A DNA stretch of 64,000 nucleotides from Cyanidioschyzon merolae (lineage: Eukaryota), in NCBI GenBank assembly GCA_000091205.1, contig AP006502.2; one strand, 5' to 3'. Positions 1 through 64,000 of the stretch are shown here, one piece after another (positions within the stretch are counted from its first letter, which is position 1; the number at the start of each line of letters is the position of its first letter). The translations under genes and the position numbers were made by a program. The notes beneath the pieces were generated by a model that saw nothing but the letters and a program-made list of their open reading frames with translations, was not told the origin of the DNA and did not search any database.

Positions 1-648
1 GCCTGATGGCTTGGGATTCCATTGCGGTTGGCCATGACTCCGTCCGGAGGTGCGTTCGCATCTGCATGGCAGCGAGTTTTCCATGTCTGGTCGTTGCTGA
101 TACGAAAGCGTAATCGCTCTCGATCCAGTCATGACATTTGGAACGAATCCGCTGCTTATGTGCTGAGGAAATCGCGAAGACTAGTGAATGCGCGTGTGAT
201 GAGCAATAAACGATACACTGAACGCAGCGATCGGGAACGATGGCGAGGGAGTGACGGCAGCGGAGAATCGATGCAGCCGCGCTAACACAGTAAACAACAT
301 GACGAGCATCTCTGAAAGCGTACTACGCTCGCTTTACCAAAATTTACACTCTACCGATACCACGCACCACATCAAAGAGCTGCGTTCCACTCAACAGAAC
401 CTCGTCTCTGCCAATAGAGCCGTCGTGTTCCGCTGCGTACTCGTATGAGACGAGTCACAACAGGAACTTGCGCGGTATCCGAATAGGTCATTGGTTTTTT
501 TTCATCGCTAGATGCAATCGTTCCGCCCGAACTGCATCCGGATGCGGATATGTATGCCACCATCCCGCTGCTGTGCGATGCAGGCGATGCGATGCACGCG
601 TCCCTACTCGGAGATCGCTGCCATCCAGCGTCACTGAGGTGTCCGGTT

Positions 649-677
649 CGTGCGTGCGTGCGTGCGTGCGTGCGTGC
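649..677. repeat. (GTGC)n microsatellite
   Basis: cgtgcgtgcgtgcgtgcgtgcgtgcgtgcc is visible directly in the sequence. Confidence 0.9.
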
Positions 678-1416
678 CAGGGTACAGGGTCGGGCGCACG
701 CATCAGGCCGGTGAGGTTGGACATAGCGCCCATTCCTGGTACGCCTGCAGCGCTGATGCGCGAGTTTCGTTGACGAATGCCCGCGCGTCCATCGTGCTGT
801 GCGTGTCTTCCGGTGCACCTGAGGCACCACTCAGAGACGCAAGTACCGGGTGCGTCTGAGGTATCTCTTCGTCATGTGCTGGTTGCAGTGGTCGATTTCC
901 AGAGGCTTGCTCCTTGCGAGTCCATTCGGCCATGATTCCGACCGAGGTGCTGTTTGCTGATGTCCAAGGTCGACGGATTCGTCGCAGTTCCAGTCCGGGG
1001 ACGCTTTGCAGGTGATTGAAGGAGCGGGTTTGTGCCGATTGTATCCTATTCGCTGTGAAAGCGCCAGCTTGCCAGCGATGAAGCGCGGAAGCCCGGCTTG
1101 GCTATCATTCTCGTTTTGTGCAGTTCCAGAAAGAACAACGGTCATGTGAATCCAGTCCAGCACTGGATGCACCGACTTTCATGTGGACAATCGCGTGGGC
1201 GCTTCAGGATCGGCATTCGGATCTGATGATTTCTCGTCGGGCCGCGTGGATGCCAGACATTCCACATGCGCTCGTGCTCGCCATCCCGTGGCCGTCAGGA
1301 AGAGCGCGTCGCCAGTCGCGTCAGCACAGAGCGTGTCTAAACCCGAAAAACATCCAGACGCTCCGCTGATACGCACGATGGAGACCTGCTCGTATAGGGA
1401 GGCTGCGACGCCATCG

Positions 1417-3186
1417 CTAGTGGGGCTTTGCATCGCTCTGGCGTGCCGCTGAGGCCATCACGTCTGAATGTTCCGTCGAGAGGCGCTGCTGCGAAGCGAC
1501 TTGTTGCAGACGCTTCTCAATGAGTTGATTAAACTCCTCTTTGAAGGCGGAAAAGTTCTGCATTGACGTGCGCGCCACCCTGCGACAAAAATCAACGTCC
1601 GATGGTGCAATCACCACTGAGAGGCGCATTCGAGATACATCAATACCGAGGCGGCGCAGATAGAGTAAACGAGGTGCAATACGATCACGCAGCGAGTACG
1701 AGAAAACGGCCGGAAACTCGAGCACCTTCTTCGTATCCATGTTCATGACAGAGCGGAGGAATTTCAGTTTTGGTTGAATGTCTGTGTGGATATCATAAAC
1801 AAGCAGGGGTGGCAACCCACGAACCATCGTGGCGACATCTGCGATTCCCCAGTCGCGCAACAGTGCGACGACTGGCATTGCATTCCGGTCAATGTCCAGG
1901 GCCAGCAGTGCCGGGAACGCGCGGTACGCTTTGTTCAGATCGTCGGTAGTAAGGCCGAGATCGCGCAGGAACTCTGTGACGCGCTCAACTTGTGTGAGCG
2001 ATAAAGTCAGGCAGCGGGGATATGAGCGAACCATGGCCGCGATGCTCTTCGACGAAAGTTGGATACTTGCGTTCAGAAATTCTTCGATCGCTTGCATCTG
2101 TCCAGTGTCCGTTCGCAATATCTCGGGATGCGCGTAAACGATCTGGCGAATATACGGCGCAAAATTCAGTTCAAGGCAGGAACAGAGATGCTGCACAGCG
2201 GCTGCCGCAGTTTCCATTGGAAAATCAGTCAACAGCCAGGGTGCACGCGGAAACAAGCGTCGGAGAATATCGCTTGAAGGCTCAAAGCCGCAGCCCTGCG
2301 GCGGATTCTGGACCAGAAATGTAAGCATGGTCTCGAGCTGCTGGCAGTCGCAAAGACGACGCTGCGCCTGCTCCAAGAGCAGAAGCCGCACTAATTGGGC
2401 AGTGTCAAGACCAAAGCGTCGGAGCTGCCGGAGCTGTTCGCTCTGATTCTCTGGAATAGAGCACCATACTTCGAGGGGAATCATCGGATCCATCAAGAGG
2501 TTCCAGCATTCGGCAGCAGTGATGGAGCTCGCGGAAGATATTTGCTGTACAGCAGCTCCAAGTTGTTTCGCTGTCTCCACCTCGAGGCTCTTCATGTCTC
2601 TTTCGAGCAAAGCTTGCAAGTTCGTCGGTGTACATCCAAAAGCCGCCAAGTATTCTAGCGCGGAAGGCCAAGTTGCCGGAACCGGTTGCAACGCGATTTG
2701 TTCCACGATATCGCGTGCGAGGCCGTAGGCGCATAGGGCTCGAACAAAAGCTTCCGCGGTGCCGTGAGCAAGCTCTGGAGCGTTCGTGTTCCATGAATCT
2801 TCCCCTGATACCTGCGTAAAGATGCGCGACACCTCTGGACTCTCAACTGGAGTTTCCGTGGCCTGATTTTGTGCTTTCTCGTGAGTCTGTGGTTCCTTTG
2901 AAGGTGTTCCTCGCGACCGAGTCTTTAGAGCCACCGCAAAGCGTCCAATGCGCTTGGTCAAATTCTGGAAGAGGTCACGAGCGCGAGATGCTTGATTTTG
3001 GTCACTCTGGGGGCCACCATTGTTCCCGAAATGGCAGCATGTGTCGATGTACACGGATGCGCGGTGTGGTCGTTTGCGACTAACGGGAACAAGCGGCGCA
3101 TAGCAGCTACGAGCGCCTCGGGAACAGTCCCATCGCTGTAGAGGCACCCACAGCACAGTTGACGCAGCTGAGGCTCCTGAAAACAT
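1417..3186 (-). CDS. mTERF-family protein (mitochondrial/plastid transcription termination factor-like), 589 aa, ATG start
   Basis: Continuous 589-aa ORF starting at a true ATG (revcomp of 3184-3186). Repeated mTERF-type motifs are present: FLRDLGL, YPRCLTLSL, FPALLALDI, LPPLLVYDI and EFPAVFSYSLRDRIAPR. The family assignment comes from motif recognition only. Confidence 0.7.
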   Translation of the reverse strand: MFSGASAASTVLWVPLQRWDCSRGARSCYAPLVPVSRKRPHRASVYIDTCCHFGNNGGPQSDQNQASRARDLFQNLTKRIGRFAVALKTRSRGTPSKEPQTHEKAQNQATETPVESPEVSRIFTQVSGEDSWNTNAPELAHGTAEAFVRALCAYGLARDIVEQIALQPVPATWPSALEYLAAFGCTPTNLQALLERDMKSLEVETAKQLGAAVQQISSASSITAAECWNLLMDPMIPLEVWCSIPENQSEQLRQLRRFGLDTAQLVRLLLLEQAQRRLCDCQQLETMLTFLVQNPPQGCGFEPSSDILRRLFPRAPWLLTDFPMETAAAAVQHLCSCLELNFAPYIRQIVYAHPEILRTDTGQMQAIEEFLNASIQLSSKSIAAMVRSYPRCLTLSLTQVERVTEFLRDLGLTTDDLNKAYRAFPALLALDIDRNAMPVVALLRDWGIADVATMVRGLPPLLVYDIHTDIQPKLKFLRSVMNMDTKKVLEFPAVFSYSLRDRIAPRLLYLRRLGIDVSRMRLSVVIAPSDVDFCRRVARTSMQNFSAFKEEFNQLIEKRLQQVASQQRLSTEHSDVMASAARQSDAKPH

Positions 3187-4902
3187 AACTAAGCACCAAC
3201 AACACCACCTTCGAATTGCGCGTGTACAGGTCAGCGTGGGTTAATCGTCTGGCACCCCTCCCCCATAGCGCCCCAGCAGCGAGAAGAAGCTCACCGAGCA
3301 GTTTCCCTTCGGCAGGAGCCCCGCCAAGCGCTGCACAGATCCGCTCGCCTCTGGCACCTCTGACGCCGCAGTCGGTGCCGTCGCCTGCGCACAGATCAGG
3401 CGTGACGCGTCGTCCGATCGGTGCAACGTTGACACCCGGGACGGGTGAACACGACGCCGGTGCACGCGACCTGCTGGAATCTGCAATGACGCTGGGATCG
3501 ATGCCGTCCCCCGGAAACCAAAAGCATCTGTATATCCTGGAGCGTCTAGGCATGCTCATCAATAAAGCATTAATAGTTGTCTTTTCCATGGCGCCGCGGT
3601 TCTTAGCTGGCGACATTCCTCGAACTGCGGCGCGTCGCCACCTGCACATCCCCGTTTTCGGGGAGTTTCTTGTCACATGGATACCTGCTAATCGAAGAGA
3701 TTGCGAACGATTTTGCTTCCAGGGCTAGCGAGAGAGAGTCGAATCTCACCAGAGACCACTCGCTTCGTTGGGGTCTCGAGTAGCCAGGCCACCGTTCTCA
3801 CTGGAAAGCATTTACCGCCAAGAAGAAATGGCAGTCTGGTTCATGGCATATTTCCTAGAATGGGGTCGTTTTGTGTACGGTCTACGTTCCCGTTAATCGT
3901 CTTGTGCATCAGGCTTTGTTTCTCTCTCTTCTTGTTTATCTGTAAAAGAGCAGACACCACCCAGTAACTGGCAACTAGTAAAATAATGTATTTCCCCTAT
4001 ACAGTAAGAAATGAAAGACAGGAAAGTTTTGCGCACGTTCGAAAGTTCAGGTTCAGGACGGAAGATCCCGCGAGCCGTATGATTCTATCGAGCTCGTGCC
4101 TCACGTGATCCACACTGGCGGGTGTTGTGGCGAGACCTGCGCACCTCGTCCGCAAAGCAGTCCTTTTCTGGAACGAGGAGTGCGCTGCCTGCGCCAAAGC
4201 GTCGTCCCGGTCGCTGAGGTCTCCCGACATGTCGTTTCCGGCCGCTGCCGGTTCCAGATCTATGAGAACGTCCGGCTGGATCCCGAATTGACATTGAAAT
4301 CCCAGCCCGTATCGAGTGCACCATACCTCGACCAGACGCCCCAGCGGTATGGGAAAGCCAATCCGTCTCCGTGCTGTATCGGCAACGGCGCGACTAGCGC
4401 TGAACCGGACGCTCCCAGCAGGCTCGGTGTCGGCGAAACGTACTAAATAACCAGCATCTTGTAGAGACTGTACGGGTGGTGGCAGCTGAAAGAATTCGGA
4501 GCTAGGGTACGAAATGATAGACGGTTTCCCACTTGCTGACGTCCATCTCGAAATCGCAGGGACCCCTGGTCCATTTTTTTCACTGACAAACCGTTTACAT
4601 AGGCCAGCGTTCTCCGATTAGGCGCATTTTTCTTTTCTTACTTTTTTCTGTGTTTTTTTTCAGTGCGCGGTGAGGTATCCATCAATCACCTACCTCCGAG
4701 TTACATTACACCCCTGGTCCATGCGAACCTCCTGCCGATCAGAAATCATGCGGACACGTCACCTGGCGGCGCTTCAGTTGAACACGTGTGCGTGTGCGCG
4801 CGAGGCTGCGTTTGACCGCGAGCGGCGGCGCGCGGCCGTAAATCCCGCACGATGCGAACGTTTTTCCCCAGACGTGTTCGTGACTACAAGGCACGTTTCA
4901 AG

Positions 4903-6327
4903 ATGCCAGGTTCGCAGCCCCTGCGCGTGGCTTGCATAGGTGCTGGATACGTAGGAGGACCAACCATGGCAGTCATTGCGGCAAAGACTCCTCCAGAGGC
5001 TGTACAAGTGCGGGTGCTTGACCTCTCAGCGGAGCGCATTGCCGCCTGGAACTCGGAGCGGCTTCCTATTTATGAACCTGGTCTCTCGGAGTTAGTCTTC
5101 GCTGCTCGCGGGCGAAACTTACACTTCTCCACAGCTATTGATGACGGCATCAAGTGGGCCGACATAATATTTGTGGCCGTAAACACACCAACGAAGGAGT
5201 GTGGTATCGGGGCGGGCGCAGCCGCTGACCTCACTTACGTCGAGCTGGCGGCTCGTCAGATTGCTGCTGCGGCCGATACACCCAAAATCGTCGTCGAAAA
5301 AAGCACTGTACCGATACGCACAGCGGAGGCTCTGAGCGCGATCCTCGAAGCGTGTGGCAGGACCTCGTTCGAGATCCTATCGAATCCGGAGTTCTTGGCA
5401 GAAGGCACTGCGGTACGCGATCTCTGTGAGCCTGATCGCGTGCTCATCGGCGGGGACCTGAAAACCGAGCGAGGGCGCCAAGCGCTCGAAGCCCTCGTCG
5501 AGCTCTACGCCTATTGGGTTCCTCGCGAGCGCATTCTCACGACGAATGTGTGGTCGAGCGAGTTGAGCAAACTCGTCGCGAACGCATTTCTGGCCCAGCG
5601 CGTGTCATCGATCAACTCCATTTCGGCGCTGTGTGAACTAAGCGGAGCACAAATCGACGAAGTCGCGCGCGCCGTAGGCCTCGACAGACGCATCGGACCT
5701 CGCTTTCTTCAGTGCAGCGTGGGCTTTGGCGGATCATGTTTCCAAAAAGACATCCTTAATCTTGTTTACCTGTGTGAGTCGTTTGGTCTGAATGTTGTCG
5801 CAGATTACTGGCGTTCGGTGATCGCCATTAACGATTGGCAAAAACAGCGATTCACGGCGCGAATTTTGCATAGCCTCTACAACACGGCCACAAACAAGAA
5901 AATCGCGATTCTCGGCTTTGCGTTCAAGAAGGACACGGCGGACACCCGAGAGAGCGCCGCCATTGATGTCTGCGGCAGTCTACTGCAGGAATGCGCGAAG
6001 CTGAGTATCTACGATCCCCAGGTGCCAGCCGAGCAGATCTGGTCTGATCTCACGCGAAGATGCCGTCGAACGCGCGACGAGCTCGCTGCCTATGTGACGC
6101 TCGCCGCTACTGCCGACGAGGCCGCCGCCGGCAGCCACGCAATTGTGATCCTCACCGAATGGGATGAGTTTCGAACCCTTGATTATTCGAAAATGTACAA
6201 GAGCATGTGCCGACCGGCATTTCTGTTCGACGGCAGGAGCGTCTGCGACCTCAAAGCGCTCTCCGAGATCGGATTTTTATGTTATGCGATTGGAAGCCCG
6301 GATGACTCGCGAATTCAACTTCGTTAG
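4903..6327 (+). CDS. UGDH: UDP-glucose 6-dehydrogenase
   Basis: ORF 4852-6327. I re-anchored the start to the ATG at 4903 (MPGSQPLRVACIGAGYVGGPTMAV), which opens the Rossmann NAD-binding motif GAGYVGG. The protein is about 474 aa with full-length collinearity to eukaryotic UGDH, including VEKSTVP and the CDLKALSEIGF end, in a single exon. Confidence 0.9.
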   Translation: MPGSQPLRVACIGAGYVGGPTMAVIAAKTPPEAVQVRVLDLSAERIAAWNSERLPIYEPGLSELVFAARGRNLHFSTAIDDGIKWADIIFVAVNTPTKECGIGAGAAADLTYVELAARQIAAAADTPKIVVEKSTVPIRTAEALSAILEACGRTSFEILSNPEFLAEGTAVRDLCEPDRVLIGGDLKTERGRQALEALVELYAYWVPRERILTTNVWSSELSKLVANAFLAQRVSSINSISALCELSGAQIDEVARAVGLDRRIGPRFLQCSVGFGGSCFQKDILNLVYLCESFGLNVVADYWRSVIAINDWQKQRFTARILHSLYNTATNKKIAILGFAFKKDTADTRESAAIDVCGSLLQECAKLSIYDPQVPAEQIWSDLTRRCRRTRDELAAYVTLAATADEAAAGSHAIVILTEWDEFRTLDYSKMYKSMCRPAFLFDGRSVCDLKALSEIGFLCYAIGSPDDSRIQLR

Positions 6328-6401
6328 CGCGTACGCAGCGACTTGACTGGATCTATGGCGCTGATGCGCTCCCTGTCATGAACCCAGTAAAACCACATTT
6401 G

Positions 6402-7076
6402 TTAGAACGGTGCGATACTGACGCGCATGAGCTCCACGTCGTAAGTTAGCGTTTCATTTGGCGGAACGAGGCAGCCTTGGCCCTCAATGCAGACGCCCCG
6501 CTCTCCGAAGCCTAGTTCACTGGGCACGATTATTCGACGTTTGCCACCAGTTTTCATGGTTTCGATTCCCTTCTCCACGCCCGGCACCATCTGCTTCTTA
6601 CCAAAAATGAATGCCAGCGGCTTTCGCCCTTTTGCAGTTGTGTTATCGAAAATCGTGCCATCCGATAGGTACCCAATGTAGTTGATGACCACGAGGTCGC
6701 CGTCCTTCGGGCTAGCTCCAGTGCCTTCCTTGTAGTCGCGATAGAGCACACCGGATGGATCGCGCACGAACTTTGAGAGGTCCAATTTTTGAGGAGTCGT
6801 AGTGCCTGCCGCTCGTGCGCCTTCCAAGCCCGGAAGCCGGAGCCACGCACTCACGCCAGCCATAAATAAAAGGCGTTCTAGCAACTGACGTCGGGTCAGC
6901 GATAGAGCCAGCGGCAGGGCTGCTCGCAAAGTCGTTCTTCCGTTGCTACCAGCCGACAGGAAGCAACGGCTACGATGCTTTCGCGGCAACTCCTTTCCAG
7001 AACGAGTCCTCTGCAGGTTCCTAGCGTTGAGGGCGACTCCGTGCCCAGGCACAGGTTGCACACCGACGAAAACCAT
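6402..7076 (-). CDS. FKBP-type peptidyl-prolyl cis-trans isomerase with N-terminal twin-arginine lumen-targeting-like presequence
   Basis: ATG at revcomp of 7074-7076. The C-terminal FKBP domain reads GDLVVINYIGYLSDGTIFDNT...AFIFGKKQMVPGVEKGIETMKTGGKRRIIVPSELGFG...LTYDVELMRV. Upstream the sequence is TRRQLLERLLFMAGVSAWL...ARAAG, which gives an RR motif, a hydrophobic core and an AxA cleavage-like site. Confidence 0.8.
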   Translation of the reverse strand: MVFVGVQPVPGHGVALNARNLQRTRSGKELPRKHRSRCFLSAGSNGRTTLRAALPLALSLTRRQLLERLLFMAGVSAWLRLPGLEGARAAGTTTPQKLDLSKFVRDPSGVLYRDYKEGTGASPKDGDLVVINYIGYLSDGTIFDNTTAKGRKPLAFIFGKKQMVPGVEKGIETMKTGGKRRIIVPSELGFGERGVCIEGQGCLVPPNETLTYDVELMRVSIAPF

Positions 7077-7289
7077 AGCACTCCGTGTTCCTGCTCGAAA
7101 CGGCTGCAGCAGTTGCAGGACAGTGCGTCTTCAAGGATGCTGCTGGTGCGCACATGCGTCAGCGGCCGATCGCCTACACCCACCAGATGGGACGGTTTGT
7201 TTGTTATCGAATATGTGCCGCTATCTTTCGCTCCTGAATTAGGTTTTGCGTTGAAGGATCGATGCTTTGGACTTGAGCATGATGGAAGG

Positions 7290-8372
7290 GCTCGTGGATT
7301 GATCCGTAGTTTTAGAATTTTCGGTTGTCGTTTTTGCTTGCTCATCTAGACTCTCTTCTGCGGGACGTCGTTCTGACCCCGGCATCGAGATGATTCGCGA
7401 CGCACGCGAACAAGGATTCGTAAACTAAATAACAGGATCACCCGGTTCGGAAGTGCAAGCGTCCATCCTTTTACTGTTTCTTAAGTGAAACGTATTCATA
7501 GCACGCATTCTTCATGTTTTCGATCGTTCTGTTTCAAGGTGACTCATGGGCGCTGCAATGCACGCCAGTGAATTGACGTCGAAAACAGCATCTCACAAGT
7601 TCATGCCAAAACTTGACAACATATATGATGTGGAATCATCTATTCCGTTCGAAAAACAAATCAGCCTCTCCTTGTGGCTAACGATGAAACCGCATACGAC
7701 AGCAGTAGAATTCCGCAGACGGGATTCGCTCCTGAAGGCTGACGTCTCTTTGATTCATACGGAAAAGGAGCCCGGACTCTGACGAACTTCAGTGATCGCA
7801 GCGATCGACTCCACTGGTGCATGCGTCACCGCTTGGCGTGAGGCGAGCGCAGACGGATCGAACATTCTCGGTGTACTCCCCAGTCTCGATTTTCTTTCGG
7901 TCCTTGTTTCATCATAGACAAGATACCATTCCACAAATCCTCGATCGAATGGAGCAGCGTGTGCTTGCGTTTTCAGCAGGCAGATTACTCACTCGGAAAC
8001 CGCCCTAGAGAAGCCCGTGACCATCGAGCGATGCACCTGGCGCGGAATCCGGCGCTGGCATCGAGGGGGACCTTCTGTTCTCGTCAAGGGCATGAACCAG
8101 GCGCCAAACCGAGCGGTCACACGTCACAGGATAGCCCCTGGAGCACGTGAACCGGATACATCTGGGAAGACCTGGCCGCAGTCAACCGTCACAACAGCGA
8201 ATCACGGATCGGGGCTGTATACCAGGAGCATGTGGATTGCATACGAAGCGTAGATCACAACGACGGCATGTGCACGAACCGCACTGAATACAGCTGGGGG
8301 CAGCGAAATCGGGACGTGACTGCTGACACGAACAATCCTCGACTGCTGAAAACGGAGCTCGATGGATACGAT
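7290..8372 (+). repeat. Copy A of a ~1.07-kb dispersed repeat, forming a near-identical inverted pair with 19293-20360
   Basis: Direct sequence comparison: 7300-7560 equals the reverse complement of 20100-20350, and 8241-8370 equals the reverse complement of 19295-19420. Internal ORFs such as 7546-7782 and 8017-8253 reappear almost identically on the opposite strand at 19876-20112 and 19405-19641. Homology stops at about 7290 and 8372. Confidence 0.85.
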
Positions 8373-8838
8373 TGAGCGGCTTATTTATAGTCGTAGATAA
8401 GAGAGCGAGGAAGAGAAAGCATTCCCCGATGTTTTTTCTCAAAGACTGGTGTCCATAACTGTGTGAAAAGACCGGAACCTTGCTGTATACGTCCGAGTTG
8501 CGTAGAAGACCCTGTTCCATTTTATTCTGAAATGAGTGTCTCGTCATGATGCGACTCACACATAGAATCGCAATGATGGAAAACGTCCGCCATAGCGACT
8601 GCAAAAATCGCTCGACATGCTCCTAGCGGTGCAACGAGGAGCCATCCGACCAGATGACGTTTGAGCGAACTCGACGCCGGAGATACGCCACCCAACATGC
8701 ACCAGAGTCGACGCCTGCGACCTGCTCAGGACCGCGTTCAGGACATTGGCTCGCGTAGGATACGGTGTGAAGATGCTGGCGTCCGTGGTGTCGGTCAGAG
8801 GCTCCGACTCTCCGCCTTGTACTCAGCGAATAGGTTCC

Positions 8839-9258
8839 TTAAGATTGGTCTCCTGCGCCGCGACGATAGTTCGGAATCGGGGGCGTCTCAGTTGGAATCC
8901 AACGCGGCCGCTTTGGAACACTCAGGTCGGGCTCCTTAGCCAGAACTTGCTGATCGGGCGGTAGCTCTGCAACCGCCGCGTCTCGAGAGCGCGCCAGTCG
9001 CAGCAGGCGTTGCTGTAGCATAACCTCACGACGCAAGCACTGTTTATTGTACGCCCGGGCGAGTTCCGCGCCACGAGCGAGCACTTCCTCGCTCAGCTCG
9101 AGCGTTACTTTTTCGGGTGCTAACGCTGCTGTAAGTACGTCCGGCGGCTCTGCGCGTTTCTCCGTGCGGCCACTCGGTACTCGCTTCGGCGTATCGAGCG
9201 CTGGTCGACTCCCAAAGAACCAACGCTTGCAACCAGGACACAATCGTATCCTGCTCAT
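8839..9258 (-). CDS. Hypothetical small protein with N-terminal CPGC motif, start placed at internal ATG
   Basis: The ORF track starts this at a GTG (9285), and the first ATG is at revcomp 9256-9258. The product has no recognisable family and is basic and low-complexity. I keep it only because the genome is gene-dense. Confidence 0.2.
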   Translation of the reverse strand: MSRIRLCPGCKRWFFGSRPALDTPKRVPSGRTEKRAEPPDVLTAALAPEKVTLELSEEVLARGAELARAYNKQCLRREVMLQQRLLRLARSRDAAVAELPPDQQVLAKEPDLSVPKRPRWIPTETPPIPNYRRGAGDQS

Positions 9259-9835
9259 GAGACCGATCAATTCTCTACTATGCACAGGAGACTGAAGCCG
9301 CCGCCACCGCCGGGCTACCGGTAACCACTTTTTTGGCGAAAAACCGGTGTCTGGGGCGCTCGTGTGGAACCCAGCGAGTACCGCCTCTCAGCACAAAAAT
9401 GGCGAAGCGCATCATGGTATCGTATCGACGCCGTCCATAGACGCTCGACACCTGCAGTACGAGCCAGTTACTAGAGCTCCCTCGCTTTATTGGAACACCG
9501 CTCTGCTGCCGGGAGCAGGTAGGAGCTCTCGAGAGAGCGCTGTACCCGGCACGCTGATAGCCGATAGTCTTTGCGAGTTACGTTGATCGAGCACTTGCGC
9601 TGCACGGCAACGCCGTTCTGCAACGTGGAGAAGGTAGAGGCTCCCTGGGGCAGCGCTGAGTTTCGGCACGCCATTCTCAGTAGTCTTCGCACTTTTGGAG
9701 ACTGGCGGTTCGGTTTATTTTCCAAGGTTATAAAAAGTCGCAGGGCAGCAGCTTTCCTGTGTCCAAGTTCAAGGGTTTCATGGCTGAGGGCAGTCTCTGC
9801 AAACATTCGGTTCATCGAAACTCACGAGCGACGCC

Positions 9836-10510
9836 ATGAACGGCAGAAAAAGTATTCTTGTCTACGAAAAATCCAGCGCTCCGCTCTTGCGCGTGCTCGG
9901 AGCGGTCGGTGTCTTTCAGGTCGCTGCCTGGGCTGCTTTCGGTGCGGTATCGTGGCGGAATAGCGGCGCGTCGACGAAAGCAACCGCTGCTACTAGTCAA
10001 GACACGGAGGAGGACGCGCCTGGGACGAGAAGCGTCACGGAAAACACGCACAGTCCCTCGAGTCGTTATCAGACATGGTGGCCTGCAGGTGGCCTGCTCG
10101 TTTCGGTTCTTTTCCTGCAGCTGATGAGTTTTTACGCCAAACGGAACGTGAAAAGCATCAGGTTTGTCGGAGACTTTGCGGAAAGAGCTCGTATCGTCAC
10201 TCACTCTCTCTTCCGTTCGGGCCGGGAAGATCAACCAAGTCGGTTGGTGCTGGAGGTTCCGACCTTTCAACTACATGCCAGCGCTACTGGGCGCACTGCT
10301 ACTAAAGAAGACCTCGTGACATTCGGCATTCGCGGATACAACTCGTTTTTCCAGATTGACCGAAAGCGGGGGCAAATCTACGATGCAACTTTGTTGAATG
10401 CGCTGCTTGAGAAAGGCGGTCAAGGCGTGATGCAAGCTGCTGCACAGCGGATGAAAACTTCGACGCCAAAACGGACGCCGTCAGCTCGCGAGCGCGCAGT
10501 CAACAGTTAG
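9836..10510 (+). CDS. Hypothetical membrane protein of 224 aa with two predicted TM segments
   Basis: True ATG start. Hydrophobic stretches are LLRVLGAVGVFQVAAWAAFGAV and WWPAGGLLVSVLFLQLMSFYA. I recognised no conserved motif. Confidence 0.35.
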   Translation: MNGRKSILVYEKSSAPLLRVLGAVGVFQVAAWAAFGAVSWRNSGASTKATAATSQDTEEDAPGTRSVTENTHSPSSRYQTWWPAGGLLVSVLFLQLMSFYAKRNVKSIRFVGDFAERARIVTHSLFRSGREDQPSRLVLEVPTFQLHASATGRTATKEDLVTFGIRGYNSFFQIDRKRGQIYDATLLNALLEKGGQGVMQAAAQRMKTSTPKRTPSARERAVNS

Positions 10511-13500
10511 GCATGTCCCGGGGGCTCGTCGTTTGACGCATGGCCTGGATGCGCCTCGAAACCAAGATATTCATAGCATCGAAGGCTCCAGGCACGCCCT
10601 CAAATGTCCGACACGCTGTGAAATGTTGCGCTCGTCCTGTTGGGATGATCTCGTGACACCAAGTGCCACGGGGACCAGCGTTCTTTCATGGCATCGCTGC
10701 TGCGTATGGGACGGACCAAAATATCGAGCGTACCGCTCAAGGGTCTGCGCGTCTAGCTCCGCGACTCTTGACAGGAAGCGAGACCTGTACCGGCATGCGG
10801 TTGTGCAGCGCTTCCAGCGGACGGTTCTGCAACGTTCAAGGGTAGTTTCGAAGACCAGGGCTATACTTGAAACAGTTGGTGCTTCGTGTAAGCACTGGGA
10901 TGGTTCGTAGTTTCCAGCGCCGCATGCACCCGCTGTCTCCGGGCGGAGCATGATACCGGTCCGATTTCTGCACATCGTCTGGAACACCTTTGCTGCACTT
11001 TTGGAGACGCTTAATTCATGTTCATTCGAGGAAGAACAATTGGGCATCCTGCCTAAACACCGTTTAGTACGCAAAACTAGCATTCATAGCGAACTCACAC
11101 GGACGCTTGACTCTGGAGTTTCGTGTTTCCCGATTTTCACTAGGCGACTGCACACAGGCATACGCAAAAATCGTCGGATTGGCGTTTCATGTCAGTTTCT
11201 CGCGCGTGACTTTATCAGAATATAATGCTCGTTATATACGAGATCCAAGGTAACGTAACCCATACTTCGCATCAAGACGCTTTGGTCTGCGAGGATGCCA
11301 CGGCTTTTTGCCTCAGTCACAGGATGTTCATTTTTTATCGCGCGGCGAAACGGTGCAGGTTGTCGACTGCCTCGCATTCCGACCTGCAGCAGCCCCAGGA
11401 TGTTGTGGCACGCGTTGTCGTCGCCACAGTTCCATGTGGTACCTCTGCTGGGAGAGTCCGCGCTGCTCCCGCATCTGACACACTTGCAGTGCAGTGCTCT
11501 GTGAATCCGAGACATGTACGAGTTCCTTTCTTTTCCTTTCTCTCGACTCATTCTTCGTGATGACCCACGTCGTCGCTCCGTTCGTGTTCGAGAGGCGACT
11601 TGCGCACCGCCAACACGGCAGCGACGTCCGGCATTCATAGAGGTCCGCCATACGCACATCAGGCGTTCCCGTTGACTTGTTTGTTATCGCTGCCCATGCA
11701 CTGGACGTATGACGGGATATCGGACGCTTGGCGCCCTCATCCCGCTCTCCGAGCTCGATGACCGACTCTTCGCCACTCGGTACCAGAAGAGACTGAACAT
11801 CCATGGATTGCCCTCTGGTCGAACGTGGAACGAATGGCACCTCAGGCGCTGGTATCCAGAACGAGCTCTGTCTCGCAGTCATTCCGGAAGAATGCTCAAA
11901 TACGGCCGCAGACGAGTTTCGGAAGCTTCCGAGTCTGTTATCTCGCAAATGCGGAGACAAGCAGTCACGTCGTCCGTCCGTCCGTATGTCTGTCTGTTGA
12001 TTCTTGTTTTTAGCGTTTTCCTCGCGCTGTACGCGATCCTCGCCTCGAGGTCCTTTCTTCTGCTGGTGTAAATGACGCGTTTCTGAACCGGCGCCCGAGT
12101 CCGCAGTGGTGACTGCGTCCGGAAAAACCCGGCTCCACGCCTACGAGCTTTTGGTTGCGTTTCAGAGACAGGAGGCTTTCGTCGTTTCCCATTCGACTCG
12201 AAATATTCGACTATGCTCTCGGTTGCACACTGACATCGTATCCATCCGAGAGAAAACGGAAACCTATTGGGCTGTTCATTGCTTCGGCAGCTTCGATATG
12301 GAGGCTTTGCTGGTAAACCTTCCTCTTTATTTCCCGCCTCGATTTCCTTTCGACTTCTTTCATTCTCAGAACGCCGTGGCGTCGCAGAGTGCCCATGACG
12401 GCCAAGTAACTGACACGAACGTAACAAGTTGTGAAGCCACGCTTCGTCGGCAGCAGACAGAACGTCCTGGGGTGGCGCTCGCCTCTTCTGCATTCTGTAT
12501 CCTGCTCTCGCCAAGTATTCGAAGCGTTTATACCCTCTTCCAGAGGTTTGCGCCGTCGAGGAAGCGCCAAGCGCGTCGTACACCTATGCTTCAGTCAGAG
12601 ACAAACCCTAGTCAATGGGTCTCTTCAAGTCTTCGGCGATCTCGACCGCCAGTTTCATCTTCGCTTTCCGTTCTATATCACTTGGCGGGCCGAGAACGTC
12701 GACACCCTCGAACGGTCGAGTGACGGCGGCCCAGAGAAAGTGTTTCTCTCTGTTTCTATCTGTCTCTCTCGAGACGCCCTTGGTTGCGTTTCCATGCATG
12801 AGCTGGATGTAACAGGCGGCACGACACCCGAGATTCATCTTGATGTGATGCGTTTGTATGGTCGCCCCTCAAAATGGAAAGCTCTGCGGGCATCTGTGTC
12901 ATTCCAAAGAAATACCCATTCGGTGACACTCAATGTTTCGGCATTCCGGTTTGTGCTTACGTTCGCCCGCCTCGGAGGCATTCGCGTTCACCAGCGCTCG
13001 ACACGAGACTCGAGCCAATGGCTCTGGCGTGGTCTCGGGTGCTCCGCTCGGTAGAGGCGATTCAGCGAGCGCAAAGAAAAGTTCCTATCCGGGAACGGAA
13101 GCGCGTTTGTGGCCTCTTCGCTCGTCCAATCTTTGACCTTCTTGTACCTAAGTCTTTTCTGTGATAGCAGCAAGGGAAACAAACGATCGTGTGACCCGAG
13201 TCAAGGGTCTCCAGAGAGAATCCTTAGCACGCGGAGGTTCGCAAGGGCGTTGATTTCCTTTTCCAGTCGCTAGCCCAGGATGAGTTTATACGCGAGACGA
13301 AGGCCTTTATCCGTTTGCGATAGCGCTCTCGGAGGAAAGACTTCAGCTTCAACTTGATATCCGGAACTTTTCCTTCGGTCACTGGTACGCACTCGTCGTC
13401 CATTCTTTCAGCGGAGGAATCGAGCGACACATTTCCTCTGGACACCAGACAAAGTATTCCATCTATTCCAGCAGAATCATTTTTCCTTCCCGATGAAACG

Positions 13501-13782
13501 CATCTTCATCTGCTAAATCGATCGAGAAAACCGCTGATTCCCAGTAACTTTCTATTGGTACAGAGCAAATGCCCCAGTTTCGACAGCACACTACTCTGGA
13601 TGCCCCTACGAGCGGCGCGTCGCCTCGATTCGAACACCACCTGTCCCCCGTTCTTTTGTCGTGCAAACCTTGAATAGTTTTCTTCTACGTTTCTAGGATT
13701 CAACCTAGTTAAGTTTTTGTTTCAGGTGCACTTGGAAGCAATGACCTGTGTCGTTTCGTGACCCACAGTGCGGACCTATGCA

Positions 13783-14767
13783 ATGCTTGACCTGGGTTCA
13801 ACCGTTCTCGCGGTTTGCGGTGTAGCGCTAGCCGTCGGCGTCCTTTGCATGATGGGCGCCAACGACGTTGCGAACGTACTGGGAACTGCCTATGGTGCTG
13901 GTGCATTGCATGTACCAGTGTACTCAGGGCCAGCGAGTCTTTGGGCACGAATCAAAGGGGCAGCTCCTCTGATCCTTTTCGCGGGAGTTTTCGAGTTCGC
14001 GGGAGCGCTCTTCGCCGGCGCGAGCGTGACCGAACACGTCAGCTCCCAACTTGTCTCTGGTGGATCGGCTCGTCAGCGAGCTATCGGTGCCCTGGGGTGT
14101 CTGCTGGCGAGTTTTAGCCTTGTGACGGGGAGCACTGTGGCCGCACTGCCTGTATCTGCGTCCCACGCAACCGCTTCCGCGGTTGTTGCCAGCGGGGCGT
14201 ATCAGGTCTGGCGGCAGCGCTTTGCCAGGGTTTTGTCGAGTTCAGCTGCCTCAGGCCAACCGGAAGCGCCCATGTTGGTGCACTGGCCAGCGGTCTGGTC
14301 GATGTTAACCGCCTGGACCATGTCACCGTTTGTAGGCTTTCTTTCCGGCTACGTGCTGTATTTTATTTGCGGAGCTCGCTGTATCTCCGAGGAGGTTCTG
14401 GGACTACCCTTGCTCGCTGGCGCAATCATCGGTACTTTATCCATTTTCGTGTTCACGGCAGGCCCGCCCGATCTTCGTTTCCTCTTGAGGGACTGGATGG
14501 CCCCCATTGCGGCCGCAACGAGTAGTTTGGCGTTTGCAGTTGCTGCAACGGTGTTTCTGGTCAAACGGAGAGCATTACTCGCTCCGTACGTGGACACAGT
14601 GGTGCCTCCAGGCCAGTCCCGAGTACCTCATTCGGGACAGGACGCTTTCTCGAGTGAGTGGCAAGCGGAATCCAGTTCGGAAGAGCCTGCTCATAGTCGA
14701 GCGATAGGCTTGCGGATCTTGATGGTTTTTACGGCAGCAGCGCTGGCGTTTGCGCATGGAGGAAACG
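13783..14767 (+). CDS. PiT-family inorganic phosphate transporter, exon 1
   Basis: The ATG at 13783 follows the track's GTG at 13768. N-terminal PiT signature GANDVANVLGTAYG is present, followed by multiple TM helices. The exon ends ...AFAHGGN directly before a GTAAGT donor at 14768. Confidence 0.75.
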
Positions 14768-14865
14768 GTAAGTATACATCTAGCGATATTGCTTCGAATC
14801 ACTGAACAGCTTACTAACCACGAGGATGCAGTGACGCAATCGCGGTGCTGCGCCTTCACGTCCAG

Positions 14866-15296
14866 ATGTCAGTAACGGCATTGCACCGCTGGTTCACATC
14901 ATCAACTATGCGCGACATGATTCAGGAGATAGAGAAACAGTTGCATCGGGAGCAATCTCGCTTTCGTTATTGGCCCTTGGCGGCGCTTCAATTCTGTGCG
15001 GTCTAACGCTATTTGGTTATCGAGTCATGCAGACAGTAGGGTATGCTATTGCGGAACTGGATTTTGCAACGGGCCTTGCAGCTCAGACGGCGGCGACTCT
15101 CTGCGTATTGGTTGCGACAACGGCTGGTATTCCGGTCAGTACGACACAGATTCTAGTTGCAGCCGTCGCTGGTGCTGCGTATTCGCAGGGCAAACCGATT
15201 CAGTATAGAACGCTAGTTCGAATAGTGCTCGCTTGGCTGCTCACGATACCGCTTTCTGCGTCTATATCGGTGATCGTTCCGTGGTTGTTTCAGTAG
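14866..15296 (+). CDS. PiT-family inorganic phosphate transporter, exon 2
   Basis: Joining 14767 to 14866 across a 98-nt GT..AG intron restores the second PiT signature in frame: GGN|DVSNGIAPLVHII, where the canonical motif is G(A/S)NDVANAIGP. The exon continues to the C-terminal PiT block GIPVSTTQILVAAVAGAAY and the stop at 15296. Confidence 0.65.
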
Positions 15297-17027
15297 CAGG
15301 GCATTTAAACGATAACTTTTTACCGTGGTAGACGGTCGCCTCGTGAGGAATTTTTCGTTTCCCATTGATCCAGACGGAAACGACATGGGTCAAGTACCCA
15401 GAGGGCGCTGCGTATGCACACCTGGAAACGCTGCCCTCTGGATGCTCTGGAAGCTACCGAGCTCCGACGCTGCCTTTTCGCGAGTCAGAGTAGTCTAACT
15501 CGCTTTCCCTCTCCAGGAGCAGTGCGTACTTTAGGGTCAGGCGGGATGATCACACAGACCCGACCTGCAACGGTTCCTTCGAAACAGAATCTGAATGATA
15601 TACCCTTGTTACAGGGCCTCGTGTTTCGCGGAAGCCAATTTGCTCAAGTTACACCAGTTTAGCGCTTCGGCGCCTGATGCCCAAATCCACAGACCCCGCG
15701 AGTACTTCATGGGCATTTATTCGCCATCGGGTGTAGTCTTTCAGCTTGATATTCACATATGAGTTATCGAGAAAGCAGTTTCGACTGATAGCAAGTCTTG
15801 GCAAACGCTGCCAAGCCAAGAAGAGACGAGACGAGAAGAGCATCCCCAGGCACCAAATGCTGTCTGGGCAAGCGTCTCGAAGGTGCGACTGTGAACCGCA
15901 CAGAGGCACCTCGGCGAACGTCCAGTGGCGGCGACAAATGCATTCGCATTAGCTCTGTGAAGGCGGGGCGACATGTAAGCCCGGTCCGCTACCTATGGCT
16001 CCCATACGCCGCTGTGATGTGTGTGCAAGGAGCGACCTAATTCGACCGGCTCGTTGCCTGCTCTCATCAAGCATAGACTCGTTCGCGATAAGAACCGGGC
16101 TCCTAACGAGCTGCACCTAGCTTAGCGTCACCGTGGTCTAGCGCAATGACAGGCGTGCAGACTTTGCCGGGAGCTCACTCGAAGCTGCAGCGTAAAGCAC
16201 TTCGTTTCGAGTCGGAAAGTCGTTGGTTGTGTGCTCGAAATAGGCCGAGAGCGCCAACAGATCCGACCCTGATTTTCAAGATAGAGCAGGTACTGCCTGG
16301 TATTCGTCTATTGCCAAGAATCACTGTCCAGCAAAGGGAGACATAATGCTTCATATACCATTATCTGGGCCCCAAAGAGTGAACCATACCGCCAGTATCG
16401 TGAAGTCGCCAAGTCCTGCACCAATTTTCTACCAGTATTCGTTTTCCCGGGGGCAATGGATAAGGCAAGCGCACGGACGACGCTCATATACTTGCAAGTC
16501 TTTTCTACGACATATTCATAGCGATGCAACTCCGAGACCTCTGAACTGCAGACAGGATCCCCAGTCGAGCGCACTGACCCAAAATGTATCTAATCGCTAT
16601 TGAGCGACGGCTGAATTCCTTGGATGCAGCCTCGCGTTTCAGCGCCTCCTTTATATCACACTCACGAGTGCGTTGCTTCTTTTTCATCCGGTTCTAAGAC
16701 TGACGATTCGAGAGCGATATTCGTATTTCTTTGCACTACTGTCGAAAGATCCAGCGGTAGTCTGCGTGTTGCCAACAGATCTCACCAGAACCGATTCAAG
16801 TAGACCGTGCAGCGTAGGCAACAAACTGCTGGGCGCGGACGCATCACAGTACGAAAGCGTTTGTTTCTGGGATTTCACTTGACGTATAACGTTGCGTACC
16901 AAAAACGACGCAGAATAGTTGTGTCTTTTCCAGGATCCGGAGCGGTGGAAACAGAACGAGCTGTCTCGTCGGCTTCTGATTCAAGGTGTTGGCGAACCTG
17001 ATTGTTCGGAAGGTTTAGTTTACTAGG

Positions 17028-17762
17028 ATGAGCCACCCAGACCCAGGTTTTGTCTCCATGAGTTTCGACTCGGACACGCAGAGAAAGATCGTATCACATC
17101 AGCGCACATGGTCACCATACGTGGATAACGGGGGTACCGTTCTTGCGCTTGCGGGTCGTGACTATGCTATTGTTGCAGCTGACACTCGCTTGTCTGTTGG
17201 CTTCTCCATTCCAAGCCGAAACTTTACAAAAATTGTGCAGCTTACGGATCAGGCGGTGCTCGCAAGTGCAGGCATGGGCGCGGATCGACAATACCTTCAC
17301 AAAATCCTGCGGTCTCGACTCGAAATCTACAGATACCAGCACCAGAAGGAGATGTCTCTGGGCGCAATTGCACAGCTCCTCAGCAATACGCTATACAGCC
17401 GTCGATTTTTTCCGATTTACGCCTTTAATGTATTGGGAGGTATTGACGCGAACACTGGCGAGGGATTCGTCTTCGGATACGATGCAATTGGCTCATTTGA
17501 GAAAGTCAAAGTGGTATGCAGCGGCTCAGGGCAGACATTGGTGCAACCTGTACTGGACCAGCAGCTCGCTGGTCGCCAGAAATACGATGTGCCGGATGAT
17601 CAGCGCATGGCGTCTCTTAGTCTCGCTGAGGCGATCGAGTTGACACGAGACGTGTTCAACTCGGCTGCTGAACGCGACATTCTAACAGGCGATGCACTCG
17701 AACTCTACGCTGTGACTGCCAGCGGTGTTCGGTGCGAACGCTTCGAGCTTCGACGCGATTGA
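17028..17762 (+). CDS. PSMB1: 20S proteasome beta subunit, beta-6 type (PSMB1/Pre7-like)
   Basis: ATG start, 244 aa, collinear with PSMB1. Matching blocks are WSPYVDNGGTVLALAGRDYAIVAADTRLS, TLYSRRFFPIYAFNVLGGID, FNSAAERDILTGDALEL and a ...RFELRRD end. Confidence 0.85.
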   Translation: MSHPDPGFVSMSFDSDTQRKIVSHQRTWSPYVDNGGTVLALAGRDYAIVAADTRLSVGFSIPSRNFTKIVQLTDQAVLASAGMGADRQYLHKILRSRLEIYRYQHQKEMSLGAIAQLLSNTLYSRRFFPIYAFNVLGGIDANTGEGFVFGYDAIGSFEKVKVVCSGSGQTLVQPVLDQQLAGRQKYDVPDDQRMASLSLAEAIELTRDVFNSAAERDILTGDALELYAVTASGVRCERFELRRD

Positions 17763-19292
17763 CACGGTACCACTGACGCTGGGTGCTCGCAAACCAGAAT
17801 ACGTGTGTGTAGCTTGCGGTAGCAGAAGCGTAGCTGGTGCATTTGGTGCGTCTCAGGCTTGAGCGCTTCACGAAGATGACATGGAGCGGGCCCTGGATGT
17901 GGCTCTCGTGGTGGTGGCTGTGGGTCTTCATGAGCCGCCGAATCGGCTGCAACGGCTAAGTAGTGCACGCTGCTACTCTGAAAATGAGTATAAAGTTTCT
18001 AATTTTAAATTTTTCACCGAACCATGTCGTCTCCACTGAGTTATTTTCGATGTTGGTGTCACCGTGATTTAGGCCCAGGCGCATCCATGTTTTTTTGGAG
18101 CGGGTCTCTTGAATGCGTCGCACGTTGAGGACGGAGACCGGACGGTGCGAAAGCATAGCGGAACCTGTGGAACCCCGTCGGGCATGCATCACTGCAAAGA
18201 GAGGTCATGCCGCTCGCAAAGTGCCACTGGGAATCAGCTAACGCGGATTCTTAGCACGGTATGTCCCAGTGCTTGGGTCCGCGTATCGTGGTCGAATCAT
18301 GCTCGAAGCTGGGTATCCTTCCGTAAATGATAGCGCGCTCCGCTGAAGCGGTTGTTTTGCTCCTTGAGCAGTATAAGGTCTGTCACTCTACCTTGATTCC
18401 CGTTTATCCTCGAGACTCGCCAGTAACCAGGAAATAGCTTCTCGCTGCTTCACAGACGCTTCTGACTTTCGAGAGCACTAGACCAGTCCGTCCATCGCAA
18501 GTAGAGCGTGAATCGATCAAGCAGTTCGCGGTATGCCGACCCGTCTCATGTACATGATGCGACGCTGAGCGCGCTGCAACCTGGCTCGCCGTACGGAGAT
18601 ACGATGGTATCAGCATTCCCTTTGAAGTACTTATTCTGGACGATTGGTTCCCTTGACTTGCACCCGCTTTCGGACATGTGCTGCTACCGCTTTTCTAGTT
18701 TTGCGTGACTGAAAACCGTGTTCAGCTCCGGATATCGGCGATGTTGGCTGGGTGCGTCGCCACCCGACTGGCTGAATCTATCCAAGTTTCAGCGGATGTT
18801 GTACCTCTTGGCGCACGCACGAATGGCGTATTCGAGTAAACACGTTGCTCGAATACAAAGTCTCCGGGGAGACTTTGGTGTGAGCGCGGCCACCAACAGA
18901 GCAATCCGAGTCGCGAGATGCGAAGCCCTATGGATGCTCCCGTGCATGCCCGCCTATGTTGCGTGCCAGGCCCACGGGACAGGGAGCATCGCGGCGGTAT
19001 GCCAGCAGGGACCCACACGCGACTTGTCGCTGGGACGCGGGTGCGGATTCGTGCAGGTGCACCGTGGCTAGTGGCGCTGAGGAGCGCGGAAATCTTCTTG
19101 AGTAACGGACGATAACGATGATCGCAGCAACGATTTTGGAATGAAATGGAACGGATTGCTCGACATGGATGCATAAATCGAAGTTCAGGCGTCTTCCGAA
19201 GGTCATCAATGCCAGCGTTTGCAGGTGTTAGATCCGACTGAATCCTCTTCATTTCACGTATATCAAGCTTCATATACAGCGGTTTCTTCTTT

Positions 19293-20360
19293 CCATCGAG
19301 CTCCGTTTTCAGCAGTCGAGGATTGTTCGTGTCAGCAGTCACGTCCCGATTTCGCTGCCCCCAGCTGTATTCAGTGCGGTTCGTGCACATGCCGTCGTTG
19401 TGATCTACGCTTCGTATGCCATCCACATGCTCCTGGTATACAGCCCCGATCCGTGATTCGCTGTTGTGACGGTTGACTGCGGCCAGGTCTTCCCAGATGT
19501 ATCCGGTTCACGTGCTCCAGGGGCTATCCTGTGACGTGTGACCGCTCGGTTTGGCGCCTGGTTCATGCCCTTGACGAGAACAGAAGGTCCTCCTCGATGC
19601 CAGCGCCGGATTCCGCGCCAGGTGCATCGCTCGATGATCACGGGCTTCTCTAGGGCGGTTTCCGAGTGAGTAATCTGCCTGCTGATTACGCAAGCACATG
19701 CTGCTCCATTCGATCGAGGATTTGTGGAATGGTATCCTGTCTATGATGAAACAAGGACCGAAAGAAAATCGAGACTGGGGAGTACACCGAGAATGTTCGA
19801 TCCGTCTGCGCTCGCCTCACGCCAAGCGGTGACGCATGCACCAGTGGAGTCGATCGCTGCGATCACTGAAGTTCGTCAGAGTCCGGGCTCCTTTTCCGTA
19901 CGAATCAAAGAGACGTCAGCCTTCAGGAGCGAATCCCGTCTGCGGAATTCTACTGCTGTCGTATGCGGTTTCATCGTTAGCCACAAGGAGAGGCTGATTT
20001 GTTTTTCGAACGGAATAGATGATTCCACATCATATATGTTGTCAAGTTTTGGCATGAACTTGTGAGATGCTGTTTTCGACGTCAATTCACTGGCGTGCAT
20101 TGCAGCGCCCATGAGTCACCTTGAAACAGAACGATCGAAAACATGAAGAATGCGTGCTATGAATACGTTTCACGTAAGAAACAGTAAAAGGATGGACGCT
20201 TGCACTTCCGAACCGGGTGATCCTGTTATTTAGTTTACGAATCCTTGTTCGCGTGCGTCGCGAATCATCTCGATGCCGGGGTCAGAACGACGTCCCGCAG
20301 AAGAGAGTCTAGATGAGCACGCAAAAACGACAACCGAAGATTCTAAAACTACGGATGAAT
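19293..20360 (-). repeat. Copy B of the ~1.07-kb repeat, inverted relative to copy A and about 99% identical
   Basis: Reverse-complement identity with 7290-8372. The 78-aa ORFs at 19405-19641 and 19876-20112 differ from their copy-A counterparts by 0-2 residues. Confidence 0.85.
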
Positions 20361-20966
20361 CCGTACGCACAACGTGCTAAACTTTGAATATGAATACTGT
20401 CCATCTGAGCACGTTAGGAAAAACACCAAAAAGCATGTACAAAGCGAACAGTTCTGTGTTCCGTTCTAATCTGACGCAGAAGTAGACGCTCCATCGGAGA
20501 CTATCGGAACGCGCAAGACCACGAAATGCAGCAATTTCGAGCGAGTCTCGAGACCTGCCTTTACTGCATATATGGGGATCATCGAGAGTGTTTTCGAAGA
20601 AATTGACCCAAAGACGCTGCACTAGCGCGATACGTGCATGCCGTGGCAAACCGCTGCCGCCACTGCCAGCGCTGTTGTCGTCGGCGCAGCAAACCTACAG
20701 ATCTGGGCCATGTCGATGCATTCTTACCGAGAATAGCTGCATATTCAATTCACGCCACAAGACGTGCCCGCAAGAATGTGCTTTTCGACATCGTGCGATC
20801 AATGCCTAGTGCCTCTGCGATCCAATAATCCGGGGCACTCCCGAAGCATGCGGCGTCGTTGCCACGGGAGCGGGCGGCACTTTTCAGACGTGTGCTGTTC
20901 AGGTTAGACAAACGATTCATCTATGACTTGTCTGACGTGAAGCTCTCAATGCTTTGACAAGCCTTG

Positions 20967-22403
20967 CTAAGCACCTGCTGACCTACGCGTCTGAAGCGGT
21001 GCCGTTCCGAGCACCTTTTGAAAAGCATCGGGTACGCGCATGCGAGGAGGCGTTCGACCGATCCCTGGGTTCCCCAACTGCCCACATGCCGCCATTTTAT
21101 CATCACCACGACTACGGCGGAGGGTCACCAGAACCCCTCGTTCGTGGAGATACTGGCGAAAAGCTTCCATTTGCGGGAGCGGACTTGGTCGAAACTCTGA
21201 ACCGGCATGTGAGTTGAACGGAATCAGGTTCACTTTGCAGGGAATATGCGCGATCAGTCTGAGTAAGCGCTTCGCGTCGTCGAGGGAGTCATTCACTCCT
21301 CCGAGGAGCACGTATTCAAAGAAAACTTTGTCACCGCGGCGAGCATCGCGGGCGTACTCCTCACGCAATGTCTCCAGAAGCACTTCCAATGGATATTTTC
21401 GATTGATCGGCATGATCCAGTTGCGCACCTCATTCGTTGTGGCATTGAGGCTCACCGCCAGATTCGCTGATGTTTCGCGCAGGTAGCGTCGTATCTCCGG
21501 GACCAGACCCGAAGTGCTCACCGTAACTTTGCGATGAGAGAGACCCATGGCCTTGGGGTCCAACAGGATCTCCAACGCTCTCAGCACGTTATCCAAATTC
21601 TGAAATGGCTCACCCATGCCCATAAAGACAATGTTCGATATTTGCGTGCTCGCCTGCCGCGGTGACTCGTAGCGAGCCTTGGTCAATGTGACCTGATCGA
21701 CGATTTCCGCTGCAGTCAGATTTCTCTGCAGACCCATTTTTCCGGTGAAACAAAACTGACAATTCATCGCGCATCCCAGCTGCGAGGAAATGCACAACGT
21801 GTTCCGACCGGAGGCAGGGATGAGCACAGACTCCACTGCCCCGGGGCTGTCACCGTCGACTTGATAGACGAGTTTGCGTGTTCCGTCCTGTGCTTCGCGG
21901 ACCTCGCGTAGCGAAAGAGCGTGCAGACGGGCACTGCTCGCCAGTGCCTCTCGGAAGAGTTTTCCAAGGTCGGTCATATCATCCACCTGCGAGGCAACTG
22001 GCGGGCGGTAAAGCCACTTGTACAACTGACGGGCACGGTATGGCTTCTCGCCCATGCCACTAACAAAGTTTTCCAGTTCTTTAAGCGTCATGCCGCTCAG
22101 CGTCCAGCAAGTCGCCTGTGACAGAGAGGCGGAGGCCACAGGCTGGAGTTGCTCGTCGCCGGCGTCATTAGGTGGTGAAGCCGGCTCCACCACATAGCGC
22201 TCGGTTGGATTCGCATCGGAGCAGCGCACTAAAATCCTCGTCGAGCGCCCTAGAACAGAGCACGGTTTCTGCGCGCGGCTCCGAAGCATGGCCACAGCTC
22301 TGCTGCGACGCAGGAACGCGTGTCCGAATCCTCCGTTCACAGCGTGCGTTGGGAACATACCCGCGAAGCCTGGACACGACTCCCTGAGCCCAACAGGCGA
22401 CAT
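20967..22403 (-). CDS. rlmN: Radical-SAM rRNA/tRNA methyltransferase RlmN-like with organelle-targeting N-terminus
   Basis: The track's start at 22418 is a GTG, and the first ATG is at revcomp 22401-22403. The radical-SAM cysteine triad CAMNCQFCFTG is present, along with the RlmN N-domain block LSLREVREAQDGTRKLVYQ and conserved C-terminal motifs GMGEP, VNLIPFN and DDKMAACGQL. A ~90-aa N-terminal extension is rich in R, S and A. Confidence 0.85.
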   Translation of the reverse strand: MSPVGLRESCPGFAGMFPTHAVNGGFGHAFLRRSRAVAMLRSRAQKPCSVLGRSTRILVRCSDANPTERYVVEPASPPNDAGDEQLQPVASASLSQATCWTLSGMTLKELENFVSGMGEKPYRARQLYKWLYRPPVASQVDDMTDLGKLFREALASSARLHALSLREVREAQDGTRKLVYQVDGDSPGAVESVLIPASGRNTLCISSQLGCAMNCQFCFTGKMGLQRNLTAAEIVDQVTLTKARYESPRQASTQISNIVFMGMGEPFQNLDNVLRALEILLDPKAMGLSHRKVTVSTSGLVPEIRRYLRETSANLAVSLNATTNEVRNWIMPINRKYPLEVLLETLREEYARDARRGDKVFFEYVLLGGVNDSLDDAKRLLRLIAHIPCKVNLIPFNSHAGSEFRPSPLPQMEAFRQYLHERGVLVTLRRSRGDDKMAACGQLGNPGIGRTPPRMRVPDAFQKVLGTAPLQTRRSAGA

Positions 22404-22651
22404 GTCGATTTCGGACACCGACCTTGCGGTCTCCGAAACTTGTCGTCGTCCGCCGGTCTAAAACGCTGGAACAAACCAGCGTCGACATGCCGGATATGTC
22501 GTCCGGGTGGACGCGTGGAGCGGCGCGGGCTACGGCCTCGCCATGAACGCTTCGGGAATGAGTGTTGCTCGCTGACGCCTTGGGAACGCTGTATTCCTGT
22601 ACCGCTTGAGCGATATTTCCGAGCTCGAGTGCTACTCGCTTTTCTGGAGGC

Positions 22652-23740
22652 ATGGATGCGCCTCAGGAGAGTCACTTTATTCTGAGGTTGCCTGAGCGTC
22701 TGGCAAAGCGCTTGCGAGACGCGTTGGAGGCGAGCGCATGGGATACTGTCGAGGACGCTACTACCAGCGTCGGCGGGCGACGTACAGTAGCTGCCACCGC
22801 TGTTGATTCGGTCGACCAGGGGTTTTCCAGTGCTGGCAACAGTCTAGCTGCAGATAATACTGGTCAGGCGAGCACGCGGCAGTTGCTGGCGTCGACGAAG
22901 ACCGAACAGTTTTGGTTGGTTTTCTTTCCGGAAAATCGCAATGGCCGTCTAGCTGCGCTTCGTATCGGGAACGAAACGCAGTACGAAGAGCACTTTGGCT
23001 TCATGTTCGATCTTCCGTGCATAGTGGAGTCATGGAAGACTTTAGACGGCCGCACAGTGTACAAGTGCGCGGACGTGCACCAAATCCTTCAGATCTACGA
23101 AGACCCGAAGGATCTGCCGACCGGCACAGAAGAGACCCTTGGGGACGGATTAACGCCCGCTAGTCGTGGCTTCCTTGAACGCCATCGGCCAGAAGAACCC
23201 AAGTATTCGGCGATAGAGGTGGCGCAGCATGAGGAAATCATCAAGTATGCGCTGGACTTTCGAAAACCGTGGAATGGGCCGATGCCAGTCTCAGTGGATG
23301 TTGACGAAGAGGTCGTAGAGGAGGAGATCTGGGTGCCGCTTCCCAAAGAGGAGATGCCAAAGCCGCCAGAAGCATCAGTCATAACCCAAGCAAGTGCTTC
23401 TGTGGCGAATATGGAGAAGCTGCCGAATGAAACACCTCGTGAGGCAGCGCCGGTATCTCTCCCAACGGAAACGGATCAGCTTGCGTCTGAGCTTGAAGAG
23501 GCGCTCCTGCAGGACTCTGAACCCGCGACCACGGAAGAAAGGCCCTCTGCGACGGCCGTTAGTGCCGCACGCCAGGCGGAACAGGCTCGAAAGGATCTTC
23601 TCCGCCGCAATTTAGAGCAGCGGATTGCGGAACTGGAGCGGGAGATCAGTCGTATCGCGAACCCTCTTTTGCGCTCAAGAGTCCAGCGTCGCTTGGAACA
23701 GACGAAAGCGGAGCTAGATCAGCTGAATGCGGCTGATTAA
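22652..23740 (+). CDS. TAF7: TFIID subunit TAF7-like
   Basis: ATG start. The TAF7 N-terminal domain blocks ESHFILRLPERLAKRLRDAL and DLPCIVESWKTLDGRTVYKCADVHQIL match metazoan and fungal TAF7 (ESQFILRLP...[27 protein letters not shown]). The tail is acidic and coiled-coil. Confidence 0.75.
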   Translation: MDAPQESHFILRLPERLAKRLRDALEASAWDTVEDATTSVGGRRTVAATAVDSVDQGFSSAGNSLAADNTGQASTRQLLASTKTEQFWLVFFPENRNGRLAALRIGNETQYEEHFGFMFDLPCIVESWKTLDGRTVYKCADVHQILQIYEDPKDLPTGTEETLGDGLTPASRGFLERHRPEEPKYSAIEVAQHEEIIKYALDFRKPWNGPMPVSVDVDEEVVEEEIWVPLPKEEMPKPPEASVITQASASVANMEKLPNETPREAAPVSLPTETDQLASELEEALLQDSEPATTEERPSATAVSAARQAEQARKDLLRRNLEQRIAELEREISRIANPLLRSRVQRRLEQTKAELDQLNAAD

Positions 23741-24632
23741 GTTGGTTTATCGCGTCATGTCGATAAGCAAGCCAGGTTGCTGCGCGTCATGCGTCTAACC
23801 GGTGACACCACCGTTAGCCTGGCACGCCGCGTGGATATCGAAGCGGATCTGTTCTGATGTGAGACGCTGGATTATGGGCGTCTCCCGGTGGATGCAATCC
23901 ACCACATGTACGGAATGCAGCGCCTACTTTTGGCGCAAGTTACGCAATGTATGAACGAACATCGATGCACGAGCGCACGAACGAACGAATATTCCGGAAT
24001 ACACAGGCACGAACGCATTTTCATTCTGGATGAAGCAGGTATTCGGTTGCGCATGCGCCCAAGTCACGCGTGATGTACCTGCGATGAATAGCCAGCTCGA
24101 TCAATGTACGAACGACATGCATCCGGATGCACATGCTTTTCATGAAACTACGTCATAGGCATCGTTAACAAGAGACAGCGCTCGCTCAAGAGCAGTATAT
24201 TCACTTTTGAAGCGTACGCTCTCGAATCCACAGGGCGCCGGTGACGACCGCTTGGGCCACCTACCGAGACACCATATCGAGCGCTACTTTCATGTTCAGT
24301 CCGGTCCGACGGTCAGACCACGAACAAGGCGTACTGCGCGTCTTTGCCTCATACCGATTCCACCGTTTCCAAAGAACGGAGCTGGCGATTCTTCGAATGC
24401 TTCTGCACGAGATGATGCACCAGTAATTTTGAACGCCCCAAACACGGCACGGCGATGCACGGTGCAGTTATCTGTTAAGAGGCGCAGTCGCGCATCTGAA
24501 CCAAGGCCAAACTCCACGCTCGACAAATATCGAGTGCAGACTTGAACCACTCCGGCGAAGATCAGGACTCTTCGAGGCCAACGATGGCGCATCGAAGAGA
24601 CCGGCTCCCAGGAGACCCCATGTTGATGCGCT

Positions 24633-25394
24633 TTACGCATCCGTCTTGTACAGGCATCGGAAGCGAATCTCTAATGCTTCCAGTGGGATTGTACTTAAAT
24701 GTGCGGCATTGTGCTCCAGCATCTCTGTGGACTTGCCAGACGCCACAGCTGCGTCGACTTGATCATCTCGAAGAAGGTTGATCGTGGGCAAGGGTGCTCG
24801 TCGTTCGTAATCCAACTGGTCTACCGGGATACAACCGTTCGCTGGGGCACCATGCTTCGCATACATATGCATTGGATGGAAAAAAACCAGCACGAAGGAA
24901 TCACTTAGGCCGCGTGCCTCCCAGCGTCGTTCCAGAAGGAGCGTGCTCGCATAGAAACGCTCAAAGTCTCGGGGATGAAAGTTCGGCAACACGAGCAGTG
25001 TGGTTGCCAACGCTTCCTCTGGTGCATGCTGCAGCACTTGCGCCTCTCGCTCCAGTGCTCGTTCAACTTGTTGGATGGATGTAGCACCATCAACGGCAAT
25101 TCTCACCTGGTTGGCGAGAAAAGGCGCCCGCGCGTACGGGCACAGCTGGAGCGCCAGCACAAAGTCGCGAACCCACCTGCGCGTTAACGCTTCGCAGTGC
25201 GGGACATCCACCGGTAAACTTGACTGAGATTCGATCATAACTTTTGCAGCCCTTTTCGTTGTCGCCAGATTCCATCGACTGCGCGAGTAGCACACGCGTC
25301 TCCCCGTCCTACAACCATTGACCAGCGGCTGTGCGACGTTTATGGCACTGAGAAAACCCAGCCGCTCTCGGGTGTACTCTCCTGACGAGTGCAT
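24633..25394 (-). CDS. DUF1415-family protein (unknown function), with N-terminal presequence-like extension
   Basis: ATG at revcomp 25392-25394. Core blocks TRRWVRDFVLALQLCPYARAP, TTLLVLPNF, VLVFFHP, GCIPVD and PLPTINLLR fit the DUF1415 consensus, which includes a LCPFA block. Confidence 0.7.
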   Translation of the reverse strand: MHSSGEYTRERLGFLSAINVAQPLVNGCRTGRRVCYSRSRWNLATTKRAAKVMIESQSSLPVDVPHCEALTRRWVRDFVLALQLCPYARAPFLANQVRIAVDGATSIQQVERALEREAQVLQHAPEEALATTLLVLPNFHPRDFERFYASTLLLERRWEARGLSDSFVLVFFHPMHMYAKHGAPANGCIPVDQLDYERRAPLPTINLLRDDQVDAAVASGKSTEMLEHNAAHLSTIPLEALEIRFRCLYKTDA

Positions 25395-25646
25395 GCTCTC
25401 CTCAACTATGCGTTTCTTCAGGTGAAACTCGTGCGGCTGTTGAAGAGCCTCACCTCGGGGAACGAAACCGTAACCATGGTAAGGCGAACGACCTTCAGAT
25501 GCACGTGCTCGCTCGCGTTCGGCGAGCTACAGCTGCTGACAGCTGCCCTGGTCACGAAACCCCGGTCTGGCCCGGAGACAAGTCCACTGCCCAAATCTGC
25601 CGTTTTTAAAGCGGATGTTCACCAGCAGAGTCACTCGTGACGGTTG

Positions 25647-26396
25647 ATGTTTGACGCGATTGAGATGGGAAGCCAAACTCCTGCGTCTCAGCCGGCTGCA
25701 AGTCCTGGACTGGCTGCCGTAGCGCAGGGTGCAGAAGCCACCATCTACCGCACGAGGCTCTTCGGTGACCAGGACGTGGCCATTAAACAACGTTTGCCCA
25801 AGCGTTATCGCATACCGGAGCTAGATGAACACCTGAACCGCTCGAGAATCATCGCTGAGGCACGAGCGCTCGCGCGAGCCTGGTCTCTACCGCACGTTCA
25901 CGTACCTGCAGTGTACTTAGTGGATCCACACCGGCTGCGACTGGTTCTAGAGTGGATAGAGGGTTTGAGTCTGCGCGACTGGTTGCGCACGCGTGAATCA
26001 GTTGAAGGAACAACGCATATAGCAGCAGTGTTGGAACAAGTCGGACGCATGGTAGCGGCGATACACGCGGTGGGCCTCATCCACGGTGACCTCACGACTT
26101 CCAACTTCATTGTGCGCGAGTCCGCCGACCGAAACGAAAGCACTGTATTTGTGATTGACTTTGGGTTAGCGCAGCAGTACCCTATACAGAGCGACACCAC
26201 AGTGGAAGCGAAAGCTGTTGACCTGTATGTGCTCGAGCGCGCGCTCGCTTCTGTTCATGTTCAGCAAGCAGCAGCGTACTTTGCGCAGGTTTTGCGAGCG
26301 TATGAATCGGGTTCCTCAATTGAAAATGCGAAGCTCGTGCTACGAAGGCTTGATGTTGTTAGAGCTCGGGGACGCAAGCGAGCAATGATCGGTTAG
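25647..26396 (+). CDS. BUD32: Bud32/TP53RK(PRPK)-type atypical kinase (KEOPS subunit)
   Basis: The track's start is a TTG, and the first ATG is at 25647. Motifs are GAEATIYRT, IAEARALARA, LVLEWIEG, catalytic-loop GLIHGDLTTSNFIV, VIDFGL, AVDLYVLERA and the typical RGRKRAMIG end. Confidence 0.8.
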   Translation: MFDAIEMGSQTPASQPAASPGLAAVAQGAEATIYRTRLFGDQDVAIKQRLPKRYRIPELDEHLNRSRIIAEARALARAWSLPHVHVPAVYLVDPHRLRLVLEWIEGLSLRDWLRTRESVEGTTHIAAVLEQVGRMVAAIHAVGLIHGDLTTSNFIVRESADRNESTVFVIDFGLAQQYPIQSDTTVEAKAVDLYVLERALASVHVQQAAAYFAQVLRAYESGSSIENAKLVLRRLDVVRARGRKRAMIG

Positions 26397-26865
26397 GGTC
26401 ACGGGTAGCTCCAGTGCACTACTGACACCTGGAGCGTGCCGCAGCGCCGGAAACTCGCACAGCAGAGAGGTACACTTTGGCACCGAGGTGATCGTTTCCA
26501 GTCTATACGTTGCATGCTTGTTGCTCTTGGTCGAGGGTTTGACATACTTGTGCTTGTGCAGGCTAAAATGTACTTCGCGCCCTGAACTGCGTATGACTCG
26601 AACGCCGGATTTCCTGCGAATAGGACGCATCCTCGAAGATGCAGCGCCACCTGCAAATTGTTTTGGTTTAGAGGGAACATCTACCAACGTACGTACAGGA
26701 AGCGATGTTCGAATGTGAATATGTCCAGCGTTGAGGGAGGGCGCATGCTTTCCTGCATATCGCGTGCTGGAAGGTGCGTTTCAGTTTTTGCCCCGTATCG
26801 ATAACTTATATGGAATGCACCGTAGTACGTCGATATAAATCTACAACAGCAGTGCATATTGTTTT

Positions 26866-27060
26866 GTAGAATCCAAATCCACCATTTAGTAGGTCTGTCG
26901 GGTACGCAGAACCCGCACGTCCGTGTCGACACACCGCAAGAATACCAGCACACGTATTTTTTCAGAATCCGAATCCATCCAAAAGGTCTGTTGCATATGC
27001 AGAACACACCGCTTCACGTCAACAGACCTCTACTGTAGCGTAAACGTACCGTCATAGAGT
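26866..27060. repeat. Two tandem, diverged ~95-bp units, each with a hairpin-forming segment, in an ORF-free region
   Basis: The units begin gtagaatccaaatccacca...aggtctgtcg...gcagaaccc and cagaatccgaatccatcc...aggtctgttg...gcagaacac. The second contains a perfect 10-bp stem, aggtctgttg ... caacagacct. Confidence 0.5.
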
Positions 27061-27359
27061 CCCTGTAACTAGAAAAAACGCTTTCTCACAGCGTAGATGA
27101 AGCAGCAAGCACTTGACTGCGAGAGCGGAGCTCGCGTGAACACGATTCTCACTGCTGTTTTCGCAGCCGCCAGATACGAGAAAATGTTTTTTGGTGCTCC
27201 AGCGTATGCGAGCAACTGCAAGGCACACCGGTTAAGGGCGATTCTCATTCGCGACCGCTCTTGCTTGGGGACGACACGTTCGCAGCGCGTTCCACACCTG
27301 ACAAGGTGGCAGCGTGTCGGTAGGAATCACGCCTAACTGAGCGAGTCCGTTACGCAGGC

Positions 27360-28118
27360 ATGGACGCGAGTCAGCGGGTGCCTCTGGACTTTCGCCGAGC
27401 TGTGCGCCGGTCTGACGAGATTGCGCGTGAACCACTTTTTCCTCGCTGTCCCATTGGCTGGGAAAACTTTGTTCCCAGTGGCTGGGTCGTCCCCCTCGGC
27501 CAGTCTCTGGTCTCCGTGAGCGTCCCAGCGGCAAACAAAGCCGAGTCACAGCCGCGCTTCTCTAATACCGGGCGCTTGCCCGACTCCGCAGCCGAAGGGA
27601 CCCCTGTAAGAGGCCCTGTGCCGCCCGGATCTACCGACGCTGAAAATACGCTGTCCGTATGCACGGTTCTTGCGTCGCGTCTGCTGGTTGATTCACTGCC
27701 GATCGTTGTCCTCGATACGGCCGAGCGTGGAGGACGATTCGGCAGGCCGGGCTTTCGCAAACCAAAACCAGCAGAGATCTATCTTGTCGAGTGGATGCGA
27801 CCCTGCACACTAGATGACTTCACCTGCAATGGCCTCGTGAATATCGGCTCTGGGATGCCCGGTATGACCTGGGGTTCTGGTGGCGGCACTGGGTCGCCAC
27901 GGGCTCAAGGCACGGCGTCGCCATCGACAGAGCGAGCAACGAGCCAACGAATGAAATTGACTTGGGTTACGATTTCAGTTCTGGAATGTTTTGGGAATGA
28001 GGCCCTGGAATATTTCCGGAAACGGCAACAAGCCGCGGAGACGGTAGCGGCGTTGCGGAAACCGGACGTCGGCATCATGCCGTCGAAGCGATACACTCGA
28101 TACCGCTCGCTCGACTAG
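27360..28118 (+). CDS. Hypothetical protein of 252 aa
   Basis: True ATG, 252 codons, no recognised domain. It sits between two confidently called genes in a dense genome. Confidence 0.3.
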   Translation: MDASQRVPLDFRRAVRRSDEIAREPLFPRCPIGWENFVPSGWVVPLGQSLVSVSVPAANKAESQPRFSNTGRLPDSAAEGTPVRGPVPPGSTDAENTLSVCTVLASRLLVDSLPIVVLDTAERGGRFGRPGFRKPKPAEIYLVEWMRPCTLDDFTCNGLVNIGSGMPGMTWGSGGGTGSPRAQGTASPSTERATSQRMKLTWVTISVLECFGNEALEYFRKRQQAAETVAALRKPDVGIMPSKRYTRYRSLD

Positions 28119-28451
28119 GCTTTTCGTACGATACAGAGGCCGGTTGCGAGCGTTTCGGATTGGTGCGTCCGCCTTGGAGGCTCCCGCGGTCCAAGTTTTT
28201 CTGGTGTAGCATCAATGGATGAGTGGATGGATGGGTGGTCGGATGGATCTAGAGTCTTTCCGGCCACACGGTTGCAGCAGAAAGCAAGCAGGGCGGCAAT
28301 CGTGTCGTCATCGTGGTGGTCGCTGCTTTTGGTGAAGACCTGTAATAAGGGCGCTTTGGAGAACGCAGGGCATCGCTAAGACAGCGAGCCGATGGTGTTT
28401 ACGTCCGGTCGCCATGCTCTATTTCGATACAAGCGCTCATCTCCGATCACA

Positions 28452-28583
28452 AAGTTCAGGTGAGTGAAGCACATGCAACGTGTGAAGGTTGCCATCGTTG
28501 GATCCATGGTAAAAAAGTCGTTCAAGTTCAGGTTAATGAAGCCCTTGCAACGCGGAACGTTTGCTGTCGTTGGATCCGTAACC
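28452..28583. repeat. Two tandem ~60-bp units (aagttcaggt.a.tgaagc.c.tgcaacg...gttggatcc.t..) preceded by a (GGATG)n-like tract at 28210-28260
   Basis: Visible directly in the sequence. Confidence 0.5.
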
Positions 28584-28877
28584 TTGTTCGCATTGGAATA
28601 GCGACATTGTCCTTGTGCGTATATTAGATTGTGGAGAAATCTCGGAAAAGTCACGCTCAAGTCACTCTATGTGCAGCGTGAGAATACAGGAGCTCCAGTT
28701 TTCGGGAATATCGCGGGCATTCACATATTCCGATCAAAGCAGCATCCAGACAGTTAGATCAATATTATTTGTAGACCTAAATATCGAGCCATAAATCGTC
28801 GCGGAATACTCTCGCGGCGCCTGAACAGCACGGGTATGATCGAGTTGTACGATATGCTCTTTTGGGATCAAGCGTTG

Positions 28878-29588
28878 CTAGCGCGGTTCAACGTGATTTT
28901 TTGCGCTGCGCTTTCTCGCTATCTGCTGAGCATCCAGCTCATGATCGCTGCTGGATGCAGTCGCGCTTAGGCACACGTCCACAGACGAAGCGTTTCGCCT
29001 TTTCCGACGACGCCTGAACCACACATTTCTCCGCTGAACGTCTTCGCAGAGCAGAGCAAACCATGCGGGTAGGGTACCCTTATCTACTGCACGGCTCTCT
29101 TCGCTCGTCAGCTTCGCATCAGCGGGTTGCGCGGCGTTGGTCGCCGGCTCGTGCGACAAAACTTTATCGTTTGCGGGCGCGTATCGCAGCGCCTCCGACG
29201 AGACTGCCTGCTCGGGAGCGCTGCAAACCGGAGCGTCTTCGCTTTGCAAAGGACCTTGTGCTGTGCGCGGCGAAGTAACAGACGGCGTCGACGTGCTCTG
29301 TGGTGAATTGCTCCACAAAGACGCAGTAAAGTCCATCTTCTCCGAAAACGCTCCAGGTTTTATGCCAGTCTGACAAGTCAGACAAAGAGCTGTCTCATAT
29401 GCGACTGGCACCTGCTCGCAGCGCTCGCACAACGGCAGCGCTGTCACGGACGAACCCAGCGGCTGCGACGCACTTCGCTGCGCAAATGAATCCCAGCAAC
29501 CATCGCAAATACAAGACTCTTGACAGTATTTGCGAGCAACTGCTTTATTGCAAGTTTCACAGAGTACCTCACAAGTTGCGAGCCGCAT
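28878..29588 (-). CDS. Hypothetical cysteine-rich protein (possible zinc-finger)
   Basis: The track's start is a GTG, and the first ATG is at revcomp 29586-29588. Paired Cys clusters are CETCNKAV...YCQESCICDGCWD and CERCEQV...CLTCQ. No family was assigned. Confidence 0.25.
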   Translation of the reverse strand: MRLATCEVLCETCNKAVARKYCQESCICDGCWDSFAQRSASQPLGSSVTALPLCERCEQVPVAYETALCLTCQTGIKPGAFSEKMDFTASLWSNSPQSTSTPSVTSPRTAQGPLQSEDAPVCSAPEQAVSSEALRYAPANDKVLSHEPATNAAQPADAKLTSEESRAVDKGTLPAWFALLCEDVQRRNVWFRRRRKRRNASSVDVCLSATASSSDHELDAQQIARKRSAKNHVEPR

Positions 29589-29744
29589 TAAAGCATTCCA
29601 GGCGTCTCTTGAGCGTGTTCGTCTCACAAACGAAAGTTCGCCAGCGCCCACGCACGAAAAAGCCCTCGTGGCAGCGGTGCACTGCAGTGGCGATCGCCGC
29701 GCTCTGGACTAGACATCACCAACTTACGCGCAGACGCCTCGCAG

Positions 29745-31590
29745 TTTTCTTGGACCGTCCACCCACTACTACTTACAACTTTTTCTCATATAGTTCGACT
29801 TGTAGAGGTTGTCCAACTAAGTTCTTTCGTGTCCAATCTGGAGGTCTTTTCTCCACCACCGCACATCTCCGTATTGATTGCGGCATGAAAGCCTCGATTC
29901 ACGAATTCCATCCGTTTCTTGCCATCGTTGGTTGTACTGACCAATGCAAGCGATCCTCGAACTTTCGCCCTCCTTTCCATTAGCTCTTCCGTCAGAGGTC
30001 CGTACTTTTTTATATCCTCAGGGTTCCGCTGACACTTTTCCATCTCGACCCTCTGAAGTGTACAACCCAGCGCGTGGTGTGTATATGATGCTCGAAACTC
30101 ATCTATCGGTATTGTAACGAAACGCCGTGCACACTCCTTGTATACCCTCGTCGTTGGAGCTGGAGTAGTCCTTTTTGGGTCTTCCATCGCCCTGCTCAAT
30201 ACGCTACTACGAGCATCTGACTTTCATCCTCCTATAGGGCGCTCAACTGATTGAAGAAATTCGCGAACGCCCGCTGCTTCCCACAGTACAAATTCAATCG
30301 CAAACGAGCCCACCGGGGCTTTGTATACTCCTCCCACAGCGCATCCCAATGCGCAATGCGAACTTCCATGAATTTCCGAAAAAGCTTCAAAGTCCGCTTC
30401 TCGGCTCGTCACCTCGCTCAAAGCTGCCAGGTGCTCTTTCACTCCTGCGTTCCAAGTCTCAATTTTCTTTCTCGCATTCATCATGCCGGATTCTCGATAG
30501 TATCTCGCTCTCGGGAATCTCAACAGACGCATTTCTCTCTGACGTAAGTTGCCGTTGATACAATCTTCCGCACGCTTTGGTGCTTCAATGGTTATGATAT
30601 TTGTGTTTCCGGGTTCCGCGCGGAAGGTGCCAGATAACGACTTTGTCGTTGGCGCGGACCCCGGAAACACAAATATCATAACCATCGGTGCTCCCAAGCG
30701 CGTGGAAGATGGTGCTGACGGCAACTTACGTCAGAAAGCCATGCGTCTTCTGAGATTATCGAGAGCGAGATACTATCGAGCATCCGCTATAATGAATGCG
30801 AGAAAGAAAATTGAGACTTGGAACGCAGGAGTGAAAGAGCACCTGGCAGCTTTGAGCGAGGTGACGAGCCGAGAAGCGGACTTTGAAGCTTTTTCGGAAA
30901 TTCATGGAAGTTCGCATTGCGCATTGGGATGCGCTGTGGGAGGAGTATACAAAGCCCCGGTGGGCTCGTCTGCGAATGAATCTATACGGTGGGAGGCAGC
31001 GGGCGTTTGCTAATTTTTTCAATCAGTTGAGTGCCTTGAAGGAGGATGAAAGTCAGAGGCGCGTAGTAGCGTATTGAGCAGGGCGCTGGAAGACACAGAA
31101 AGGGCGTTCACCAGCTCCAACGACAAGAACGTACAAAGAGTGTGCACGGCGTTTCGTTACGATACGGGTAGAGGAGTTTCGAGCATCGTATACACACCAA
31201 GAGCTGGGATGTACACTTCAGAGAGTGGAGATGGAAAAGTGCCAGAGCAGCCCTGAGGAAATAGCAAAGTACGGATCGCTGACGGAGGAGCAAATGGAAA
31301 GGAGGGCAAAAGTTCCAGGACTTCTTGCATTAGTGAGTACAACGAGTGACGGCAAGAAGCGGATGGAGTTCGTGAACCGAGACGTTAACCCAGCTATCAA
31401 TATCAGGAAGTGTGCGGTGCTGGAGAAAATACCTCCAGCGTCGACAAGAGAGAACTTTGTTGGACAGCCTCTCAAAGTCGAACTATATGAGAAAAAGTTG
31501 GAAGCAGTAGTGAGTGGCCTGTCCAAAAGACCAGGAGGCGTCTGCACCTCAATTGAAGACTTCTTGTCTAGAGCGGGTTTCTCGCCACTA
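29745..31590. mobile_element. Palindromic head-to-head pair of 5'-truncated Fanzor/TnpB-like (IS200/IS605 OrfB-type RuvC nuclease) elements
   Basis: The central ~30 bp per side is a perfect inverted repeat: 30589-30616 (ggttatgatatttgtgtttccgggttcc) is the reverse complement of 30657-30684, across a ~40-bp asymmetric spacer. Each arm of ~0.9 kb then encodes, reading outward, a RuvC-I-like motif (VGADPGNTNIITIG), a degenerate Zn-finger region (VTI..EFRASYTH..LGC...CQ) and a RuvC-III motif (KRMEFVNRDVNPAINI). Arm ends near 29745 and 31590 are marked by antisense ORFs 29399-29983(+) and 31218-31976(-), which share the string LDRP.TT..NFFSYSST.RGCPTKF. Confidence 0.65.
29786..30637 (-). pseudogene. 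Fanzor/TnpB-like nuclease, minus-strand copy, more degraded
   Basis: Reading in reverse complement gives ...TFRAEPGNTNIITIEAPKR... (RuvC-I D to E). Frame breaks fall at ~30224 and 30199, then ...TRVYKECARRFVTIPIDEFRASYTHHALGCTLQRVEMEKCQRNPEDIKKYG...GKKRMEFVNRGFHAAINTEMCGGG (RuvC-III DV to GF), stopping at 29786. Confidence 0.5.
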
Positions 31591-31662
31591 CTGTACCACT
31601 GGCGACGTTCGACTTTCGAACGGCGTTCGATGGAAAGGGTGTTATTGGCCCTAGCTTTTTGA
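30639..31662 (+). pseudogene. Fanzor/TnpB-like nuclease, plus-strand copy, RuvC-I to C-terminus, interrupted
   Basis: Frame 0 runs 30639 to ~30950 (DFVVGADPGNTNIITIGAPKR...NARKKIETWNAGVKEHLAAL...). It shifts to frame +1 (…RQRAFANFFNQLSALKEDE…), hits an in-frame TGA at 31075-31077, then continues ...TYKECARRFVTIRVEEFRASYTHQELGCTLQRVEMEKCQ...GKKRMEFVNRDVNPAINIRKCAVLEK… to the stop at 31662. The aspartates of RuvC-I and RuvC-III are retained. There is no N-terminal WED/REC region. Confidence 0.55.
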
Positions 31663-31677
31663 GTTTTGATAACGGTG

Positions 31678-32409
31678 ATGAGTCGCTCTGTGTGGTTCGA
31701 GAAGCTGCGTGCTGGCATCGGTACGGTCGCGACGCCGCTGCCGCTGCCAAACACCGCGATTCGACGCAGCCAGAGTTGGAGCCGTCGGTTTGTGGCGCGT
31801 ACGATTGTCGCATTTATAACAGTAGCTGGTTTGGCAACCATAGCTTGGCACTCAAGTTCTTGGCGAGAGGCTGTGTTTCCCACGAAAGTGTTCTCGCAGG
31901 CAAGCACAGAGGCAGCCGCAGCGGCACCCGATACAGCACGAGCGGCACCAGGGTTGCCGCGGACAATGCTCACCAAAGCACCGGGAAAGATCCCTTTCCA
32001 GGACGAGAAACCGCCAACCAGGGCAGAGCTCGGTCGAGCGGGATGGACGCTTCTTCACTCGATAGCGGCAAACTATCCAGAGGTGGCCACACCAGAGATG
32101 CAAACCCATGCTCGTCAATTCATTGCATCTTTTGCCGCGCTTTACCCGTGTCCGACCTGTCGAGAGCATTTCCAGGGATACGTGCGAACCCATCCACCTG
32201 CATTAGAATCCCGAGAGCAATTCGTGAAATGGTGCTGTCGTGCACATAACGCGGTGAACCTGCGTCTGGGGAAACCCACCATTCCCTGTACAGATTTGCA
32301 ACTACTCGACAAACGCTGGCGCGACTGCCACTGCGACGAGCAGGAGCCCCAGAACATGATCCGCGCTGCACGGCGCCTGATCGAAAGCCGCCGCCCAAAC
32401 GCCGGTTAG
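31678..32409 (+). CDS. Erv1/ALR-family FAD-linked sulfhydryl oxidase with N-terminal membrane segment
   Basis: The C-terminal domain reads ELGRAGWTLLHSIAANYPEVATPEMQTHARQFIASFAALYPCPTCREHFQGYV...REQFVKWCCRAHNAVNLRLGKP, which gives the Erv1 CxxC pair and the W..H / HN.VN signature. The start is placed at the first ATG (31678) after the track's TTG and is uncertain, and the 5' end abuts the Fanzor arm. Confidence 0.65.
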   Translation: MSRSVWFEKLRAGIGTVATPLPLPNTAIRRSQSWSRRFVARTIVAFITVAGLATIAWHSSSWREAVFPTKVFSQASTEAAAAAPDTARAAPGLPRTMLTKAPGKIPFQDEKPPTRAELGRAGWTLLHSIAANYPEVATPEMQTHARQFIASFAALYPCPTCREHFQGYVRTHPPALESREQFVKWCCRAHNAVNLRLGKPTIPCTDLQLLDKRWRDCHCDEQEPQNMIRAARRLIESRRPNAG

Positions 32410-32840
32410 CGCAAGTGGGTGAACATTTTGTTCGCTTCAGCCATTTTGTGCAAGTCTTGGCGCCGCTTCCAAGCAACACCCTGCTGCCGATGGATATCCA
32501 CGAGCTCGGCTGCCAGCCGTGCCGCTGCTCCGCGCTCTCGTCGCTCGGAGCGAACGGCATCCCGGATGGCCCGCAGCGCCAATGCCGTCGCTCGATGTGG
32601 CATAAGTGGACTTGGAACCTGTAGATTGCGACCGCTGAGCCGGTAGCGCGTCAGCTCAACGACTGGCTTTGCCTGCTCGATCGCCTCTTTCGCGTAACTT
32701 GCCGGATCTGGCACCTGATACTCCCGTTTCAAAATCCAAAAAGCCTCATCGACGATGCGTTGCGCAGTGCTTTTCTTCCCGTCCCGCATGAGTATGTTCA
32801 CCAGCTTGGACAACACAGAATCGGCTGTGTAAAGAGACAT
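32406..32840 (-). CDS. rps7: Organellar (bacterial-type) ribosomal protein uS7
   Basis: ATG start at revcomp 32838-32840. The sequence KLVNILMRDGKKSTAQRIV...VELTRYRLSGRNLQVPSPLMPHRATALALRAIRDA...AARLAAELVDIHRQQGVAWKRRQDLHKMAEANKMFTHLR is collinear with bacterial S7 from the FVNILM block onward. The first ~25 residues of canonical S7 are absent. Confidence 0.75.
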   Translation of the reverse strand: MSLYTADSVLSKLVNILMRDGKKSTAQRIVDEAFWILKREYQVPDPASYAKEAIEQAKPVVELTRYRLSGRNLQVPSPLMPHRATALALRAIRDAVRSERRERGAAARLAAELVDIHRQQGVAWKRRQDLHKMAEANKMFTHLR

Positions 32841-33901
32841 AGCGGAAGCGTCAGTGCACCGACCGGGCAGGATCGTGCTCGAGGTATGCTCTAGACGGCG
32901 CCCGAAAGCGCCCGCAGCCCCTCGAGTCGTACCTAGCTCGTTGACGGTCTAGGGCAACCGTACGTTGTTTGCGAGCCCGATTGTGTTGTTTTCGAGGCGA
33001 TAAACGTTTTCGTGTCTGTCCGGGGTTGCAAAGGTACTCGGAACGGTGGCGGGTACGCTATAGTGGTCGCTCCTTCCTCGACGGCGATAGCCTCGAACCT
33101 CGAAAACAGCCAGCTGACCAAAGAGCTGGGCAGCTTGAGAATCAGCAATGACCCGTCCAAGTAAACACACAACCTCGTCTTCTCCTAGTGTCTCGTCGCG
33201 GGCACAAAGCCCAGACTCGAACGCTTCCCAGTAACAACGACACGAGCCCGTCCAGAACGAGTGCAGCCATGGCGTCGCGCGAGCATGTCGCTCGGGCATT
33301 CGCCTCGCAACGCCGGTGTGCCCATTATCGAGTCGTGCGCTCTGCGTTCAGTACTACGCGGCGGCGGCGGCGGCAATGTACTGCGGATTCGAAACTCGCT
33401 GTTCGATGGCGACAGGTGTCTACCTGTTGATGCGTCTGTTCGAGTCGGTGCTCCCGAAAAGTGTCGGGAGCATGATGGAGGTCGCTCCTCTGCTTACCGA
33501 CAGGCATCTGGCATCCAGGCAGATTCTGGTACGACGCATCGACTTTCAGGCATAGAGACGCCGCAGTACCGCACTCGACACAGTCCTATCGAAGCACACA
33601 GAAAGCGCTCGAAGCGTCGATGCTCCAGCGACGAACTCGAAATGTCGGATGTTTACCATCTCGGGTGGTGGACTCGCATCCGGCGATTCGCGGGTTGCCC
33701 GCGGAGAGAGCCGGGGCACCAACTAAGCTTGTGCTATTTTATCCATGAAAATACATTTATTTACCTAGCCGCTCATCGACGCGTCATGGCGTTCGCGCAC
33801 AGCTCGCTAAGCGCAGCACGTGTGCATCGCTCACCAACGTGCAACCTGGGCGTGTGTGCGCGTGTTTCACGCAAAGGTGTGCGGTGGACGCGAACCCTTC
33901 G

Positions 33902-34756
33902 ATGTGTACAAGGGACACGGCAGCGTTCAGCCAAATGGTAACCTGTTTCGTGGCAGTTTCGGCTCCGGGGCGAGTACGCTCGACCAGCACGCCGCAGAAG
34001 TTGGTGTTAGCGCAGCGTCCGACTGCTCCGCGTCTGGGGGCGTTCGCTCTGCGCGCGAAGCGCCGGGGCCACTCCCGGTTGAGTCGACCAGTTTCGGCTG
34101 GAAGCGACCTACCGCGACGACCTTCACGTGTCGCCGAACAGATTCGACGAGATCTGGCGGAGATCTTTCTGCACGAGCTGGTCACGTTCAAGAAAGTCGG
34201 AAAGGAACTGGTTCCGCCGACGTTCAGAACCAAGGATATTTCAGTCCTAGAAGTGAGCGTCACATCAGACTTACGGACTGCCCAGGTCGAGATAAGCGTC
34301 CTCAGTGCAGAGCCAAGTCCCCGTTCCTGCGTCGAGTGGCTGATGCGAAATCGTTGGGAAATTCGACACGCACTGGCCCAACGGATGCGGCACCAGAAGT
34401 TCGTTCCTGAACTACGCTTCCGCGAGTCTCGCGTGCCACAAGTCATGCGCACGCTGCAGCTTATCGATCGGCTCGCTGCGGAACGCCGGGGTCGTGAATC
34501 AACAGCATCTGAAGACCCAGAAATAATGCAGGCCGCCGCAAGCCCAGCTAGTGACTTTGAAACCGACGATACGATTCGACCAGAGGAACTGTTTTTAAGC
34601 TTACCACCCGCTAAACCTGATGCTGAAGAAACCGACATATTGGGCGATGATGTTGCCAGCATCGGTAGTGACTTTGAAACGGACGATAGAATTCGACCAG
34701 AGGACCTGTTCGTACGCAACCTGCCCGCAGAAACTGATGGTGAAGAAACCGACTGA
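33902..34756 (+). CDS. rbfA: Ribosome-binding factor A (RbfA) homologue with N-terminal presequence and C-terminal acidic tandem repeats
   Basis: The RbfA core is RVAEQIRRDLAEIFLHE...RTKDISVLEVSVTSDLRTAQVEISVL...CVEWLMRNRWEIRHALAQRMRHQKFVPELRFRES. The track's start is a GTG. I used the ATG at 33902, and 33935 is an alternative. The C-terminus repeats SDFETDD(T/R)IRPE(E/D)LF twice. Confidence 0.7.
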   Translation: MCTRDTAAFSQMVTCFVAVSAPGRVRSTSTPQKLVLAQRPTAPRLGAFALRAKRRGHSRLSRPVSAGSDLPRRPSRVAEQIRRDLAEIFLHELVTFKKVGKELVPPTFRTKDISVLEVSVTSDLRTAQVEISVLSAEPSPRSCVEWLMRNRWEIRHALAQRMRHQKFVPELRFRESRVPQVMRTLQLIDRLAAERRGRESTASEDPEIMQAAASPASDFETDDTIRPEELFLSLPPAKPDAEETDILGDDVASIGSDFETDDRIRPEDLFVRNLPAETDGEETD

Positions 34757-35590
34757 TCGGCTGATATCCTCATCACCTGCGTCGCGACGTTGCAGTCGAC
34801 ATAGACCGGAACGCAGCCCCTGGTCTAGTCGAAGTGTGCGCGCCTTCGAGTGAGCCGCGCACCGCTGCCTGCAGCTCAGACGCGTTTTGGATGCTTCTCT
34901 CGTCGAGCGATATTCAGCACCAGAGGATGCGACGGGTAGCATCATGTGCCTATATCCAAACGGTATTAAACGAGACACGCTTCCATAACGCTTTCGTCGA
35001 ATAAATAGGCAAAACTGCAGCGCTTGTGCGCTCCTAGCTGTTGAAGACGGGCGCGCTGGTGACCGAGCCCCCGAGCACGCCTTGCTGCAGCGCCTCGACA
35101 AGTCCACCAGATGATATTCGTCATCGAGAGGCGATGAACGACAATCCATGGCGAAATGATCTGCGGGAAATCGCAACGCGCTTGACAATATGCTAAGGGT
35201 TTCCAAAGTGCAAGCGTCCTGTGGGCGTTTAGGCGCTCGATCGATGGGCAATCAAGCAATCAAGCAACAAAAATGGCCACAAGTTCGACCTGGCGCCCAC
35301 GATCCAGCACCTACCCACGAGCTCGGCGTTGCGCACAGCGTATGAAAGCGCACACCATGATGTGCGCTTTCATTTGCATACACATGTTCGCAGCGAGGCA
35401 TGCAGCGCAACGACATGAGACCCAGAGGCCAACCCAAAGACATCTTCGAGAGAAGTACAGCGCAGGCGATTTTCAAGGATGTGATACGCTCCTGAATGCA
35501 TGCAATCGCGTCTGGATGACGTCTGAAAAGCTGCATCGAATGCATCTTGGATGCCATTGCACCAGAAGCGGCCTGCGATCAAGACGTGCT

Positions 35591-37675
35591 TCAACGGCTG
35601 CTTGCCGGCCTTCGAGGCCAAAGTCGCTGCAAATGAGCTGCAGTTGTTGCCACTGTGGGAACAATTTGCTCCGGTTGAATCCAATCAATGAAGGCCCGCA
35701 ACTCCGAATACGATGAATGTTCACTGTAGGGAAGTTTGTACAGGATACATGAGTGATTGCTTGGCAACACGAGTCGCTCCAGTAGGGAACACTTGTCTGC
35801 GGGACTGCCATCGAGACGCTGGCAACCTCGTGGTGGCCTCGATGCCTGACACCACCCGGTAGCCATGACGCCGATCACCTGTCGAAATCCGAGCGACTGG
35901 GCTCGCCTCATGAACCGCAGTAAACGCATCGGTTGAACGTCCGCCATCCGCACAAGATGAACACACGAAGCCTCCACCCGCTCTGTAAGGACGTCACTAA
36001 AGCGCCAACTATCCGTTGGCAATGATCGCACACAGTCGAGCAGGACTCGACGCTTGCGTTTCCAGGAGGGATCGATGTAGACATTGGTACCCAGGGCTTT
36101 TGCTAACGACGCCCAAACGCGCTCTTTCCCGATGAAATAGGTACCACAGAGAAACAGACTGGGTGCCCGCGCTGCGTCGCGTTGTGCTGTTTCGACGAGT
36201 GCCCGCAAGACCGCCTCCTGGGGCGGGAAATCATACCGCGGATCGCTGTACGTTGTATCGATATGCAGGTATGCGACTCGTTGCACGTGATCGCCTTCAG
36301 TAGCCGCAAATCTGCGTAGAACGGGATCTCTATTCATACAGATCGGGTTGTACCGCATATCACCACAGTGAATTATAGTTTGGCCGGTTTCGAATACCTG
36401 AAAGATCAATATAACTGCACCGGGACAGTGGTTCGCGTCACAAGCCAAGACGCGAGCAACAGGTTTCGCCCCAGGCGAACCGGGACGATCGACAATGGTA
36501 ATCCCATCGGGATCACCAACTGGTAAGCGCACCAGCACTGCGTCATCGAACTGGTACTCCACTTGGAGAATGCTCACTGTAATCGGACTCGCGTACAGCC
36601 GTCGATCACATCCAGGGCGAAAGTGCGTTCGACGCAGGCCTCCATAGTGATCAGCGTGATAGTGCGTGAGAAAGAAATGATAGTAGCCGTCATTGGCCCG
36701 AATCGGGACCCGAAACGAGTCAACCACACATCCGGGTAGGCCGGCGACATGCTTGCTTGGGTGATGGCGGCTTCGAGTTCCATGCATGTTTGAAAGCTGC
36801 CGTGGGTCTGGAGTCTTTCCCGAGCCCGTCTCTATATTCACACTCCGTCTCAATGTCTTGCCAGACTCAAGGTGAGCTTCATCTGCATGGCTGCCGTCAG
36901 CGAGCCGCAGTGCCAGTGATTCCAAAGGTCGTCCTCCCGTTTCTCCGGATGTGTCCGAGATCGGAACGACGGTCGAGGCCACCATACGGCGACTGACGAG
37001 CGTTCGGGCAACAGGTTCCGCGACTCGTCGTTGAATGCCCCACTCGAAGAGCGTCTGTTGACGAGCGCTGGACGCTTCGTGGCGCACGTTTCCGGCGCTC
37101 GAGTTTTTACGCTTCTGTCCAACGCTAGGCTTTGCCTGTCTTGGAACGCGCTCTGTTCGCTGTTCAGGAGCAGGTGCCGCTGCACTGGTCCGTGAGAGCC
37201 TCTCCATAGCGTGGCTTCCAGTTTCGAGCAAGGCGGAGCCTCTCACAGGATCGTTCGTCAAACTATGACCCACGGTATCAGCGTTCTTCTGGTTATCTAA
37301 TTGTCGCGGTTTGGGACGCGCGGATAGCGCTTTTGCAACTTGCTTCTCGCTGATGTCGATCGAGCCGGCAACCGGCTTCGAGGTCACCGCTCGCTCTTCG
37401 AGAGTCCTGGATATCACCGTCTCCGGTCTGAGACTGGTTGCCAAACCCCCGCTGGTATACTGTTGTGCACTGCGCTCGACTGCTAATGTAAGGCAGCGGC
37501 GCGCTCCAAGTGCCGTTACACCAAGCGCTTGCAGTGCTTCATCGAGGCAGTTTTCCCGCCAAAGTTCGATGAGCGCTGCAAGTCGTACGCCATCGCCCTG
37601 CGAGAAGAGCGGTAAATATACCGATGCCTCGAGACCGGCATCCGCTAACCACTGCGCAGAGAGCTCTTCATCCAT
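35591..37675 (-). CDS. SNM1/PSO2/DCLRE1-type DNA cross-link repair metallo-beta-lactamase nuclease
   Basis: The track's start at 37693 is a GTG, and the first ATG is at revcomp 37673-37675. The beta-lactamase block FFLTHYHADHYGGL is followed by the beta-CASP/DRMBL region (...IHCGDMRY..., ...LHIDTTY..., ...VIGVMATGW..., ...YSEHSSYSELRAFIDWIQP). The N-terminal ~300 aa is low-complexity. Confidence 0.8.
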   Translation of the reverse strand: MDEELSAQWLADAGLEASVYLPLFSQGDGVRLAALIELWRENCLDEALQALGVTALGARRCLTLAVERSAQQYTSGGLATSLRPETVISRTLEERAVTSKPVAGSIDISEKQVAKALSARPKPRQLDNQKNADTVGHSLTNDPVRGSALLETGSHAMERLSRTSAAAPAPEQRTERVPRQAKPSVGQKRKNSSAGNVRHEASSARQQTLFEWGIQRRVAEPVARTLVSRRMVASTVVPISDTSGETGGRPLESLALRLADGSHADEAHLESGKTLRRSVNIETGSGKTPDPRQLSNMHGTRSRHHPSKHVAGLPGCVVDSFRVPIRANDGYYHFFLTHYHADHYGGLRRTHFRPGCDRRLYASPITVSILQVEYQFDDAVLVRLPVGDPDGITIVDRPGSPGAKPVARVLACDANHCPGAVILIFQVFETGQTIIHCGDMRYNPICMNRDPVLRRFAATEGDHVQRVAYLHIDTTYSDPRYDFPPQEAVLRALVETAQRDAARAPSLFLCGTYFIGKERVWASLAKALGTNVYIDPSWKRKRRVLLDCVRSLPTDSWRFSDVLTERVEASCVHLVRMADVQPMRLLRFMRRAQSLGFRQVIGVMATGWCQASRPPRGCQRLDGSPADKCSLLERLVLPSNHSCILYKLPYSEHSSYSELRAFIDWIQPEQIVPTVATTAAHLQRLWPRRPASSR

Positions 37676-38619
37676 CAAGTCTTCGTCATCCACAGTGTCT
37701 TCGTAGCAGCTGAAGCGAAGCCAACGCGCGGCAACGTTCCGCTAAGAACGCGAAGCGCACCAGCGAGCGAACAGCCGCTTCGGGCTGCGCTTGGCTGCCT
37801 GAATCCCGCCTGCGTTCCTGTACTCGTGATTGTCCGAGAGATATCCGTTTCAGCATGAAACAGAACGGCTCCGCTTAGCGAACACGGCTATGTACGCCAC
37901 ATCGTGGGCCCTTTCTCATTGTAAGCAGCATCAGCCTTTGCGGGCTTGTTCTGTGACCGCTTGCTTTTCTTCTCGAATGAATCCGGCTATCTATATGCAG
38001 TGTTCGCCTTTCCCTCTATCCCGGTTATCAGCAGTCGAGGGATGTTGATGGCAGCGTGTAACTTCCGATGCCAAAGTTCCTGTCTGTCGTCGATACATTT
38101 CATGCACAGACGGGAGTTGCGATTGACGGTTCGCTTGCCAGGTGCACCCTGTTTGGGTCGGACGTTGGTGGACCTGTTGCAGCGGTGACACTCGAGTGTG
38201 GTCAGATGTTCCAGTACGAGTCCGCTGCATCTCGTCCTGCTCGGGGCGCTTCTCTGTCGCGCGTGAGGGCTCGCATCATCGCTCCGTATAAACCGTTCAG
38301 GGGTACAGGGAGTTTGCCTCGCTCCCGCATTTCATTACCGCACCCAGTGGCGTACCCTATGATCACCAGGTTTCTTTCGGCATTTCCTGTCGGCGAGTAC
38401 TGCATCTGCTGGGCACGGACGTGCACGCTGTACCATGCGAAAGGGGATTTGCGGAACGCGTGCCAGCCCATGATGAAACCAATACCGGAAGGAAAATCCG
38501 TGATGGTGAACAAGTCGGAAAGGTCGGTGCTTCTACGCTTCCCTCGCACACAGCGGTAGCATACGCTCTGCTGGAAGCGATCGCTGCAGTGGTTGCAGTC
38601 CGACTCCAACACCCTCTTC

Positions 38620-39060
38620 CATGCAATCAGAAGAGACAGGGGCATCTGCGAGTATATCCAGTGATCGGCGTCATACTGTCATCGAAAGCACTTTCGTCGA
38701 CAGTCACGAATAGAATGGGGTATGTCTTTTCTACGGAATGGACCATTCGGCATGACGCGTTCCTTGAATTTGCGGTTTGAGCTTGAGAAGACATCGTCCA
38801 GGAACAAGGGCGAATATTTCTCCTCATTGATGCATCCGCGCGCCTTGCTGCGACCTCGATTTGCCTTGAAACGAAAAGATCGACAACTTGAAGAATGCGT
38901 GATTTGGACACGCTACACCTAACCAGAAGGAGAATATTGGAGGCTTCTTCGTATGCATCCGCGAATGATAAGGGTTATTTAGTGTGCACGTGTTCGAGAG
39001 CTTCGCGTATTATCTTGATTCCGGTGCGAAAACAAATTCCAGCGGCAAAACGTCGAAGGG
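38620..39060 (-). repeat. Diverged partial copy (C) of the 1.07-kb repeat family, inverted orientation
   Basis: About 70% nucleotide similarity of 38880-39050 to copy B 20140-20300, with shared strings gaagaatgcgtg, gttatttagt and gcttcgcg.at.atct.gat.ccgg. The minus ORF 38627-38911 (..SVEKTYPILFVTVDESAFDDSMTPITGYTRR) resembles the copy-D ORF at 43391-43681. The extents are approximate. Confidence 0.4.
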
Positions 39061-40524
39061 CCCGCTTCGAGTAGGCGACTGAGAATCCTCGAACGACGTG
39101 TGGAAACCCAATGCCTTATTGCTGCACATGGAATGCCCACGTCGCACATCGGAAAAAAAGTTCAGAAAAAAGCACAAGGCAGGAATGGCACAAGCAGCTT
39201 AGTGTTCCATTTTTTATCCCATACGTGTGCAGACAGATCCACAACTGGTGTTTCGGTGGCTGCTTCGGTACTTTGAACGAACGAAGCGGTGAAACCGACC
39301 TGCTGCAGACCACCTAGATGCATACGGAGAACGCTCCGGAGGCACGAAAGCATCGCATATGTATATGTATATAGTGCATCAACGAGTCAGGCGTGGTCAT
39401 TGCGTAAACTTGGTTGCATGGATTCCTCGTTGCTGGATGCGCTTCCCGGACGGGTCCGCACAGCGCGTTGCATCTGTACTTGCATAGGGTCGCGTTGCGT
39501 CCTGGCGACCGTGTGGTGCTTGTAGTTGCAGCTTGCTACCGGTTCCGCAATAGGTCTGCAACACCTGGAAAGCCCATATCGCTAACCTGAGGGTCTGGAA
39601 GGTGTAACCGTTGTCCACCAAGCTCCGTTGCTCCGTCTGCCAGCATCAGCTTCACGGAACCGGTGAGAATTCGAAGAAAATGAGACTTGATTTCCGACGC
39701 TTTCATGCTCTCCCTTATAAGGAACTCTTGTAGCGAGGAGCGCTTTCGAACCACTGGTCCGAGAATCGCACGAGTTGCGAAAGTGTTCATCATTAAGAGA
39801 AACAAACTGCAGCGTCGTCGCGAAAACGAGCTGCATATCGGAAGAAATGCCATGATAGGATTGACCAAGGATTGTTGCTAGCTGGACGCCGGGAAGACGG
39901 TACGGGCGAGTGGAAATTCTTCTCCTCGAACAAAACGATGCGCACCTTCGAGTTCGTTCATTTTGAGACTTGTGCCCTGCATCCCAGGACTGTTCCTGCG
40001 AACACATTAGGTCAGTGATGGATGTTTAATAGCGCCAGTGGATATTCTGACCGCGCATGGAAACAAGTATGTATAGAATGCTGCGAGTAATCACCTGTGC
40101 GTCAAGGAAAATAATGATGGTGCCGTGATTTCTCGTGTTCGAATCATCATCATCAGCAGCAGCAGTAGCAGCAGCACTACTTATAGATGCACGCTCATGA
40201 ACGATTACCTGAGCATCATGGAAAACAGCATTGGTCCACGTTGCCCTGCATTGGAAGCATCATCAGTCGATGCGCTGCGAATAGACGCACGATCACCAGC
40301 AGCGTAATCAAAGCAGGCTGCTCCATCACCGAAAAGAAAGTGCGCTCGCTTCAGCGGTCGCGAGGCGAATCGCAGCTGCGTGACGATATCCGCGTTGCCC
40401 GACTTGCTAACCATTATGGATTTGAACATTTGCACCTCACACTGCAGAAACGCTCGGCGCTCCATTTGAACCTTTTTTGGCAACGAGATAATCGCCATGG
40501 AGTGCGAGCTTCTGTCGACCTAGT

Positions 40525-42885
40525 TCATGGTGAAGCGCCTGCAATCTGTGCGAGATTCGCATGACAGTCACGCTCAGAAGGGAGTGCATCACGCTCAGAG
40601 GCAGCTGTTGCTACCTTTGACGTCAACGCATCAATCTGCCGAAACTGCCACGGCCAGCGAATATTATATAGAAAAGGCCGCAGGTCAAAGCGATTGTCTT
40701 CGGGGCTGTAATTCTCACAGTGTACACTTGGCGTAAGCACCGTCATCTTATGGCGATTCACTGAATACATTCGAAAGAAGAACTTCACCTTCTCCGCAAC
40801 TTGCGACGGCGATAAATGCGCCTTCCACAAACGACTTAGCCTTTCGTACATGGAGACGGGTCCACAGCGCCCAATTTTCCGCAAACGCCCGTATACGGTG
40901 AGTTCCGCATAGGTCATGCCCATATCGGCCTCATCCGTCTGGACATATTCGCCAGTGATGGGTTCGAGTTCGGCGGTTGGCGGCGCCTCCACGACCTGCT
41001 GGAGGGTCTCGAAACCCAGCTCGTGCACCGCCCAGAGGAGGAAACGACGTAGGTCGTGCTTGGAGATGCCTCCAATAGGATTGATATCCGCAGAACTGGC
41101 ATCGTACTTGGTGAGATATCCACGCAGGGCCTCGTCGACGTTGGCGGATCCGAGCACCAGCAGCGTTCGCTGGCCATGGCCGCGAGCCCACGGCAGCAGC
41201 TGAGCAAAGAGATAGCTTAGCACCATTCGTATCCGCGCCTGAATATTCTGGAGTGCAGCATTTTCTACCGCGCTCCCGCCTTGGACTCGAAAACGCGGTC
41301 TCTCACCCGCAACCAGCGTAAAGACGCTGAGCACTGCAGCAACGACCGCATCGATCGGCAAATCCAGATGATATGCTCCAATTTCTTTCGCCAGTTGAGC
41401 TGCGCGTTCCCGTGTGGCTCGGCTCGAGTTCTCGCTCCGCATGTAAGCTGTATGGAGAATTCGAGACGCAAACTCATGAGCGTCCCGAGGAATGTACGCA
41501 TCTGCTGCGTTCTCCGTCAATTCAGCATCCGTACCTAATCCGAGAATGCGACGCGCCTCCCTGATGACGTGATCATTCCGCTGTTGGGCCTCGACTGCTA
41601 CCAGGCGACACATGGACGCCACAATCGTTGCCGTCGCTGAGCTATCTGCACCGCCACTCAACGGGAGAAAGAAACCGCTCGCGCCACTTCTCCGCAAATA
41701 GTCCCAAAGCCAACACGCCGGTCCATACGCGATCTCCTCCTCGGCAGAGAGCAACCGTACCGGCACTGGTTGACTCGGCATGTACTGCAGCTGCTCACCG
41801 TCAGAGAGAACAAGCCGGAACGACCTCTCCGATGGGTCAACAGAAGCCGGAACAGCTCGTTGCGAAGCGTCGCCAATGAATGCTGGACTGAATGCGCATC
41901 CCGTTGGCATCCCATCGATCCGTCCAGCGATATCCTCATGCCGCAACGATACGCTACGGCCTGCAGCATCGATGCGCGGCACGGGCGCCGTCGACGCTGC
42001 CTGAACGCCACGGCTGGCGATCGCGATGCGGTACGCAGTGATCTCGTCGAGATCGATGGTTGCGGTAATCACTTCAACTTCATCAGCGATTGAGAACTGT
42101 GACGCTTGGGCAACAATCTCACCGTTGATACATATAAGTGCACATCCATCGTAGTAGAGCCGTCCACCATCGCAACCCTGCTGGTTGGCGTAGAGGTAGG
42201 CACCGCCGCCTTTAGCCGTTGCACTTCGCAACAGATCGATACGTTGGTTTAGTTTCCGCAGGTTGTGATGCGACCCACTCCCATTACCGATGATATCACA
42301 GCCATTGAGGCTGTAGCGTATATGAGGAGCGTCCGGGGTGAAGAGCTCTTCACAGGTCTCGCTGGCGACAACCACGCCGCCGATATCGAGCAACGCTTCG
42401 CCGAAGAGCGTTTCCGCTTGCGCACCAGCTGCGACTTGACGAACACAGTCTGGGAGCGGGTACTTTTCAAGTGCTCGTCTACCATTGGCCGGCCATGCTG
42501 TAAACCAGCGAGACTCTCGATAGTTCCCGTCGTCTGCTAGAGCGAGCTTGGGTCGAATCAGAAGGATCCTGCGGTTCAGGAGCAGCACACGACAGTTGTA
42601 GGCTACGTGTCGGTGGAGAACAGGTGCACCCAGGTCGACCAGGATGTCATCTGTGTAGCCTCTCGCGATGATCTCCGCAATAACCTCCCAGCTATGGACG
42701 AAAGTGTCCGGCTCCAGAAAGTGATCCTCGCACCCGTAGCCACTGACTTCTAGTTCTGGACCGAGACGGTAGCGTGCTCCAGCCTCTCTGGCCCGAGCAA
42801 TCGAGCAGCATATTCGCTCCAGGTTACCAGCAAAATCCAGTGACCACTGGTTCAGGTTACAAGTCGCCACCCGAACAAGTCGCAT
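40525..42885 (-). CDS. NADSYN1: Glutamine-dependent NAD+ synthetase (Qns1/NADSYN1 type: N-terminal nitrilase/CN-hydrolase domain + C-terminal NAD synthetase domain)
   Basis: ATG at revcomp 42883-42885, 786 aa. The N-terminus MRLVRVATCNLNQWSLDFAGNLERI is typical of Qns1. The ATP pyrophosphatase motif is FLPLSGGADSS. The protein is collinear along its length and single-exon. Confidence 0.9.
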   Translation of the reverse strand: MRLVRVATCNLNQWSLDFAGNLERICCSIARAREAGARYRLGPELEVSGYGCEDHFLEPDTFVHSWEVIAEIIARGYTDDILVDLGAPVLHRHVAYNCRVLLLNRRILLIRPKLALADDGNYRESRWFTAWPANGRRALEKYPLPDCVRQVAAGAQAETLFGEALLDIGGVVVASETCEELFTPDAPHIRYSLNGCDIIGNGSGSHHNLRKLNQRIDLLRSATAKGGGAYLYANQQGCDGGRLYYDGCALICINGEIVAQASQFSIADEVEVITATIDLDEITAYRIAIASRGVQAASTAPVPRIDAAGRSVSLRHEDIAGRIDGMPTGCAFSPAFIGDASQRAVPASVDPSERSFRLVLSDGEQLQYMPSQPVPVRLLSAEEEIAYGPACWLWDYLRRSGASGFFLPLSGGADSSATATIVASMCRLVAVEAQQRNDHVIREARRILGLGTDAELTENAADAYIPRDAHEFASRILHTAYMRSENSSRATRERAAQLAKEIGAYHLDLPIDAVVAAVLSVFTLVAGERPRFRVQGGSAVENAALQNIQARIRMVLSYLFAQLLPWARGHGQRTLLVLGSANVDEALRGYLTKYDASSADINPIGGISKHDLRRFLLWAVHELGFETLQQVVEAPPTAELEPITGEYVQTDEADMGMTYAELTVYGRLRKIGRCGPVSMYERLSRLWKAHLSPSQVAEKVKFFFRMYSVNRHKMTVLTPSVHCENYSPEDNRFDLRPFLYNIRWPWQFRQIDALTSKVATAASERDALPSERDCHANLAQIAGASP

Positions 42886-43389
42886 CTTCCGTGCAGCGCT
42901 CGCTCTGGAGCACCGGACGTCCAGTAGCGAGGGTCGTCGCCTTGAACTGCACGCCGTTCCGTTCCTCTGCCGGACGGGCGAGCGTCACCGAGCACACCAG
43001 AGCAGACCTAGAATGCTGGACTACACGAATAGAACAAGAGATTCCTGGCGATATCGTCGGTTTGCAGCACAACAGCAGTATTGGCAACTGCGCAGCAAGT
43101 CAGTATGGTGTACGCGCACGAAAACGAGCGAGCGTCCCCGGGAACGTAAACTTGTCGTCCATCACCAGGGTAGAGACGAGCTGTGTTTACTTGGTATATG
43201 TTTATGTGACGCCGTCAATCATGTCCATAAAATGCTTATCTGGGGCGTAGCTTCGGGTCTGTATGTCTAGAGGCATGCGGTCACGGGAGCGAAAACGTTT
43301 CGCGACCATGTAGGGTGCATGAATAGCTATCCGCAGACGCTTTTCAGCGTTTTTTGACCGGCCCGCAGCTATCCGCTTCAGCTTCTACT

Positions 43390-43960
43390 TGTGTTCTTTG
43401 AACCTGAGAGGCTACCCCACGAAGTGAGATTGCGTCAGCTCCACGGGTCTCGTCTTCAGCATCGCGTATCCTATGATATTGATGGCGGTGTTGAAGCCTC
43501 TGTTCACGAACTCAATGCGTTTATTGCCTCTCGTCACAGCTTGTATTGTGTCGAATATTCAATTCGAAAGACGAATGAGCCTCTCTTTGTGGTCATCAAC
43601 GAAACTGCATTCCGTAGCAGCATGATACCGCTGACGGGATTTGCCACAGTACGCTCCCGTCTTTTCTGTTTCCAGCGATAAGAGCCTGGAACTTGAGTCA
43701 TCGCAGCGATCGCTTTTGCCGGGGCATGCGTCACCGCTTGGAACAAGGCGAGCGTAGACGGATCGATATTTTTCGATCTCTTCTCCAATCTGGATTTCCT
43801 TTCCGCACTTGTTTCATCACGCACAACATCGCGTTCCATAACACCCCTATCGAATGGAACAGCGTGGGCTTGCCCAGCGCGAACAGGCAAGCGTTCACGC
43901 GCCACAGAGCAACCGTCTGAGGAGCTATGGTGAACACGTACCAAGACCTGACCTCACTCA
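43390..43960 (+). repeat. Diverged partial copy (D) of the 1.07-kb repeat family, direct orientation
   Basis: 43700-43900 aligns to copy A 7780-8000 at about 75% identity, with agtcatcgcagcgatcg, gcatgcgtcaccgcttgg and gcgagcgtagacggatcga. Its ORFs 43391-43681(+) and 43534-43944(-) resemble copy A/B ORFs at the protein level (DET..ERKSRL...DPS.LA..QAVTHAP..IAA.T.V). Confidence 0.45.
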
Positions 43961-44547
43961 AGTAGCAATGATGCGAATGGTGCACCGATGCTGTATAGCA
44001 AGAAGATGAAAATGACGAGCAGAGCGTAGATCGCAACCTCTCGCCCGTGGTTGAAATGCATTGACAACAGTTGGACGCGTCGAAATCGGGTCTTGAACGC
44101 GGCCATCAACATCAAGCGGCTGCTGAACATGGAGTTGGATAGAAACGAGCGACTGGCGTATTTAAAGCTGGGTGTAAGAGAGAGGAAAAGGAAACGATTG
44201 CAGTAAGAACCCGCAGAGGCTGCTGTTGATGACCATGGAAAGAGATCCAAAGTCTAAAGTGTCCGCCCGTGTTGGAAAGCCCGTTCCATTTTATTCTGAC
44301 GTGCGTATAGCGTTATATCCTGCGCGAATGCAGGTCTCGTGCGACGCTCCACAACAAGTTATGGAAACCCGTCGGCATATGGTAGGCAGAGCCAAGTTCC
44401 ATGCCGTGCCTCAACATCATTCGAAAACTTGATCCCAGTGTCTTCGCGTCTGCACGCTGGTGGCGAGTCGCTTGTTGCTGACGACCTCTTCAGATCGTGT
44501 ATGCCATCAAATGCTGCTGCTGCTGCTGCTGCTTGCCTGAGCGCAGC

Positions 44548-46785
44548 TCAATAACCTTGCGGACAGGTCGCTACGAGTTCCCCAGTAAGACTGTACGCTC
44601 GTGCTTGCGTAATGCGAACATTGGCCATGCGACCTCGCCAGCGCTGGATTCCTCCAGGAGCCTCGAAGAATACTTTCTTATTCGTTCGCGTGCGTCCACA
44701 GACGCCCAATTCCGGGGATTTGGGGTTCACCTCCTCAACCAGTACCTCTTCAATCCGGCCTAAATAACGCTGACTACGAGCATCGACAATACGCATGTTC
44801 AGCTCATTGATCCGGTGCAGACGTTCCATTTTCACCGCTTCCGGCACCTGATTTTCCCAGGAGGCAGCGGGAGTAAAAGGCCGCGGTGAGTACGCTGCCG
44901 TGTTGACATTATCTAACTGTAATGCTTCCATGAGTTCAAGCGTGCGTTGAAATTGCTCCTCAGTTTCTCCGGGAAAGCCAACAATCGCATCGGCGGTGAT
45001 CGCTGCATCGGGGAGGTATTCGCGGATCATTTCGATGATCCGCCGATACCGTTTCGCAGTGTAGCCCCGTCCCATAGCCTTGAGGACCTCATCATCACCA
45101 GCCTGGAACGGAATATGGAAGTAGGGCATGATATTTGGGAGCTCTGCAGTCGCTTGGATGACGCGCGGTGACCAGTACCGCGGATGTGCAGTAATTGCAC
45201 GAATGCGATCGATGCCTGTTGCAGAGACATGACGTAAGAGCTGCGCGAAGGTGACTCGTGGGCGCATGTCCCGGCCGTAGGCATCTATATTTTGACCGAG
45301 AAGCGTCACTTCGCGATAGCCTTCATTTTTCAGCTGGACGACTTCGTTGACGATGGATTCGACGCTGCGTGATTGCTCCAGACCCCGTGTGTACGGCACG
45401 ACGCAGTACGTGCAGCGTTCATTGCAACCATAGGAGATATTTACCCAGGCACAAACCTGGGACTGCCGTCTCGGCTTGGAAATATCCTCCATGATGTGAA
45501 TCGGTTCCGTTGCGACCACTTGATTACCATTTTCAACGTCTTCGAGGAGATCAGCCAGACGGTTGGCATACTGGGGCCCCATCACCAAGTCCAGAGCGGG
45601 AATGCGGCGCAGCATCTTCACGCCTTCCTGCTGTGCAACGCAACCTGCGACGATCAATTTGAGACCTGGATTACTCTTCTCCTTCATTCGAACAAACGGT
45701 CCAAGAAAGCTGTAGACTTTTTGTTCCGCGTGATCGCGGATGGAGCAAGTATTCAGGAGTATGAGATCTGCTTCGTACGGATCTGGTGTGTGCCGGTAAC
45801 CGCATCTTTCGAGCTCGCCAGCCATTCGCTCCGAGTCCGCCAAGTTCATCTGGCAACCAAAAGTCTGCACGTTGTAGAGGCGACGCCTCGTCCTACTGTT
45901 GGGGTTCTCTCGAGCGTACAGCTGCGGCACCAGTTCCCCGCTTCGAATATACCGGGACTTGGTCGCCGTCGGCACGAGTTTGTATTCTGCGTCTTCCACT
46001 CGTACAATGTGGAAGCCGCGTTGCGTCTGCAATTTGAACACCACCCGCGGAGCACTATTGAAGCAGTAGAACTCAAGTTCGGCATCCAGCGAGCCACGAG
46101 CGTGCCAGCCGAGGTCACCTCCGTTGGCTCGCGAGCTCTCGTCCAATGAAAGCGTCCGAGCGAGTGCGTCCATGCTTGCTGCATCGGCGCTGAGTTGCTG
46201 CAGCACCAGGTCGGCCATCTGCTCCGTTGCAAGTAGAATGTGACGGACCCGAACACGATCTACAACCTCTTCCCCTACCGGAAATGCGACATTTGGATTC
46301 GGATTAATCAATGTGGAGCTTGCAAGTGTCTCGGGTGTCGCGTCCAACGCGGTGGTCGCAGGGCCAGTACCGCTGGCGTGCGGTGCCGCTGACATCCCCC
46401 AAGTACGAAACGCGCAACCTTGAGAGCGTCGCTCACAGCGTGCCCTGCGTGCGAGCACTTTTCGCGTTTCGACTGTTGCGCCGCACCAGCCGCTAGACTG
46501 GTTCAAGTGGAGCCCGCATGTGGCGCCGAACCGCGGGTTCACCGGAGAGGTAACCACCGACCACGCAATACAACGCGTCTTGTGCGGTAAGCGCATCGTT
46601 TCTGAGGGAAACCGGTGCGCTCTCCGTTGTGTCCTCTGTGCTGGGTTGTCCGTTGCGCTTCTGACGAGCATCCTTGCGACTGCAGCGCTCTTATCGGTTC
46701 GTCCGGCAAGTGCAAAACACTTGTTTCCCTGCGCTGACGCTGAATAGGTGCAGCCAGGTATCGCTCCGAGAATGATAACGATCAT
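44548..46785 (-). CDS. miaB: Fusion protein: PpiC/parvulin-type PPIase domain + MiaB-family radical-SAM methylthiotransferase (tRNA i6A37 methylthiolase-like), with N-terminal presequence
   Basis: A single 764-codon ORF. The track's start is a GTG. I used the ATG at revcomp 46783-46785, and the start is uncertain. The parvulin signature is [11 protein letters not shown]...[29 protein letters not shown]...GFHIVRVED. The MiaB portion has the N-terminal MTTase cluster [17 protein letters not shown]...LNTCSIRD, radical-SAM [19 protein letters not shown] and a C-terminal TRAM-like region. Confidence 0.8.
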
Positions 46786-48284
46786 CTTGGGATAATCATG
46801 GCTAAAATGGTCGACACTATGGATGGCGCGCTGGGCAGCCACTGCGAAGCGTCAGCGCATCCCAGGTTCTCGGGATGCGAATGCGAATCCGACGAGTTGC
46901 TGGGGCAGGGCTCGTCTGCCGGAGGCAAGCACTGCACGCTCGAAGGCGAAACTTGGAGACAACCTCGGGAGAGATGATTCTGCGGGAAAAATATGGATCG
47001 TGGCTGGTGGTCTCTCCAGGCATCGTGCGGTATGATGGGCACTCTCCCGTCCACGAATCAAATCGAGTGACTAGAGACTCCGGCTCGAGGTAAACGACCC
47101 CTCCAGAAAGAATCCGCAGAAAAGATGAGATTTGAGCATCTGAAACAGGGAGGAAGAGCTTTTGCGAGATATCCGGTCAGCGCAGTCGCTTTAGAATCGC
47201 AGAAAACCCCGAGTGGTGCCTACAATAGTCGCCGCACAACTCGATCTGTATCGAGGACGTTTGTTTATCCCGGGTTCGCCGTCTCAATTCCCTGAGCAAG
47301 CGAACAGGCCACCAGATTCTCCGATGCCCAGCCGTGAAACACAGAGGCCAATTTGTGTGTCTGTCGTCTTGGAATTCGGCAGGAGCTTTCGGTCATCTGG
47401 ACAGAGGTAAGGAATCGAGCGCTGTGGTCAACCGACGGCGAAGCGTCTTGTTTGTGGGAGCACCTCTGACGCTGACCAAGACAGAAACCCGCAATGATCC
47501 GAGAATTTCCGCGACCTGGATTCGAATGCATCTTGTGACCTTCCAATGTTTCAAAGTGTCTCTCAGCACCACTTCGTCATAACCTCTCTCGAAAGAGAAG
47601 ATGTTCGATCCGGAATCCGGTGATATGCGCGGGATTCCATAGCGCTGACGTTGAACAGGGACGGTTCGCGATCGACCCAACAGGAGAGGTCGCTGCTGAA
47701 CACGATCCTACGGGGCAGGTCGCCAGTGTCTATTTGCGAGGCTAGGACCCGCGTAACGGTGGTGGTCCGAACGGTATCGACACAATAGATCTTCGCTCCT
47801 GCAGCTTGTTTCTCGACTTTTCAAGACCAGTTGAATGCGTTTACCCGCCCTGAGACCAAATATGATGCAACAGATGTAGTCGCCGGCGCTTGGATGCGAA
47901 TCGGAGACACCTCTTTCAGTGACGGTACCTGGGGTTTCCGCACCACAGAACTTCGTTCACACATAGCTTGTTTGGAGACGTTTCAAGACTGATTAAATGC
48001 GTTTACCCGCATTCAAATGCAACCGGTGACGTGTGCACTCACGTTGCCGAGACACGTTTGTTCATGAGATAGGTAAAAGTGCCGACAATTCACCGACGGA
48101 TTTCACGAACAGGAGAGCTCTCCACGTACATCTCAAGGCATGCGCAACATTCTCTCCCCAACGCAAAAAAACCCGTTGCGACTATGGACAAATCCGGCCG
48201 ATCTGAGTGCTCATCTGGCTCCGCCCTGGAACTATATCACCTATGGAGATGCAGACTCACACGGCATCTTTGCCCGAGGTGTGC

Positions 48285-48758
48285 CTAGGAGCGCTTCGAG
48301 TCCGTTGTAGCTGCTGTCGGATCGGCGGACTTGAGGCTCTTGAGCTTCATTTCTTCCTTTTGTTTCTCCTCCTTCTCCGCATCTGCTAGGCTCGTCTCAA
48401 GGCCTTCTTTGAACTCCGAGGAGGCCCGCTTCAGGTTGCCTGCGAGCGTTCCCAAGTTCCGCCCAAGCTCGCCAATTCGTGAAGGCCCCCAAATCAGCAG
48501 CCCAACACCCGCAATAACAGCTATCTCCGGCCATCCGAGCCCAAACAAGCCCATTTGCAAAGCGCTAGCTGCACTAGGTCTCGTGCAGTGGCCGGCTCGT
48601 TCGGGGAGCGCGCGCGTCTCCTGAAGCTGCCGTCGCTGCGCCGCCCTGCCACGACGTGACTCGCGAACTAGACTTGCCGCATTTTTCAAGCAAAAAGAAG
48701 AGCAAGAAACACTTTCGTGCAAGTGTTGGTTTGTCTTTGATAGCGACAGCACGAACAT
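48285..48758 (-). CDS. tatA: TatA/Tha4-type Sec-independent translocase subunit with ~68-aa transit-peptide-like N-terminus
   Basis: The mature part MGLFGLGWPEIAVIAGVGLLIWGPSRIGELGRNLGTLAGNLKRASSEFKEGLE matches plant Tha4/TatA (GLFGLGVPELVVIAGVAALVFGPKKLPEVGRSIGK...). The track's start is a GTG, and the first ATG is at revcomp 48756-48758. Confidence 0.7.
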   Translation of the reverse strand: MFVLSLSKTNQHLHESVSCSSFCLKNAASLVRESRRGRAAQRRQLQETRALPERAGHCTRPSAASALQMGLFGLGWPEIAVIAGVGLLIWGPSRIGELGRNLGTLAGNLKRASSEFKEGLETSLADAEKEEKQKEEMKLKSLKSADPTAATTDSKRS

Positions 48759-50741
48759 TGCCAGTGTGTATGTCCGAGGCACCTCGAACACCAGAGAGCA
48801 ATCCGAAGTACGCTGCGCAATGCGTTTCCAGAGAATCGATGGACGGGTCCAGCGCAGGCGAGGCACGTCCGCCAGCACGAAGCACGTGTTCGGAATATAC
48901 AGTTAAGTCAGTAAATGTCCATGCATGCATGCTGTGCAGGCTTGGCATGCCCCGTTCCGTCAACTGCTTCAGCGTTCTGCATAGCCTTCGAACGTGCACT
49001 GTAAACAGCCTTGCTTCCATGCGCGTGCACCATGGGCCTTGATGTCGGTTTCAGCTCCGCGCTGGTGGACGCAGACGCTTCCACCTATCTGATAACCGCG
49101 CTTGCTCGCGCACGGGCTGCCCAGACCAACACGGCGGAAATTCGCCCTATGAGCCACAGCAATGTCGCAGCTGGACGAATTTGAAGTTGGTTTGTGTATC
49201 GAAAACGGCGACGAAATGATCACAATTTTCCTTTCCCATCCGTGAATCGGGATAGCGCAAACGAGTAACCAGGCAGGCCAGCTCTGCCTCCAGTGCTGGA
49301 GGTGTGATGTGCACGCCTTGTCGATGAGTGCGGCAACATCTTCTCTGGCGGGCGACGAAGCCTACCAGTTTATAGCTTGACTCGCACCTGATTCGTGGCG
49401 CCCGTGAGCCTCATCGATGGGATTCCTGTCAAACGACAACCATCTTTTCACGGACATTCTCAATTTGCTAATTCACATGGAAAGGATGAGCGATCCAGGG
49501 TAACATACACCGTTCGTATACCGAGCGTTGTTCTGTGCACAAGTGTCGCGCCTGTCGATACGCAGCTTAATGGAGACCGTTCAACGACTTGCAGCCGTGG
49601 ATGTGTTTCCATGCGTATGCGTGCGCGCTGAATATCCTCTTCTGGATTCGAGCGGACGGACGCGATATCGAGTGGCGCGTGTACCTATTTATCCGAGGCG
49701 TCTTGGATGCTCGCGCTCCAAAGCAATGTGCGCAGCGCCCTTCCAAACAAGACTTGCTTCAGCATAGCGTCTGTCGCAGTCTGAAGTCCGACTCGCGTTT
49801 CCGCCGACCCCGTGCGTCGCCTCGCAAGTCCACACCAGCATCACCAAGAACAACAAAAACAACAACAACAGCAGCAGCAAGTCCCGCAGCTAGCGAAGCA
49901 CGCTGCCCAGCTCGGCATATAAAATGCTAGAGCGGCGTCTGTCTGGCGGCGATGCTGACATTTGCTGGGCTTTTCGTCTCGTCGCCTTGAAGGCGTATTG
50001 AAACCCTGACCGCATCCATGCTTAGCGCCGTGACTCTGGTGCGCAGCCACAGGTATCCCTTCGCCACGCCTGTGAAGCATCTATTTTCTAACGCCGACAG
50101 TGAAACCGGTCTGGCGATCGTAGGACGTGGAAGCATCCACGGGAGCAGAGTTCTCTCTTGGCTGATGCCAGACAACACGGGTGCCCCGGGAGAATCCACC
50201 TGGGATGCATAGATTCTCGCCTTTGGAGGTGCACACGAAATCGCTGGAGCGCGCGTGCGTAGAATCGGGGATCCGCAGGCTCGCTGGAAGCCGTCCTGCG
50301 CTCGCGGGAAACGCATCACTCGCCATTTCGTGCTAACAGGCTCACTCGCTTTTCTGCTGGTGCTGGTGCTGGTGCTGGTGCCGGTGCCTGCGTTAGACGC
50401 CTGCAGCAGCTCCTTGAGCGTCGTAACAAGCGCCCGCGGCACACTCGTTACCCCGGAGGACGCTCTGTTGAACGACCCTGGGCTTCATAGACGAACGCTA
50501 CGCTGAAGCTGCTACGCCAAACTATTTGCGTAGGAGGAAAAGTGGACGCCGCCGCTGCCTATAGGCAGCTTTCGCACACCCGGAAGCGTCAGGTTAGAGG
50601 CCAAACTCCTGCGCCATAGGAAGATCGAGCCAAGTCAGGCTGGTACCCTCTGGTTGCATACAACATCCACTGCATAGCAGCGAAGCATACCATCCATTTT
50701 CCAACACGTGGACGATTTATCTGTGCGAGCTGCGGGCGCCA

Positions 50742-51623
50742 ATGCCAGCGCACCATCTGAGCGCCAAATGGCGCCAAGTGAAGACGAAACGGACTCGGAA
50801 GACCCCCGCCACTGTGGCGCCGAAGAGCGTCGCCTTGCCAGAGACCGTTCGACAACGGCTCGAGCAGGCGCGGCGCGAAGCGATCGACTTTGCCGCGCTC
50901 GAGTACCTGTACGCCAGCGTACCACCTCTACGCTCTGTTATCGACGCACATCCGCCTCCGCACTTTCTTGCATGCGATGTGTTCACGGTGCTCGTCCAGG
51001 CTATTGTCTGGCAGCAGGTGAGTGCACGGGCGGCTGCTAAACTTTGGCCGAGACTCGTCGAGGTTCTCGAAACGCAGGTACCTGGATCAATCCGCCGTTC
51101 GATGCCGCATCTCTACGTGAATCCTGGTCCGTTGGCGAGCATTCCGGATCCTGCGCTTTTGCGCGCTGCCGGCATTCCGCAAAGTCGCTGTGCAGCGATC
51201 GTCGAGGCGGCTCGTGCTTTTCACGCGAAACCGGACCTCTACCATAACTGGAACGACTCCATCGAAGATGACGAAGTCGTTCGGAGACTGTGTTGCCTCC
51301 GAGGTGTTGGTGAATGGACGGCTCACATGGTGCTCATGTTCGCGATGCGTCGGATGAATGTGCTGCCCGTAGGGGATCTTGGCGTGCGACGCGGCTTTGC
51401 AGTGGTTTTCGATCTCAAGCCAGATGCCAGACGGGAACAAGGCGCTGCAGGTCGCCGTTCGGTGTTGCCGTCACCGGATGCGGTAAAGAAATTTGCCTCG
51501 AGTGCGGCATGCGGCAATGGGCGTTTTCTCACAGTTGTTTCCTATTACATGTGGCGGGCTGCGGGTGCTGATGTTCTCGTTCCCGACGGAACGCTCGTAC
51601 CAGACCTCGCTAGCACTGTCTGA
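50742..51623 (+). CDS. HhH-GPD superfamily DNA-3-methyladenine glycosylase II (AlkA/Mag1-like)
   Basis: ATG start. The helix-hairpin-helix/GPD region reads LRGVGEWTAHMVLMFAMRRMNVLPVGDLGVRRG, preceded by the AlkA-like helical domain (VQAIVWQQVSARAAAKLW). The catalytic Asp lies in VGDLG. Confidence 0.7.
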   Translation: MPAHHLSAKWRQVKTKRTRKTPATVAPKSVALPETVRQRLEQARREAIDFAALEYLYASVPPLRSVIDAHPPPHFLACDVFTVLVQAIVWQQVSARAAAKLWPRLVEVLETQVPGSIRRSMPHLYVNPGPLASIPDPALLRAAGIPQSRCAAIVEAARAFHAKPDLYHNWNDSIEDDEVVRRLCCLRGVGEWTAHMVLMFAMRRMNVLPVGDLGVRRGFAVVFDLKPDARREQGAAGRRSVLPSPDAVKKFASSAACGNGRFLTVVSYYMWRAAGADVLVPDGTLVPDLASTV

Positions 51624-51677
51624 GAACGCGACGCCCATGGGTTACCGCTTGCACCCACGGAACGCGGATCCATGTTC

Positions 51678-51707
51678 TGATGATGATGATGATGATGATG
51701 ATGATGA
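51678..51707. repeat. (GAT)n microsatellite immediately 3' of the AlkA-like gene
   Basis: tgatgatgatgatgatgatgatgatgatgac is visible directly in the sequence. Confidence 0.9.
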
Positions 51708-52378
51708 CGAAGCCAAAACGGTGGGTTCGTGCTTTCCGCGGACATCCTGGCCTAACTGCCGACCTTGAGGCAACGAATCTCGGGTGTTGCACGCTGCGTG
51801 CATTGCATTCGGACTCAGGATGGGTGTTTTCACGTCACGTAGCGTCCTGAATCTTATCGGATAAAAACCTGACGAGGCAGTCGGCTAGATGACTGAGATA
51901 ACAATAGCATCCCGCAGATTTTTGTGTATCAGGCCTGGTACAGAGGATTCCCCTGAAAGCTCGATCCTCTGACGAAAATTGCCTTCAGTTGCGAGGTCGC
52001 AAGGCGATCGCAGTGCGTTCGCCTGCCGTCCCAATGACCAGCAGATTCCATAGTGTCGCAGTGAGGCAGCGGAGAGCGTAGCACAGCTGCGAGACGCTCG
52101 CTATGCTGTTTGTGGTCTGCAGTTTTGGAGTTTGTCTGCGATGTGGACAACCCATTTCCGAAGCGGAACGCCCAACCTTATTCGTTGATGAAAAACGGAT
52201 GATTCCGTCCTGCCACCTCATCGGGCGAGATCATGTCCGACCTGCTCAGGCATTGTCGCCGGCGACGGGTTTGCGATACATTCGGATGGTGCGATGGTGA
52301 ACAAGCACCGAGAGACACGGCTTTCTTTGAGAAGCAAAATGCGCTAGGTGCCGTCAGAAAGCGACGCCAGACTAGACG

Positions 52379-54184
52379 TTACCAGTTGTGTTTCAAAAAG
52401 TCGACTGCCCTGGTCCGCCAAGCCAACAAGTTCTGCATCCAATGAGACCAGTTTCCTGACTCTGGGCTCGCACCAGCACTGGAGAAACCATCATTTGTCG
52501 CCACATACCGAGAGTTGTGCCGAGCTGTGGTCTGCGTCCGAGCTTCCGCACGCCCTGGCTTGTCAGCGTCCGTCTTCTTCGGAAAAGTCCGCTCTGGTGT
52601 GCCCTGCGATGCGTTTCGAGGCGCACTGGGAGCCCCCTGCCGGCGATGACGATCAACTGTGGCATGCGGCCCTGCTGGGGGGCGCACCAACGACTCAGAG
52701 TTCTGCGATGTTTCGCGAAAAGTTTCGTTTGCGACTTTTTGCCTCCTTGACGTGGACATCTCCGCAACGTCAGATGCCTTTGCAAACCAGCTGCGGATGG
52801 AAAAAGGCGCAGCAGCAGGGGCAGGCGTCGTCTGTAGCGTACGACCTGCCGTGATAATTACGGACACGCGCACTGTACCCGTGAGCGACTCGTCGAACGC
52901 TGACCCGAAGATGATATTTGCATGGGGCCCAGTGCGATCCCGAATCAGTGAGGCAATCTCGTTGACCTCGTCCAAGAGGAGATCTCGACCGCCTGAAATG
53001 CTGATGAGCGCTCCACGAGCCTGTCCGAGAGAAATTCCGTCCAGCAGGGGATTGTTCAAGGCTAGCTCAATCGCTCGGCGACCCCGGTCGATTCGCGCCT
53101 GTGGCGACGATGCCGTATCCACGGAACGCTGGGGCAGAGAAGCGTTCCCATTTGCCATTGGTGCGGAGCAGCCACTCGCCTCGCCCATGCCAAACACAGC
53201 TCTGCCAGCGTTGCGGGTGATCGCATCTAGATCTGCAAAGTCCAAGTTAATAAACCCGTTGGTATACATGAGGTCGGTTACCGAGCGAATCGTCTTACAG
53301 AGCACGTCATCGGCAAGCTGAAAGGCGCTTTGCAACGTTGTTCGATTTGTTGCGAGTCGGAAAAGATTTTGATTGGGAATCGTGACTATTGTGTCCACCT
53401 GCGGCTCCAGTTCGTCGAGGCCCTGCTCTGCGAGGCGCATACGATGACGTCCTTCGAAAGCGAACGGCGTACTCACGACGGCGATTGTCAGGACACCGGC
53501 TGCTCGGGCGGCCTGGGCAATGACCGGCGCCGCGCCTGTACCGGTACCTCCACCCAGTCCCGCTGTCAAAAACAGAATATGAGCGTTCCGTATTTCTTCC
53601 ATAAGCAGGGGAAGGCAGGCGCGCGCTGCCTCGCGGCCTACGGAGGGGTTTGCGCCCGCCCCGAGCCCAGCCGTCAAGCGTTCCCCCAGGCAGAAGGTTC
53701 GGTCAGCAAGGGAGAACGAAAGCGCCTGGGCGTCGGTATTCGCCGCCAGCAGTCGCAGGCCCTGAAATGGGTCCAGATGAAGCTCTGAATTGCGATCCGC
53801 GCTGCGTTGTTGGTTCTGTTGGCGTAGAGATCGTACCAGGTTGTTAATGGTATTGCCGCCGGCGCCACCGACCCCCAGAGCAACCATACGGGGTCTCGAA
53901 AAAACTCGTAAAGATTGTCCTTCTACAGTGCAGCGTTGCTCGGTTGTTCGTAAATCATTCGCCAACTGGGTCACGGCCGGTTCAGGAGCACGACGCAGGG
54001 CCTCAGTGCACTTTGCGGGAGTGTGCACGGCTCTTATGCAAGAGCTTTCCGCCTGCGACTGCGCTTGCGATAGCATATCGCCATGCCAGCGAAAGCGCTT
54101 CCAGCAAATCAAGACACGAGCTGACCGATCGTCCCAAAGTCCCGCCGGGCACCCGTGTACCCGGGTTCTCCAGTGCTGGAACAT
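52379..54184 (-). CDS. ftsZ: FtsZ (organelle division GTPase) with N-terminal presequence, internal insertion and long C-terminal extension
   Basis: The track's start is a GTG, and the first ATG is at revcomp 54182-54184. The tubulin/FtsZ signature GVGGAGGNTIN is present, with LFLTAGLGGGTGTGAAPVIAQAA, IVTIPN and the T7 loop region. A ~25-aa insert lies between GMGEASG and RAIELALNNPLLDG. About 150 aa of low-complexity sequence follows the core. Confidence 0.85.
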   Translation of the reverse strand: MFQHWRTRVHGCPAGLWDDRSARVLICWKRFRWHGDMLSQAQSQAESSCIRAVHTPAKCTEALRRAPEPAVTQLANDLRTTEQRCTVEGQSLRVFSRPRMVALGVGGAGGNTINNLVRSLRQQNQQRSADRNSELHLDPFQGLRLLAANTDAQALSFSLADRTFCLGERLTAGLGAGANPSVGREAARACLPLLMEEIRNAHILFLTAGLGGGTGTGAAPVIAQAARAAGVLTIAVVSTPFAFEGRHRMRLAEQGLDELEPQVDTIVTIPNQNLFRLATNRTTLQSAFQLADDVLCKTIRSVTDLMYTNGFINLDFADLDAITRNAGRAVFGMGEASGCSAPMANGNASLPQRSVDTASSPQARIDRGRRAIELALNNPLLDGISLGQARGALISISGGRDLLLDEVNEIASLIRDRTGPHANIIFGSAFDESLTGTVRVSVIITAGRTLQTTPAPAAAPFSIRSWFAKASDVAEMSTSRRQKVANETFRETSQNSESLVRPPAGPHATVDRHRRQGAPSAPRNASQGTPERTFPKKTDADKPGRAEARTQTTARHNSRYVATNDGFSSAGASPESGNWSHWMQNLLAWRTRAVDFLKHNW

Positions 54185-55273
54185 GTCACCGCAAGAACGC
54201 GAAGTTACCAGGAACGGAATCCACACGAAGGCTCAGTTTCCCGCGCATTTTTCGACGCCGCCGCGCACGGTGCTGTCTCGCCGCGGCTGTGCGCGCGGAT
54301 CCGCTGATTCCGGTGGTACGTTCAGCGGTGTGCCTCCGCATGCCCCGCGTGTGTCTCTGGAACACGGCGTTGACACTGACAGGTGATTGCCCAATGCGCA
54401 CTTGATCTCAGTCATCGGGGGAGCGTTTATCGCTCTACTCGCCTTTGAATTCCATTCAGCATACTAATATTTGGACATACTGGATATTTCCCATGGAAAA
54501 CTGCGCACCGTGTCGAGCGTGAGCACCTGCTATAGCGCCTATAGCGTCGGTGCGGTCGCAGCAGGGAGACACAAGGGATTTGCTGTATTACCGGGGAGAG
54601 TCGGCTTGTGGTGTAATTCACCCGATGCGGGTTCTGATCTTGGTATCGATTTGTGTCCGGAACGTCCGACCACATGCCCAACGCCATGCGCAATGTTGCA
54701 TGCGCGCGCGATTCTCCTTTCGCCGAGTGCCCCGCATCGGCTGTCGAGGTCGAAGAGGCAGCGCGTTCATTTCGGGACTATTATGGCGCCTACGCTGCCG
54801 GGGTATCGAGGCGGATGAGCGTCAGGTCCACCATGGACATGGACAAGCAAGGTGCGTCTTGATGCCACAGGAATGATGCGACTGAGCTCGAGCGCGTTGG
54901 TGATGGACGACCCATGCCGAGCGGATTCTTCCGCTGCTCGAGATGCCTGCGCCCGGCAGCCTGTGCGGTCGGAATCGATGGCGAAGCGAACAAGGCAGGC
55001 TGATTCCGCCGCAACTCGACGCGATTGGATGACTCGAATCGAGCACTGCGGGAGCCTGCATTCGAGCCCCGATGACAACGCTCCCCAGCGTATCACAAGA
55101 AGACCTCCCATTTGCTTATAAGATGGTGTACCCATTCGCCTTGATGCACACAGGATGCTGCCGTCCACTTTGCCGAACATGCTGCAAGCATCGATCGGCC
55201 GCAAAGCTCGTTGAGGCGCGCCGATGCTTGCGCTTCGTATCCGCTGGGTGCGGGGGCACGCGGGCCCCACTCG

Positions 55274-55489
55274 CCAGAAACGCGCGCATACGGCACAAGA
55301 TCGACATCGAATTTGGGATATCATGGTTCTTTACGGACCATATTGGACTATCGGAAAGCCTCAGCTATCTGGCTCTCATTGTCCAGAAACGCGTGCATGC
55401 AGCACAAGATCGACATCGAATTTGGGATATCATGGTTCTTTACGGACCATATTGGACTATCGGAAAGCCTCAGCTATCTGGCTCTCATT
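55274..55489. repeat. Tandem direct duplication, 2 x ~108 bp, in the FtsZ/TraB divergent intergenic region
   Basis: 55274-55380 and 55383-55489 are nearly identical (ccagaaacgcg.gcat.c.gcacaagatcgacatcgaatttgggatatcatggttctttacggaccatattggactatcggaaagcctcagctatctggctctcatt). Confidence 0.8.
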
Positions 55490-55650
55490 CGCATTGATCA
55501 TCAGCGCTGCACGAGCGCTGCAACGGATTCCCGAACGCGCTGCTGTACCGCACACCAGGCAAGTTGTGGGCCGCACCAGGCTGGTTCTCTTTGACAGAGA
55601 GACGCTTACGGCGGTGGCGGTGGCGGTGGTGGCGGTGTTGGTCGTCGGAC

Positions 55651-56727
55651 ATGTCGACTGTCGCGGTTCGGGCTCGTTGGCTATCCGGGATTTGGCGATG
55701 GCGCGGCTTCCGCCAGTTCGTGCGTAGCGAGCAGTGGTGGCGCCGGGAGCCACGTCCGGCGGCCTACCGCACCCTGGTACCGCAGGCGCAACCTGCTTTT
55801 CGAGTCTGGGTTTCTGGGAGCTTATCGACCTCGGCTGGGAACTCGACCTTCGGGAGCGCTCCCGGGGACGAGACGACCAACAGTACAGGTACGGCTGCTG
55901 CGCTGACTGACGATAATCCACTCCGTCTCGTGAACGGCTCCACCGGGGCTGTCGCACACGTTCTCGGGACCGCGCACATATCAGCGCTCTCCGTTTCGCA
56001 GACTCGGGAGTTGATTCGAAGGGTTCAACCGGATACCGTGGTGGTGGAGCTGGACGACGAACGCGTTCAGACCGTGCGAGAGCGTCTGGACAAGAAAGAC
56101 CCGTCTCAGGACTCGTCGCTCTTCAGCGAGTTGCTGCGCGTCTTTACTGACCCAAGAGGCGGTTCTCTCGGTTCGCGCATGTTCGAAGTGTATTTCAAAC
56201 TCATGTATCGTGCGTTGAGAATGGCAGGGTTTCTCCCGGGTGCCGAGTTTGTTGCGGCGATTGAGGAAGCCGAACGCATCGGTGCGCGAGTCGTCCTCGG
56301 CGATCGAAACATTCACGAGACCATGGAAAGGCTGCGTGCCGCTGTGTTTCATAACTTCTCCGATGTGTTACATGCTCTAGTTTCTCCACCTCCGCCGGAG
56401 CTTGAGAGTCTACTTGACAACTTGAAGGACCAGGCTCGAGGCGGCAACGCGCGAAAGATCAGCACTGATTTTGTTGATGCACTTCTGGACCGCAAGTCTG
56501 TGCGCCTGCTCACGCGTTTTCTGTCGCGCTCCTTGCCGGCCGTCTCCAAGGTCATGCTTGATGAACGCGACGTGATACTTGCGTCGAAAATAGCCACAGC
56601 ACCAGGGCAAAAAATCGTCGCGATTGTGGGAGCAGCGCACCTTGATGGCATTGAGCGCTGGTGGCTGCAAAATATCGAACCAGATCCGATTATCGTATCG
56701 TCGTCACCATTGCCGTCACAATCGTAG
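55651..56727 (+). CDS. TraB/PrgY/GumN-family protein (TRABD-like)
   Basis: Motifs are HVLGTAHISALSVSQTRELIRRVQPDTVVVELDDER, AEFVAAIEEAERIGARVVLGDRNI and IVAIVGAAHLDGIERWW. The track's start is a TTG. I used the ATG at 55651, and upstream lies an Arg/Trp-rich stretch. Confidence 0.7.
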   Translation: MSTVAVRARWLSGIWRWRGFRQFVRSEQWWRREPRPAAYRTLVPQAQPAFRVWVSGSLSTSAGNSTFGSAPGDETTNSTGTAAALTDDNPLRLVNGSTGAVAHVLGTAHISALSVSQTRELIRRVQPDTVVVELDDERVQTVRERLDKKDPSQDSSLFSELLRVFTDPRGGSLGSRMFEVYFKLMYRALRMAGFLPGAEFVAAIEEAERIGARVVLGDRNIHETMERLRAAVFHNFSDVLHALVSPPPPELESLLDNLKDQARGGNARKISTDFVDALLDRKSVRLLTRFLSRSLPAVSKVMLDERDVILASKIATAPGQKIVAIVGAAHLDGIERWWLQNIEPDPIIVSSSPLPSQS

Positions 56728-58286
56728 CCTTCGTTGCAGTTGCCTTTTCCCTTTGAGCGATGGACGGCGGCGCTCGACCAGGGCGGAACGTGTGCCTCGA
56801 ACGAAACCCGTACCCCACGTGACAGGCTGCTCGCTAGACCGTGTTTCATGCTGCCGCACTCCCGCGATGCCTGAGAGTGTGGTGTGCGCAGACCCGTTGA
56901 GGTCTCGCTGGTACGCACTGCGACACCATTGTATTCGCAGTTGGAGCCGGTTCTGAATGACCCCGGGAAGCTGCGCGTAAGCACAGCGAGACACGCTCAT
57001 GGATGTCGCTTGTGAGCGAAGAGCTCGATACTTGCCCGCCGTCTTGCTCGTGTCCCGCCCAATAGCTCCGTAATCCCTTCGAAGAGCAGCAGTCGAGGTG
57101 TCCCCGTTCAACTCAAGCCGCATTAGCGAGCATCGCAAGCAAGCAAGCAACCGGTCACGATCGCACTTTCCCGTGTCATCGCAATGCGTTTAATTTTCGT
57201 GTCTGATAGCTGCTGAAGAGCTATGCGATTCTTGTTTTTCGTCGATGAACCCTTCGGGTCAACTCATGAGCGCCACGCAGCCGCGAACGATGGACAACAT
57301 GTGGCTCTTTGAGGCAGCGGATGTTGAAAATTTCATCGCCAATCTCGTGATCTGCAGCATTCCGGTGCATCCTTCGTAAATCCTAAAGCGACATCTGGAG
57401 GAACAGCAGCCTCCGATAGCTTGACGGCATCGAAACGCCACGAGCCGAAGTATGTCAACGCACCTAGTACGCTCGGCGTCTCGTGTGGCACTGTGCTCTC
57501 TGCAACTCGACAGGTTCCTGGCTCAGGGGCATCGGCGCAGGTATCTGCTGATCATAGTATTATCTCGTCTGCGGCTCTTGTATCGCTTAAATCTCCTCAA
57601 AATATCCAGATGCAAATGATCGTGTTTGGGTCCAAAACCGCTGCGCGCACAGCGTGCCTGCCATGGATCATGAGAGGCCAAGGCGCCTACAACTTTGGAC
57701 TAGGACCAGGAGGAGCTCTGGATGCGAGCGCTTTCCTGAATAGGGCTTCTCATTTCCGGAGTCAAACTCGTACAACTAGCCGTTATTCAGTTGAAGCCCG
57801 GTCTTGCTAAAGTGTGCAAGTCCCTGCCTTTCACAGAAGCATGACGAACAACGCACTCGTGAACATCATTTCTGTCCACGCTTTTGGGGCGGTTCCAGCG
57901 TATCCTACGCGGATCCGTCCAGGAAAACGGACTCTTGTGCAGCTGCCCTACCTAGATATCATTGGAGTGAACGGGATGATTCCAGTGATGCACGCGGATA
58001 CCAGTATGTAAGACGTTTGCTCTATGTGTCGAGAGGTGGGCATCTGCATTCTGTTATGAAATGCACTTGACAGAAACGTGGCACGAAGCATGCCATGTCG
58101 ACGGGCGCTGATGAACTCTCTGTGTGCTTCTGAGTGTGTCTAGCTGCGCGCCGGCCTCGATCCCAGTAGGATATCGCTCAACAACGCCAACGATTCATCG
58201 TCATCCGCTGGGTTATCTGGGTGCGGCCAACGGAACCTCTATCAAACTTGCGCTGAAGCTCGAGTCCGACTTTGCGTTTGTACCTG

Positions 58287-58691
58287 ATGATAGCTAAATC
58301 TGCTTTTGTAGCACAGACAGGCCGCTATGCTCGGCCAGTACTGCGAGGCAATTTAAAGCAGTCAGACTGGGGGCGAAAACTGCGGGTTCAGCGGCACGCG
58401 TCCACAGTAACGCTTCGTACGGGTGAGCCGGAACCACCCTCCGACGCTCAAGACCTCGACCGGAAGTGGCAGGAGTTCAAGAAAAAGCTAGAAGCTCAGA
58501 GACGAACTCCAGACCCGGAGCCTCGAAAGGCACCGAGGTCTACACCACTCTCCGTGCAGGAGATTGATCGAAAGACTGAGCGTTTAACGAACGTATGGAC
58601 GAGCCAGGCCGGGTACCTTTTTGGTGCGGGCTTCATTCTCGCAGTGGCAGCTTTCTACTTGTACGTCATGAAGGAACAGGGCATTTTTTGA
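58287..58691 (+). CDS. Hypothetical small protein with C-terminal transmembrane anchor
   Basis: ATG at 58287, after the track's TTG. The protein is basic and ends in a hydrophobic tail, YLFGAGFILAVAAFYLYVM. No family was assigned. Confidence 0.25.
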   Translation: MIAKSAFVAQTGRYARPVLRGNLKQSDWGRKLRVQRHASTVTLRTGEPEPPSDAQDLDRKWQEFKKKLEAQRRTPDPEPRKAPRSTPLSVQEIDRKTERLTNVWTSQAGYLFGAGFILAVAAFYLYVMKEQGIF

Positions 58692-61143
58692 ACAGTTGGC
58701 GTCAAGGAACGGGCAGTGAATCAGTGACGAGGAGCGCTTGTGACATCGTGTCTCGTGCCGGGCCGCTCGTGAGTGTCAGCGCGTAGCTCGAGCCACGTTC
58801 GTTCGATGAGGTAGGTATCAGCGTAGAAAATGGAGCGCGGATGGTATGTTCGCACACTTTAAGTCCTGCACATATAAGTGTTGAGCTGGTGCCCCTGTCG
58901 ATAACGGTGCACGTTCCGCGGATGAAAGACGGGGACGGATGACACATGTGGCCTTTATCGGACTTGCCCATGATGTGAGAGTGCTTTGCAGCGGCAATCG
59001 ATCGATGGGTATTCGGCCGCAAGTACGATGCAGCTGGGCACGGAATACCGATACTGGACACGTCGATAAGTAAGAGCATCCTGTCGGTTCCGTGCCTTGC
59101 ATCAGTGCGGCTCTGTGCACAGAAGTGGAGACGATCTCGTGCGGGAATCATCATGCTTGCGCCTATGAGGAAAGATTGCAACTTGTGCATAACATCGGAC
59201 AGTGCTCTTCCATTTTCAGTATGATGTACGGTTTACAAGACATTGGGATTCGAGTTGCAGAAAGCGAATTCGCCTGGACGTCCGCGGATAATACAGAGAA
59301 GCGAGGCCCGCCCTGTGCATGGCATACACTCCATGTTTACGTAAAGCCAGAAGCCCGTCGTCGTCGAATACGAATTGTGTATTGAGGGATCTTGTTGGCA
59401 TGGACGCCGCATGAGCTCCTACAACGCCGCCTTTGCGTATTGGACGGGCACAACCATTTCCCCACAGCATCGACATGTTGTCCACGTCGCCCTGACTGTA
59501 GCCTGCCGGCGCTCCCAGATACCATGTTGCACCAGTAGTCGTTACGTAAACTCCGGCACGACTCTACCCAATAAAATCTTTATCAGAGCATATCGAAAAT
59601 CCTGCTATAATGTTGTACCGGTTATCCTTGCGTGAACGCTCGCACCAAATCGTTCCATCCGAGAAACTCGTTCCAACCTTCCGCCCACCTTGCCTGCACG
59701 GCAGCAAATCGCTAAACCGACTGCTGATGTTTCAGAGACACACGAACGGCCCTCGGTCGATGCGGTAACGCGGCGGGACTGCGCTAGCACGTATCGCTTC
59801 GGTGAGCAGACACGCAAACGATGAAATGTCACACGGACTGCATGCCAAGGGATTTCGGATCGCAACCGAGGCAGGCAGTTTGGCAGCACTTGGTACCGAT
59901 AGAATGCATCAGGGCGCATGCGTTGACGAGAACGGTCCACCGAAACACGATTCCCGCCTTTCGTGGTCAACAGAACCCTACGTCGTTGCTTCGCCAGGCG
60001 ACATGAGCCTGCTATGCGTCGCTACCCGAACACTGAAGCGCCAGCAGACACAGCAAATGAGCTACGGGTGCTGGACACGAAACCCTGTCTCGGTAGTAGG
60101 AGGCCGCACCAGCGCCAACGATTGGCACGCCGATGAACACGGCGACTCCTGGTGCCGGATGCGCTGTCGCACGCGCGAAAGCATGCACATCCATCAAGAC
60201 GCTACCACAGCTATTGTGGACTGCGAGAACCCGCTGACCCTGTGACTGACTTCGGGCAGCCGTCACCACGGTGCTATTCGCTATCCGGAGCTATTGCGCC
60301 CACTTCCAGATAATCCTGAAAACGCAACACGCGCCACCTGGTGCTGGAATCATTGCACTCAATCACCGTTTTTACAGGCGTTCGAGGAAACGCACGCAAA
60401 GCTCTGCACCACAAAGATCACAGCATGCTTTTTCCGGGTACAGGCGGGTGTCGGATCGTTGACGGCATCGAGGAATCACCATTTACGTGTGAGCAACAAT
60501 TTTTTTACGATCCAGGATCGCTACGTCTAATTAGGGATCCCCCGGACGCACCCCAAGTTTCGAAAACCAGAGCAGCAAACCCCCGTACCGCTCCAGTCCT
60601 GTAGCGTTGCAGGAGCCGCAGAGAAGCTGAAGGACACGCCACTCGAAAAGCACCCTCATGGTCATCCACCGTGTGCCGTATAGGTAATGTAACTTGGGAG
60701 TAGGGGTTTGATGGATACCTCACCGCACACTGAAAAAAAGTAAGAAAAGAAAATGCGCATAATCAGAGAACGCTGGCCAAAGTAAACGTTTTGTCCATGG
60801 CAAAAAATCCACCGTGTGTCGTTCCGGATCATTGCGGCGCGCCGCACTGACGACCGACGTGTTTGAAGGGAATCGTCAGACACTACTGCTGCTACTACTA
60901 CTGCTGCTGCTGCTGGTGGTGACGTTTTCTAGTCCTGAACAGAGGGCGAGTGAAGCGCAGCCTCTTGTCTTCGGACCGGGGAGCTCTTTACGAGGTAACC
61001 TGAAGGGTCTGGTGTAGCTCATCTCAGAGACAAGTAGTGCGTAGCGTGCAACGCTCAGATTCGGAACGGCAGCGGTGTGCTACTGTCGACGCACGGCAAC
61101 TGCGACACGAACGCTTGTTTCGGTTTTCGCAGCTGGTCCTTGC

Positions 61144-62805
61144 ATGCCGAAGACCTCGGACGTTTTCCCTATGAACCAGGGTCATACGAAGCAGCGGCGT
61201 GTTTCCCGTGATGACCGTGTTCAAGTGGGCGACTCGATCCAGTCGCAGGTTGAACTTGCCCGCGTTGCGATCACACGCTTCATGAAAGAGCGTCGAGTAG
61301 AGGACGTAGCACCGTTATGCTCCCGAGTTCTGGTGCTTGACGTGCGACTAGCATTGTCCGACGCATTTGGCGCACTATTAGAACAACAGAGCTCAGTTGC
61401 TGTTCTCTGGGATACCGTGAAGCAAAGCCTCGTTGGACTCTTGACTCCAGCCGACCTGGCTGAGATGCTGCTCTTTCTGCGCGAAAGCCTACAACGCGAA
61501 GGAACCCCGACCCCGAACGACGGTAACGAGCAGGGTCACCAAGACTCTGGTGCTGTAGATGACGCCGACTACAATCGGCGCGCTGTGCGGCTCCTCACGA
61601 GTCGCACGCTGGGCACTTGGCTAGAACTGTGCTCGGAGCAGTCGAATCAGTCCAAGCTGCTCTCAAGAGACATTACGGATACTGGGCAAGGACCAGTGCC
61701 AGGAGCAGGAGCCGCTGAGGCCCCACCGGTGACCTTGGCGACCGCAGTTGCTTTCGCTGGGTCCGCACTCGAGAAACACGCTCCGCTACTGGCCAACTCG
61801 CGCCCGCCGCGTCCCAGTGCCCTGCAGCTAATATCCTGTCGAGCGAATGGCTCGCTCTACGAGGCGGCTGTCCTGCTTCGGGATCACGCGATTCACCACG
61901 TTCCGCTTGTCATTGGAGCAGACAGCACCGTGCTTTGTATTCTGACGCATGGACGACTTTTGGCGTACATGAATGAGCAGTTTGGCCTGTATCGACTCGA
62001 GAAACAATGGCAGCAACAGCAGCAACAGCAGCAACAGCAACGTGAGCGACCAGCTCGCCCTCGCACAGACGCGCGCGTTAGCGCACAGGAGCTGCAGACT
62101 GCAGCGTTGGACGCGATGCGTACATCGTGCACCCCTGAAGTCGAGGAGCTTGCTGTTGTCGTAGATCTTTTTTCCGTTCCTATAGAAACGCTCGGAATCG
62201 GAACCTTTCGCAATATATCGCAGGTACACCTGAAAGAGCCGCTGTGGCGAGCCATCGCCAAATTAGTGGACTCCAACGTGCATGCAATTCCTGTCGTTGA
62301 TGACACCGGCGCTCTCCAACAAGTCTACACCCGAGCAGATGCGCTATGGATCATTGCACCTGAGACAGTGACTGTACCCGAAGGCCGCCCAGCTTCTCCC
62401 TGGGGGCGACCTTCGGAAACCAAGTCACCAGGAGGAAACATGGAAAACATCGGTGCGCGTATTGCCAGCGGAGGAGGTCGATATCACATGCTCCGGGACC
62501 ACGTTCTCGTGGAGGATCACTTTCGCATGCTGCGGCGGGAGGGTCGTAACCGACGCTTGCCTGTCACGTGCAGCCCCAGAGACACGCTGCGGACCGTTTT
62601 TGAACGCATGGGTCACGACTTTCGTATACACCAGGTTTTTGTTGTCGATGATCGCCAACACGTTTTGGGAGTCATATCGCTATCGGATATTCTGGAGTTT
62701 TTCATGGATAGCTCCGCGAGTGTGCCGTCGTCTCCGGATCTTCGCCACCACGACTCGCCGTTTTCCCATACGGGCATGGATCTGCCCGTCCGCCCGATCC
62801 TGTAA
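61144..62805 (+). CDS. Four-CBS-domain protein (AMPK/SNF1 gamma-subunit-like) with internal poly-Gln tract
   Basis: The track's start is a GTG, and the first ATG is at 61144. CBS-pair-like segments are VLVLDVRLALSDAFGALLEQ..VAVLWD, HVPLVIGADSTVLCILTHGRLLAYM, HAIPVVDDTGALQQVYTRADA and QVFVVDDRQHVLGVISLSDILEFF. A (CAG/CAA)n tract encodes an 11-residue polyQ run (Q11) at ~62015-62045. Confidence 0.7.
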   Translation: MPKTSDVFPMNQGHTKQRRVSRDDRVQVGDSIQSQVELARVAITRFMKERRVEDVAPLCSRVLVLDVRLALSDAFGALLEQQSSVAVLWDTVKQSLVGLLTPADLAEMLLFLRESLQREGTPTPNDGNEQGHQDSGAVDDADYNRRAVRLLTSRTLGTWLELCSEQSNQSKLLSRDITDTGQGPVPGAGAAEAPPVTLATAVAFAGSALEKHAPLLANSRPPRPSALQLISCRANGSLYEAAVLLRDHAIHHVPLVIGADSTVLCILTHGRLLAYMNEQFGLYRLEKQWQQQQQQQQQQRERPARPRTDARVSAQELQTAALDAMRTSCTPEVEELAVVVDLFSVPIETLGIGTFRNISQVHLKEPLWRAIAKLVDSNVHAIPVVDDTGALQQVYTRADALWIIAPETVTVPEGRPASPWGRPSETKSPGGNMENIGARIASGGGRYHMLRDHVLVEDHFRMLRREGRNRRLPVTCSPRDTLRTVFERMGHDFRIHQVFVVDDRQHVLGVISLSDILEFFMDSSASVPSSPDLRHHDSPFSHTGMDLPVRPIL

Positions 62806-64000
62806 GCGTCTAGTGCAACGTTACTTCATCCCAGCGCATGAAGTTTTTGCATAGATGAAGTGAGCGACGGATTCGAGCCTGTCATGCATTGTGTTGGCGC
62901 TCGATGATGACCGACCTGCATTCCGCGACATTGACGCAGCGTCCGAGGTAGGCGACGCCGTTTCCCGCACGACCTGGATGCGCTGGCATCTTTATGAACG
63001 AGGCTGCACAGCGACATTCGGTGCGCACGCCCAAGACCTATCCAAGCGATTGACACAGCGTTCACTGGGGGCGGTTACTATGCGGTTCCTCTGGGTATGG
63101 ATTCAAAACCAGCATATGCGTATGCGTCGTTCCTTTGGATCCATGTGCCTGAAGAGCAGCATGCTTCCCCATGGATGCACCGTGTCCGGAGTGCGCACCA
63201 GGGCTCGAATGATGGCGAGTGCTGACGCGCCAGCTGTGTTGCGGACACTTACCTGGATGGCGACAGCTGCCTCGGAAGCTCCCATGCGGCAACGTGGACG
63301 CAGGTCGCAAAGCGGTACGCGTTTGATGCAGGGACACGGTCCTTCAGGCATATGCAGGCCGCGAGTCCGTATTTTGCGCGATGAAATTCCCGGTTGCGCT
63401 GGAGGAGCCTGCTGGACCTTGCCGGACTAGGTCAGCGGCACGATACGAGAGATGTTTGCTGAAAGGCTTGCGCTCTGAATCTGTCCCAGAGTGCAGGTGT
63501 TTTCGTTGAGGACGGAGCCGTGTCGCATTAGACTCGAAACGCTTGCAATTCCTGCGTCAAGTCAACGTTTTGGGACGAGTTGCGATGCGACCTCACCCAT
63601 GCATCGAACAGCGCTATCCACGTATGCCGCTGAGGGTGCTTCGTGCTTCGCACTGCGTCCACGAGCGCATTCTCGAGACCACAACCGGCACCATTGGGTA
63701 GCCGTGCGAGAGGCCTCAAGGCAAGGTCACTGCGCGTTGCCGTCACGGGCGACAAGGCCAGCCCGCACACCCACACGGCGATCTTTGGGTCGGTACGAAA
63801 GGCCGTGCTCGCGCATCATACGCGCTCGCATACCGTAAAGTGCAAACACTGTACCAGCTGGTATCTCCGGAGCTGTCCCGTCCGTCGCACATGCGCCTGT
63901 CGCAGCATTCGCTCGCCCGAATCGAAAGTTGAAACATGGGAAGCAGTCGCTTTCCTATACTCGCTGCCTTCGTTCAGGCATGCCCACGAGGAACCGATGC

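Follow-up and report, generated by a model that had tools for sequence, protein, structure and literature searches.

The stretch analysed here, referred to as the window, comprises 64 kb from chromosome 20 of Cyanidioschyzon merolae 10D, and contains two near-identical sequences of ca. 1.07 kb that bracket, in inverted orientation, a block of host genes. The initial annotation had placed two hypothetical ORFs, a two-exon PiT phosphate transporter and a proteasome beta-6 gene in this block, and all of them could be located. The features are the following, in window coordinates:

7092–8542, + strand: full element of an old repeat family enclosing arm A (nhmmer; firm from ~7245, weak over 7092–7245)
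7296–8366, + strand: arm A of the near-identical tract (R), from repeat search and MAFFT alignment
8367–11159, unstranded: interior segment B, containing the 139-aa ORF and CMT473C
8839–9258, − strand: unannotated 139-aa ORF, in interior segment B
9836–10510, + strand: CMT473C, a TMEM70-family hypothetical protein, in interior segment B
11160–13611, unstranded: C1, arm of a second repeat (2,452 bp), from junctions in wild contigs
13612–19291, unstranded: interior segment C2, containing the PiT and proteasome beta-6 genes
13783–14767 and 14866–15296, + strand: PiT/PHO4 phosphate transporter, two exons (PHO4 Pfam match)
17028–17762, + strand: proteasome beta-6 (PSMB6), in interior segment C2
19115–20543, − strand: full element of the old family enclosing arm B (nhmmer)
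19292–20362, − strand: arm B of the near-identical tract (R'), from repeat search and MAFFT alignment
37838–39217, − strand: third family member, F4 (nhmmer, E = 4e-87 to 3e-92), full length, intergenic, ~58% identical to A and B
43532–44316, + strand: fourth family member, T3 (nhmmer), lacking the 5' part and with an internal deletion of ~140 bp, ~60% identical overall

The two PiT exons are separated by an intron of the form GTAAGT...TACTAAC...CAG, and the upstream region of every interior gene sits within the block. A comparison with wild strains, which the initial annotation had suggested, was run on metagenome contigs of wild C. merolae, and the block and both flanks are syntenic in them, at ~99.3% identity.

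The inverted repeats are real and end sharply. In MAFFT alignments, R and the reverse complement of R' are 1,071 nt each and differ by 12 mismatches (98.9% identity) with no indels, the mismatches lying at copy-A positions 7301, 7319, 7338, 7484, 7757, 7921, 7959, 7971, 7972, 8021, 8067 and 8238; identity between the copies drops abruptly at both edges of the tract, and a spacer of 10,925 nt separates the arms. The inverted pair therefore stands as initially annotated, although the edges then proposed (7290–8372 and 19293–20360) were off by a few bases. Each arm contains two 78-aa ORFs, which differ between arms by one and two residues, in agreement with the near-identity noted before.

Both arms lie inside longer, older elements. 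The window contains four members of this repeat family, and a fifth is found just outside it, in the neighbouring contig L046; the elements are non-coding, intergenic and ~1.3–1.45 kb long, and we found neither terminal inverted repeats nor other structural hallmarks of mobile elements in them. The arm-B element aligns by nhmmer to the member at 37.8–39.2 kb from 20470 to 19131. Background identity in the A-F4, B-F4, A-T3 and B-T3 comparisons is 55–60%, and 58–60% over the columns that make up the R tract; the part best kept across all members is a core of 190–330 bp (~7640–7970), over 329 bp of which T3 reaches 72%. Family homology runs past the tract to 8542 and 19115, some 175 bp beyond its right edge, and the right flanks (8367–8542 versus 19291–19127) are still homologous, though only 53% identical (z = 9.6 versus shuffles). 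On the left side, A and B show weak homology (z = 2.4 versus shuffles), so that it is chiefly the right flank, together with the nhmmer alignments, that places the tract within older homology. The "recent duplication" proposed initially was thus a misreading, because both elements are old and only their sequence has been homogenised recently.

We found no sign that the repeat encodes a protein or an RNA. Comparisons between family members revealed no codon periodicity, in copy A a stop codon interrupts a 113-aa ORF, and members are shifted in reading frame relative to each other. A Pfam scan of the ORFs in the repeat region gave no match above threshold, and the 147-aa ORF of F4 had no homologue among 5.8 billion proteins; a protein-coding reading was accordingly rejected. 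Likewise, Rfam retrieved no match at the gathering threshold in the whole window, and an E-value search of 7000–8700 gave only one chance-level snoRNA match (E = 3.2). The conserved core folds no more stably than shuffled sequences on either strand (z = +0.21 and +2.61), and with neither an Rfam family nor excess folding stability the RNA-gene reading was also dropped. ARAGORN called a "tRNA-Ala" inside the 43.5-kb member, but the call is not backed by Rfam, and R contains nothing that corresponds to it. An 18-nt core of the family was absent from IMG/VR viral contigs.

The wild contigs show that the tract edges are unchanged in natural strains, since Logan contigs assembled with k = 31 end 30–31 bp inside R, and that the two arms share polymorphisms. 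This comparison covers alleles that share one k-mer with a flank; further inside R, the allele patterns of wild contigs may be mosaics of collapsed assemblies. At site 8238, 10D has T beside interior segment B and G beside C, an arrangement that is reversed in contig L038, while in other wild contigs both alleles adjoin both flanks; sites 7301, 7319 and 7338 likewise show both alleles beside both flanks. These edge-linked shared alleles point to recurrent conversion between the arms.

A 98.9% identical tract next to a right flank that is still homologous but only 53% identical is what we read as a conversion footprint. We thus consider it likely that R and R' are an old non-coding repeat pair made near-identical by interlocus gene conversion, and the idea of a pair maintained by gene conversion, one of the options raised initially, gains support both from the tract within diverged homology and from the polymorphisms common to both copies. 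The starting point would be two members of an old dispersed family of non-coding intergenic repeats, 10.9 kb apart and in opposite orientation. The homologous-recombination machinery of the cell would carry out ectopic conversion of one member by the other across 1,071 bp, and repeated rounds would preserve the near-identity of the pair as element edges and remaining members drift to 53–60% identity. Homologous recombination is efficient in C. merolae, also between repeats on the same chromosome (PMC13353863; PMC3764038). As a by-product of repeat recombination, the pair would have no mobile or programmed function. The locus is a new instance of a process already known, and not a new kind of genetic element.

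Several other explanations could account for the identity of the arms or for their arrangement around genes. The chance that one arm is an artefact of the reference assembly, with reads collapsed or duplicated, is practically nil: the high identity of the arms is all that would suggest it, but they differ at 12 sites, the 10D reference was completed on a clone-by-clone basis (PMC1955436), and JGI, ENA and Logan metagenome assemblies independently reproduce all of the junctions FKBP/R, R/B, C2/R' and R'/RlmN, with contig L038 containing the whole block plus 270 bp of R on either end. The assembly duplication that the initial annotation named as a potential objection is therefore not the case. 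Only geometry, in the form of genes bracketed by identical inverted arms, favours a large composite transposon, or another mobile unit, that captured host genes and has the arms as its terminal inverted repeats, a possibility that we regard as extremely improbable. The outer flanks, GGGCTCGT immediately before R and GTACGCAC immediately after R', are unrelated and contain no direct repeat, so the search for target-site duplications proposed with the initial annotation found none beside either arm. Additionally, the ends of the arms are not the ends of the element, given that family homology continues for ~175 bp past the right edge; the element stands singly at 37.8–39.2 kb and 43.5–44.3 kb and is not itself bounded by terminal inverted repeats; and the block with both flanks is syntenic, and ~99.3% identical, in wild strains. 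No transposase or integrase was found either: among the scanned genes, the only matches were to PHO4 for the cargo and to FKBP and RlmN/radical SAM for the flanks, the arms had no Pfam match above threshold, and the other cargo genes have TMEM70 and Proteasome labels in precomputed Pfam annotations of wild contigs. Together, these results contradict the transposon-like unit put forward in the initial annotation. The copies would also stay alike if their sequence had a function, whether as an RNA gene, as a small protein or as a regulatory module, and both were under purifying selection, and the conservation of the ~7640–7970 core across the family (72% between A and T3), as well as the reported transcription of one interspersed repeat of the C. 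merolae genome (PMC1955436), are in its favour. Nevertheless, an identity of 98.9% that ends abruptly, when the other two members show 55–60% over the same columns, is beyond what selection would produce, and the repeat has no Rfam match, excess fold stability, conserved ORF or protein homologue, making this explanation very unlikely.

Gene conversion is compatible with an active flip-flop, with regular inversion of the 10.9-kb block through crossing-over of R with R' and both orientations present in populations or cultures; neither excludes the other. A 1.07-kb inverted repeat gives crossing-over a substrate, and the outcome would be inversion of the block containing CMT473C, PiT and PSMB6. 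Both linkages on the RlmN side occur in wild contigs: RlmN-R leads to the C2/PSMB6 side in at least eight (L007, L034–L036, L040–L043) and to the segment B/TMEM70 side in three or four (L020, L025/L044, L026), which, added to the efficiency of homologous recombination in this alga (PMC13353863), suggests that inversion isomers exist in wild strains, as read from short-read contigs that cannot phase R. However, the two isomers have every repeat/flank junction in common, and R contains SNP-free stretches of up to 273 bp that exceed the length of k-mers and reads, so contigs crossing R reflect choices of the assembler. Copy-specific markers are limited to ~130 bp of the R edges and ~15 bp of the outer edge of C1, and with so few of them spanning contigs cannot be phased by SNPs. 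All 12 FKBP-side contigs end before R or within the first ~210 bp of it, the RlmN-R-B linkage is also expected from a loop-skipping artefact where R is direct, and the finished 10D sequence shows a single orientation. Regular inversion thus appears possible but doubtful. No serine or tyrosine recombinase domain was found in the scanned ORFs of the repeat region and flanking genes or among precomputed Pfam labels for the called genes of wild contigs covering 5–23 kb. Of the invertible or flip-flop segment proposed initially, passive homologous recombination may still be an option, but not a programmed switch.

A second repeat pair is interleaved with the first. Wild contigs place an inverted partner of C1 between the GDP-fucose transporter and Tdp1 genes, ~2.5 kb to the left of window position 1; the inner junctions are Tdp1/C1 (L001–L006) and TMEM70-side/C1, and the outer ones C1/PiT and C1/TPT (L046, L060–L069). 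The only support for this partner from 10D itself is the accession order BAM83398-83400-83402, which fits the placement. The Tdp1/C1 junction was also considered as a simple inversion breakpoint, an option abandoned for a model with two copies of C1 because all ten TPT-side contigs and many on the segment B and C2 sides end at C1 edges. Seven ORFs of C1 had no NCBI accession by exact look-up, and its 287-aa ORF matched only itself among 5.8 billion proteins. With the C1 pair interleaved with the R pair, several gene orders would be reachable, and it is conceivable, albeit unlikely, that C1' ... R ... C1 ... R' is a natural recombination cassette that cycles gene orders in wild, sexually reproducing populations. 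If so, inversion across C1 would turn R and R' into direct repeats, after which a 19-kb unit could be excised or amplified, and the "simplest" eukaryotic genome would hide structural polymorphism driven by dispersed intergenic repeats.

Arm-to-arm conversion is known from the palindromes of the human Y chromosome, and inversions are mediated by the int22h repeats of F8 and by yeast Ty/delta elements. The C. merolae pair resembles these cases of interlocus conversion and non-allelic homologous recombination (NAHR) between low-copy inverted repeats in that the copies are inverted paralogs, with a sharp tract in older homology and shared polymorphism, and in that the interval between them is invertible in principle; it differs in its small scale, with 1.07-kb arms and a 10.9-kb spacer, and in that inversion here is a conjecture. 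Plastid inverted repeats undergo flip-flop isomerisation and, like R and R' on the preferred reading, bracket a single-copy block, are homogenised by conversion and yield isomers with common junctions that short reads do not distinguish; unlike them, R and R' are nuclear, with arms ~20 times shorter, and equal amounts of both isomers would be speculative here. The likeness to bacterial invertible segments of the Hin/Gin/Cin type and to composite transposons goes no further than inverted repeats flanking genes, because this locus belongs to a eukaryote and shows no recombinase, transposase or target-site duplication, and because the arms are long repeats of a diverged family instead of the short crossover sites of Hin/Gin/Cin. 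Within C. merolae, a "novel interspersed repetitive element" of 253 copies, with a mean length of 3.2 kb, occupies ~5% of the genome, is transcribed and contains a truncated ORF with weak similarity to wsv486 of WSSV (Nozaki et al. 2007, PMC1955436). The R family is likewise dispersed and intergenic, with degenerate ORFs and a comparable local share (~5.3 kb of 64 kb); compared with the description of that element only, it is shorter (1.3–1.45 kb) and, against one copy per 65 kb, four times as dense, and its ORFs found no protein homologue.

C. merolae 10D is used as a minimal photosynthetic eukaryote, and its 16.5-Mb genome is regarded as almost repeat-free and structurally stable. If the preferred reading by gene conversion is correct, old dispersed intergenic repeats still exchange sequence in this genome, and kilobase-scale inverted repeats arise around essential genes such as those for proteasome beta-6 and the phosphate transporter. 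In practice, work on the CMT47x region with gene-targeting constructs or PCR assays runs the risk of recombination with the wrong copy, and Cyanidioschyzon assemblies from short reads, as well as metagenome bins, are expected to break or be mis-joined here. The region is also suited to measuring rates of ectopic conversion and inversion; for Yellowstone strains, long-read assemblies and crosses are already available (PMC13353863).

The near-identical inverted repeats described in the initial annotation are real: the arms R and R′ lie at 7296-8366 (+, copy A) and 19292-20362 (-, copy B), are 1,071 nt each, flank a spacer of 10,925 nt and differ at 12 positions with no indels, and at either arm end identity drops to background inside a few bases. 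By exact protein matches, the window belongs to Cyanidioschyzon merolae 10D, chromosome 20 (1,621,617 bp), and the listed genes stand in consecutive accession order.

Genes around the arms
4852-6327, UDP-glucose dehydrogenase (UGDH), BAM83402
6402-7076 (-), FKBP gene, confirmed by Pfam
9836-10510, CMT473C, TMEM70-family hypothetical protein, BAM83404
between CMT473C and proteasome beta-6, PiT/PHO4 transporter, PHO4 confirmed by Pfam
17028-17762, proteasome beta-6 (PSMB6), BAM83406
20967-22418 (-), RlmN-like radical-SAM enzyme, RlmN confirmed by Pfam
next after the RlmN-like gene, TAF7, BAM83408

The two-exon structure proposed for the PiT gene holds, with an intron at 14768-14865 (GTAAGT...TACTAAC...CAG) whose removal restores the motif GGND|VSN. 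A 139-aa ORF at 8839-9258 (-), unannotated in 10D judging by accession numbering, may be a missed small gene; its protein sequence is identical on 24 wild contigs and weakly matches mitochondrial ribosomal protein L28 in Pfam (E = 0.02).

A sensitive self-comparison indicated that the arms are not unique in the window. Their 329-bp core matches 43556-43873 at 72%, with weaker matches near 38.4-38.9 kb and 44.0-44.2 kb, and in nhmmer searches these matches resolve to one family of ~1.3-1.45 kb with four members within the window; a fifth is flanked by VIT1 and the GDP-fucose transporter gene, and every member is intergenic.

Members of the R family (nhmmer)
7092/7245-8542 (+), member A
20543-19115 (-), member B
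39217-37838 (-), member F4, full length, E ~1e-87 to 1e-92
43532-44316 (+), member T3, 5′ part missing and ~140 bp deleted
3054-3642 of metagenome locus L046, just left of the window, fifth, partial member, E = 9e-58

Nozaki et al. (2007) described a transcribed interspersed repeat of C. merolae, present in 253 copies with a mean length of 3.2 kb and occupying ~5% of the genome, whose truncated ORF weakly resembles WSSV wsv486 (PMC1955436); the R family might be part of this element.

In a four-way alignment with F4 and T3, the 98.9% identity between copies A and B is confined to 7296-8366, and in the columns of this tract the identity of each copy to F4 and T3 is 58-60%. Directly past the right end (8367-8542 versus 19291-19127), homology between A and B persists (alignment score z = 9.6 versus shuffles) at just 53% identity, no higher than that of either copy to T3 or F4; over the next 176 bp outward, no homology between A and B was found (z = 0.8), and that of the left flanks is weak (z = 2.4). 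A 98.9% tract beside a homologous flank of 53% therefore indicates two old paralogous elements, of which 1,071 bp were recently overwritten, and neither a new insertion nor the recent duplication assumed initially. Such overwriting is what ectopic gene conversion leaves behind.

Dozens of hot-spring metagenome contigs, retrieved via the window proteins, are 98.7-99.6% identical to the window, in agreement with the published divergence of 0.71% of the Yellowstone strain MS1 from 10D (PMC13353863). At edge sites linked to a flank within one k-mer, both alleles occur in these contigs beside both flanks. Thus, at position 8238, 10D has T beside segment B (8367-11159, the TMEM70 side) and G beside segment C2 (13612-19291, the PiT/PSMB6 side), contig L038 shows the opposite arrangement and others have both alleles beside both flanks; positions 7301, 7319 and 7338 follow the same pattern. 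This polymorphism, common to both paralogs, indicates that conversion is recurrent. An artefact of the reference assembly was ruled out, because each of the four repeat/flank junctions is found again in independent JGI, ENA and Logan assemblies with the same tract edges, the Logan k = 31 contigs ending 30-31 bp inside R.

The best explanation of R and R′ is that recurrent ectopic gene conversion keeps two old members of a dispersed intergenic repeat family alike. Among the origins initially considered, a pair maintained by gene conversion is supported by the near-identical tract within older homology and by the alleles common to both copies. A transposon-like unit that captured host genes was rejected, since we found no target-site duplication at the arms and no terminal repeats in the family elements. 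The third proposal, an invertible segment, survives in part: programmed switching is unsupported, but passive inversion of the block is plausible because homologous recombination is efficient in C. merolae (PMC13353863), and it is hinted at by wild contigs. Contigs crossing the whole repeat link the RlmN-like gene through R to the PSMB6 side, as in 10D (L007, L034-L036, L040-L043), and the flipped linkage to the TMEM70 side occurs in L020 and L025/L044, plus L026 by edge alleles. Both linkages are expected of a flip-flop; we do not take them as proof because both isomers have identical junction sets, R contains SNP-free stretches of up to 273 bp, longer than the k-mers and reads, and none of the contigs coming from the FKBP side traverses R (12 of 12 end before it or at most ~210 bp into it). 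Maintenance by conversion makes R/R′ a neat case of a known process, in a model genome with a reputation for being nearly repeat-free, and not a new kind of element.

We found no evidence that the R family encodes anything. Differences between members lack codon periodicity, reading frames shift from one member to another, and a 113-aa minus-strand ORF of copy B has a stop in copy A. Nine candidate ORFs gave no above-threshold Pfam match, the longest ORF of the family had no homologue among 5.8 billion proteins, and Rfam did not match the repeat; on neither strand did the conserved core fold better than shuffled sequence, and it was not found in viral contigs. Unusual tRNA genes are known in C. 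merolae. ARAGORN called a tRNA-Ala(cgc) at 43839-43913 (-), inside T3, which is probably a false positive, with no tRNA match in Rfam and the normal T-loop missing.

Many metagenome contigs break at 11140-11210 or 13260-13690, and either end of a second repeat, C1 (11160-13611, 2,452 bp), is seen in two contexts in wild contigs. The inner end adjoins either the TMEM70 side (the window arrangement) or the Tdp1 promoter side (L001-L006, inverted), and the outer end either PiT (again the window arrangement) or the GDP-fucose transporter gene (L046); all ten contigs entering from the transporter side end 48-277 bp inside C1 (loci L060-L069 are among the C1 evidence). The accession order of 10D (transporter BAM83398, BAM83399, Tdp1 BAM83400, mTERF, UGDH BAM83402) fits an inverted C1 copy between transporter and Tdp1, ~2.5 kb left of the window, and together with the wild contigs gives the chromosomal order C1′ ... 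R ... C1 ... R′, in which the two repeat pairs are interleaved. Of the four linkages possible across C1, spanning contigs show three (B-C1-C2, n = 3; Tdp1-C1-C2, n = 1; B-C1-transporter, n = 1), whose phase is untrustworthy because copy-specific markers occur only in the last ~15 bp of C1. In contig L040, 360 bp foreign to the window (1-360), with an 82-aa ORF matching Pfam FeS_assembly_P, are joined at 13346, a third context inside C1. The C1 ORF (11328-12583, -) is one 287-aa frame in some wild contigs and is split (184/210 aa + 204/234 aa) in 10D and others; the 287-aa product matched only itself among proteins, and the ORF is probably non-functional.

A large intergenic near-palindrome at 29670-31603 has arms of ~955 bp, 83-91% complementary, around a spacer of ~24-30 bp, and wild contig L020 terminates inside it. 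The outer arms share homology with 43327-43545, directly beside T3, so the intergenic DNA here resembles a patchwork of old repeat modules. We also observed a tandem pair of 107-nt units at 55274-55489 (109 nt apart, 97% identical), a direct repeat pair at 34538-34765 (88-111 nt, 77-82%), and a 136-bp inverted match between 4574-4709 and 60684-60806, 56 kb apart, with 79% identity (E = 7e-28).

Follow-up and report, generated by a model that had tools for sequence, protein, structure and literature searches.

Probable remnants of an internally deleted, Tc1/mariner-IS630-type transposon family with Fanzor1 sequence on chromosome 20 of Cyanidioschyzon merolae 10D

Repeat copies and their ends

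The sequence analysed (the window) is a 64,000-nucleotide stretch of chromosome 20 of Cyanidioschyzon merolae 10D. Exact protein identity between the window and C. merolae 10D was found for BAM83402, BAM83403, BAM83408, and BAM83417, and Pfam matches among the window proteins are to mTERF, TAF7, DRMBL, and organellar FtsZ. On these grounds, a bacterial origin of the window was rejected. Four copies (A, B, C, and D) of one transposon family are present in the window. The copies and their features are listed in Table 1. The open reading frames (ORFs) within the copies are without annotation in the reference genome, and no NCBI accession was found for any of them.

Table 1. Positions of the repeat copies, their remnant motifs and ends, and related sequences in the window.
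Feature	Position	Strand	Description
Copy A	7177-8538	+	Full-length, decayed, ~1,362 bp; sense (transposase) strand is window +
Copy B	19128-20482	-	Full-length, decayed; consensus 8-1376 at 74% identity; 8 sense-frame stops
Copy C	37842-39229	-	Full-length, decayed; 37845-39229 aligns with consensus 1-1373, 75% identity
Copy D	43491-44307	+	5'-truncated (~427 nt absent), internal deletion of ~125 nt
A/B tract	7296-8366	+	1,071 bp; 98.9% identity (12 differences) to 19292-20362, opposite strand
Copy A TA and left TIR	7175-7176 (TA), 7177-~7201 (TIR)	+	TA target-site dinucleotide and degenerate TIR, probable
Copy A right TIR	8514-8538	-	CACTCATTTCAGAATAAAATGGAAC on - strand; TIR pattern matched at 23/25
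Copy B TIRs	19128-19152, 20458-20482		TA at 20483-20484; TCTA flank
Copy C TIR	37842-37866		TIR pattern match
Copy D right TIR	44283-44307		TA at 44308-44309
Copy A first catalytic-D motif remnant (DDE_3)	7641-7733	+	YSVRKTNQPLLVANDETAYDSSRIPQTGFAP; counterpart of the copy C and D peptides
Copy A second catalytic-D motif remnant	7905-7943	+	CFIIDKIPFHKSS; consensus CFIMDNIAFHKS
Copy A RuvC-III remnant	8307-8336	+	Decayed; NRDVTADTNN, consensus NRDLNAAINI
Copy D motifs	43583-43612, 43810-43839, 44084-44113	+	First D, second D, and NRVLNAAINI, respectively
78-aa ORF of copy A	7546-7782	+	Out-of-frame ORF over transposase remnant; phase 1, motif phase 0 at 7641
Antisense ORF fragment of copy A (59 aa)	7755-7934	-	Putative shadow ORF; same frame as 19724-20065 (+) in B and 43534-43944 (-) in D
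Genuine CMe-1A fragments	29719-31536, 43325-43633, 3951-4383		Elsewhere in the window than copies A-C

A first-pass annotation, made from the letters alone, had placed the repeat at 7546-8372. The real repeat unit is larger, as the elements are ~1.35 kb in length and are bounded by terminal inverted repeats (TIRs). Positions 7225-8538 of copy A align locally with positions 51-1376 of the family consensus at 75% identity, and the sense frame of this copy contains 12 stops. The sense frame of copy C requires three frameshifts.

The family consensus is 1,376 bp and was derived from 28 copies, composed of the window copies (A/B, C, and D), a copy E, and 24 additional distinct copies obtained from 72 metagenome loci. 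These loci were fetched with antisense-frame peptides, which introduces a mild ascertainment bias. The elements range from 1,294 to 1,470 nt, with most at ~1,385. A word-indexed protein search returned four clusters, and with an 81-sequence alignment it returned only two proteins. The low-copy local duplication suggested by the four clusters was overturned by an exhaustive search with a profile of the antisense ORFs, which identified 221 protein clusters (50% identity level, E<=1e-3) with lengths of 54-315 aa. The 2024 'dispersed repeats' paper (PMC11050394) was uninformative on the 1,376-bp family.

The TIRs of the consensus are 25 bp long, and the two ends agree at 22 of 25 positions. They take the form CACCC..TGTCAGA..AAAATGGAAC and can still be made out in the majority of the 28 copies, including A, B, C, and D. 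The consensus has TA on both sides. Among the 28 copies, nine have TA at the left end and eight at the right end, where the background rate is 3% (P ~1e-7 and ~1e-6, respectively), and many of the remaining ends are TG or CA, one transition from TA. A TA at only about one third of the copies is expected at ~25% divergence but is not proof. The left TIR of copy A (TCGCC-TA-CACCCACCAGATGGGACGG, consensus TA-CACCCGTGTCAGATGAAAATGGAAC) was missed by the pattern search because of a small indel inside it. Read by eye, this end is TA followed by CACCCACCAGATGG at 7177, an assignment that is only probable.

The near-identity of copies A and B stops sharply within the elements. The TIRs of the two copies differ (19 of 25 positions are identical at the right end), and their terminal segments have a global identity of 54-60%, compared with 57% for unrelated flanks. 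Since these values are about equal, this measure cannot show homology of the ends, and A and B are assigned to the family from their separate alignments to the consensus and from their TIRs. The 1,071-bp tract is best read as recent homogenisation or replacement within two old copies, likely by gene conversion. Being nearly identical and inverted, A and B could serve as a substrate for inversion of the intervening 10.9 kb.

Transposase and Fanzor1 remnants

Read on the strand that is + in copy A, the consensus encodes the N-terminus of an IS630/Tc1-mariner transposase, composed of a helix-turn-helix (HTH) and the first two catalytic D motifs. It matches Pfam DDE_3 with an E of 3e-10 and 40.5 bits (gathering score 28.6). 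The match to NCBIfam transpos_IS630 has an E of 2e-18, covers model positions 20-260 of 299, and at 66.9 bits is under the curated cut-off of 100. HTH_33 and HTH_Tnp_Tc3_2 are weak Pfam matches. The third DDE catalytic residue is absent from the consensus, with the DDE_3 match ending at model position 101-117 of 146, and stitching in the third frame to regain the catalytic E did not lengthen this match. The sense consensus, searched against PDB sequences, yielded chance-level matches only. A 1-nt deletion common to copies A, B, and D puts the second D motif out of frame with the first.

Adjoining the transposase part, and out of frame with it, are the C-terminal ~190 aa of a Fanzor1/TnpB nuclease. 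In this different frame the consensus matches Pfam Cas12f1-like_TNB (PF07282) with an E of 5e-7 and 30.2-30.7 bits (gathering score 26.3). The nuclease motifs in the consensus are a GYGTG motif, a CxxC...CxxC zinc ribbon, and NRDLNAAINI (RuvC-III), and the zinc-finger/RuvC reading is HLTTVKCHRC...RLCMKC...NRDLNAAINI. This reading fits the C-terminal motif [TS][TS]-x-x-C4 zinc finger-x(5,50)-RD described by Bao & Jurka 2013. Remnants of this tail are still recognisable in copy C (IIGYATGCGN, EHLTTLECHRC, RLCMKC, and LHAAINIPRLL). The repeat core had been described as not assignable to any family; DDE_3 and Cas12f1-like_TNB both exceed their gathering scores on the consensus.

The tail shares 42-47% identity with two intact Fanzor1-like proteins (P0229 and P0230), and the match to them begins in a frame other than that of the transposase match. 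It starts at aa 301 and 536 of P0229 and P0230, respectively, downstream of their GLDPGRVN, and the copies are therefore fragments of Fanzor genes rather than Fanzor genes. The RuvC-I aspartate region, which a complete RuvC would carry 125-275 aa upstream, is absent, and the upstream part is transposase-derived. An intact Tc1/IS630 transposase (P0231, 307 aa) starts with MYSLD as the consensus does, and is 30% identical to it over aa 1-252. P0231 retains the third catalytic residue (YNPIE), which is deleted in the 1,376-bp family. On its metagenome contig (ERZ1426603, 3,273 nt), a 636-aa PF07282 protein comes next after the transposase.

In the consensus, the two halves lie next to each other on one strand and their open frames overlap, and some insertion-sequence families produce their transposase by programmed frameshifting. 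The ancestor could on these grounds have encoded a true fusion protein, with an IS630 DDE N-terminus and a TnpB-like C-terminus joined by a programmed frameshift. Such a protein, however, would be missing both the third DDE residue and the RuvC-I aspartate region, as GLDPGRVN lies ~250 aa upstream of the match in P0229 and P0230. The sole scored relative with precomputed Pfam matches has transposase domains alone, none is listed with DDE_3 and PF07282 together, and the transposase and PF07282 protein are separate genes on the related contig. A fusion is considered highly improbable.

One Fanzor1 family, CMe-1A (the 'WSV486-like' repeat, Nozaki 2007), is already known in C. merolae. Its consensus is 3,169 bp, and its members are ~80% identical to it (PMC3627910, PMC1955436). 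The copies described here resemble CMe-1A in several respects. Both families occur in the same genome, are old (~75-80% to consensus), have truncated ORFs (PMC1955436, PMC3627910), and share Fanzor1-type C-terminal motifs in the form (V/I)V.YG.GR ... zinc finger ... NRD.NAAINI. BLASTP of the tail against CMe-1 gives an E of 5e-4 at the correct positions (565-686). The tail, however, shares only 24% identity with CMe-1, and tblastn with the CMe-1 protein misses copies A, B, and C while giving matches of 63-85% identity elsewhere in the window. The 5' DNA of CMe-1A likewise matches other window positions and not A-C. CMe-1A is ~3.2 kb with no TIRs and no transposase, as opposed to 1.38 kb, TIRs, and a DDE_3 remnant here. 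There is hardly any chance that the copies are CMe-1A. The family appears to be a Mariner-Fanzor1 fossil distinct from CMe-1A, and would represent a second Fanzor lineage in C. merolae.

Reading frames and constraint

The 78-aa ORF of copy A had been reported as identical at 19876-20112 in copy B. The ORF does recur there, but it lies on the opposite strand, as the copies are inverted, and 77 of 78 residues agree. The difference is H70R (nt 7757, A vs G). This ORF is out of frame with the transposase, its frame has a pN/pS of 1.13, and its counterpart in copy D is a 50-aa ORF.

The alignment of ORF 19724-20065 (+) with ORF 43534-43944 (-) was reproduced as quoted, and the peptides YSIRKTNEPLF... 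(43391-43681, +) and HSVEKTYPILF... (38627-38911, -) were located. Similarity between copies is well above chance (tblastn E 1e-16 to 1e-25). The proposal that amino acids had been kept while the nucleotides drifted was not borne out, as the DNA of copies A and D is 72% identical over 329 nt. In the best-conserved stretch, amino-acid identity is 55-59% in five of six reading frames, as plain DNA homology would give. A protein-coding origin of the repeats was upheld. Of the three peptide sets quoted, one (YSIRKTNEPLFVVINETAF.. / HSVEKTYPILFVTVDESAF..) is in the true ancestral frame, and its YSIRKTNEPLF...ETAF peptide corresponds to the first catalytic-D motif in a DDE transposase of IS630/Tc1 type. 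Amino-acid resemblance on both strands among diverged repeats is a signature of a dead transposon, and not a sign of a new small gene.

Stops occur at 1.98 per 100 codons in the sense frame and 1.80 in the antisense frame of the 28 copies, and all 28 contain stops, frameshifts, or both in both frames. Diversity differs by <=0.05 between codon phases, with no codon periodicity. The first-pass annotation had named a dN/dS near 1 and frame-inconsistent indels as evidence against a constrained coding core. Between copies, frame-shifting indels are present and pN/pS is 0.5-1.25 over all frames, which by that standard refutes a constrained core. The pN/pS of the transposase frame is somewhat low (0.57-0.59) in two of three blocks, and in the copy A block the frame of the first D motif has the lowest value of the six (0.59). 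These values are statistically weak, and are compatible with past selection.

ORF lengths and frames vary between copies. Copies A, B, and D differ from C and E by a 1-nt indel. In copy C, a 1-nt indel polymorphism between strains at 38516 converts between ORFs of 163 plus 119 aa and a single ORF of 237 aa. The contig of another strain is 99.4% identical to the window, and strain differences in the ORFs are mostly nonsynonymous. Substitutions per kb between strains are 10.9 in C and 7.7 in D, compared with 1.7-3.8 in two neighbouring genes (Fisher P 3e-4). The core of the element is more conserved than its edges, which may reflect gene conversion and the quality of the alignment. The ORFs of the element show no sign of being under constraint at present, and they do not qualify as functional genes.

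These observations bear on whether purifying selection maintains the 78-aa ORF, the ~110-aa antisense ORF, or both as real genes in each copy. The amino-acid similarity between copies is real, the antisense ORF of copy E keeps 174 aa in 11 population variants, and the central 97 aa of the copy D ORF are invariant in 11 variants. The invariance in D carries little weight because population variants are ~99.4% identical overall. Against such genes stand the near-equal similarity across frames, the indels and the strain toggle in copy C, and the interruption of every copy relative to the consensus. The haplotypes of the copy E ORF differ by five nonsynonymous changes and one synonymous change. 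Selection on these ORFs as genes is extremely improbable.

The consensus of the family contains an open antisense frame of 250 codons across the transposase/Fanzor junction, where the sense reading is split. This ORF could be taken for a genuine second gene of the ancestral element that has since decayed. It is uninterrupted in the majority-rule consensus of the 28 copies, and the 221 predicted-protein clusters are in the antisense frame. Gene callers choose this frame because it was originally the longest open one, and the loci were retrieved with peptides of the same frame. The antisense consensus has no match in Pfam or PDB, and single antisense ORFs have none in Pfam. Stop density is the same as in the sense frame, and no periodicity is in phase with the antisense frame. 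Comparably long ORFs, of 258 and 305 aa, also lie opposite other long ORFs elsewhere in the window (for example, the 258-aa ORF at 45373-46149 inside a MiaB-like gene). An ancestral antisense gene is very unlikely.

The antisense ORF had likewise been put forward as a possible conserved ORF. It has no family match, and the long antisense ORFs are, as judged from sequence, shadow ORFs of a former coding region. As in other shadow ORFs, a long frame lies opposite (former) coding sequence, and its apparent amino-acid conservation comes from homologous DNA. They differ from the usual case in that the coding sequence here is also dead, with neither strand constrained.

Probable origin and related elements

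The family resembles the Tc1/mariner-IS630 (ITm) superfamily in its N-terminal HTH, DDE_3 core, D motifs of the form (V/I)DET.F and DN...HK, short TIRs, and TA dinucleotide. In length and layout it is consistent with an internally deleted, non-autonomous copy. Its sequence features (DDE/HTH transposase, TIRs, and TA flank) place it in this superfamily, with TA as the putative target-site duplication. It differs in having a Fanzor1/TnpB C-terminal third, in another frame, instead of the third catalytic residue and the transposase C-terminus. [quoted passage not shown]

Associations of Mariner/Tc1 elements with Fanzor have been described by Jiang et al. 2023 (PMC10530073). In the Mariner elements PUl-1 and PGv-1, the transposase is followed by Fanzor1 on the same strand, with TIRs of 24-33 bp, TA duplications, and lengths of ~3.3-3.8 kb (Bao & Jurka 2013, PMC3627910). 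The 3,273-nt contig of the closest intact transposase shares this two-gene layout, which is also the layout predicted for the parent of the family. Unlike these elements, the copies here keep the outer parts of both genes only. The described Mariner-Fanzor elements are low-copy (1-8 copies), as opposed to the high-copy, old family here.

The four repeats are very probably old, dead copies, in the nuclear genome, of a non-autonomous, cut-and-paste transposon family of Tc1/mariner-IS630 type, internally deleted from a Mariner-Fanzor1 parent. The ancestral unit would have been ~1,376 bp with 25-bp TIRs and would have inserted at TA. Its interior presumably arose by internal deletion of the two-gene parent, leaving the first ~250 codons of the Tc1/IS630 DDE transposase followed directly, in a different frame, by the final ~190 codons of Fanzor1/TnpB. 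Unable to make a working transposase, the unit probably depended for its movement on transposase supplied in trans by full-length relatives. Its copy number may have risen to around a hundred or more, and the copies would then have decayed neutrally to ~25% divergence from the consensus. The amino-acid resemblance seen in every frame would follow from the copies being homologous DNA with ancestral coding sequence. An intact parent with the same TIRs as the 1,376-bp family was not recovered.

RNA features were also considered. Over the window as a whole, Rfam gave no match at the gathering threshold, and in 43650-44100 no relevant one at E<=10. A tRNA-Ala(cgc) called by ARAGORN at 43839-43913 inside copy D, which had suggested a tRNA or an integration site, is treated as a false positive, with no tRNA there in Rfam even at E<=10. 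RNAalifold on both strands of the element, with four window/E copies, gave nothing convincing compared with column shuffles.

In Fanzors that have been characterised, the 3' region next to the right end of the transposon is the source of the guide RNA, and the Chlamydomonas genome was found to contain further copies of the guide RNA sequence (PMC10530073). What the derivative keeps is precisely the final ~570 nt of the Fanzor gene together with the right TIR, and the 3' 277 nt of the consensus fold more stably than shuffles (z = -2.8), which, being taken on the consensus sequence, is weak evidence. These points would suit an element that is or was kept for a Fanzor guide-RNA module, as an RNA gene or guide-only satellite. 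Four window/E copies, however, show no consensus structure beyond the shuffles, there is no Rfam match, and copies decay at the intergenic rate or faster. Retention for such a module is quite unlikely.

A related and somewhat speculative idea is that the family was a guide-RNA-bearing satellite of a Mariner-Fanzor1 transposon. The TIRs would have allowed Tc1/IS630 mobilisation in trans, and the Fanzor 3' end with the right end would have supplied a guide RNA, such that copies were moved and protected or homed by the two proteins of the parent. A large DNA virus of Cyanidiales may have been the source of the parent or nuclease, as virus-like gene content is found on the contigs that carry the closest intact Fanzor genes. 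This combination is unlikely, and the internally deleted, dead transposon family remains the preferred reading.

In the literature (PMC1955436; PMC3964958), C. merolae is described as nearly without DNA transposons and without MITEs. With four copies in 64 kb and >200 ORF clusters in public data, the repeats described here would give it a sizeable, old family of Tc1/IS630 type. The family also ties C. merolae to intact relatives in hot-spring metagenomes.

Copies, ends and coding content of the repeat family

The resemblances between repeat copies reported in the first-pass annotation are real, but their reading as a constrained protein-coding core is unsupported. A word-indexed protein search matched only the window copies and copy E, a fifth copy on another locus (L007). 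Searching exhaustively with a profile of the antisense ORFs gave 221 clusters at E ≤ 1e-3, all of them short (54–315 aa) and with a common recognisable pattern. The consensus of these ORFs retrieved 72 metagenome loci, yielding 24 further distinct copies. Together with A/B, C, D, and E, these form a 28-copy set, and the majority-rule DNA consensus built from it was the decisive step.

Copies of the repeat family in the window
Copy	Position	Strand	Identity to consensus	Condition
A	7177–8538		within 74–81%	
B	19128–20482		within 74–81%	
C	37842–39229	-	within 74–81%	diverged
D	43491–44307	+	within 74–81%	diverged; 5'-truncated; ~125-nt internal deletion

Conservation in the 28-copy alignment begins and ends abruptly. 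At its two ends the element carries inverted repeats, CACCCGTGTCAGATGAAAATGGAAC and CACCCATGTCAGAATAAAATGGAAC, with 22 of 25 positions matching. The consensus unit is 1,376 bp in length with TA on both flanks, and individual copies are 1,294–1,470 nt long. TA is present at 9/28 left and 8/28 right ends, compared with a background of 3%, and many others are one transition off.

The antisense frame of the consensus is open for 250 codons, and no family match was found for it. The sense strand (the + strand of copy A) yields two recognisable coding pieces in different frames, both assignable to families the first-pass annotation could not name. Piece 1 is the N-terminus of an IS630/Tc1-type transposase, matching Pfam DDE_3 (40.5 bits; gathering score 28.6), HTH_33, HTH_Tnp_Tc3_2, and NCBIfam transpos_IS630 (E 2e-18, model positions 20–260 of 299). 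Its second catalytic-D motif is CFIMDNIAFHKS. Piece 2 is a TnpB/Cas12f-type zinc-ribbon and RuvC-III segment (...PVIVGYGTGRGNGG...VDIWEHLTTVKCHRC...RLCMKC...NRDLNAAINILRLL) matching Pfam Cas12f1-like_TNB (30.2 bits; gathering score 26.3).

The sense consensus matches P0231, an intact 307-aa Tc1/IS630 transposase from a metagenome, at 30% identity over aa 1–252. P0231 starts with MYSLD, as does the consensus, and carries all three catalytic motifs. The consensus tail matches two intact Fanzor1-like proteins, P0229 and P0230 (551 and 712 aa), at 42–47% identity from their aa 301 and 536, and both carry GLDPGRVN RuvC-I motifs. The transposase and Fanzor matches join in different frames directly after the second D motif, so the unit lacks the transposase C-terminus with the third catalytic residue and the N-terminal 300–530 aa of the nuclease.

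The contig encoding P0231 (3,273 nt) contains the transposase followed by a 636-aa PF07282 protein on the same strand. This two-gene architecture is the same as that of Mariner elements carrying Fanzor1, such as PUl-1 (3,620 bp, 24-bp TIRs, TA; Bao & Jurka, PMC3627910), and is also among the Fanzor-transposon associations of Jiang et al. (PMC10530073). The family combines transposase and Fanzor domains, TIRs, and TA flanks with decay of its copies. The most economical reading is a non-autonomous derivative: a transposase and Fanzor parent would have undergone internal deletion, and the resulting unit would have been mobilised in trans before its copies decayed.

Of the intact Fanzor1-like genes, the closest two (712 and 551 aa) lie at L088 5001–7139 and L089 5001–6656 (JGI 3300028372 and 3300035702). 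Genes nearby encode, among others, Peptidase_S74 proteins (one of 2,625 aa), a UvrD helicase, an RNA ligase, ATG8, and a 2OG-Fe(II) oxygenase. The gene content of these contigs resembles that of a large DNA virus or else of an unusual eukaryote.

Small ORFs and tests of constraint

The 78-aa ORF at 7546–7782 recurs at 19876–20112 on the opposite strand, although it is not identical as had been stated, differing by H70R (nt 7757, A versus G). The peptide similarities quoted between copies were all found in the window. They had been taken as amino acids kept while nucleotides drifted, but over the best-conserved stretch A and D share 72% DNA identity and only 55–59% amino-acid identity in five frames. 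All six frames of copy A match C and D at similar amino-acid identity. The amino-acid figure lies below the nucleotide one and is much the same from frame to frame, and so argues for homologous DNA over a conserved protein. No 3-base periodicity was found in the mismatches between copies. The YSIRKTNEPLF...ETAF-type peptide corresponds to FVAIDETAF...GYAPRG, the first catalytic-D motif of the transposase.

Stops and/or frameshifts occur in 28 of 28 copies in sense and antisense readings alike (1.98 and 1.80 stops per 100 codons, respectively). Across copies, pN/pS by block and frame is 0.48–1.25, with 1.13 in the frame of the 78-aa ORF and 0.7–0.9 in the antisense frames. In two of three core blocks the lowest value (0.57–0.59) belongs to a third frame, carrying YSVRKTNQPLLVANDETAY. 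Diversity at the three codon phases differs by ≤0.05, as expected under neutral decay from one ancestor. Frame is not consistent between copies, as a 1-nt deletion in the middle of the conserved core is common to A, B, and D relative to C and E.

Contig L005, a strain variant, matches window 32071–44641 at 99.4% identity. Substitutions per kb are 10.9 in copy C, 7.7 in copy D, 7.0 in an intergenic stretch, and 1.7–3.8 in the DRMBL and NAD-synthase genes (elements versus genes, Fisher P = 3e-4). A 1-nt indel at 38516 merges two ORFs of copy C (163 and 119 aa) into a single one of 237 aa, and the public variants of this ORF include both states. Another 1-nt indel is intergenic (40055); in contrast, the indels at 33357 and 44512–44514 are of 3 nt. 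The 174-aa ORF of copy E occurs in 11 protein variants, which vary at 8 residues. All 5 differences that separate two of its haplotypes are nonsynonymous, and a third haplotype contains one synonymous change.

The small ORFs are relics (one frame) and shadows (other frames) of transposase/Fanzor coding sequence in dead copies, and the repeats are ordinary biology. Neither an Rfam family nor a consensus RNA structure was detected. An ARAGORN call of tRNA-Ala(cgc) in copy D (43839–43913, -) is probably a false positive, with no Rfam tRNA at the gathering threshold or E ≤ 10. Metagenome contigs L014 and L015 have a gene call for a 234-aa ORF (18722–19426, -) that begins within copy B's remnant of the Fanzor tail and exits through the right TIR into the flank. 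This ORF seems to be a read-through artefact of the decayed copy.

Copies A and B are an inverted pair, 98.9% identical over 1,071 bp (7296–8366 and 19292–20362). This tract stops sharply within both copies. Each has termini of its own that align to the consensus, and the TIRs of the two are not the same, agreeing at 19 of 25 positions at the right end. We infer recent gene conversion or replacement between old inverted copies ~11 kb apart. A further pair of near-identical family copies sits ~10.7 kb apart in direct orientation on one metagenome contig (L072/L073, Ga0080006_1118312, 38417–45373 and 49077–56033; also L071/L074). It resembles the A/B pair and suggests that local duplication or conversion of elements recurs.

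Relation to other repeats and the surrounding window

According to Nozaki et al. (PMC1955436), C. merolae carries 253 copies of a ~3.2-kb interspersed repeat, whose truncated ORF bears weak similarity to WSSV WSV486, and its class II elements number only eight. Bao & Jurka (PMC3627910) described the C. merolae Fanzor1 family CMe-1A (3,169 bp, about 150 copies, no TIRs) and also listed a Fanzor1 element in the WSSV genome. The CMe-1 protein of this family is only 24% identical to the present consensus tail, and by tblastn it has no match on copies A–C and strong matches elsewhere in the window. On these sequence comparisons the present family is distinct from CMe-1A, and it may already be in Repbase under an unclassified name. 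Its modest interest lies in adding a second, Mariner-associated Fanzor lineage to a genome considered nearly devoid of DNA transposons.

A 1.9-kb near-perfect palindrome (29686–31589; arms 84.6% complementary, 30-nt spacer) is composed of two CMe-1A 3' halves, head-to-head. CMe-1 aa 417–723 match 30615–31536 (+) at 79–85% identity, and aa 430–730 match 30619–29719 (-) at 63–79%. A further CMe-1-like C-terminal fragment (43325–43633, -; aa 633–729, 39% identity, E 3e-14) accounts for a 55-nt match between 31351–31405 and 43474–43528. The overlap of this fragment with the truncated 5' end of copy D (at 43491) suggests interruption or truncation of one element by the other.

For the 5' 630 nt of CMe-1A, 95% identity to a separate repeat, TE-N2_CMe, has been reported; this segment resembles window 3951–4383 (-) at 71% identity over 436 nt. 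A ~135-nt repeat is common to 4574–4709, 60684–60806 (79%), and another locus. Window 54520–54625 and L007 1749–1877 also group with the CMe-1A 5'-like DNA.

Large window ORFs contain eukaryotic or organelle-targeted domains (mTERF, TAF7, DRMBL, organellar FtsZ, glutamine-dependent NAD synthase, and plastid-type FKBP), and four products are 100% identical to C. merolae 10D BAM83402, BAM83403, BAM83408, and BAM83417. The same genes are present on hot-spring metagenome contigs, several of which terminate within copy A at ~7479, a typical repeat-caused assembly break. The ORF at 44548–46842 (-) is an unusual fusion of an N-terminal parvulin-type PPIC rotamase domain to a MiaB-like radical-SAM methylthiotransferase (UPF0004, Radical_SAM, TRAM). 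Two short tandem duplications lie within long ORFs (55274–55489 and 34538–34765), one of 107 nt x2 at 97% identity and the other of 111 nt x2 at 77–82%.

Follow-up and report, generated by a model that had tools for sequence, protein, structure and literature searches.

The 2089 bp that separate the host genes CMT646C and ERV1 in the nuclear genome of Cyanidioschyzon merolae 10D, between which nothing is annotated, consist almost entirely of a quasi-palindrome (~29643-31627 of the 64,000-nucleotide stretch analysed here, the window) in which two 5′-truncated, pseudogenised copies of the Fanzor1-carrying repeat CMe-1A stand head to head. The structure is probably an inert relic, left by the joining of two source copies of the element, and its arms have undergone recurrent gene conversion. 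The first-pass annotation of this DNA had already placed a palindrome of TnpB-like genes in a compact nuclear genome, a setting that the identity of the host confirms; exact protein matches to C. merolae speak against an oomycete, which had been considered as the host at first. The features of the locus are collected in Table 1.

Table 1. Features of the palindrome and its flanks (positions in the window)
Feature	Position	Strand	Basis or remark
CMT646C (BAM83412), host gene, transcribed away from the palindrome	28878..29588	-	exact protein match
Left arm, 5′-truncated pseudogenised CMe-1A (Fanzor1) copy	29643..30621	-	blastn, tblastn, reference mapping
Left-arm terminal module, v2-like (GGGCTTTTTCGTGCGTGGGCGCT), hairpin decayed	29643..29665	-	variant states, fold
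Collinear arm pair 4	29681-29740/31535-31594		60 nt, 72%; repeat search
Collinear arm pair 3	29750-29870/31406-31526		121 nt, 85%; repeat search
Collinear arm pair 2	29872-30175/31099-31402		304 nt, 83%; repeat search
RuvC-III counterpart NRGFHAAIN, left arm, Asp to Gly	29873-29899	-	
RuvC-II counterpart IDEFRAS, left arm	30086-30106	-	
Collinear arm pair 1	30170-30621/30652-31103		452 nt, 91%; repeat search
In-frame TGA, left arm	30196-30198	-	same stop as right arm
178-bp tract, left copy, 100% identical to right	30304..30481	-	longest exact tract common to the arms
RuvC-I counterpart AEPGNTN, left arm, Asp to Glu	30599-30619	-	
Junction, palindromic octamer CCGCGCGG	30616..30623	.	read directly from sequence
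Right arm, 5′-truncated pseudogenised CMe-1A (Fanzor1) copy	30618..31627	+	blastn limits, translation, right-end alignment
RuvC-I GADPGNTN, right arm, Asp kept	30651..30674	+	family alignments A1, A4: Asp invariant
178-bp tract, right copy	30792..30969	+	identity extent varies between strains
In-frame TGA, right arm	31075..31077	+	family consensus GGA, in VVAYGAGRW
RuvC-II region EEFRAS, right arm, Glu kept	31171..31188	+	family DEFRTS; Glu invariant in A4
RuvC-III NRDVNPAINI, right arm, Asp kept	31375..31404	+	family consensus NRDFNAAIN
Right-arm terminal module: hairpin CGTTCGA-CTT-TCGAACG (v1), then GGCGTT	31606..31627	+	homology to other copies ends here
ERV1 (BAM83413), host gene for a sulfhydryl oxidase, transcribed away from the palindrome	31678..32409	+	exact protein match, consecutive accessions

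Geometry and reality of the palindrome

The arms, of ~0.98 kb each, meet at the octamer CCGCGCGG and are 84% alike, 826 of 982 columns being identical (84.1%) when the reverse complement of 29644-30621 is globally aligned with 30652-31629. The inverted repeat noticed beforehand is therefore present, and as four collinear arm pairs it reaches beyond the limits once given to it; its core, described as a perfect 28-mer (30589-30616 against 30657-30684), matches in fact at 27 of 28 positions, and the longest perfect central stretch is of 26 nt (30588-30613 against 30660-30685). The outer ends, formerly put at ~29745 and ~31590, lie further out, at 31627 on the right and at ~29643-29677 on the left, where the element has its right end. 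Between the arms lie 30 nt (30622-30651), which consist, without filler, of coding sequence of the right copy (..KVPDNDFVV, directly ahead of GADPG). At the junction the overlap of the copies is GCGC (30618-30621), a self-complementary microhomology of 4 bp, and the right copy has GCGCGGA at 30618-30624 and again at 30652-30658; environmental strains have 3 extra nt at the junction octamer. A scan of 29400-31900 with Rfam gave two miRNA-precursor matches at the centre, scoring 36.7 and 21.5 bits where the gathering thresholds are 110 and 90; such a precursor was rejected as a candidate, the scores being far below threshold and the hairpin shape alone accounting for the matches.

Palindromes are a recognised class of assembly artefact, in which a chimeric or fold-back read is collapsed into a false structure, and several short-read contigs do stop at or near the centre (30618, 30647 and 30660). 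Against this, the arms are ~16% different, while artefactual fold-backs are near-perfect, and the centre is spanned in metagenome contigs of other samples, from the right by two (L083 and L084, to 29945 and 29897) and from the left by three (L097-L099, to 30816-30894), so that five contigs from independent samples cross it with arm-specific sequence preserved; the 10D reference is, moreover, a finished, gap-free Sanger assembly. Because independent contigs cross the centre from both sides, the palindrome is real, which answers the earlier call to check for a chimera and leaves an artefact with a negligible probability.

Identity and state of the arms

Each arm starts in the last unit of the acidic tandem repeats inside the element, a little 5′ of RuvC-I, and runs to the right end of the element, and the two right ends consequently face CMT646C and ERV1. 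Both truncation points (reference ~1697 for the left arm, ~1664 for the right) fall within this last repeat unit of a ~2.65-kb element, the N-terminal half being missing, and relatives carry at least 250 residues N-terminal of the point where the arms start. The earlier description of outward-reading, 5′-truncated TnpB-like/Fanzor genes that begin just 5′ of RuvC-I and lack the WED/REC half is accurate, and the motifs quoted with it (RuvC-I, EFRAS and RuvC-III) were located in both arms. In blastn against 82 related loci the right arm aligns with other copies from 30619-30623 to 31627 (modal values); the left arm has its inner limit at 30621 in 62 matches and its outer limit mostly at 29672-29677, a boundary that is uncertain (29643-29677) because the outer ~40 nt have decayed.

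Both arms have in common an in-frame TGA and a +1 frameshift, which lies inside the 178-bp tract (A-run 30379-30383 on the left, T-run 30890-30894 on the right, where the family consensus is TTTT) and is confined to these two arms among the family copies displayed. The right arm retains all three residues of the catalytic Asp-Glu-Asp; the left arm has additional indels and has lost two catalytic Asp. Differences from the family consensus amount to 106/976 and 125/967 positions in the two arms, the family median being 11.4%. Neither arm is able to encode a nuclease, and the copies in the window are relics and not functional members of the family.

As for the kind of nuclease, the suggested search with the OrfB_IS605/TnpB profile fails as a direct match for the arms and for close family members: neither the repaired proteins of both arms nor seven long members of the family had any match in Pfam and NCBIfam scans, a precomputed label (PF26935) stands merely for DUF8286 and is flagged as weak, and a narrow family profile (A1) compared with PDB sequences gave a chance match to angiogenin alone (E 0.49). 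This failure is due to the limited reach of the curated models, since more sensitive tests succeed. The arms have 261 relatives at 66-85% identity, and their family is linked, down to E 3.5e-96, to a superfamily of 1006 cluster representatives; a broad profile of 37 members of the superfamily, two of them from the window's own family, matches the Fanzor1 structures PpFz (9cf0, E 1.6e-19), SpuFz (8gkh, 5.6e-12) and GtFz (9cer, 8e-7). The fold was tested on a relative, the family member P0007, and not on the broken ORFs of the window; its AlphaFold2 model (pLDDT 87.8, pTM 0.82), compared with the PDB by Foldseek, has Fanzor structures as its top seven matches (E 6e-13 to 6e-9; for SpuFz, E 6e-13 and TM 0.64), followed by Cas12 variants and then by TnpB. 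In alignment A4 there is no variation at D126 and E298, and conservation at D366 reaches at least 90%. Judged by the broad profile and by the modelled fold of a family member, both of which match Fanzor1, the arms belong to the Fanzor1 family, and the original Fanzor reading was right, although its support is indirect. No CxxC pairs are seen in the zinc-finger (TNB) domain anywhere in the family (consensus DEFRTSYTHHELGC...RGLLALV) or in the superfamily consensus DEFRTT...RGLLWC, and the matches of PF07282 to distant relatives stay below threshold (E 0.0023 and 0.071); the lack of these pairs in the arms is a divergence of the whole family and not a decay specific to the window.

Place in the CMe-1A family

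CMe-1A was described in 2013 as a Fanzor1-carrying repeat of C. merolae with ~150 copies, ~80% identical to their consensus, a length of ~3 kb, a single Fanzor1 ORF, no TIRs and a TSD that could not be determined, TE-N2_CMe being an alternative 5′ part of ~635 bp (Bao and Jurka, 2013, Mobile DNA 4:12; PMC3627910). The element is ~2.7-3.3 kb long, and its only gene is that of Fanzor1; the repeat unit found here measures ~2.65 kb, with an optional upstream extension of ~650 bp in a subset of copies (compare TE-N2_CMe); at least 504 related stretches occur in C. merolae-like metagenome contigs, the median pairwise identity among copies is 83%, and neither TIRs nor a TSD were seen at the element ends. 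The arms belong to CMe-1A, matched on the published host, copy number, divergence, length and absence of TIRs; the single Fanzor1 ORF and the alternative 5′ part are likewise in common, whereas all that the window has of the element is a 3′ portion of ~1 kb from each of two copies, set head to head.

The locus had been called unusual, a judgement that does not hold for its components: the element has been known from this genome, in ~150 copies, since the 2013 paper (PMC3627910), and the family has many 5′-truncated copies whose 3′ ends are intact (15 truncated at the 5′ end with the 3′ end intact, and 0 at the 3′ end). The tight palindrome, on the other hand, has no counterpart among ~99 further copies in the 82 related loci, which do include looser head-to-head pairs (L053, with 5′ ends 76 bp apart, L009 and L069). 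The element has no structural need of the palindrome, contrary to what had been suggested, since those ~99 copies are without it. Palindromic or head-to-head copies of CMe-1A go unmentioned in the 2013 paper (PMC3627910), a literature search on this palindrome found nothing relevant, and the Replitron paper reports no Replitrons in red algae and mentions Fanzor in passing.

The right end of the element bears a terminal hairpin that is conserved as two compensating variants, v1 and v2 (median z -2.5 in 64 copies). That of the right arm folds at -8.4 kcal/mol (z = -2.5), and that of the left arm has z = +0.2; the left arm has v2 states at every Bonferroni-passing site from 31602 to 31612, the variant-defining columns (Fisher p from 1e-15 to 4e-8), and at 31621 the state of neither variant. 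For a putative omega-RNA encoded at this end of the element, RNAalifold gave no consensus structure over the 3′-terminal 240 columns and their sub-blocks. Significant linkage between sites is confined to the last ~25 nt (the subfamily-diagnostic sites), so that the arms are not typable elsewhere along their length, and the right-end variant is unlinked to the rest of the element. At the outer ends of the palindrome no target-site duplication is recognisable, as in the 2013 paper.

Exchange between the arms

Outside the identical tract the arms diverge by 17.6%; the right arm is nearer to 35 of 72 copies than to the left arm, only 5 of 100 NJ bootstraps group the two arms, and the rare states common to both number 2-3, within the null range. 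By these distances the arms do not appear to be sister copies, a conclusion that is not decisive given the star-like phylogeny of the family. The tract itself, perfect over 178 bp and of an extent that depends on the strain (it is longer in the contig L084 than in 10D), demonstrates recurrent arm-to-arm gene conversion. The TGA of the right arm is a separate, small left-to-right conversion patch of 10D, because environmental right arms still read TACGGA at that place. The palindrome is 97-99% conserved in all environmental strains sampled, and its centre is present in two orientations among the assemblies, so that the centre may flip, or the two orientations may instead be an ambiguity of assembly. 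Revision of palindromes is known in yeast and mouse, and arm-to-arm gene conversion in the palindromes of the primate Y chromosome.

Origin of the palindrome

The origin that we consider probable is that two different source copies of CMe-1A, and not the fold-back of one, supplied the arms. They would have been joined head to head at the self-complementary GCGC of the internal tandem repeat, with the loss of both 5′ halves, and the likeliest route would have been a deletion, guided by a hairpin or mediated by microhomology, between two insertions lying head to head near each other, a precursor state that does exist in the looser pairs mentioned above; alternatively, there could have been a two-template strand switch during 3′-end-first copying at insertion. 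Later, the arms would have decayed like other copies, but with exchange of sequence between them. That the arms are non-sister, being no closer to each other outside the tract than to unrelated copies, and that they carry different hairpin variants, v1 on the right and v2 on the left, speaks against one copy having simply folded back. This reasoning has its own weak points, as a near-symmetric junction with a 30-nt loop and a 4-bp microhomology is the classic signature of single-copy fold-back priming, and a near-symmetric loss of ~1.7 kb from two independent copies requires a hairpin-guided process, which is unobserved; furthermore, neither a target-site duplication nor an empty site was found, and the outer end of the left arm is too decayed to fix the boundary.

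The rather less probable alternative is that a single CMe-1A copy was broken or stalled in the tandem-repeat array and that its 3′ end folded back to prime at a GCGC lying at a distance of 34 nt. Synthesis on the same strand would then have run as far as the right end, be it on the chromosome or on a transposition intermediate, and the arms would have diverged since the family began. The junction fits this well, with its direct abutment, 30-nt loop in one arm, GCGC microhomology and duplicated GCGCGGA, and so does the truncation bias of 15 to 0, if copying proceeds 3′ end first and is able to abort or switch. Since the phylogeny is star-like, a fold-back as old as the burst of the family would also leave non-sister arms, and ectopic conversion at a later time could have exchanged the right-end variant, which is unlinked to the rest of the element. 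However, the hairpin variants differ between the arms at 5 or more coordinated positions, there is no excess of derived states common to the arms outside conversion tracts, and a chromosomal event should have duplicated flanking host DNA, whereas the duplication stops at the end of the element on both sides. The fold-back repair of a broken copy envisaged by the first-pass annotation is thus weakened by the non-sister arms and their different variants, while the part of it that survives is the resemblance of the junction to a microhomology-mediated join.

It has also to be asked whether the element or the host locus needs or makes use of the palindrome, be it for transposition, as a source of hairpin RNA, or as an invertible or bidirectional promoter module of CMT646C and ERV1. 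It fills the divergent promoter region, it is conserved in all the environmental strains sampled and its centre is found in two orientations; but the strains differ by ~1% genome-wide, so that this conservation is uninformative on constraint, the two orientations may be assembly ambiguity, the configuration is seen in no other family copy surveyed, and both ORFs are broken and decay at a neutral-looking rate for the family. We regard any such function as very improbable. A doubtful, though less remote, suggestion is that the locus records a 3′-end-first template-switching mode of copying of CMe-1A (rolling-circle/Helitron2-like or target-primed), by which two templates would have become joined head to head, together with a flip-flop centre in natural populations. 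The excess of 5′ truncations, the hairpins near both ends, the independently assorting right-end variants and a palindrome with two right ends would fit such copying, and, if this were true, the centre, the segment 30482-30791 between the identical tracts, would be a small invertible flip-flop unit between two host promoters.

As a discovery the locus has little weight, the Fanzor1 and CMe-1A of C. merolae having been published in 2013 and both arms being dead. Its interest lies rather in that this Fanzor1 lineage escapes the curated TnpB models (Pfam, NCBIfam) altogether, so that annotation pipelines will pass over loci of this kind, as happened to this one in the reference annotation, although fold comparison or a profile built from diverse relatives recovers the lineage; in that it is a clean natural case of arm-to-arm gene conversion, and possibly of inversion, in a small palindrome; and in that the 5′-truncation bias and the modular right-end hairpin bear on how a carrier of Fanzor1 transposes.

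Comparison with known systems

With the solved Fanzor1 proteins (SpuFz 8gkh/9cey, PpFz 9cf0, GtFz 9cer) the profile similarity covers WED/REC, RuvC-I (GxDPG), DEFRTS and RuvC-III (nRDxNAAxN), the folds match at TM 0.57-0.64, and D, E and D are invariant or nearly so across the superfamily studied here; in contrast, identity is a mere 14-20%, the family lacks the CxxC pairs of the zinc finger (TNB), an acidic tandem repeat of 23 residues lies directly ahead of RuvC-I, and the copies in the window are truncated pseudogenes. The RuvC core fold is held in common with ISDra2 TnpB (8h1j, Foldseek E 3.8e-4) and with Cas12o, of the miniature Cas12 nucleases (E 8e-6), and relatives have a weak, sub-threshold match to a Cas12f1-like TNB (E 0.0023). 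Unlike TnpB of IS200/IS605, the arms and their close family have no Pfam or NCBIfam match and no TnpA partner, and they belong to a eukaryotic nuclear repeat.

The non-autonomous, Fanzor1-carrying Helitron2 elements CRe-1/2/3 of Chlamydomonas (PMC3627910) have in common with CMe-1A the frequent 5′ truncation with intact 3′ ends and the hairpins near both ends of the element; this is a resemblance only, as CMe-1A is without demonstrated Helitron end signatures or a RepHel partner. Finally, the locus is similar to fold-back inversions and long palindromes in the short asymmetric spacer and the microhomology at its centre, and to long palindromes also in the tract of perfect identity kept by conversion and in the possible flip between identical tracts, whereas here the arms are non-sister and carry different terminal variants, and the unit, of just ~2 kb, ends exactly at the transposon ends.

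Structure and setting of the palindrome

The inverted repeat reported in the first-pass annotation is confirmed: a repeat search of the window returned four collinear segments (29681-30621 against 30652-31594; complementarity 91, 83, 85 and 72%), and in a global alignment carried out to the element ends the arms are identical in 826 of 982 columns (84.1%). All the peptide motifs quoted for the arms were found in them. The central 28-mer described there as perfect matches at 27 of 28 positions, the longest perfect stretch being 26 nt (30588-30613 with 30660-30685), and the palindrome is larger than first delimited, reaching from about 29643 to 31627. It occupies almost the whole of the 2089-bp gap between two divergent genes, within which no annotated feature lies, since the accession numbers of those genes are consecutive. 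On its other side, ERV1 (+) converges with the gene for mitochondrial ribosomal protein S7 (-), with a 4-bp overlap of their 3′ ends (32406-32409) that shows the compactness of the C. merolae genome. Six ORFs of the window have exact counterparts among the proteins of C. merolae 10D, on a 1.62-Mb chromosome.

Coordinates of the palindrome copies, flanking genes and related features
Feature	Position	Strand	Remark
Right copy	30619-30623 to 31627	+	limits of homology with other copies
Left copy	30621 out to ~29672; decayed terminal module to 29643	-	limits of homology with other copies
CMT646C (BAM83412)	28878-29588	-	flanks palindrome; divergent from ERV1
ERV1 (BAM83413)	31678-32409	+	flanks palindrome; divergent from CMT646C
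Identical tract	30792-30969 vs 30304-30481		178 bp, 100% identical between arms
Third CMe-1A relic	43333-43545	-	intergenic, upstream of NAD synthetase gene

The two copies abut with a GCGC overlap (30618-30621) inside the octamer CCGCGCGG, and the 30-nt "spacer," which encodes KVPDNDFVV ahead of GADPG, belongs to the right copy, given where the homology of the latter begins. The copies begin at element positions 1664 and 1697, in each case within the last unit of an internal tandem array, and both extend to the right end of the element. At the junction (30617), the CG-rich octamer is longer by three nucleotides (GCG or GGG) in all environmental contigs than in strain 10D. Both arms are dead: a +1 T frameshift and an in-frame TGA are common to them, and the left arm has additional indels and has lost two catalytic Asp residues.

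The suspicion of a chimeric assembly can be set aside, as the arms are ~16% different and independent metagenome contigs span the centre from both sides; the palindrome is genuine. Many metagenome assemblies contain the same locus, 97-99% identical, and the centre is crossed from the ERV1 side by contigs L083 and L084, out to 29945 and 29897, and from the CMT646C side by L097-L099, out to 30816-30894. Several further contigs end at the centre; short-read assemblers tend to break at inverted repeats.

Fanzor1 identity of the arms

A direct domain-profile match, proposed as a check, was obtained in Pfam and NCBIfam for neither repaired arm protein, nor for the long relatives, and a profile of the close family found no match in the PDB. 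Relatives of the arms number 261, with identities of 66-85%, and with one of these as query an exhaustive HMMER search reached a superfamily of 1006 cluster representatives; many of the latter have 600-700 residues and are 35-44% identical. A sensitive profile of 37 superfamily members, two of them from the window's own family, matched the solved Fanzor1 proteins of Parasitella (E 1.6e-19), Spizellomyces (5.6e-12) and Guillardia (8e-7), in alignments that span the WED/REC region, GxDPG, DEFRTS and nRDxNAAxN. Independent evidence comes from the AlphaFold2 model of a family member, P0007 (pLDDT 87.8), whose seven best PDB matches are Fanzor structures (E 6e-13 to 6e-9, TM up to 0.64), followed by Cas12 variants and TnpB. 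The Fanzor assignment, first made from the sequence, is thus confirmed by sensitive methods.

Among 99 superfamily members the RuvC Asp, Glu and Asp are fully or almost fully conserved, and the CxxC zinc-finger pairs are absent throughout the family, so the zinc finger described as degenerate is characteristic of the lineage and does not result from local decay. The more than 1000 cluster representatives (superfamily P0124-P0269) make up a Fanzor1 lineage whose proteins have 600-700 residues and go unrecognised by Pfam, with the RuvC triad kept and the CxxC pairs missing.

Exchange between the arms

The 178-bp identical tract is not due to chance, because the background divergence is 15%, and the frameshift common to the arms, unique to them among the family copies displayed, falls within it. 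The extent of identity varies between strains: the right arm of L084 has left-arm states over 30750 to 31017, and that of both L083 and L084 keeps TACGGA at the site where TATTGA, the left-arm state, is found in 10D. Arm-to-arm conversion is therefore recurrent and recent.

Three centre-spanning contigs (L083, L097 and L099) fit the window only with 30482-30791 inverted (9-15 vs 84-90 differences) and have SNPs of their own in common, for example at 30800-30824; six others, including L084, L098 and L100, have the 10D orientation. This segment, which lies between the identical tracts, may have undergone a real inversion, or flip-flop, by crossover between them; alternatively, the two orientations may represent an ambiguity of the de Bruijn graph, in favor of which the identical tract is at least as long as the k-mer.

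Origin of the palindrome

The first-pass annotation offered two origins, a structural requirement of the element or fold-back repair of a broken copy. The former is rejected, as none of the 82 related loci has a tight palindrome. With regard to the latter, the arms diverge by 17.6% outside the 178-bp tract, the right arm is less distant from 35 of 72 other copies than from the left arm, the arms are grouped in 5 of 100 NJ bootstrap replicates, and only 2-3 rare states are common to both (null mean 0.64, with 2 reached by 15% of random pairs). Moreover, the terminal ~25 nt of the element occur as two variants with compensating hairpins, v1 (GTTCGAC-TTT-CGAAC, n=28 copies) and v2 (CGTTTTTC-TTTT-GAAAGACG, n=25 copies); of the two arms, the right has v1 and the left a v2-like form. 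A single copy folded back would be expected to have the same end on both sides, and a chromosomal fold-back to have duplicated the host flank; no such duplication was found at the palindrome. The fold-back idea is thereby weakened. An ancient fold-back followed by conversion would be compatible with the star-like family and with a terminal module unlinked to the element body, but seems to us the less likely origin.

Head-to-head pairs of longer copies are found elsewhere, at L053 (2364/2441, with 76 bp between the 5′ ends), L009 (1594/2936) and L069 (3039/5485), one pair having both members 5′-truncated, and such pairs are possible precursors of the structure. Their existence, the different end variants and the unduplicated host flank favor the joining of two source copies at the palindromic GCGC. 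Neighboring insertions could have been joined head to head through a hairpin-guided or microhomology-mediated deletion, or the join could have come about by two-template switching during copying.

Relationship to known elements

The palindrome is an inert relic of a Fanzor1 family already published as CMe-1A, the only one listed in C. merolae (Bao and Jurka, 2013; PMC3627910). According to that study there are ~150 copies of ~3 kb, each sharing ~80% identity with the consensus; the element has no TIRs, its TSDs could not be determined, it was left unclassified, and its 5′ 635 bp is also a separate repeat, TE-N2_CMe. Reconstruction from the 82 related loci (835 kb with the window) gave a repeat unit of ~2.65 kb with the Fanzor1 ORF as its sole content, a ~650-bp upstream extension in a subset of copies, a median pairwise identity of 83%, and no recognizable TIRs or TSD. 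Judged by the published description, it resembles CMe-1A in host, length, divergence and want of TIRs and TSD, and the arms belong to this family.

Within the element, acidic 23-residue repeats, variable in number, are encoded by the tandem array (reference 1475-1702); in proteins P0001-P0034 (alignment A1, columns ~240-420) these have a consensus of about KHEDEKEADPATQKVQDNDFVV, in 1 to about 6 copies, directly N-terminal to RuvC-I, and solved Fanzor structures are not known to contain a counterpart. The left end has a small hairpin of its own, CGCTCA-G-TGAGCG (L016, ~4940-5000; left ends of 29 copies), upstream of which lie several unrelated groups of sequence, as would fit mosaic 5′ regions and the published relationship to TE-N2_CMe. 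The stability of the right-end hairpin is significant (median z -2.5). Linkage surviving Bonferroni correction (31602-31627, 62 related copies, alignment A3) is limited to the last ~25 nt and to the flank past the right end (31641-31643), so that the terminal module and the body of the element assort independently of each other. The third, more decayed relic in the window, 67% identical to element positions 2382-2590, is 5′-truncated and includes the RuvC-III region (..IEFVNRGFNTAINI..).

Finally, among the copies at the 82 loci and in the window, 15 of 99 are 5′-truncated but keep an intact right end, and there are no 3′-truncated copies, which hints at a copying of the CMe-1A element that begins at its 3′ end, a strong polarity of truncation resembling that of the Helitron2-borne Fanzor1 elements of Chlamydomonas.

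Follow-up and report, generated by a model that had tools for sequence, protein, structure and literature searches.

Fanzor1 proteins are TnpB-like, RNA-guided RuvC nucleases of eukaryotes that are borne on transposons. For Cyanidioschyzon merolae, a red alga, the element CMe-1A has been described as a family of ~150 copies that are ~3 kb in size and devoid of TIRs (Bao and Jurka, 2013; PMC3627910). An interspersed repeat of 3.2 kb, present in 253 copies and carrying a truncated, WSV486-related ORF, was reported from the same organism, together with its transcription (Nozaki et al., 2007; PMC1955436).

The window studied here, a stretch of 64,000 nucleotides from C. merolae strain 10D (contig AP006502.2 of assembly GCA_000091205.1), contains a near-palindrome that consists of two Fanzor1 copies in head-to-head orientation. 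Its arms (minus arm, ~29640-30621; plus arm, ~30622-31635) can be aligned over ~980 nt with 83-91% identity, depending on the block, around a centre of 30 nt, and a chance resemblance is thereby excluded. An assembly artefact can be ruled out as well, since the 10D genome is finished and the palindrome recurs in independent metagenome contigs. The palindrome sits in unannotated DNA flanked by CMT646C and the ERV1 gene; the 10D annotation lists no gene between BAM83412 and BAM83413, and both of these proteins, together with BAM83414, have exact matches in the window. The limits of 29786-31662 given for the pair in an initial annotation of the sequence are those of open reading frames and not those of the arms. 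The relevant features are:

28878-29588, minus strand: host gene CYME_CMT646C (BAM83412); its ATG (29588) lies ~50 nt past the 3' end of the minus arm, co-oriented with it
29640-30621, minus strand: minus arm, a 5'-truncated CMe-1A Fanzor1 relic that spans RuvC-I to the 3' terminus of the element
30622-31635, plus strand: plus arm, a 5'-truncated CMe-1A Fanzor1 relic that starts at codon 443 of the 722-codon relative L023:3243-5411
31678-32409, plus strand: ERV1 sulfhydryl oxidase gene of the host (BAM83413), co-oriented with the plus arm and starting with an ATG (31678) ~45 nt past the arm's 3' end
43325-43603, minus strand: third family fragment, far more degenerate, with ~90 C-terminal codons left and 38-43% protein identity

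Assignment of the arms to Fanzor1 and CMe-1A

The two copies had initially been called Fanzor-like, and this assignment is borne out by both profile and fold: the family is Fanzor1. When the repaired protein of the plus copy was searched alone, no match was found in Pfam, NCBIfam, or the PDB (phmmer), and a shallow family profile of 20 sequences retrieved nothing meaningful from the PDB; only a deeper profile from a representative search succeeded. With a profile built from 40 diverse relatives, the solved Fanzor1 structures were matched in the PDB (PpFz1, 9cf0, E=1.5e-19; SpuFz1, 8gkh, 4.9e-10; GtFz1, 9cer, 5e-4). An AlphaFold model of the relative P0130 (pLDDT 85.9) matched SpuFz, PpFz and GtFz over its own full length (E ~1e-16, TM 0.5-0.7), whereas Fanzor2 and Cas12 were reached only at E ~1e-4 with a TM near 0.2. 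The Pfam family PF26935/DUF8286, which is listed for some relatives, was unmatched in our local Pfam copy.

Full-length relatives of the arms thus share with SpuFz1 (8GKH), PpFz1 (9CF0) and GtFz1 (9CER) the fold and the RuvC motifs DPG, (D)EFRT and NRDxNAA, and D/E/RDxNAA is invariant in the family alignment. However, the red-alga relatives are only 12-15% identical to the solved proteins, their lineage lacks, as judged by eye, the CxxC...CxxC cysteines between RuvC-II and RuvC-III, and the copies in the window are, unlike the solved nucleases, truncated pseudogenes.

We found 209 relatives, the best of which are 75-85% identical, while the arms show 87-89% identity to the family consensus. 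The limits of the element, as derived from 80 loci, define a unit of ~3.3 kb with a sharp 3' end. The arms are relics of the CMe-1A element, and hence of a family that was already known: organism, protein family, size, the absence of TIRs and the predominance of old, diverged copies are all alike, and there are no differences at the family level, the arms being two of its copies. These relics also fit the 3.2-kb repeat of Nozaki et al. (2007). Specific to this locus, as compared with the available text of the two published accounts, are the pairing of copies in head-to-head orientation, their symmetric truncation on the 5' side, the exchange between the arms and the position ~50 nt upstream of both genes.

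Truncation and lesions of the two arms

In strain 10D, the plus arm reads VGADPGNTN at RuvC-I (Asp codon 30657-30659), VEEFRAS at RuvC-II (Glu codon 31174-31176) and NRDVNPAIN at RuvC-III (Asp codon 31381-31383), and its RuvC D/E/D triad is intact. The minus arm reads FRAEPGNTN (Asp to Glu at 30614-30616), IDEFRAS and NRGFHAAIN (Asp to Gly at 29891-29893), so that the triad positions are E/E/G. Relative to the family consensus, the plus arm carries an additional T (+1) within a T5 run (30890-30894), and the mirror +1 frame change is found in an A5 run (30379-30383) of the minus arm. A TGA codon (31075-31077) interrupts the plus arm in frame at the position of a conserved Gly (GGA) and has its counterpart in the minus arm (30196-30198); a 1-nt indel between the arms is a deletion in the minus arm (~30172). 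The initial annotation had recorded the RuvC-I and RuvC-III motifs of both arms, the frame change in the same relative region, the TGA of the plus copy and the indel, and each of these is real. It had overlooked a -1 deletion in the plus arm (near 31521-31525) and, in the minus arm, a TAG (30232-30234), a -2 deletion (~29871) and a further stop (29773-29775); nor had it noted that the copies together make up a single inverted repeat around the 30-nt centre.

A further oversight concerned the extent of the copies. The arms start only at RuvC-I, and hence both are 5'-truncated: each of them lacks the first ~2,280 nt of the ~3,290-nt element (~69%) and can be aligned only with positions 2283-3244 and 2301-3192, respectively, of a reference copy (81-82% identity). 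At least 442 N-terminal codons of the 722-codon intact ORF are missing, and a complete, uninterrupted ORF with the N-terminal domains is absent from both arms, which start at residue 443 of 722 and contain frameshifts and stops. All three family copies in the window, the two arms and the fragment at 43325-43603, are truncated at their 5' ends. The plus copy had been considered nearer to function; with this loss of at least 442 codons, neither arm is anywhere near it.

Could one or both of the copies nevertheless still function, the breaks being removed by short introns, by recoding of the TGA, or by correction of a sequencing error? The D/E/D triad kept on the plus arm and the conservation, in both arms, of the string around the TGA are in keeping with this idea, to which we assign next to no probability. 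In intact relatives the codons continue without interruption across both breaks (...DFEAFRKFMEV... and ...VVAYGAGRW...), so the frame breaks are lesions and introns offer no rescue; introns are in any case reported for only 0.5% of the C. merolae genes (PMC1955436). Furthermore, the frameshift recurs in independent environmental contigs, where it is accompanied by additional, different stops, and the 10D annotation, as noted above, places no gene here. Both arms are ordinary pseudogenes, as had initially been proposed, and represent relics of Fanzor1 members rather than functional members. Nuclease-coding capacity is gone from both of them, and the two Asp residues that survive on one 10D arm are incidental. 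As such, the finding matters little: the arms are two of ~150-250 decayed copies of a reported family, and Asp retention is without functional consequence.

Origin of the arms and probable exchange between them

The differences between the plus and the minus arm (dN 0.093, dS 0.352, ratio 0.26) resemble those between random pairs of family copies (median dN/dS 0.27). Third codon positions account for 60 of the 118 differences (51%; p=6e-5), again as in random pairs, although composition-dependent mutation, or ectopic conversion by other copies of the family, may have inflated this bias. A family-wide dN/dS of ~0.27 between copies points to a long-lived coding lineage under selection. Over the outer 524 aligned positions, identity between the arms is 78.6%, and in a ranking of 66 copies the opposite arm comes 60th and 17th; the apparently shared derived sites in this part are common family polymorphisms. 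The similarity of both arms ends at the element's own 3' terminus, and the arms differ in their indel types and in their terminal hairpins:

29643-29690, minus strand: region of the 3'-terminal hairpin in the minus arm, which is of the long type and whose stem differs in sequence
31603-31625, plus strand: hairpin at the 3' terminus of the plus arm, belonging to the short 'B' type, CGACGTTCGA-CTT-TCGAACGGCG

Because of the family-like divergence, the end of similarity at the 3' terminus and the different hairpin types, we infer from sequence comparison that the arms are probably separate insertions rather than one duplicate decaying, and that sequence has been exchanged between them since. The asymmetric decay proposed initially consequently holds only in part. 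Plus (D/E/D) and minus (E/E/G) arms do differ in 10D, but the divergence bears the mark of purifying selection and does not fit duplicates of one ancestor, and the asymmetry depends on the allele.

The competing account, in which a single dead, truncated copy was duplicated in inverted orientation through fold-back or hairpin-primed repair and the arms then decayed unequally, would readily explain why both arms begin, to within 30 nt, at one coordinate of the element, why they have the +1 frameshift and the TGA in common, and why they are each other's closest relatives over the inner 329 nt (92%). For two insertions followed by random deletion, such a match in truncation is unexpected; by a rough estimate, breakpoints within 30 nt would arise by chance in ~2% of the cases. 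A dead copy should, however, diverge neutrally, which is at odds with differences shaped by selection, and the outer halves are no nearer to each other than random family members. The duplicated unit would also have to stop exactly at the transposon 3' terminus on both sides and to have acquired terminal hairpins of unlike types. The shared defects, moreover, are located within conversion-like identity tracts, and the TGA is missing from the plus arm of other alleles. In our view, inverted duplication is therefore improbable, and we favor separate insertions followed by exchange.

Recombination between inverted repeats is well known from the flip-flop of organelle inverted repeats and from the yeast 2-micron plasmid, and arm-to-arm conversion occurs in sex-chromosome palindromes. 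The locus studied here resembles such systems in that arms which have otherwise diverged share a tract of perfect identity, and in that the segment at the centre occurs in either orientation among alleles:

30304-30481, minus strand: left half of a 178-nt perfect inverted identity (partner 30792-30969), holding the shared +1 frameshift
30622-30651, plus strand: 30-nt single-copy centre, coding in 10D for KVPDNDFVV of the plus copy and inverted in L003, L006 and L012, which are environmental contigs
30792-30969, plus strand: right half of the 178-nt perfect inverted identity (partner 30304-30481)

It differs from these systems in that the arms are unrelated insertions of ~80-90% identity and do not form a maintained functional repeat, and in that the inversion is known from metagenome contigs. 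Since contigs of this kind may join co-existing strains into chimeras, the evidence from inversion and from the mosaic alleles (L006, L011) is weakened. We interpret the 178-nt identical block as a tract of gene conversion or crossover. In L003, the centre together with the spacer is inverted, which places the Glu variant on the right-hand copy and leaves the left-hand one with the Asp; the longest inverted identity in this contig amounts to 66 nt and falls short of the k of 141 that its name implies. The contigs L012 and L013, unlike L003, end inside the 178-nt identical block, and the orientation of the centre may be arbitrary there. At position 31075, L003, L004 and L007 have GGA where both 10D arms have TGA, and L003 has a TGA in place of CGA at position 31378. 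Hence, the asymmetry in Asp retention between the arms is allele-dependent.

Taken as a whole, the account that we consider likely is that of two dead CMe-1A relics that inserted separately and later underwent symmetric 5' loss and arm exchange. Two elements from different sublineages would have inserted independently, each ~50 nt upstream of a start codon in the divergent pair formed by CMT646C (left) and ERV1 (right), and co-oriented with its gene; the head-to-head layout would then result because each element is co-oriented with its own gene of the divergent pair. A later event may have deleted the 5' two-thirds of both copies, at almost matching element coordinates and 30 nt apart, so that the near-palindrome of ~2 kb remained; this would require a palindrome-centred or another symmetric process. 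Gene conversion could subsequently have generated the 178-nt identical block, which holds the +1 frameshift of both arms, and the TGA patch, an arm-to-arm crossover could have inverted the centre, and private lesions would then have built up on each arm. The order of these events, and how the symmetric deletion came about, are our inference; as regards the order, neither empty-site nor single-arm alleles turned up. More generally, the 'duplicates' of a palindrome can be separate insertions that were partly homogenised later, and therefore the shared frameshift and TGA are no proof of common descent.

Placement upstream of host genes and the 3' end of the element

CMe-1A elements show a positional bias with respect to host genes. 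In a survey of environmental contigs (rather than of the 10D genome itself), the element was followed past its 3' end by a co-oriented first ORF (minimum length, 120 amino acids) at 34 of 41 loci (~32 of 38 without duplicate loci), as compared with 11:16 for the control on the 5' side. About 20 of these co-oriented downstream ORFs start within 125 nt of the element, and at some loci the ATG is positioned only 10-35 nt from the element end, e.g., that of KTI12, whose Pfam match begins at residue 1. According to Pfam, the downstream ORFs represent diverse host genes. Neighbouring family copies at other loci are arranged head-to-head (six cases), in tandem (four) or tail-to-tail (one); an excess of head-to-head pairs is too weak a claim by itself, and placement upstream of genes explains the arrangement better.

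From these positions, we tentatively propose, at somewhat less than even odds, that CMe-1A elements, instead of being scattered at random, integrate or persist specifically ~10-125 nt upstream of the start codons of host genes, in co-orientation with them, their 3' ends, the expected guide-RNA part, becoming 5' UTR or promoter. The palindrome would then reflect a hit on both members of a divergent gene pair, and transcription of CMT646C and ERV1 may now start within its dead arms. If the placement holds across the 10D genome, it would provide a testable lead on site choice or survival of Fanzor elements and on promoter donation in a very compact genome.

A related idea, compatible with separate insertions followed by exchange, is co-option by the host: CMT646C and ERV1 would obtain their promoters or 5' UTRs from the outward-facing 3' ends of the arms, or a hairpin RNA would be made from the palindrome. 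This is conceivable although rather doubtful. Both ATGs lie ~45-52 nt from the arm ends in the co-oriented direction, the same geometry recurs family-wide, and the transcription of the repeat cited at the outset (Nozaki et al., 2007; PMC1955436) is in line with it. The Rfam matches at the centre of the palindrome are generic hairpins (MIR5084, mir-5350), that to MIR5084 falling, at 36.7 bits, far below the gathering score of 110. C. merolae is not known to possess an RNAi machinery, which would count against such a use. A scan for sigma-70 promoters and terminators returned nothing beyond shuffled sequences; these models are of the bacterial type and uninformative in a eukaryote.

In a Fanzor1 element, an omega RNA would be expected to be encoded at the 3' end, in overlap with the end of the ORF. 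The 3' ~240 nt of CMe-1A are conserved and foldable. RNAalifold kept three pairs when applied to the full alignment of the element 3' end; a 53-pair model is 89% paired, yet its covariation does not exceed that of slid controls, and lineage-specific compensatory stems were seen in the terminal hairpin only. As the carrier transposon, a non-autonomous Helitron2-like element was considered, which would be expected to have a 3' subterminal hairpin, neither TSD nor TIR, insertion after a T-run, frequent 5' truncation and an autonomous partner that encodes RepHel. What was observed in CMe-1A is a hairpin at the 3' terminus, a T-rich run ahead of the 5' end of six copies, and the 5' truncation of all three copies in the window.

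The inverted repeat between CMT646C and ERV1

The ORFs beside the two Fanzor-like copies are exact matches to three proteins of Cyanidioschyzon merolae 10D, the third being mitochondrial ribosomal protein S7 (BAM83414); since the accession numbers run consecutively, the approximately 2 kb between CMT646C and ERV1 are unannotated intergenic DNA. Both copies are arms of a single inverted repeat around a 30-nt unique centre. Each arm is co-oriented with the gene it faces, the minus arm ending about 50 nt from the CMT646C ATG and the plus arm about 45 nt from that of ERV1.

Features of the locus (window positions; arm blocks are minus arm against plus arm)
28878-29588, minus: hypothetical protein CYME_CMT646C (BAM83412), exact protein match
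29589-29640: gap between minus arm and CMT646C
~29643-29690, minus: minus-arm 3' hairpin, long type with another stem
29681-29740 against 31535-31594: arm block, 72% identical
29750-29870 against 31406-31526: arm block, 85% identical
29872-30175 against 31099-31402: arm block, 83% identical
30170-30621 against 30652-31103: arm block, 91% identical
31603-31625, plus: plus-arm 3' hairpin, short type, CGACGTTCGA-CTT-TCGAACGGCG
31636-31677: gap between plus arm and ERV1
31678-32409, plus: ERV1 sulfhydryl oxidase (BAM83413), exact protein match
43325-43603, minus: third fragment of the same Fanzor1 family, C-terminal and highly degenerate

The motifs quoted in the initial annotation, the in-frame TGA, the frame change and the 1-nt indel are all present as described there, and a codon-wise comparison revealed further lesions.

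Lesions called codon-wise against the consensus of 65 family copies, itself an open frame
Plus arm, 30890-30894: +1 T in run
Plus arm, 31075-31077: TGA (Gly in the family)
Plus arm, near 31525: -1
Minus arm, 30379-30383: +1, same as plus arm
Minus arm, 30232-30234: TAG
Minus arm, 30196-30198: TGA, same as plus arm
Minus arm, ~30172: -1
Minus arm, ~29871: -2
Minus arm, 29773-29775: stop
Minus arm, substitutions: RuvC-I Asp to Glu, RuvC-III Asp to Gly

Of a 3,291-nt reference copy, the arms cover just positions 2283-3244 and 2301-3192, from the nuclease motif RuvC-I onward, so that both lack the entire N-terminal part of the protein; the plus arm starts at the equivalent of residue 443 of an intact 722-residue environmental ORF (L023:3243-5411), just before RuvC-I D454. 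Together with the frameshifts and stops, this confirms that both copies are pseudogenes, and it removes the proposed distinction of the plus copy as nearer to function. Nor do short introns rescue the frames: intact relatives read DFEAFRKFMEV and VVAYGAGRW uninterrupted across the two break points, so the breaks are mutations, and introns are given for only 0.5% of C. merolae genes in the genome report (Nozaki et al., 2007, PMC1955436). Neither copy is near function or rescuable.

Immediately N-terminal to RuvC-I, some relatives (P0001, P0005, P0011; columns ~400-640 of protein alignment A2; element positions ~2157-2305 of L031:2150-5440) carry a variable number of ~25-aa tandem repeats (KxEExKEAxPAxQxVxDNDxVV), and the truncation point of both arms coincides with the 3' edge of this array. 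A search of the palindrome centre (30585-30687) against Rfam gave only sub-threshold matches to plant and animal miRNA precursors (MIR5084: 36.7 bits; gathering score 110); we rejected a miRNA there as a generic long-hairpin effect.

Membership in the Fanzor1 family CMe-1A

Searched alone, the repaired protein found no match in Pfam, NCBIfam or PDB. It has 209 relatives, mostly from JGI metagenomes (best 75-85% identity), and searching 1.84 billion representatives with a profile yielded 1,366 relatives, many with lengths of 600-700 aa. A profile built from 40 diverse relatives, in whose alignment D (DPG), E (EFR) and RDxNAA do not vary, matches the solved Fanzor1 proteins PpFz1 (1.5e-19), SpuFz1 (4.9e-10) and GtFz1 (5e-4), and one relative, modelled with AlphaFold (pLDDT 85.9), resembles SpuFz, PpFz and GtFz (E ~1e-16, TM 0.5-0.7), with Fanzor2 and Cas12 far behind. 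Collectively, these matches uphold the Fanzor-like assignment. By eye, no CxxC...CxxC cysteine pairs occur between RuvC-II and RuvC-III of the red-alga lineage in alignments A2 and A3, whereas PpFz1 and SpuFz1 have a zinc-binding segment at this position. In Pfam, a few more distant relatives matched Cas12f1-like_TNB no more than weakly (E 0.002-0.07). Nuclear localisation signals are reported for Fanzors, and the K/R-rich N-termini of the full-length relatives P0089 and P0130 (RKKTNTKRKRIEKE, PPKQKRK) resemble such signals by eye.

The transposon family is already known, and the window copies are in its ordinary state of decay. Bao and Jurka (2013, PMC3627910) list a single Fanzor1 family, CMe-1A, for C. 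merolae, with ~150 copies of ~3 kb, each ~80% identical to the consensus and some intact, for which their account gives no TIRs or TSDs. The genome report lists a 3.2-kb interspersed repeat with 253 copies, whose truncated ORF is similar to WSV486 from white spot syndrome virus (Nozaki et al., 2007, PMC1955436), a virus listed with one Fanzor1 by Bao and Jurka (PMC3627910). Across 80 near-full-length metagenome loci, the element measures ~3.3 kb and has a sharp 3' end; ORFs exceeding 700 aa occur in only about two. The environmental copy L023:3243-5411, uninterrupted and with D454/E626/D695, would be, judged by its sequence, a candidate active Fanzor1 of Cyanidioschyzon. The copy-to-copy dN/dS of ~0.27 indicates a long-lived selected lineage.

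Origin of the arms and probable exchange between them

Over ~975 aligned positions, identity is 84% between the arms, against 89% and 87% between each arm and the family consensus. Across the outer 524 aligned positions their identity is 78.6%; in a ranking of 66 copies the opposite arm comes 60th and 17th, and the apparently shared derived sites are polymorphisms common in the family. Neutral divergence would be expected after in-place duplication of a dead, truncated copy; the arm differences fall 29/29/60 on codon positions 1/2/3 (p=6e-5), and the arm-arm dN/dS of 0.26 (dS 0.35) is indistinguishable from that of family copies paired at random (median 0.27). Moreover, arm similarity ends at the element's own 3' terminus, with unrelated flanks beyond, and the 3'-terminal hairpin and indel types differ. 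From these identities, the codon-position bias, the dN/dS, the shared terminus and the hairpin types, we conclude that the arms very probably represent two separate insertions from different sublineages. Of the proposed asymmetric decay of the two copies, the residue asymmetry stands for the 10D allele; the implied reading as duplicates decaying unequally does not.

In 10D, the arms match perfectly in inverted orientation over 178 nt (30304-30481 and 30792-30969), a block that holds the shared +1 frameshift and most inner shared derived sites. Orthologous contigs from other samples have the same junction, flanks 95-100% identical and a different centre. Three of them, L003, L006 and L012, have left and right exchanged for the 30-nt centre and for the 24 innermost arm-diagnostic sites; L004, which covers the right arm alone, agrees with them there. 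This swap is an inversion of the centre; chimeric strain assembly is a possible source. For L003, whose contig name implies k=141, the longest inverted identity is 66 nt, too short for its orientation to be ambiguous through an unresolved repeat; for L012 and L013, the centre orientation may be arbitrary. L006 and L011 show additional mosaicism. In L003, the right-hand copy carries the RuvC-I Glu variant and the left-hand copy Asp; its plus arm has GGA (Gly) for TGA at 31075, and CGA is changed to TGA at 31378. Since Glu/Asp and stops are thus distributed differently, the D/E asymmetry is a feature of the 10D allele, and the 10D plus-arm TGA is most simply read as copied from the minus arm.

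Element termini and placement upstream of host genes

The 3' ~240 nt of the element are conserved. RNAalifold kept three pairs there; a 53-pair model was 89% paired, with covariation no better than in slid controls, and lineage-specific compensating stems were confined to the terminal hairpin. Every copy ends in this hairpin, whose stem varies by sublineage with pairing kept (AACGTTTTTC/GAAAGACGTT versus CGTCGTTCGA/TCGAACGGCG; L031:5385-5440, L047:4490-4545, L077:4530-4585 and both window arms); it may act as a signal for transposition or form the last stem of the guide-RNA scaffold. At all six full-length 5' ends examined (L031, junction ~L031:2150-2200; L069, L089, L098, L047, L073), a T-rich run (TTTTTCRG) precedes the conserved start ATGACAAAACG. 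The T-rich run, the 3' hairpin, the missing TIRs and the frequent 5' truncation hint at a Helitron2-like carrier; the account of Bao and Jurka (PMC3627910) leaves the class undetermined.

In the 3' flanks of metagenome loci L022-L101 (ORFs >=120 aa), the first ORF past the element is co-oriented with it in 34 of 41 loci (~32 of 38 without duplicate loci), and about 20 of these first ORFs start <=125 nt from the element end, the ATG often lying 10-125 nt away. By Pfam they are unrelated host genes (methyltransferase, M18 aminopeptidase, KTI12, amine oxidase, aldehyde dehydrogenase). On the 5' side, the nearest ORFs split 11:16. The 3.2-kb repeat is called 'distributed randomly' in the genome report (Nozaki et al., 2007, PMC1955436); the site directly upstream of host genes is a side observation that deserves a whole-genome check. 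A divergent gene pair such as CMT646C/ERV1, if hit twice, would yield head-to-head copies. Such placement does not explain why both arms are truncated symmetrically at the 5' end, at breakpoints that lie 30 nt from each other; we infer that a palindrome-centred deletion could have produced this.

In environmental contigs, further head-to-head CMe-1A copies or fragments lie upstream of the main copy at L023, L075, L083/L095, L097 and L099, those of L075 being two nearly full-length copies 128 nt apart. The third fragment in the window (43325-43603) lies ~440 nt upstream of, and co-oriented with, the NAD synthase gene (40525-42885, minus).

Follow-up and report, generated by a model that had tools for sequence, protein, structure and literature searches.

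Decayed copies of a terminal inverted repeat-bounded transposon family on either side of the NAD synthetase gene of Cyanidioschyzon merolae

The window considered here, a stretch of 64,000 nts of nuclear DNA of Cyanidioschyzon merolae 10D (contig AP006502.2), carries a gene for glutamine-dependent NAD synthetase, the reading frame of which matches the protein of C. merolae 10D at 100% identity. Its neighbors are MiaB and an SNM1-like gene. In the spacers on either side of it lie two copies, C and D, of a repeat family that has two further copies, A and B, elsewhere in the window (Table 1). C and D are oppositely oriented about the gene, as the initial annotation had it, but their limits have had to be redrawn. 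The limits first given for C (~38620-39060) are far too short: the copy is full-length, with its 5′ (HTH/DDE_3) end toward the NAD synthetase gene and its 3′ (Fanzor-like) end upstream of the SNM1-like gene, 138 nts from the start of the latter at 37693. For D (first placed at ~43390-43960) the 5′ truncation is accompanied by an internal deletion of ~120 nts (model positions ~820-941). Its terminal inverted repeat (TIR) at the 3′ end is intact, and the sequence abutting the truncated end, at first counted with D, belongs to a different and already known element, CMe-1A.

Table 1. Positions in the window of the repeat copies, their terminal inverted repeats and neighboring features
Feature	Position	Strand	Remarks
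Copy A	7285-8544	+	lacks first ~105 nt, including 5′ TIR; nhmmer model positions 107-1385
3′ TIR of A	8514-8534		core 8514-8531, 17/18 matches to consensus
Copy B	19121-20477	-	full-length, both TIRs; nhmmer model positions 2-1386
TIRs of B	19135-19155, 20455-20477		cores 19135-19152, 20458-20475
1.9-kb palindrome	29672-31625	none	two 5′-truncated CMe-1A 3′ ends, head-to-head; not the family of A-D
Copy C	37831-39225	-	full-length (~1.39 kb), decayed; spans positions 1-1390 of an nhmmer model built without A
TIRs of C	~37846-37866, ~39204-39225		more decayed
Glutamine-dependent NAD synthetase gene	40525-42885	-	786 aa; Pfam CN_hydrolase and NAD_synthase
CMe-1A fragment	43333-43528	-	CMe-1A positions 2889-3084; abuts truncated 5′ end of D
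Copy D	43550-44314	+	5′-truncated; first ~470 nt of unit gone
3′ TIR of D	44283-44303	+	GTTCCATTTTATTCTGACGTG; core 44283-44300, 18/18 matches to consensus

The homology of C and D to A and B goes far beyond chance and is confirmed, so that the four are one family, as first proposed. Sensitive self-BLAST of the window aligns A with D (72% over 329 nts, E 4e-44), B with C (75% over 85 nts, E 7e-9, with weaker collinear HSPs) and C with D (65-67% over 216-279 nts). A profile made only from five copies outside the window recovers all four window copies with E-values from 1e-205 to 1e-67, and the reversed window, used as control, has zero matches to it. With this profile C is matched at 39215-37842 (-; E 1.5e-205) and D in two segments, 43550-43885 (+; model 471-820, E 1.6e-68) and 43880-44311 (+; model 941-1376, E 2e-67). 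The similarity of ~70-75% to A and B that had been attributed to C and D is reached in the best blocks, but over the shared core the figure is 59-66%.

The family unit is a non-coding relic of ~1.36-1.4 kb with TIRs of at least ~22 nts at its ends. There are at least nine distinct copies: A-D in the window, E1 and E2 on contig L010, and F, G and H on L017, L030 and L029 respectively (the single metagenome scan for copies recovers only those keeping one 21-nt pattern). Comparison of the left ends with the reverse-complemented right ends of nine copies yields the TIR consensus CC(G/A)TGTCAGA(T/A)-nA(G/A)AATGGAAC, and its core, with up to 4 mismatches allowed, is found at 4 places in the window and in none of 5 shuffles of it. 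No consistent target-site duplication, TA or other, is discernible at the flanks by eye or by alignment of the ends, where the termini are uncertain by ~10-20 nts and the copies are ~25% decayed. A protein-coding gene family is ruled out by the absence of a long or conserved ORF from every copy and of codon (3-nt) periodicity from the substitutions. The length of the unit, set against a criterion of < ~800 bp, and its recognizable coding remnants also exclude a MITE; P-MITE lists none for C. merolae (PMC3964958).

The coding remnants are of two kinds. The 5′ ~800 nts of the unit derive from an IS630/Tc1-mariner-type transposase and cover its HTH and a DDE_3 domain that stops near the third catalytic residue. 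The 3′ ~550 nts come from the C-terminal portion of a Fanzor1 (eukaryotic TnpB-like) protein, with its RuvC-II region, its C4 zinc ribbon and, as RuvC-III motif, NRDLNAAINI. Legible in C are VTVDESAFDDSMTPITGY, VIIGYATG and EHLTTLECHRC...CMKC...AAINIPRLL, and in D NETAFRSSMIPLTGF and LKCIDNS..RNRVLNAAINIKRLL. Single copies give no DDE_3 or TNB match in Pfam, and the domain calls rest on a reconstructed majority consensus from six independent copies, the frames of which were joined by hand before the search. This consensus matches DDE_3 (PF13358; E 1.5e-9, 38.3 bits, cut-off 28.6) as far as profile position 113 of 146, the third-residue region overlapping the Fanzor-derived part, and it matches Cas12f1-like_TNB (PF07282; E 6.6e-6, 26.6 bits, cut-off 26.3). 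Over ~50 nts the DDE_3 match runs into the Fanzor-derived part in another frame, which leaves the junction and a ‘YSP’ motif ambiguous. The C-terminal motif published for Fanzor/TnpB proteins is [TS][TS]-x-x-C4 zinc finger-x(5,50)-RD (PMC3627910), and it is present in the consensus, which reads EHLTTVKCHRC...CMKC...NRDLNAAINI.

Intact relatives of the 3′ half exist. Three Fanzor1-like proteins, P0122, P0124 and P0125, are 44-65% identical to it, and tblastn with them matches all four window copies, C at 37945-38448. P0124 aligns with the Fanzor1 of the published CMe-1 over 430 aa at 26% identity (E 1e-13), with IETDG, DPG, YG.GR and NRDFNAAINI included in the alignment; when the family consensus is compared with CMe-1 directly, the E-value is 7e-4. 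The DPG/RuvC-I of P0124 is without counterpart in the family: the RuvC-I aspartate would be expected 125-275 residues upstream, where the unit is transposase-derived. A complete D,D,E/D triad in an intact ORF is likewise absent from all copies, the third catalytic residue being unverifiable. The intact relatives sit on virus-like contigs that have no family TIR and on which the adjacent genes have no DDE_3 domain. No autonomous parent, with a DDE_3 transposase and a full Fanzor between TIRs of the family, was found; scans of IMG/VR for the intact Fanzor relatives gave nothing, and neither the consensus tail nor P0124 had a match in a sequence search of PDB. Judged by their reading frames, the copies are relics and not active members of the Tc1/mariner/IS630 group, and the unit is an internally deleted, dead class II transposon that is a chimera of an IS630/Tc1-mariner-type element and Fanzor1.

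A functional non-coding role for the repeats, as a structured RNA gene family or as transposon-derived cis-regulatory modules shared among host promoters/UTRs, is very improbable. All copies are intergenic and beside gene ends, the other repeat family of C. merolae is reported to be transcribed (PMC1955436) and environmental strains keep C and D at 99% identity, with few differences. That identity, however, is the same as that of the flanking unique DNA, and what conservation there is among copies tracks the decayed coding frames and not RNA helices. Rfam is blank both at gathering threshold and at E up to 10, which disposes of a known RNA family and of a tRNA-derived SINE, and the tRNA-Ala(cgc) called by ARAGORN in D (43839-43913) is a false positive with a G-U-ridden acceptor stem and no T-loop consensus. 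Position and orientation with respect to neighboring genes differ among copies, as do their truncations and deletions.

The CMe-1A element next to D is distinct from the family. It was described as a ~150-copy, 3,169-bp Fanzor1 element (Bao & Jurka 2013; PMC3627910), and an abundant interspersed C. merolae repeat with 253 copies and a WSV486-like ORF had been reported earlier (Nozaki 2007; PMC1955436); these are one and the same element, CMe-1A/TE-N2_CMe. By blastn, the published CMe-1A consensus is 70.6% identical over 197 nts (E 7e-19) to the fragment adjoining D, and the presence of this fragment explains a short similarity between D and the arms of the palindrome. The palindrome arms correspond to CMe-1A 2191-3142 (30621-29672 in the window) and 2158-3169 (30619-31625), with 87-88% identity. 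Fragments of CMe-1A adjoin not only D but also F and E1. Identity of the A-D family with CMe-1A was considered and rejected: when CMe-1A is compared by blastn with the family consensus, nothing but chance 10-18-mers match, whereas the same CMe-1A consensus does match other parts of the window.

Comparison with Cyanidiococcus bears on how C and D came to flank the NAD synthetase gene. There (contig L001) MiaB, the NAD synthetase gene and SNM1 have the order and strands that they have in the window. The spacers are short, 768 and 792 bp, whereas those of the window measure 1663 and 2832 bp, and the Cyanidiococcus contigs L001-L005 and L031 contain no family copies. The family accounts for much of the extra spacer length. 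Since Cyanidiococcus keeps order and strands without the copies, the NAD synthetase gene has been neither moved nor flipped by C and D, and its position and orientation are ancestral. Pairwise identity among independent copies is 59-66% in a star-like pattern, with C and D 61.6% alike. Because these two are no closer to each other than other pairs are, they are separate ancient insertions and not the arms of an inverted duplication. The layout does superficially resemble an IS-flanked one, a lone gene standing between oppositely oriented copies of a TIR element, but that C, D and the gene are a present or former composite transposon, or that NAD synthetase came here through inverted segmental duplication, is scarcely credible: the synteny and strands are those of the copy-free Cyanidiococcus, C is as diverged from D as from any other copy, and D is truncated on its gene-proximal side, where the CMe-1A fragment sits, and so is missing its inner TIR.

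The history of the other inverted pair is different. A and B are 99% identical over 1071 nts (7296-8366 in A, 19292-20362 in B), and the old copies that contain this tract are only ~55% alike in the family sequence beside it, as at 8367-8544 of A. At the 12 sites where A and B can be told apart, environmental contigs are mosaic. The 10.9-kb interior of the pair is inverted both with respect to Cyanidiococcus (L031) and with respect to an environmental contig (L012). Ongoing gene conversion would have kept A and B, alone among the copies, 99% identical at a distance of 10.9 kb and in inverted orientation, and recombination between them has inverted the bracketed segment.

That inverted repeats outlast direct ones where repeats recombine is a well-established principle. 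From the two inverted pairs inside 64 kb the initial annotation drew the conclusion that the pairing looks systematic. Systematic pairing would mean that copies near each other around host genes are kept, or arise, more often in inverted than in direct orientation, whether because direct pairs are lost through deletion of essential genes or because inverted pairs serve as invertible switches or insulators. That principle, the recombination history of A and B (an inversion against both the outgroup and L012) and a third inverted structure, the CMe-1A palindrome contributed by another element, can be counted in its favor, yet it is very improbable on the present evidence. C and D are too diverged for recombination and are not sisters, and the gene between them is in its ancestral orientation. 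The two pairs have opposite head/tail geometry, with the 5′ (transposase) ends inward for C/D and the 3′ ends inward for A/B. Direct neighbors also exist, B-C in the window and E1-E2, 1.3 kb apart, on L010. Among the copies seen here, neighboring pairs are 2-3 inverted to 2 direct, which fits a coin toss, and the chance that both of two pairs are inverted is 0.25. Star-like divergence, synteny in a copy-free outgroup, direct pairs and opposite configurations together leave systematic pairing unsupported.

C and D very probably originated as independent insertions, ancient and now dead, from a C. merolae family of non-autonomous class II (cut-and-paste) transposons. The account is built on the observed homology, boundaries, TIRs, coding remnants and star-like divergence of the copies, the lack of copies in the outgroup and the inversion of the A-B interval. 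Once the lineage had separated from Cyanidiococcus, copies would have been scattered into intergenic spacers in a burst of transposition, for which an autonomous element of Mariner type with Fanzor1 presumably acted in trans, and each copy may then have decayed neutrally to ~60% pairwise identity. With orientation at insertion being random, the inverted layout around the NAD synthetase gene is coincidence. The C/D arrangement is without demonstrable function today; as a coincidence of two dead insertions it needs no special mechanism and, as originally put, matters little.

The value of the locus lies elsewhere. For annotation, there is a second, TIR-bounded repeat family of at least nine copies with IS630/mariner and Fanzor1 ancestry, and it may be the source of eight weak ‘bacterial-type transposase’ matches reported in 2007. 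The A/B pair provides a concrete case of repeat-mediated inversion and gene conversion in a minimal eukaryotic model genome, and the virus-like contigs with intact relatives hint at the source of such elements. A bolder proposal, advanced here tentatively and with the odds somewhat against it, is that the family is an undescribed second Fanzor-associated lineage in C. merolae, an IS630/mariner-type transposase deletion-fused to a Fanzor1 tail, with its nearest intact Fanzor1 proteins (P0122, P0124 and P0125) on giant-virus-like contigs of the same acidic hot springs and with A/B driving a strain-polymorphic 10.9-kb inversion. If true, such a lineage with giant-virus-like relatives would imply that transposons pass between the nuclear genomes of red algae and the large DNA viruses of these algae.

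Several known systems invite comparison. Flip-flop of the plastid inverted repeat and the palindrome arms of sex chromosomes are paralleled by A and B only, in the 99% tract within ~55-60% diverged copies, in the mosaic variants between strains and in the 10.9-kb inversion; with C and D at 61.6% identity and the bracketed gene not inverted, concerted evolution between inverted repeats has no likeness to that pair. With CMe-1A the family shares the C. merolae genome, intergenic dispersal, age and decay, and a Fanzor1-type C-terminus (VV.YG.GR ... NRDFNAAINI). The two consensuses nevertheless lack nucleotide similarity and the protein remnant is only ~20% identical; CMe-1A, at 3.2 kb, has neither TIRs nor transposase and its zinc finger is degenerate, whereas the A-D family is bounded by TIRs, keeps a remnant of DDE_3 and shows CxxC..CxxC in canonical form.

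The transposase-derived part resembles bacterial IS630 and eukaryotic Tc1/mariner/pogo elements in having an N-terminal HTH-like segment (..ILGRRFGVVHSTLCRW..) and then DDE_3 with DE.. and ..MDS..HK in the expected order and spacing, though the copies here are pseudogenized and truncated. The whole unit is to be compared with the Mariner/Tc1 transposons that have captured Fanzor1, such as Pythium ultimum PUl-1 and PUl-4 and the PGv-1 element of Phaeocystis globosa virus (PMC3627910). It differs from them in being a ~1.4-kb relic only, without the transposase C-terminus and without ~3/4 of the Fanzor, RuvC-I included, with no recognized TA duplication, no autonomous copy found and no nucleotide similarity to the published elements. 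It is like them in its TIRs of ~20-30 nts, in the succession of a DDE_3-type transposase and a Fanzor1 on the same strand and in the ending of the latter in a C4 zinc ribbon and RD..NAA.NI, and among those elements chimeras, deletion derivatives and association with large DNA viruses are common (PMC3627910).

In the self-comparison of the window, A (7296-8366) and B (19292-20362), two copies of a decayed repeat family, form an inverted pair with 99% identity over 1,071 nt. Two further copies match them collinearly and more weakly: D at 72% over 329 nt (E 4e-44), and C at 75% over 85 nt and 67% over 184 nt. Multiple alignment of A-D gives ~1.2 kb of homology across all four. A profile from five copies outside the window, chosen to avoid circularity, matches C at 39215-37842 (E 1.5e-205), D in two pieces, 43550-43885 and 43880-44311 (E 1e-68 each), and likewise B and A; it has zero matches in the reversed window. 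C and D are therefore genuine members and, as the initial annotation had it, lie in opposite orientation on the two sides of the NAD synthetase gene. Their extents need correction. C, placed at ~38620-39060, is a full-length copy at 37831-39225. D, placed at ~43390-43960, begins only at ~43550, and 43333-43528 belongs to CMe-1A, the published Fanzor1 element of C. merolae. The tRNA-Ala(cgc) that ARAGORN calls in D (43839-43913, minus strand) is a false positive: its acceptor stem consists largely of G-U pairs and mismatches, and the Rfam tRNA model does not match there even at E up to 10.

A 21-base pattern common to A/B, C and D picked out 12 hot-spring metagenome contigs. L014 (window 38600-49104, 99.2%) and L020 (window 41929-47934) hold the same loci, from C. 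merolae-like populations. Wild relatives therefore have both C and D fixed at these positions; divergence among strains, 0.2-2%, is too small for a constraint test on the two copies. New loci are E1 and E2, in direct orientation 1.3 kb apart (L010/L011/L015), and the single copy F (L017/L019/L021). Two extra copies, G (L030) and H (L029), were found via ORFs called on decayed copies.

The inverted pairing of copies had been called systematic, and this is not supported. Pairwise identity over the shared core is star-like, 59-66% for each independent pair and 61.6% for C-D. This pattern marks C and D as separate insertions that date from a single old burst and excludes a local inverted duplication as their origin. 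Cyanidiococcus yangmingshanensis has the window's order and strands for FtsZ, HhH-GPD, TatA, MiaB, NADsyn, SNM1, RbfA, S7 and Erv1, and no family copy is detectable in its NADsyn region. The MiaB-NADsyn spacer is 768 bp there versus 1,663 bp in the window and the NADsyn-SNM1 spacer 792 bp versus 2,832 bp; with C, or D and the CMe-1A fragment, subtracted, the C. merolae spacers come nearer the Cyanidiococcus lengths. The NAD synthetase gene, whose ORF matches the C. merolae strain 10D glutamine-dependent NAD synthetase at 100% identity, is neither flipped nor moved. The geometry of the two pairs is opposite, transposase ends facing inward in C/D and Fanzor ends in A/B, and the neighbours B-C and E1-E2 are in direct orientation. 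The tally of neighbouring pairs in the window and contigs is 2-3 inverted versus 2 direct. Random orientation at insertion suffices to explain the pairs seen so far, and the data do not support placing C/D in a systematic inverted-pair architecture.

B is full-length and A lacks the first ~105 nt. Family sequence beyond the 99% tract agrees at only ~55% between the two, so the tract is a homogenised core within two old copies. At the 12 positions that tell A and B apart in the window, environmental contigs show mosaic combinations, as expected of ongoing gene conversion. Four independent metagenome contigs (L006-L009) with identical UDP-glucose dehydrogenase all end 120-180 nt into A (window ~7416-7479). 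These ends are assembly breaks, expected at a near-identical repeat, and the A/B identity thus holds in wild populations also. The A-B interval (8367-19291) holds TMEM70-like, PHO4, proteasome subunit and other genes. The path of L012 leads from the RlmN side, via the repeat, to the TMEM70 side, so it has the 10.9-kb interior inverted relative to the window. Cyanidiococcus (L031) has TMEM70-PHO4-proteasome-FKBP-UGDH-mTERF, the same arrangement as L012, and this form is thus ancestral. This points to a 10.9-kb inversion in 10D with breakpoints in A and B, repeat-mediated and accompanied by gene conversion; alternatively, both orientations of the interior coexist, or one assembly is wrong.

Other window ORFs include mTERF, TAF7, FtsZ, a proteasome subunit, an SNM1-type nuclease and a MiaB-like enzyme; the window is intron-poor, non-prokaryotic nuclear DNA of a red alga. 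The PHO4 phosphate-transporter ORF (13768-14805, plus strand) has 345 aa versus 472 aa in its Cyanidiococcus orthologue, and only positions 1-219 of the 350-position Pfam profile are matched; the ORF may be frameshifted, contain an intron or begin at another start. Two local tandem duplications of ~107-117 nt, at 55274-55489 (97%) and 34538-34765 (~80% identity), are apparently within or beside ORFs.

Nozaki et al. 2007 described an interspersed 3.2-kb element with a WSV486-like ORF in 253 copies, and just eight "transposase-related" class II elements, whose bacterial matches were weak (PMC1955436). Bao & Jurka 2013 listed one Fanzor family in C. merolae, the TIR-less Fanzor1 CMe-1A (3,169 bp, ~150 copies), and Fanzor1 for white spot syndrome virus too (PMC3627910). 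We infer that CMe-1A is the abundant repeat of Nozaki et al. The CMe-1A consensus, from the supplement of Bao & Jurka, shares no nucleotide similarity with the A-D family. The A-D family is thus distinct, its identity with CMe-1A being ruled out, and it may be the eight weak class II loci. The consensus matches 29672-31625 twice in inverted orientation (87-88%), so this 1.9-kb palindrome (arms ~85% alike, centre 30 nt) is two 5'-truncated CMe-1A 3' ends joined head-to-head; Cyanidiococcus has a spacer of just ~730 bp at the orthologous place. CMe-1A pieces repeatedly adjoin family copies (D, E1, F), which suggests that insertions build up in the same spacers. An inverted repeat 56 kb apart (4574-4709/60684-60806; 136 nt, 79%, inner 56 nt 89%) resembles by eye the first ~100 nt of CMe-1A/TE-N2_CMe; BLAST with the consensus gave no match there.

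Coordinates of the NAD synthetase gene, CMe-1A fragments and intact Fanzor1-like genes (window positions unless a contig is named)
Feature	Position	Strand	Remark
Glutamine-dependent NAD synthetase ORF, 786 aa	40525-42885	-	CN_hydrolase + NAD_synthase domains
CMe-1A fragment	3945-4383	-	match to CMe-1A consensus
CMe-1A fragment, abuts D	43333-43528		match to CMe-1A consensus
CMe-1A/TE-N2_CMe fragment	54520-54625	+	
CMe-1A/TE-N2_CMe fragments outside window	L010 746-941; L017 2962-3446		
P0124, intact Fanzor1-like, 551 aa	L022 5569-7224		
P0122, intact Fanzor1-like, 610 aa	L023 6001-7833		

The family unit is ~1.36-1.4 kb in a seven-copy alignment. Left ends and reverse-complemented right ends have in common CC(G/A)TGTCAGA(A/T).A.AATGGAAC, a terminal inverted repeat (TIR) of at least ~22 nt. 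A long ORF is absent from every copy, substitutions between copies have no codon periodicity, and Pfam matches no single copy, decay having gone too far, with remnants visible by eye. Frames become readable in a majority consensus from six independent copies. It has an HTH-like segment, a DDE_3 transposase domain (..FVAIDETAF..GYAPVGSR..FIMDSIAFHK..; PF13358, E 1.5e-9, over the curated cut-off) and, in KKPVIIGYGTGRG...EHLTTVKCHRC...CMKC...NRDLNAAINI, a match at the cut-off to PF07282 (Cas12f1-like TNB, E 6.6e-6), the OrfB/TnpB zinc ribbon. This tail agrees with the published Fanzor/TnpB motif, [TS][TS]xx-C4-RD (PMC3627910). A protein search with this consensus gave three intact proteins, P0122, P0124 and P0125 (418-610 aa), 44-65% identical to the tail; their genes are matched by the family profile at the DNA level too, from model position ~790 on, and P0124 has homology to CMe-1, the published Fanzor1 of C. 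merolae (E 1e-13). Judged from these matches, the unit is an internally deleted chimera between TIRs, in which ~800 nt from an IS630/Tc1-mariner-type transposase gene are joined to the 3'-terminal ~550 nt of a Fanzor1 gene.

P0122 and P0124 are the nearest intact relatives of the family 3' half (hot-spring metagenome contigs; also L024-L028). Among the genes on these contigs are an RNA ligase, a Peptidase_S74 protein and a divergent Rpb2 that scores 485 bits against Pol II Rpb2, with numerous small ORFs besides. Such a gene set hints at large DNA viruses, and springs of this type have been reported to harbour these (PMC11003980). IMG/VR scans gave no intact Fanzor1 relatives, the contigs lack the family TIR, and no DDE_3 transposase is among the neighbouring genes. 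The N-terminal half of P0122 is odd: it is Q-rich and lacks the customary IETDG/DPG motifs.

The transposon whose dead relics are C and D was non-autonomous, bounded by TIRs and derived from Mariner/IS630 plus Fanzor1. The family is of modest interest, chiefly for C. merolae genome annotation. The layout of its unit is that of the Mariner-Fanzor1 elements, such as PUl-1 and PGv-1 (PMC3627910).
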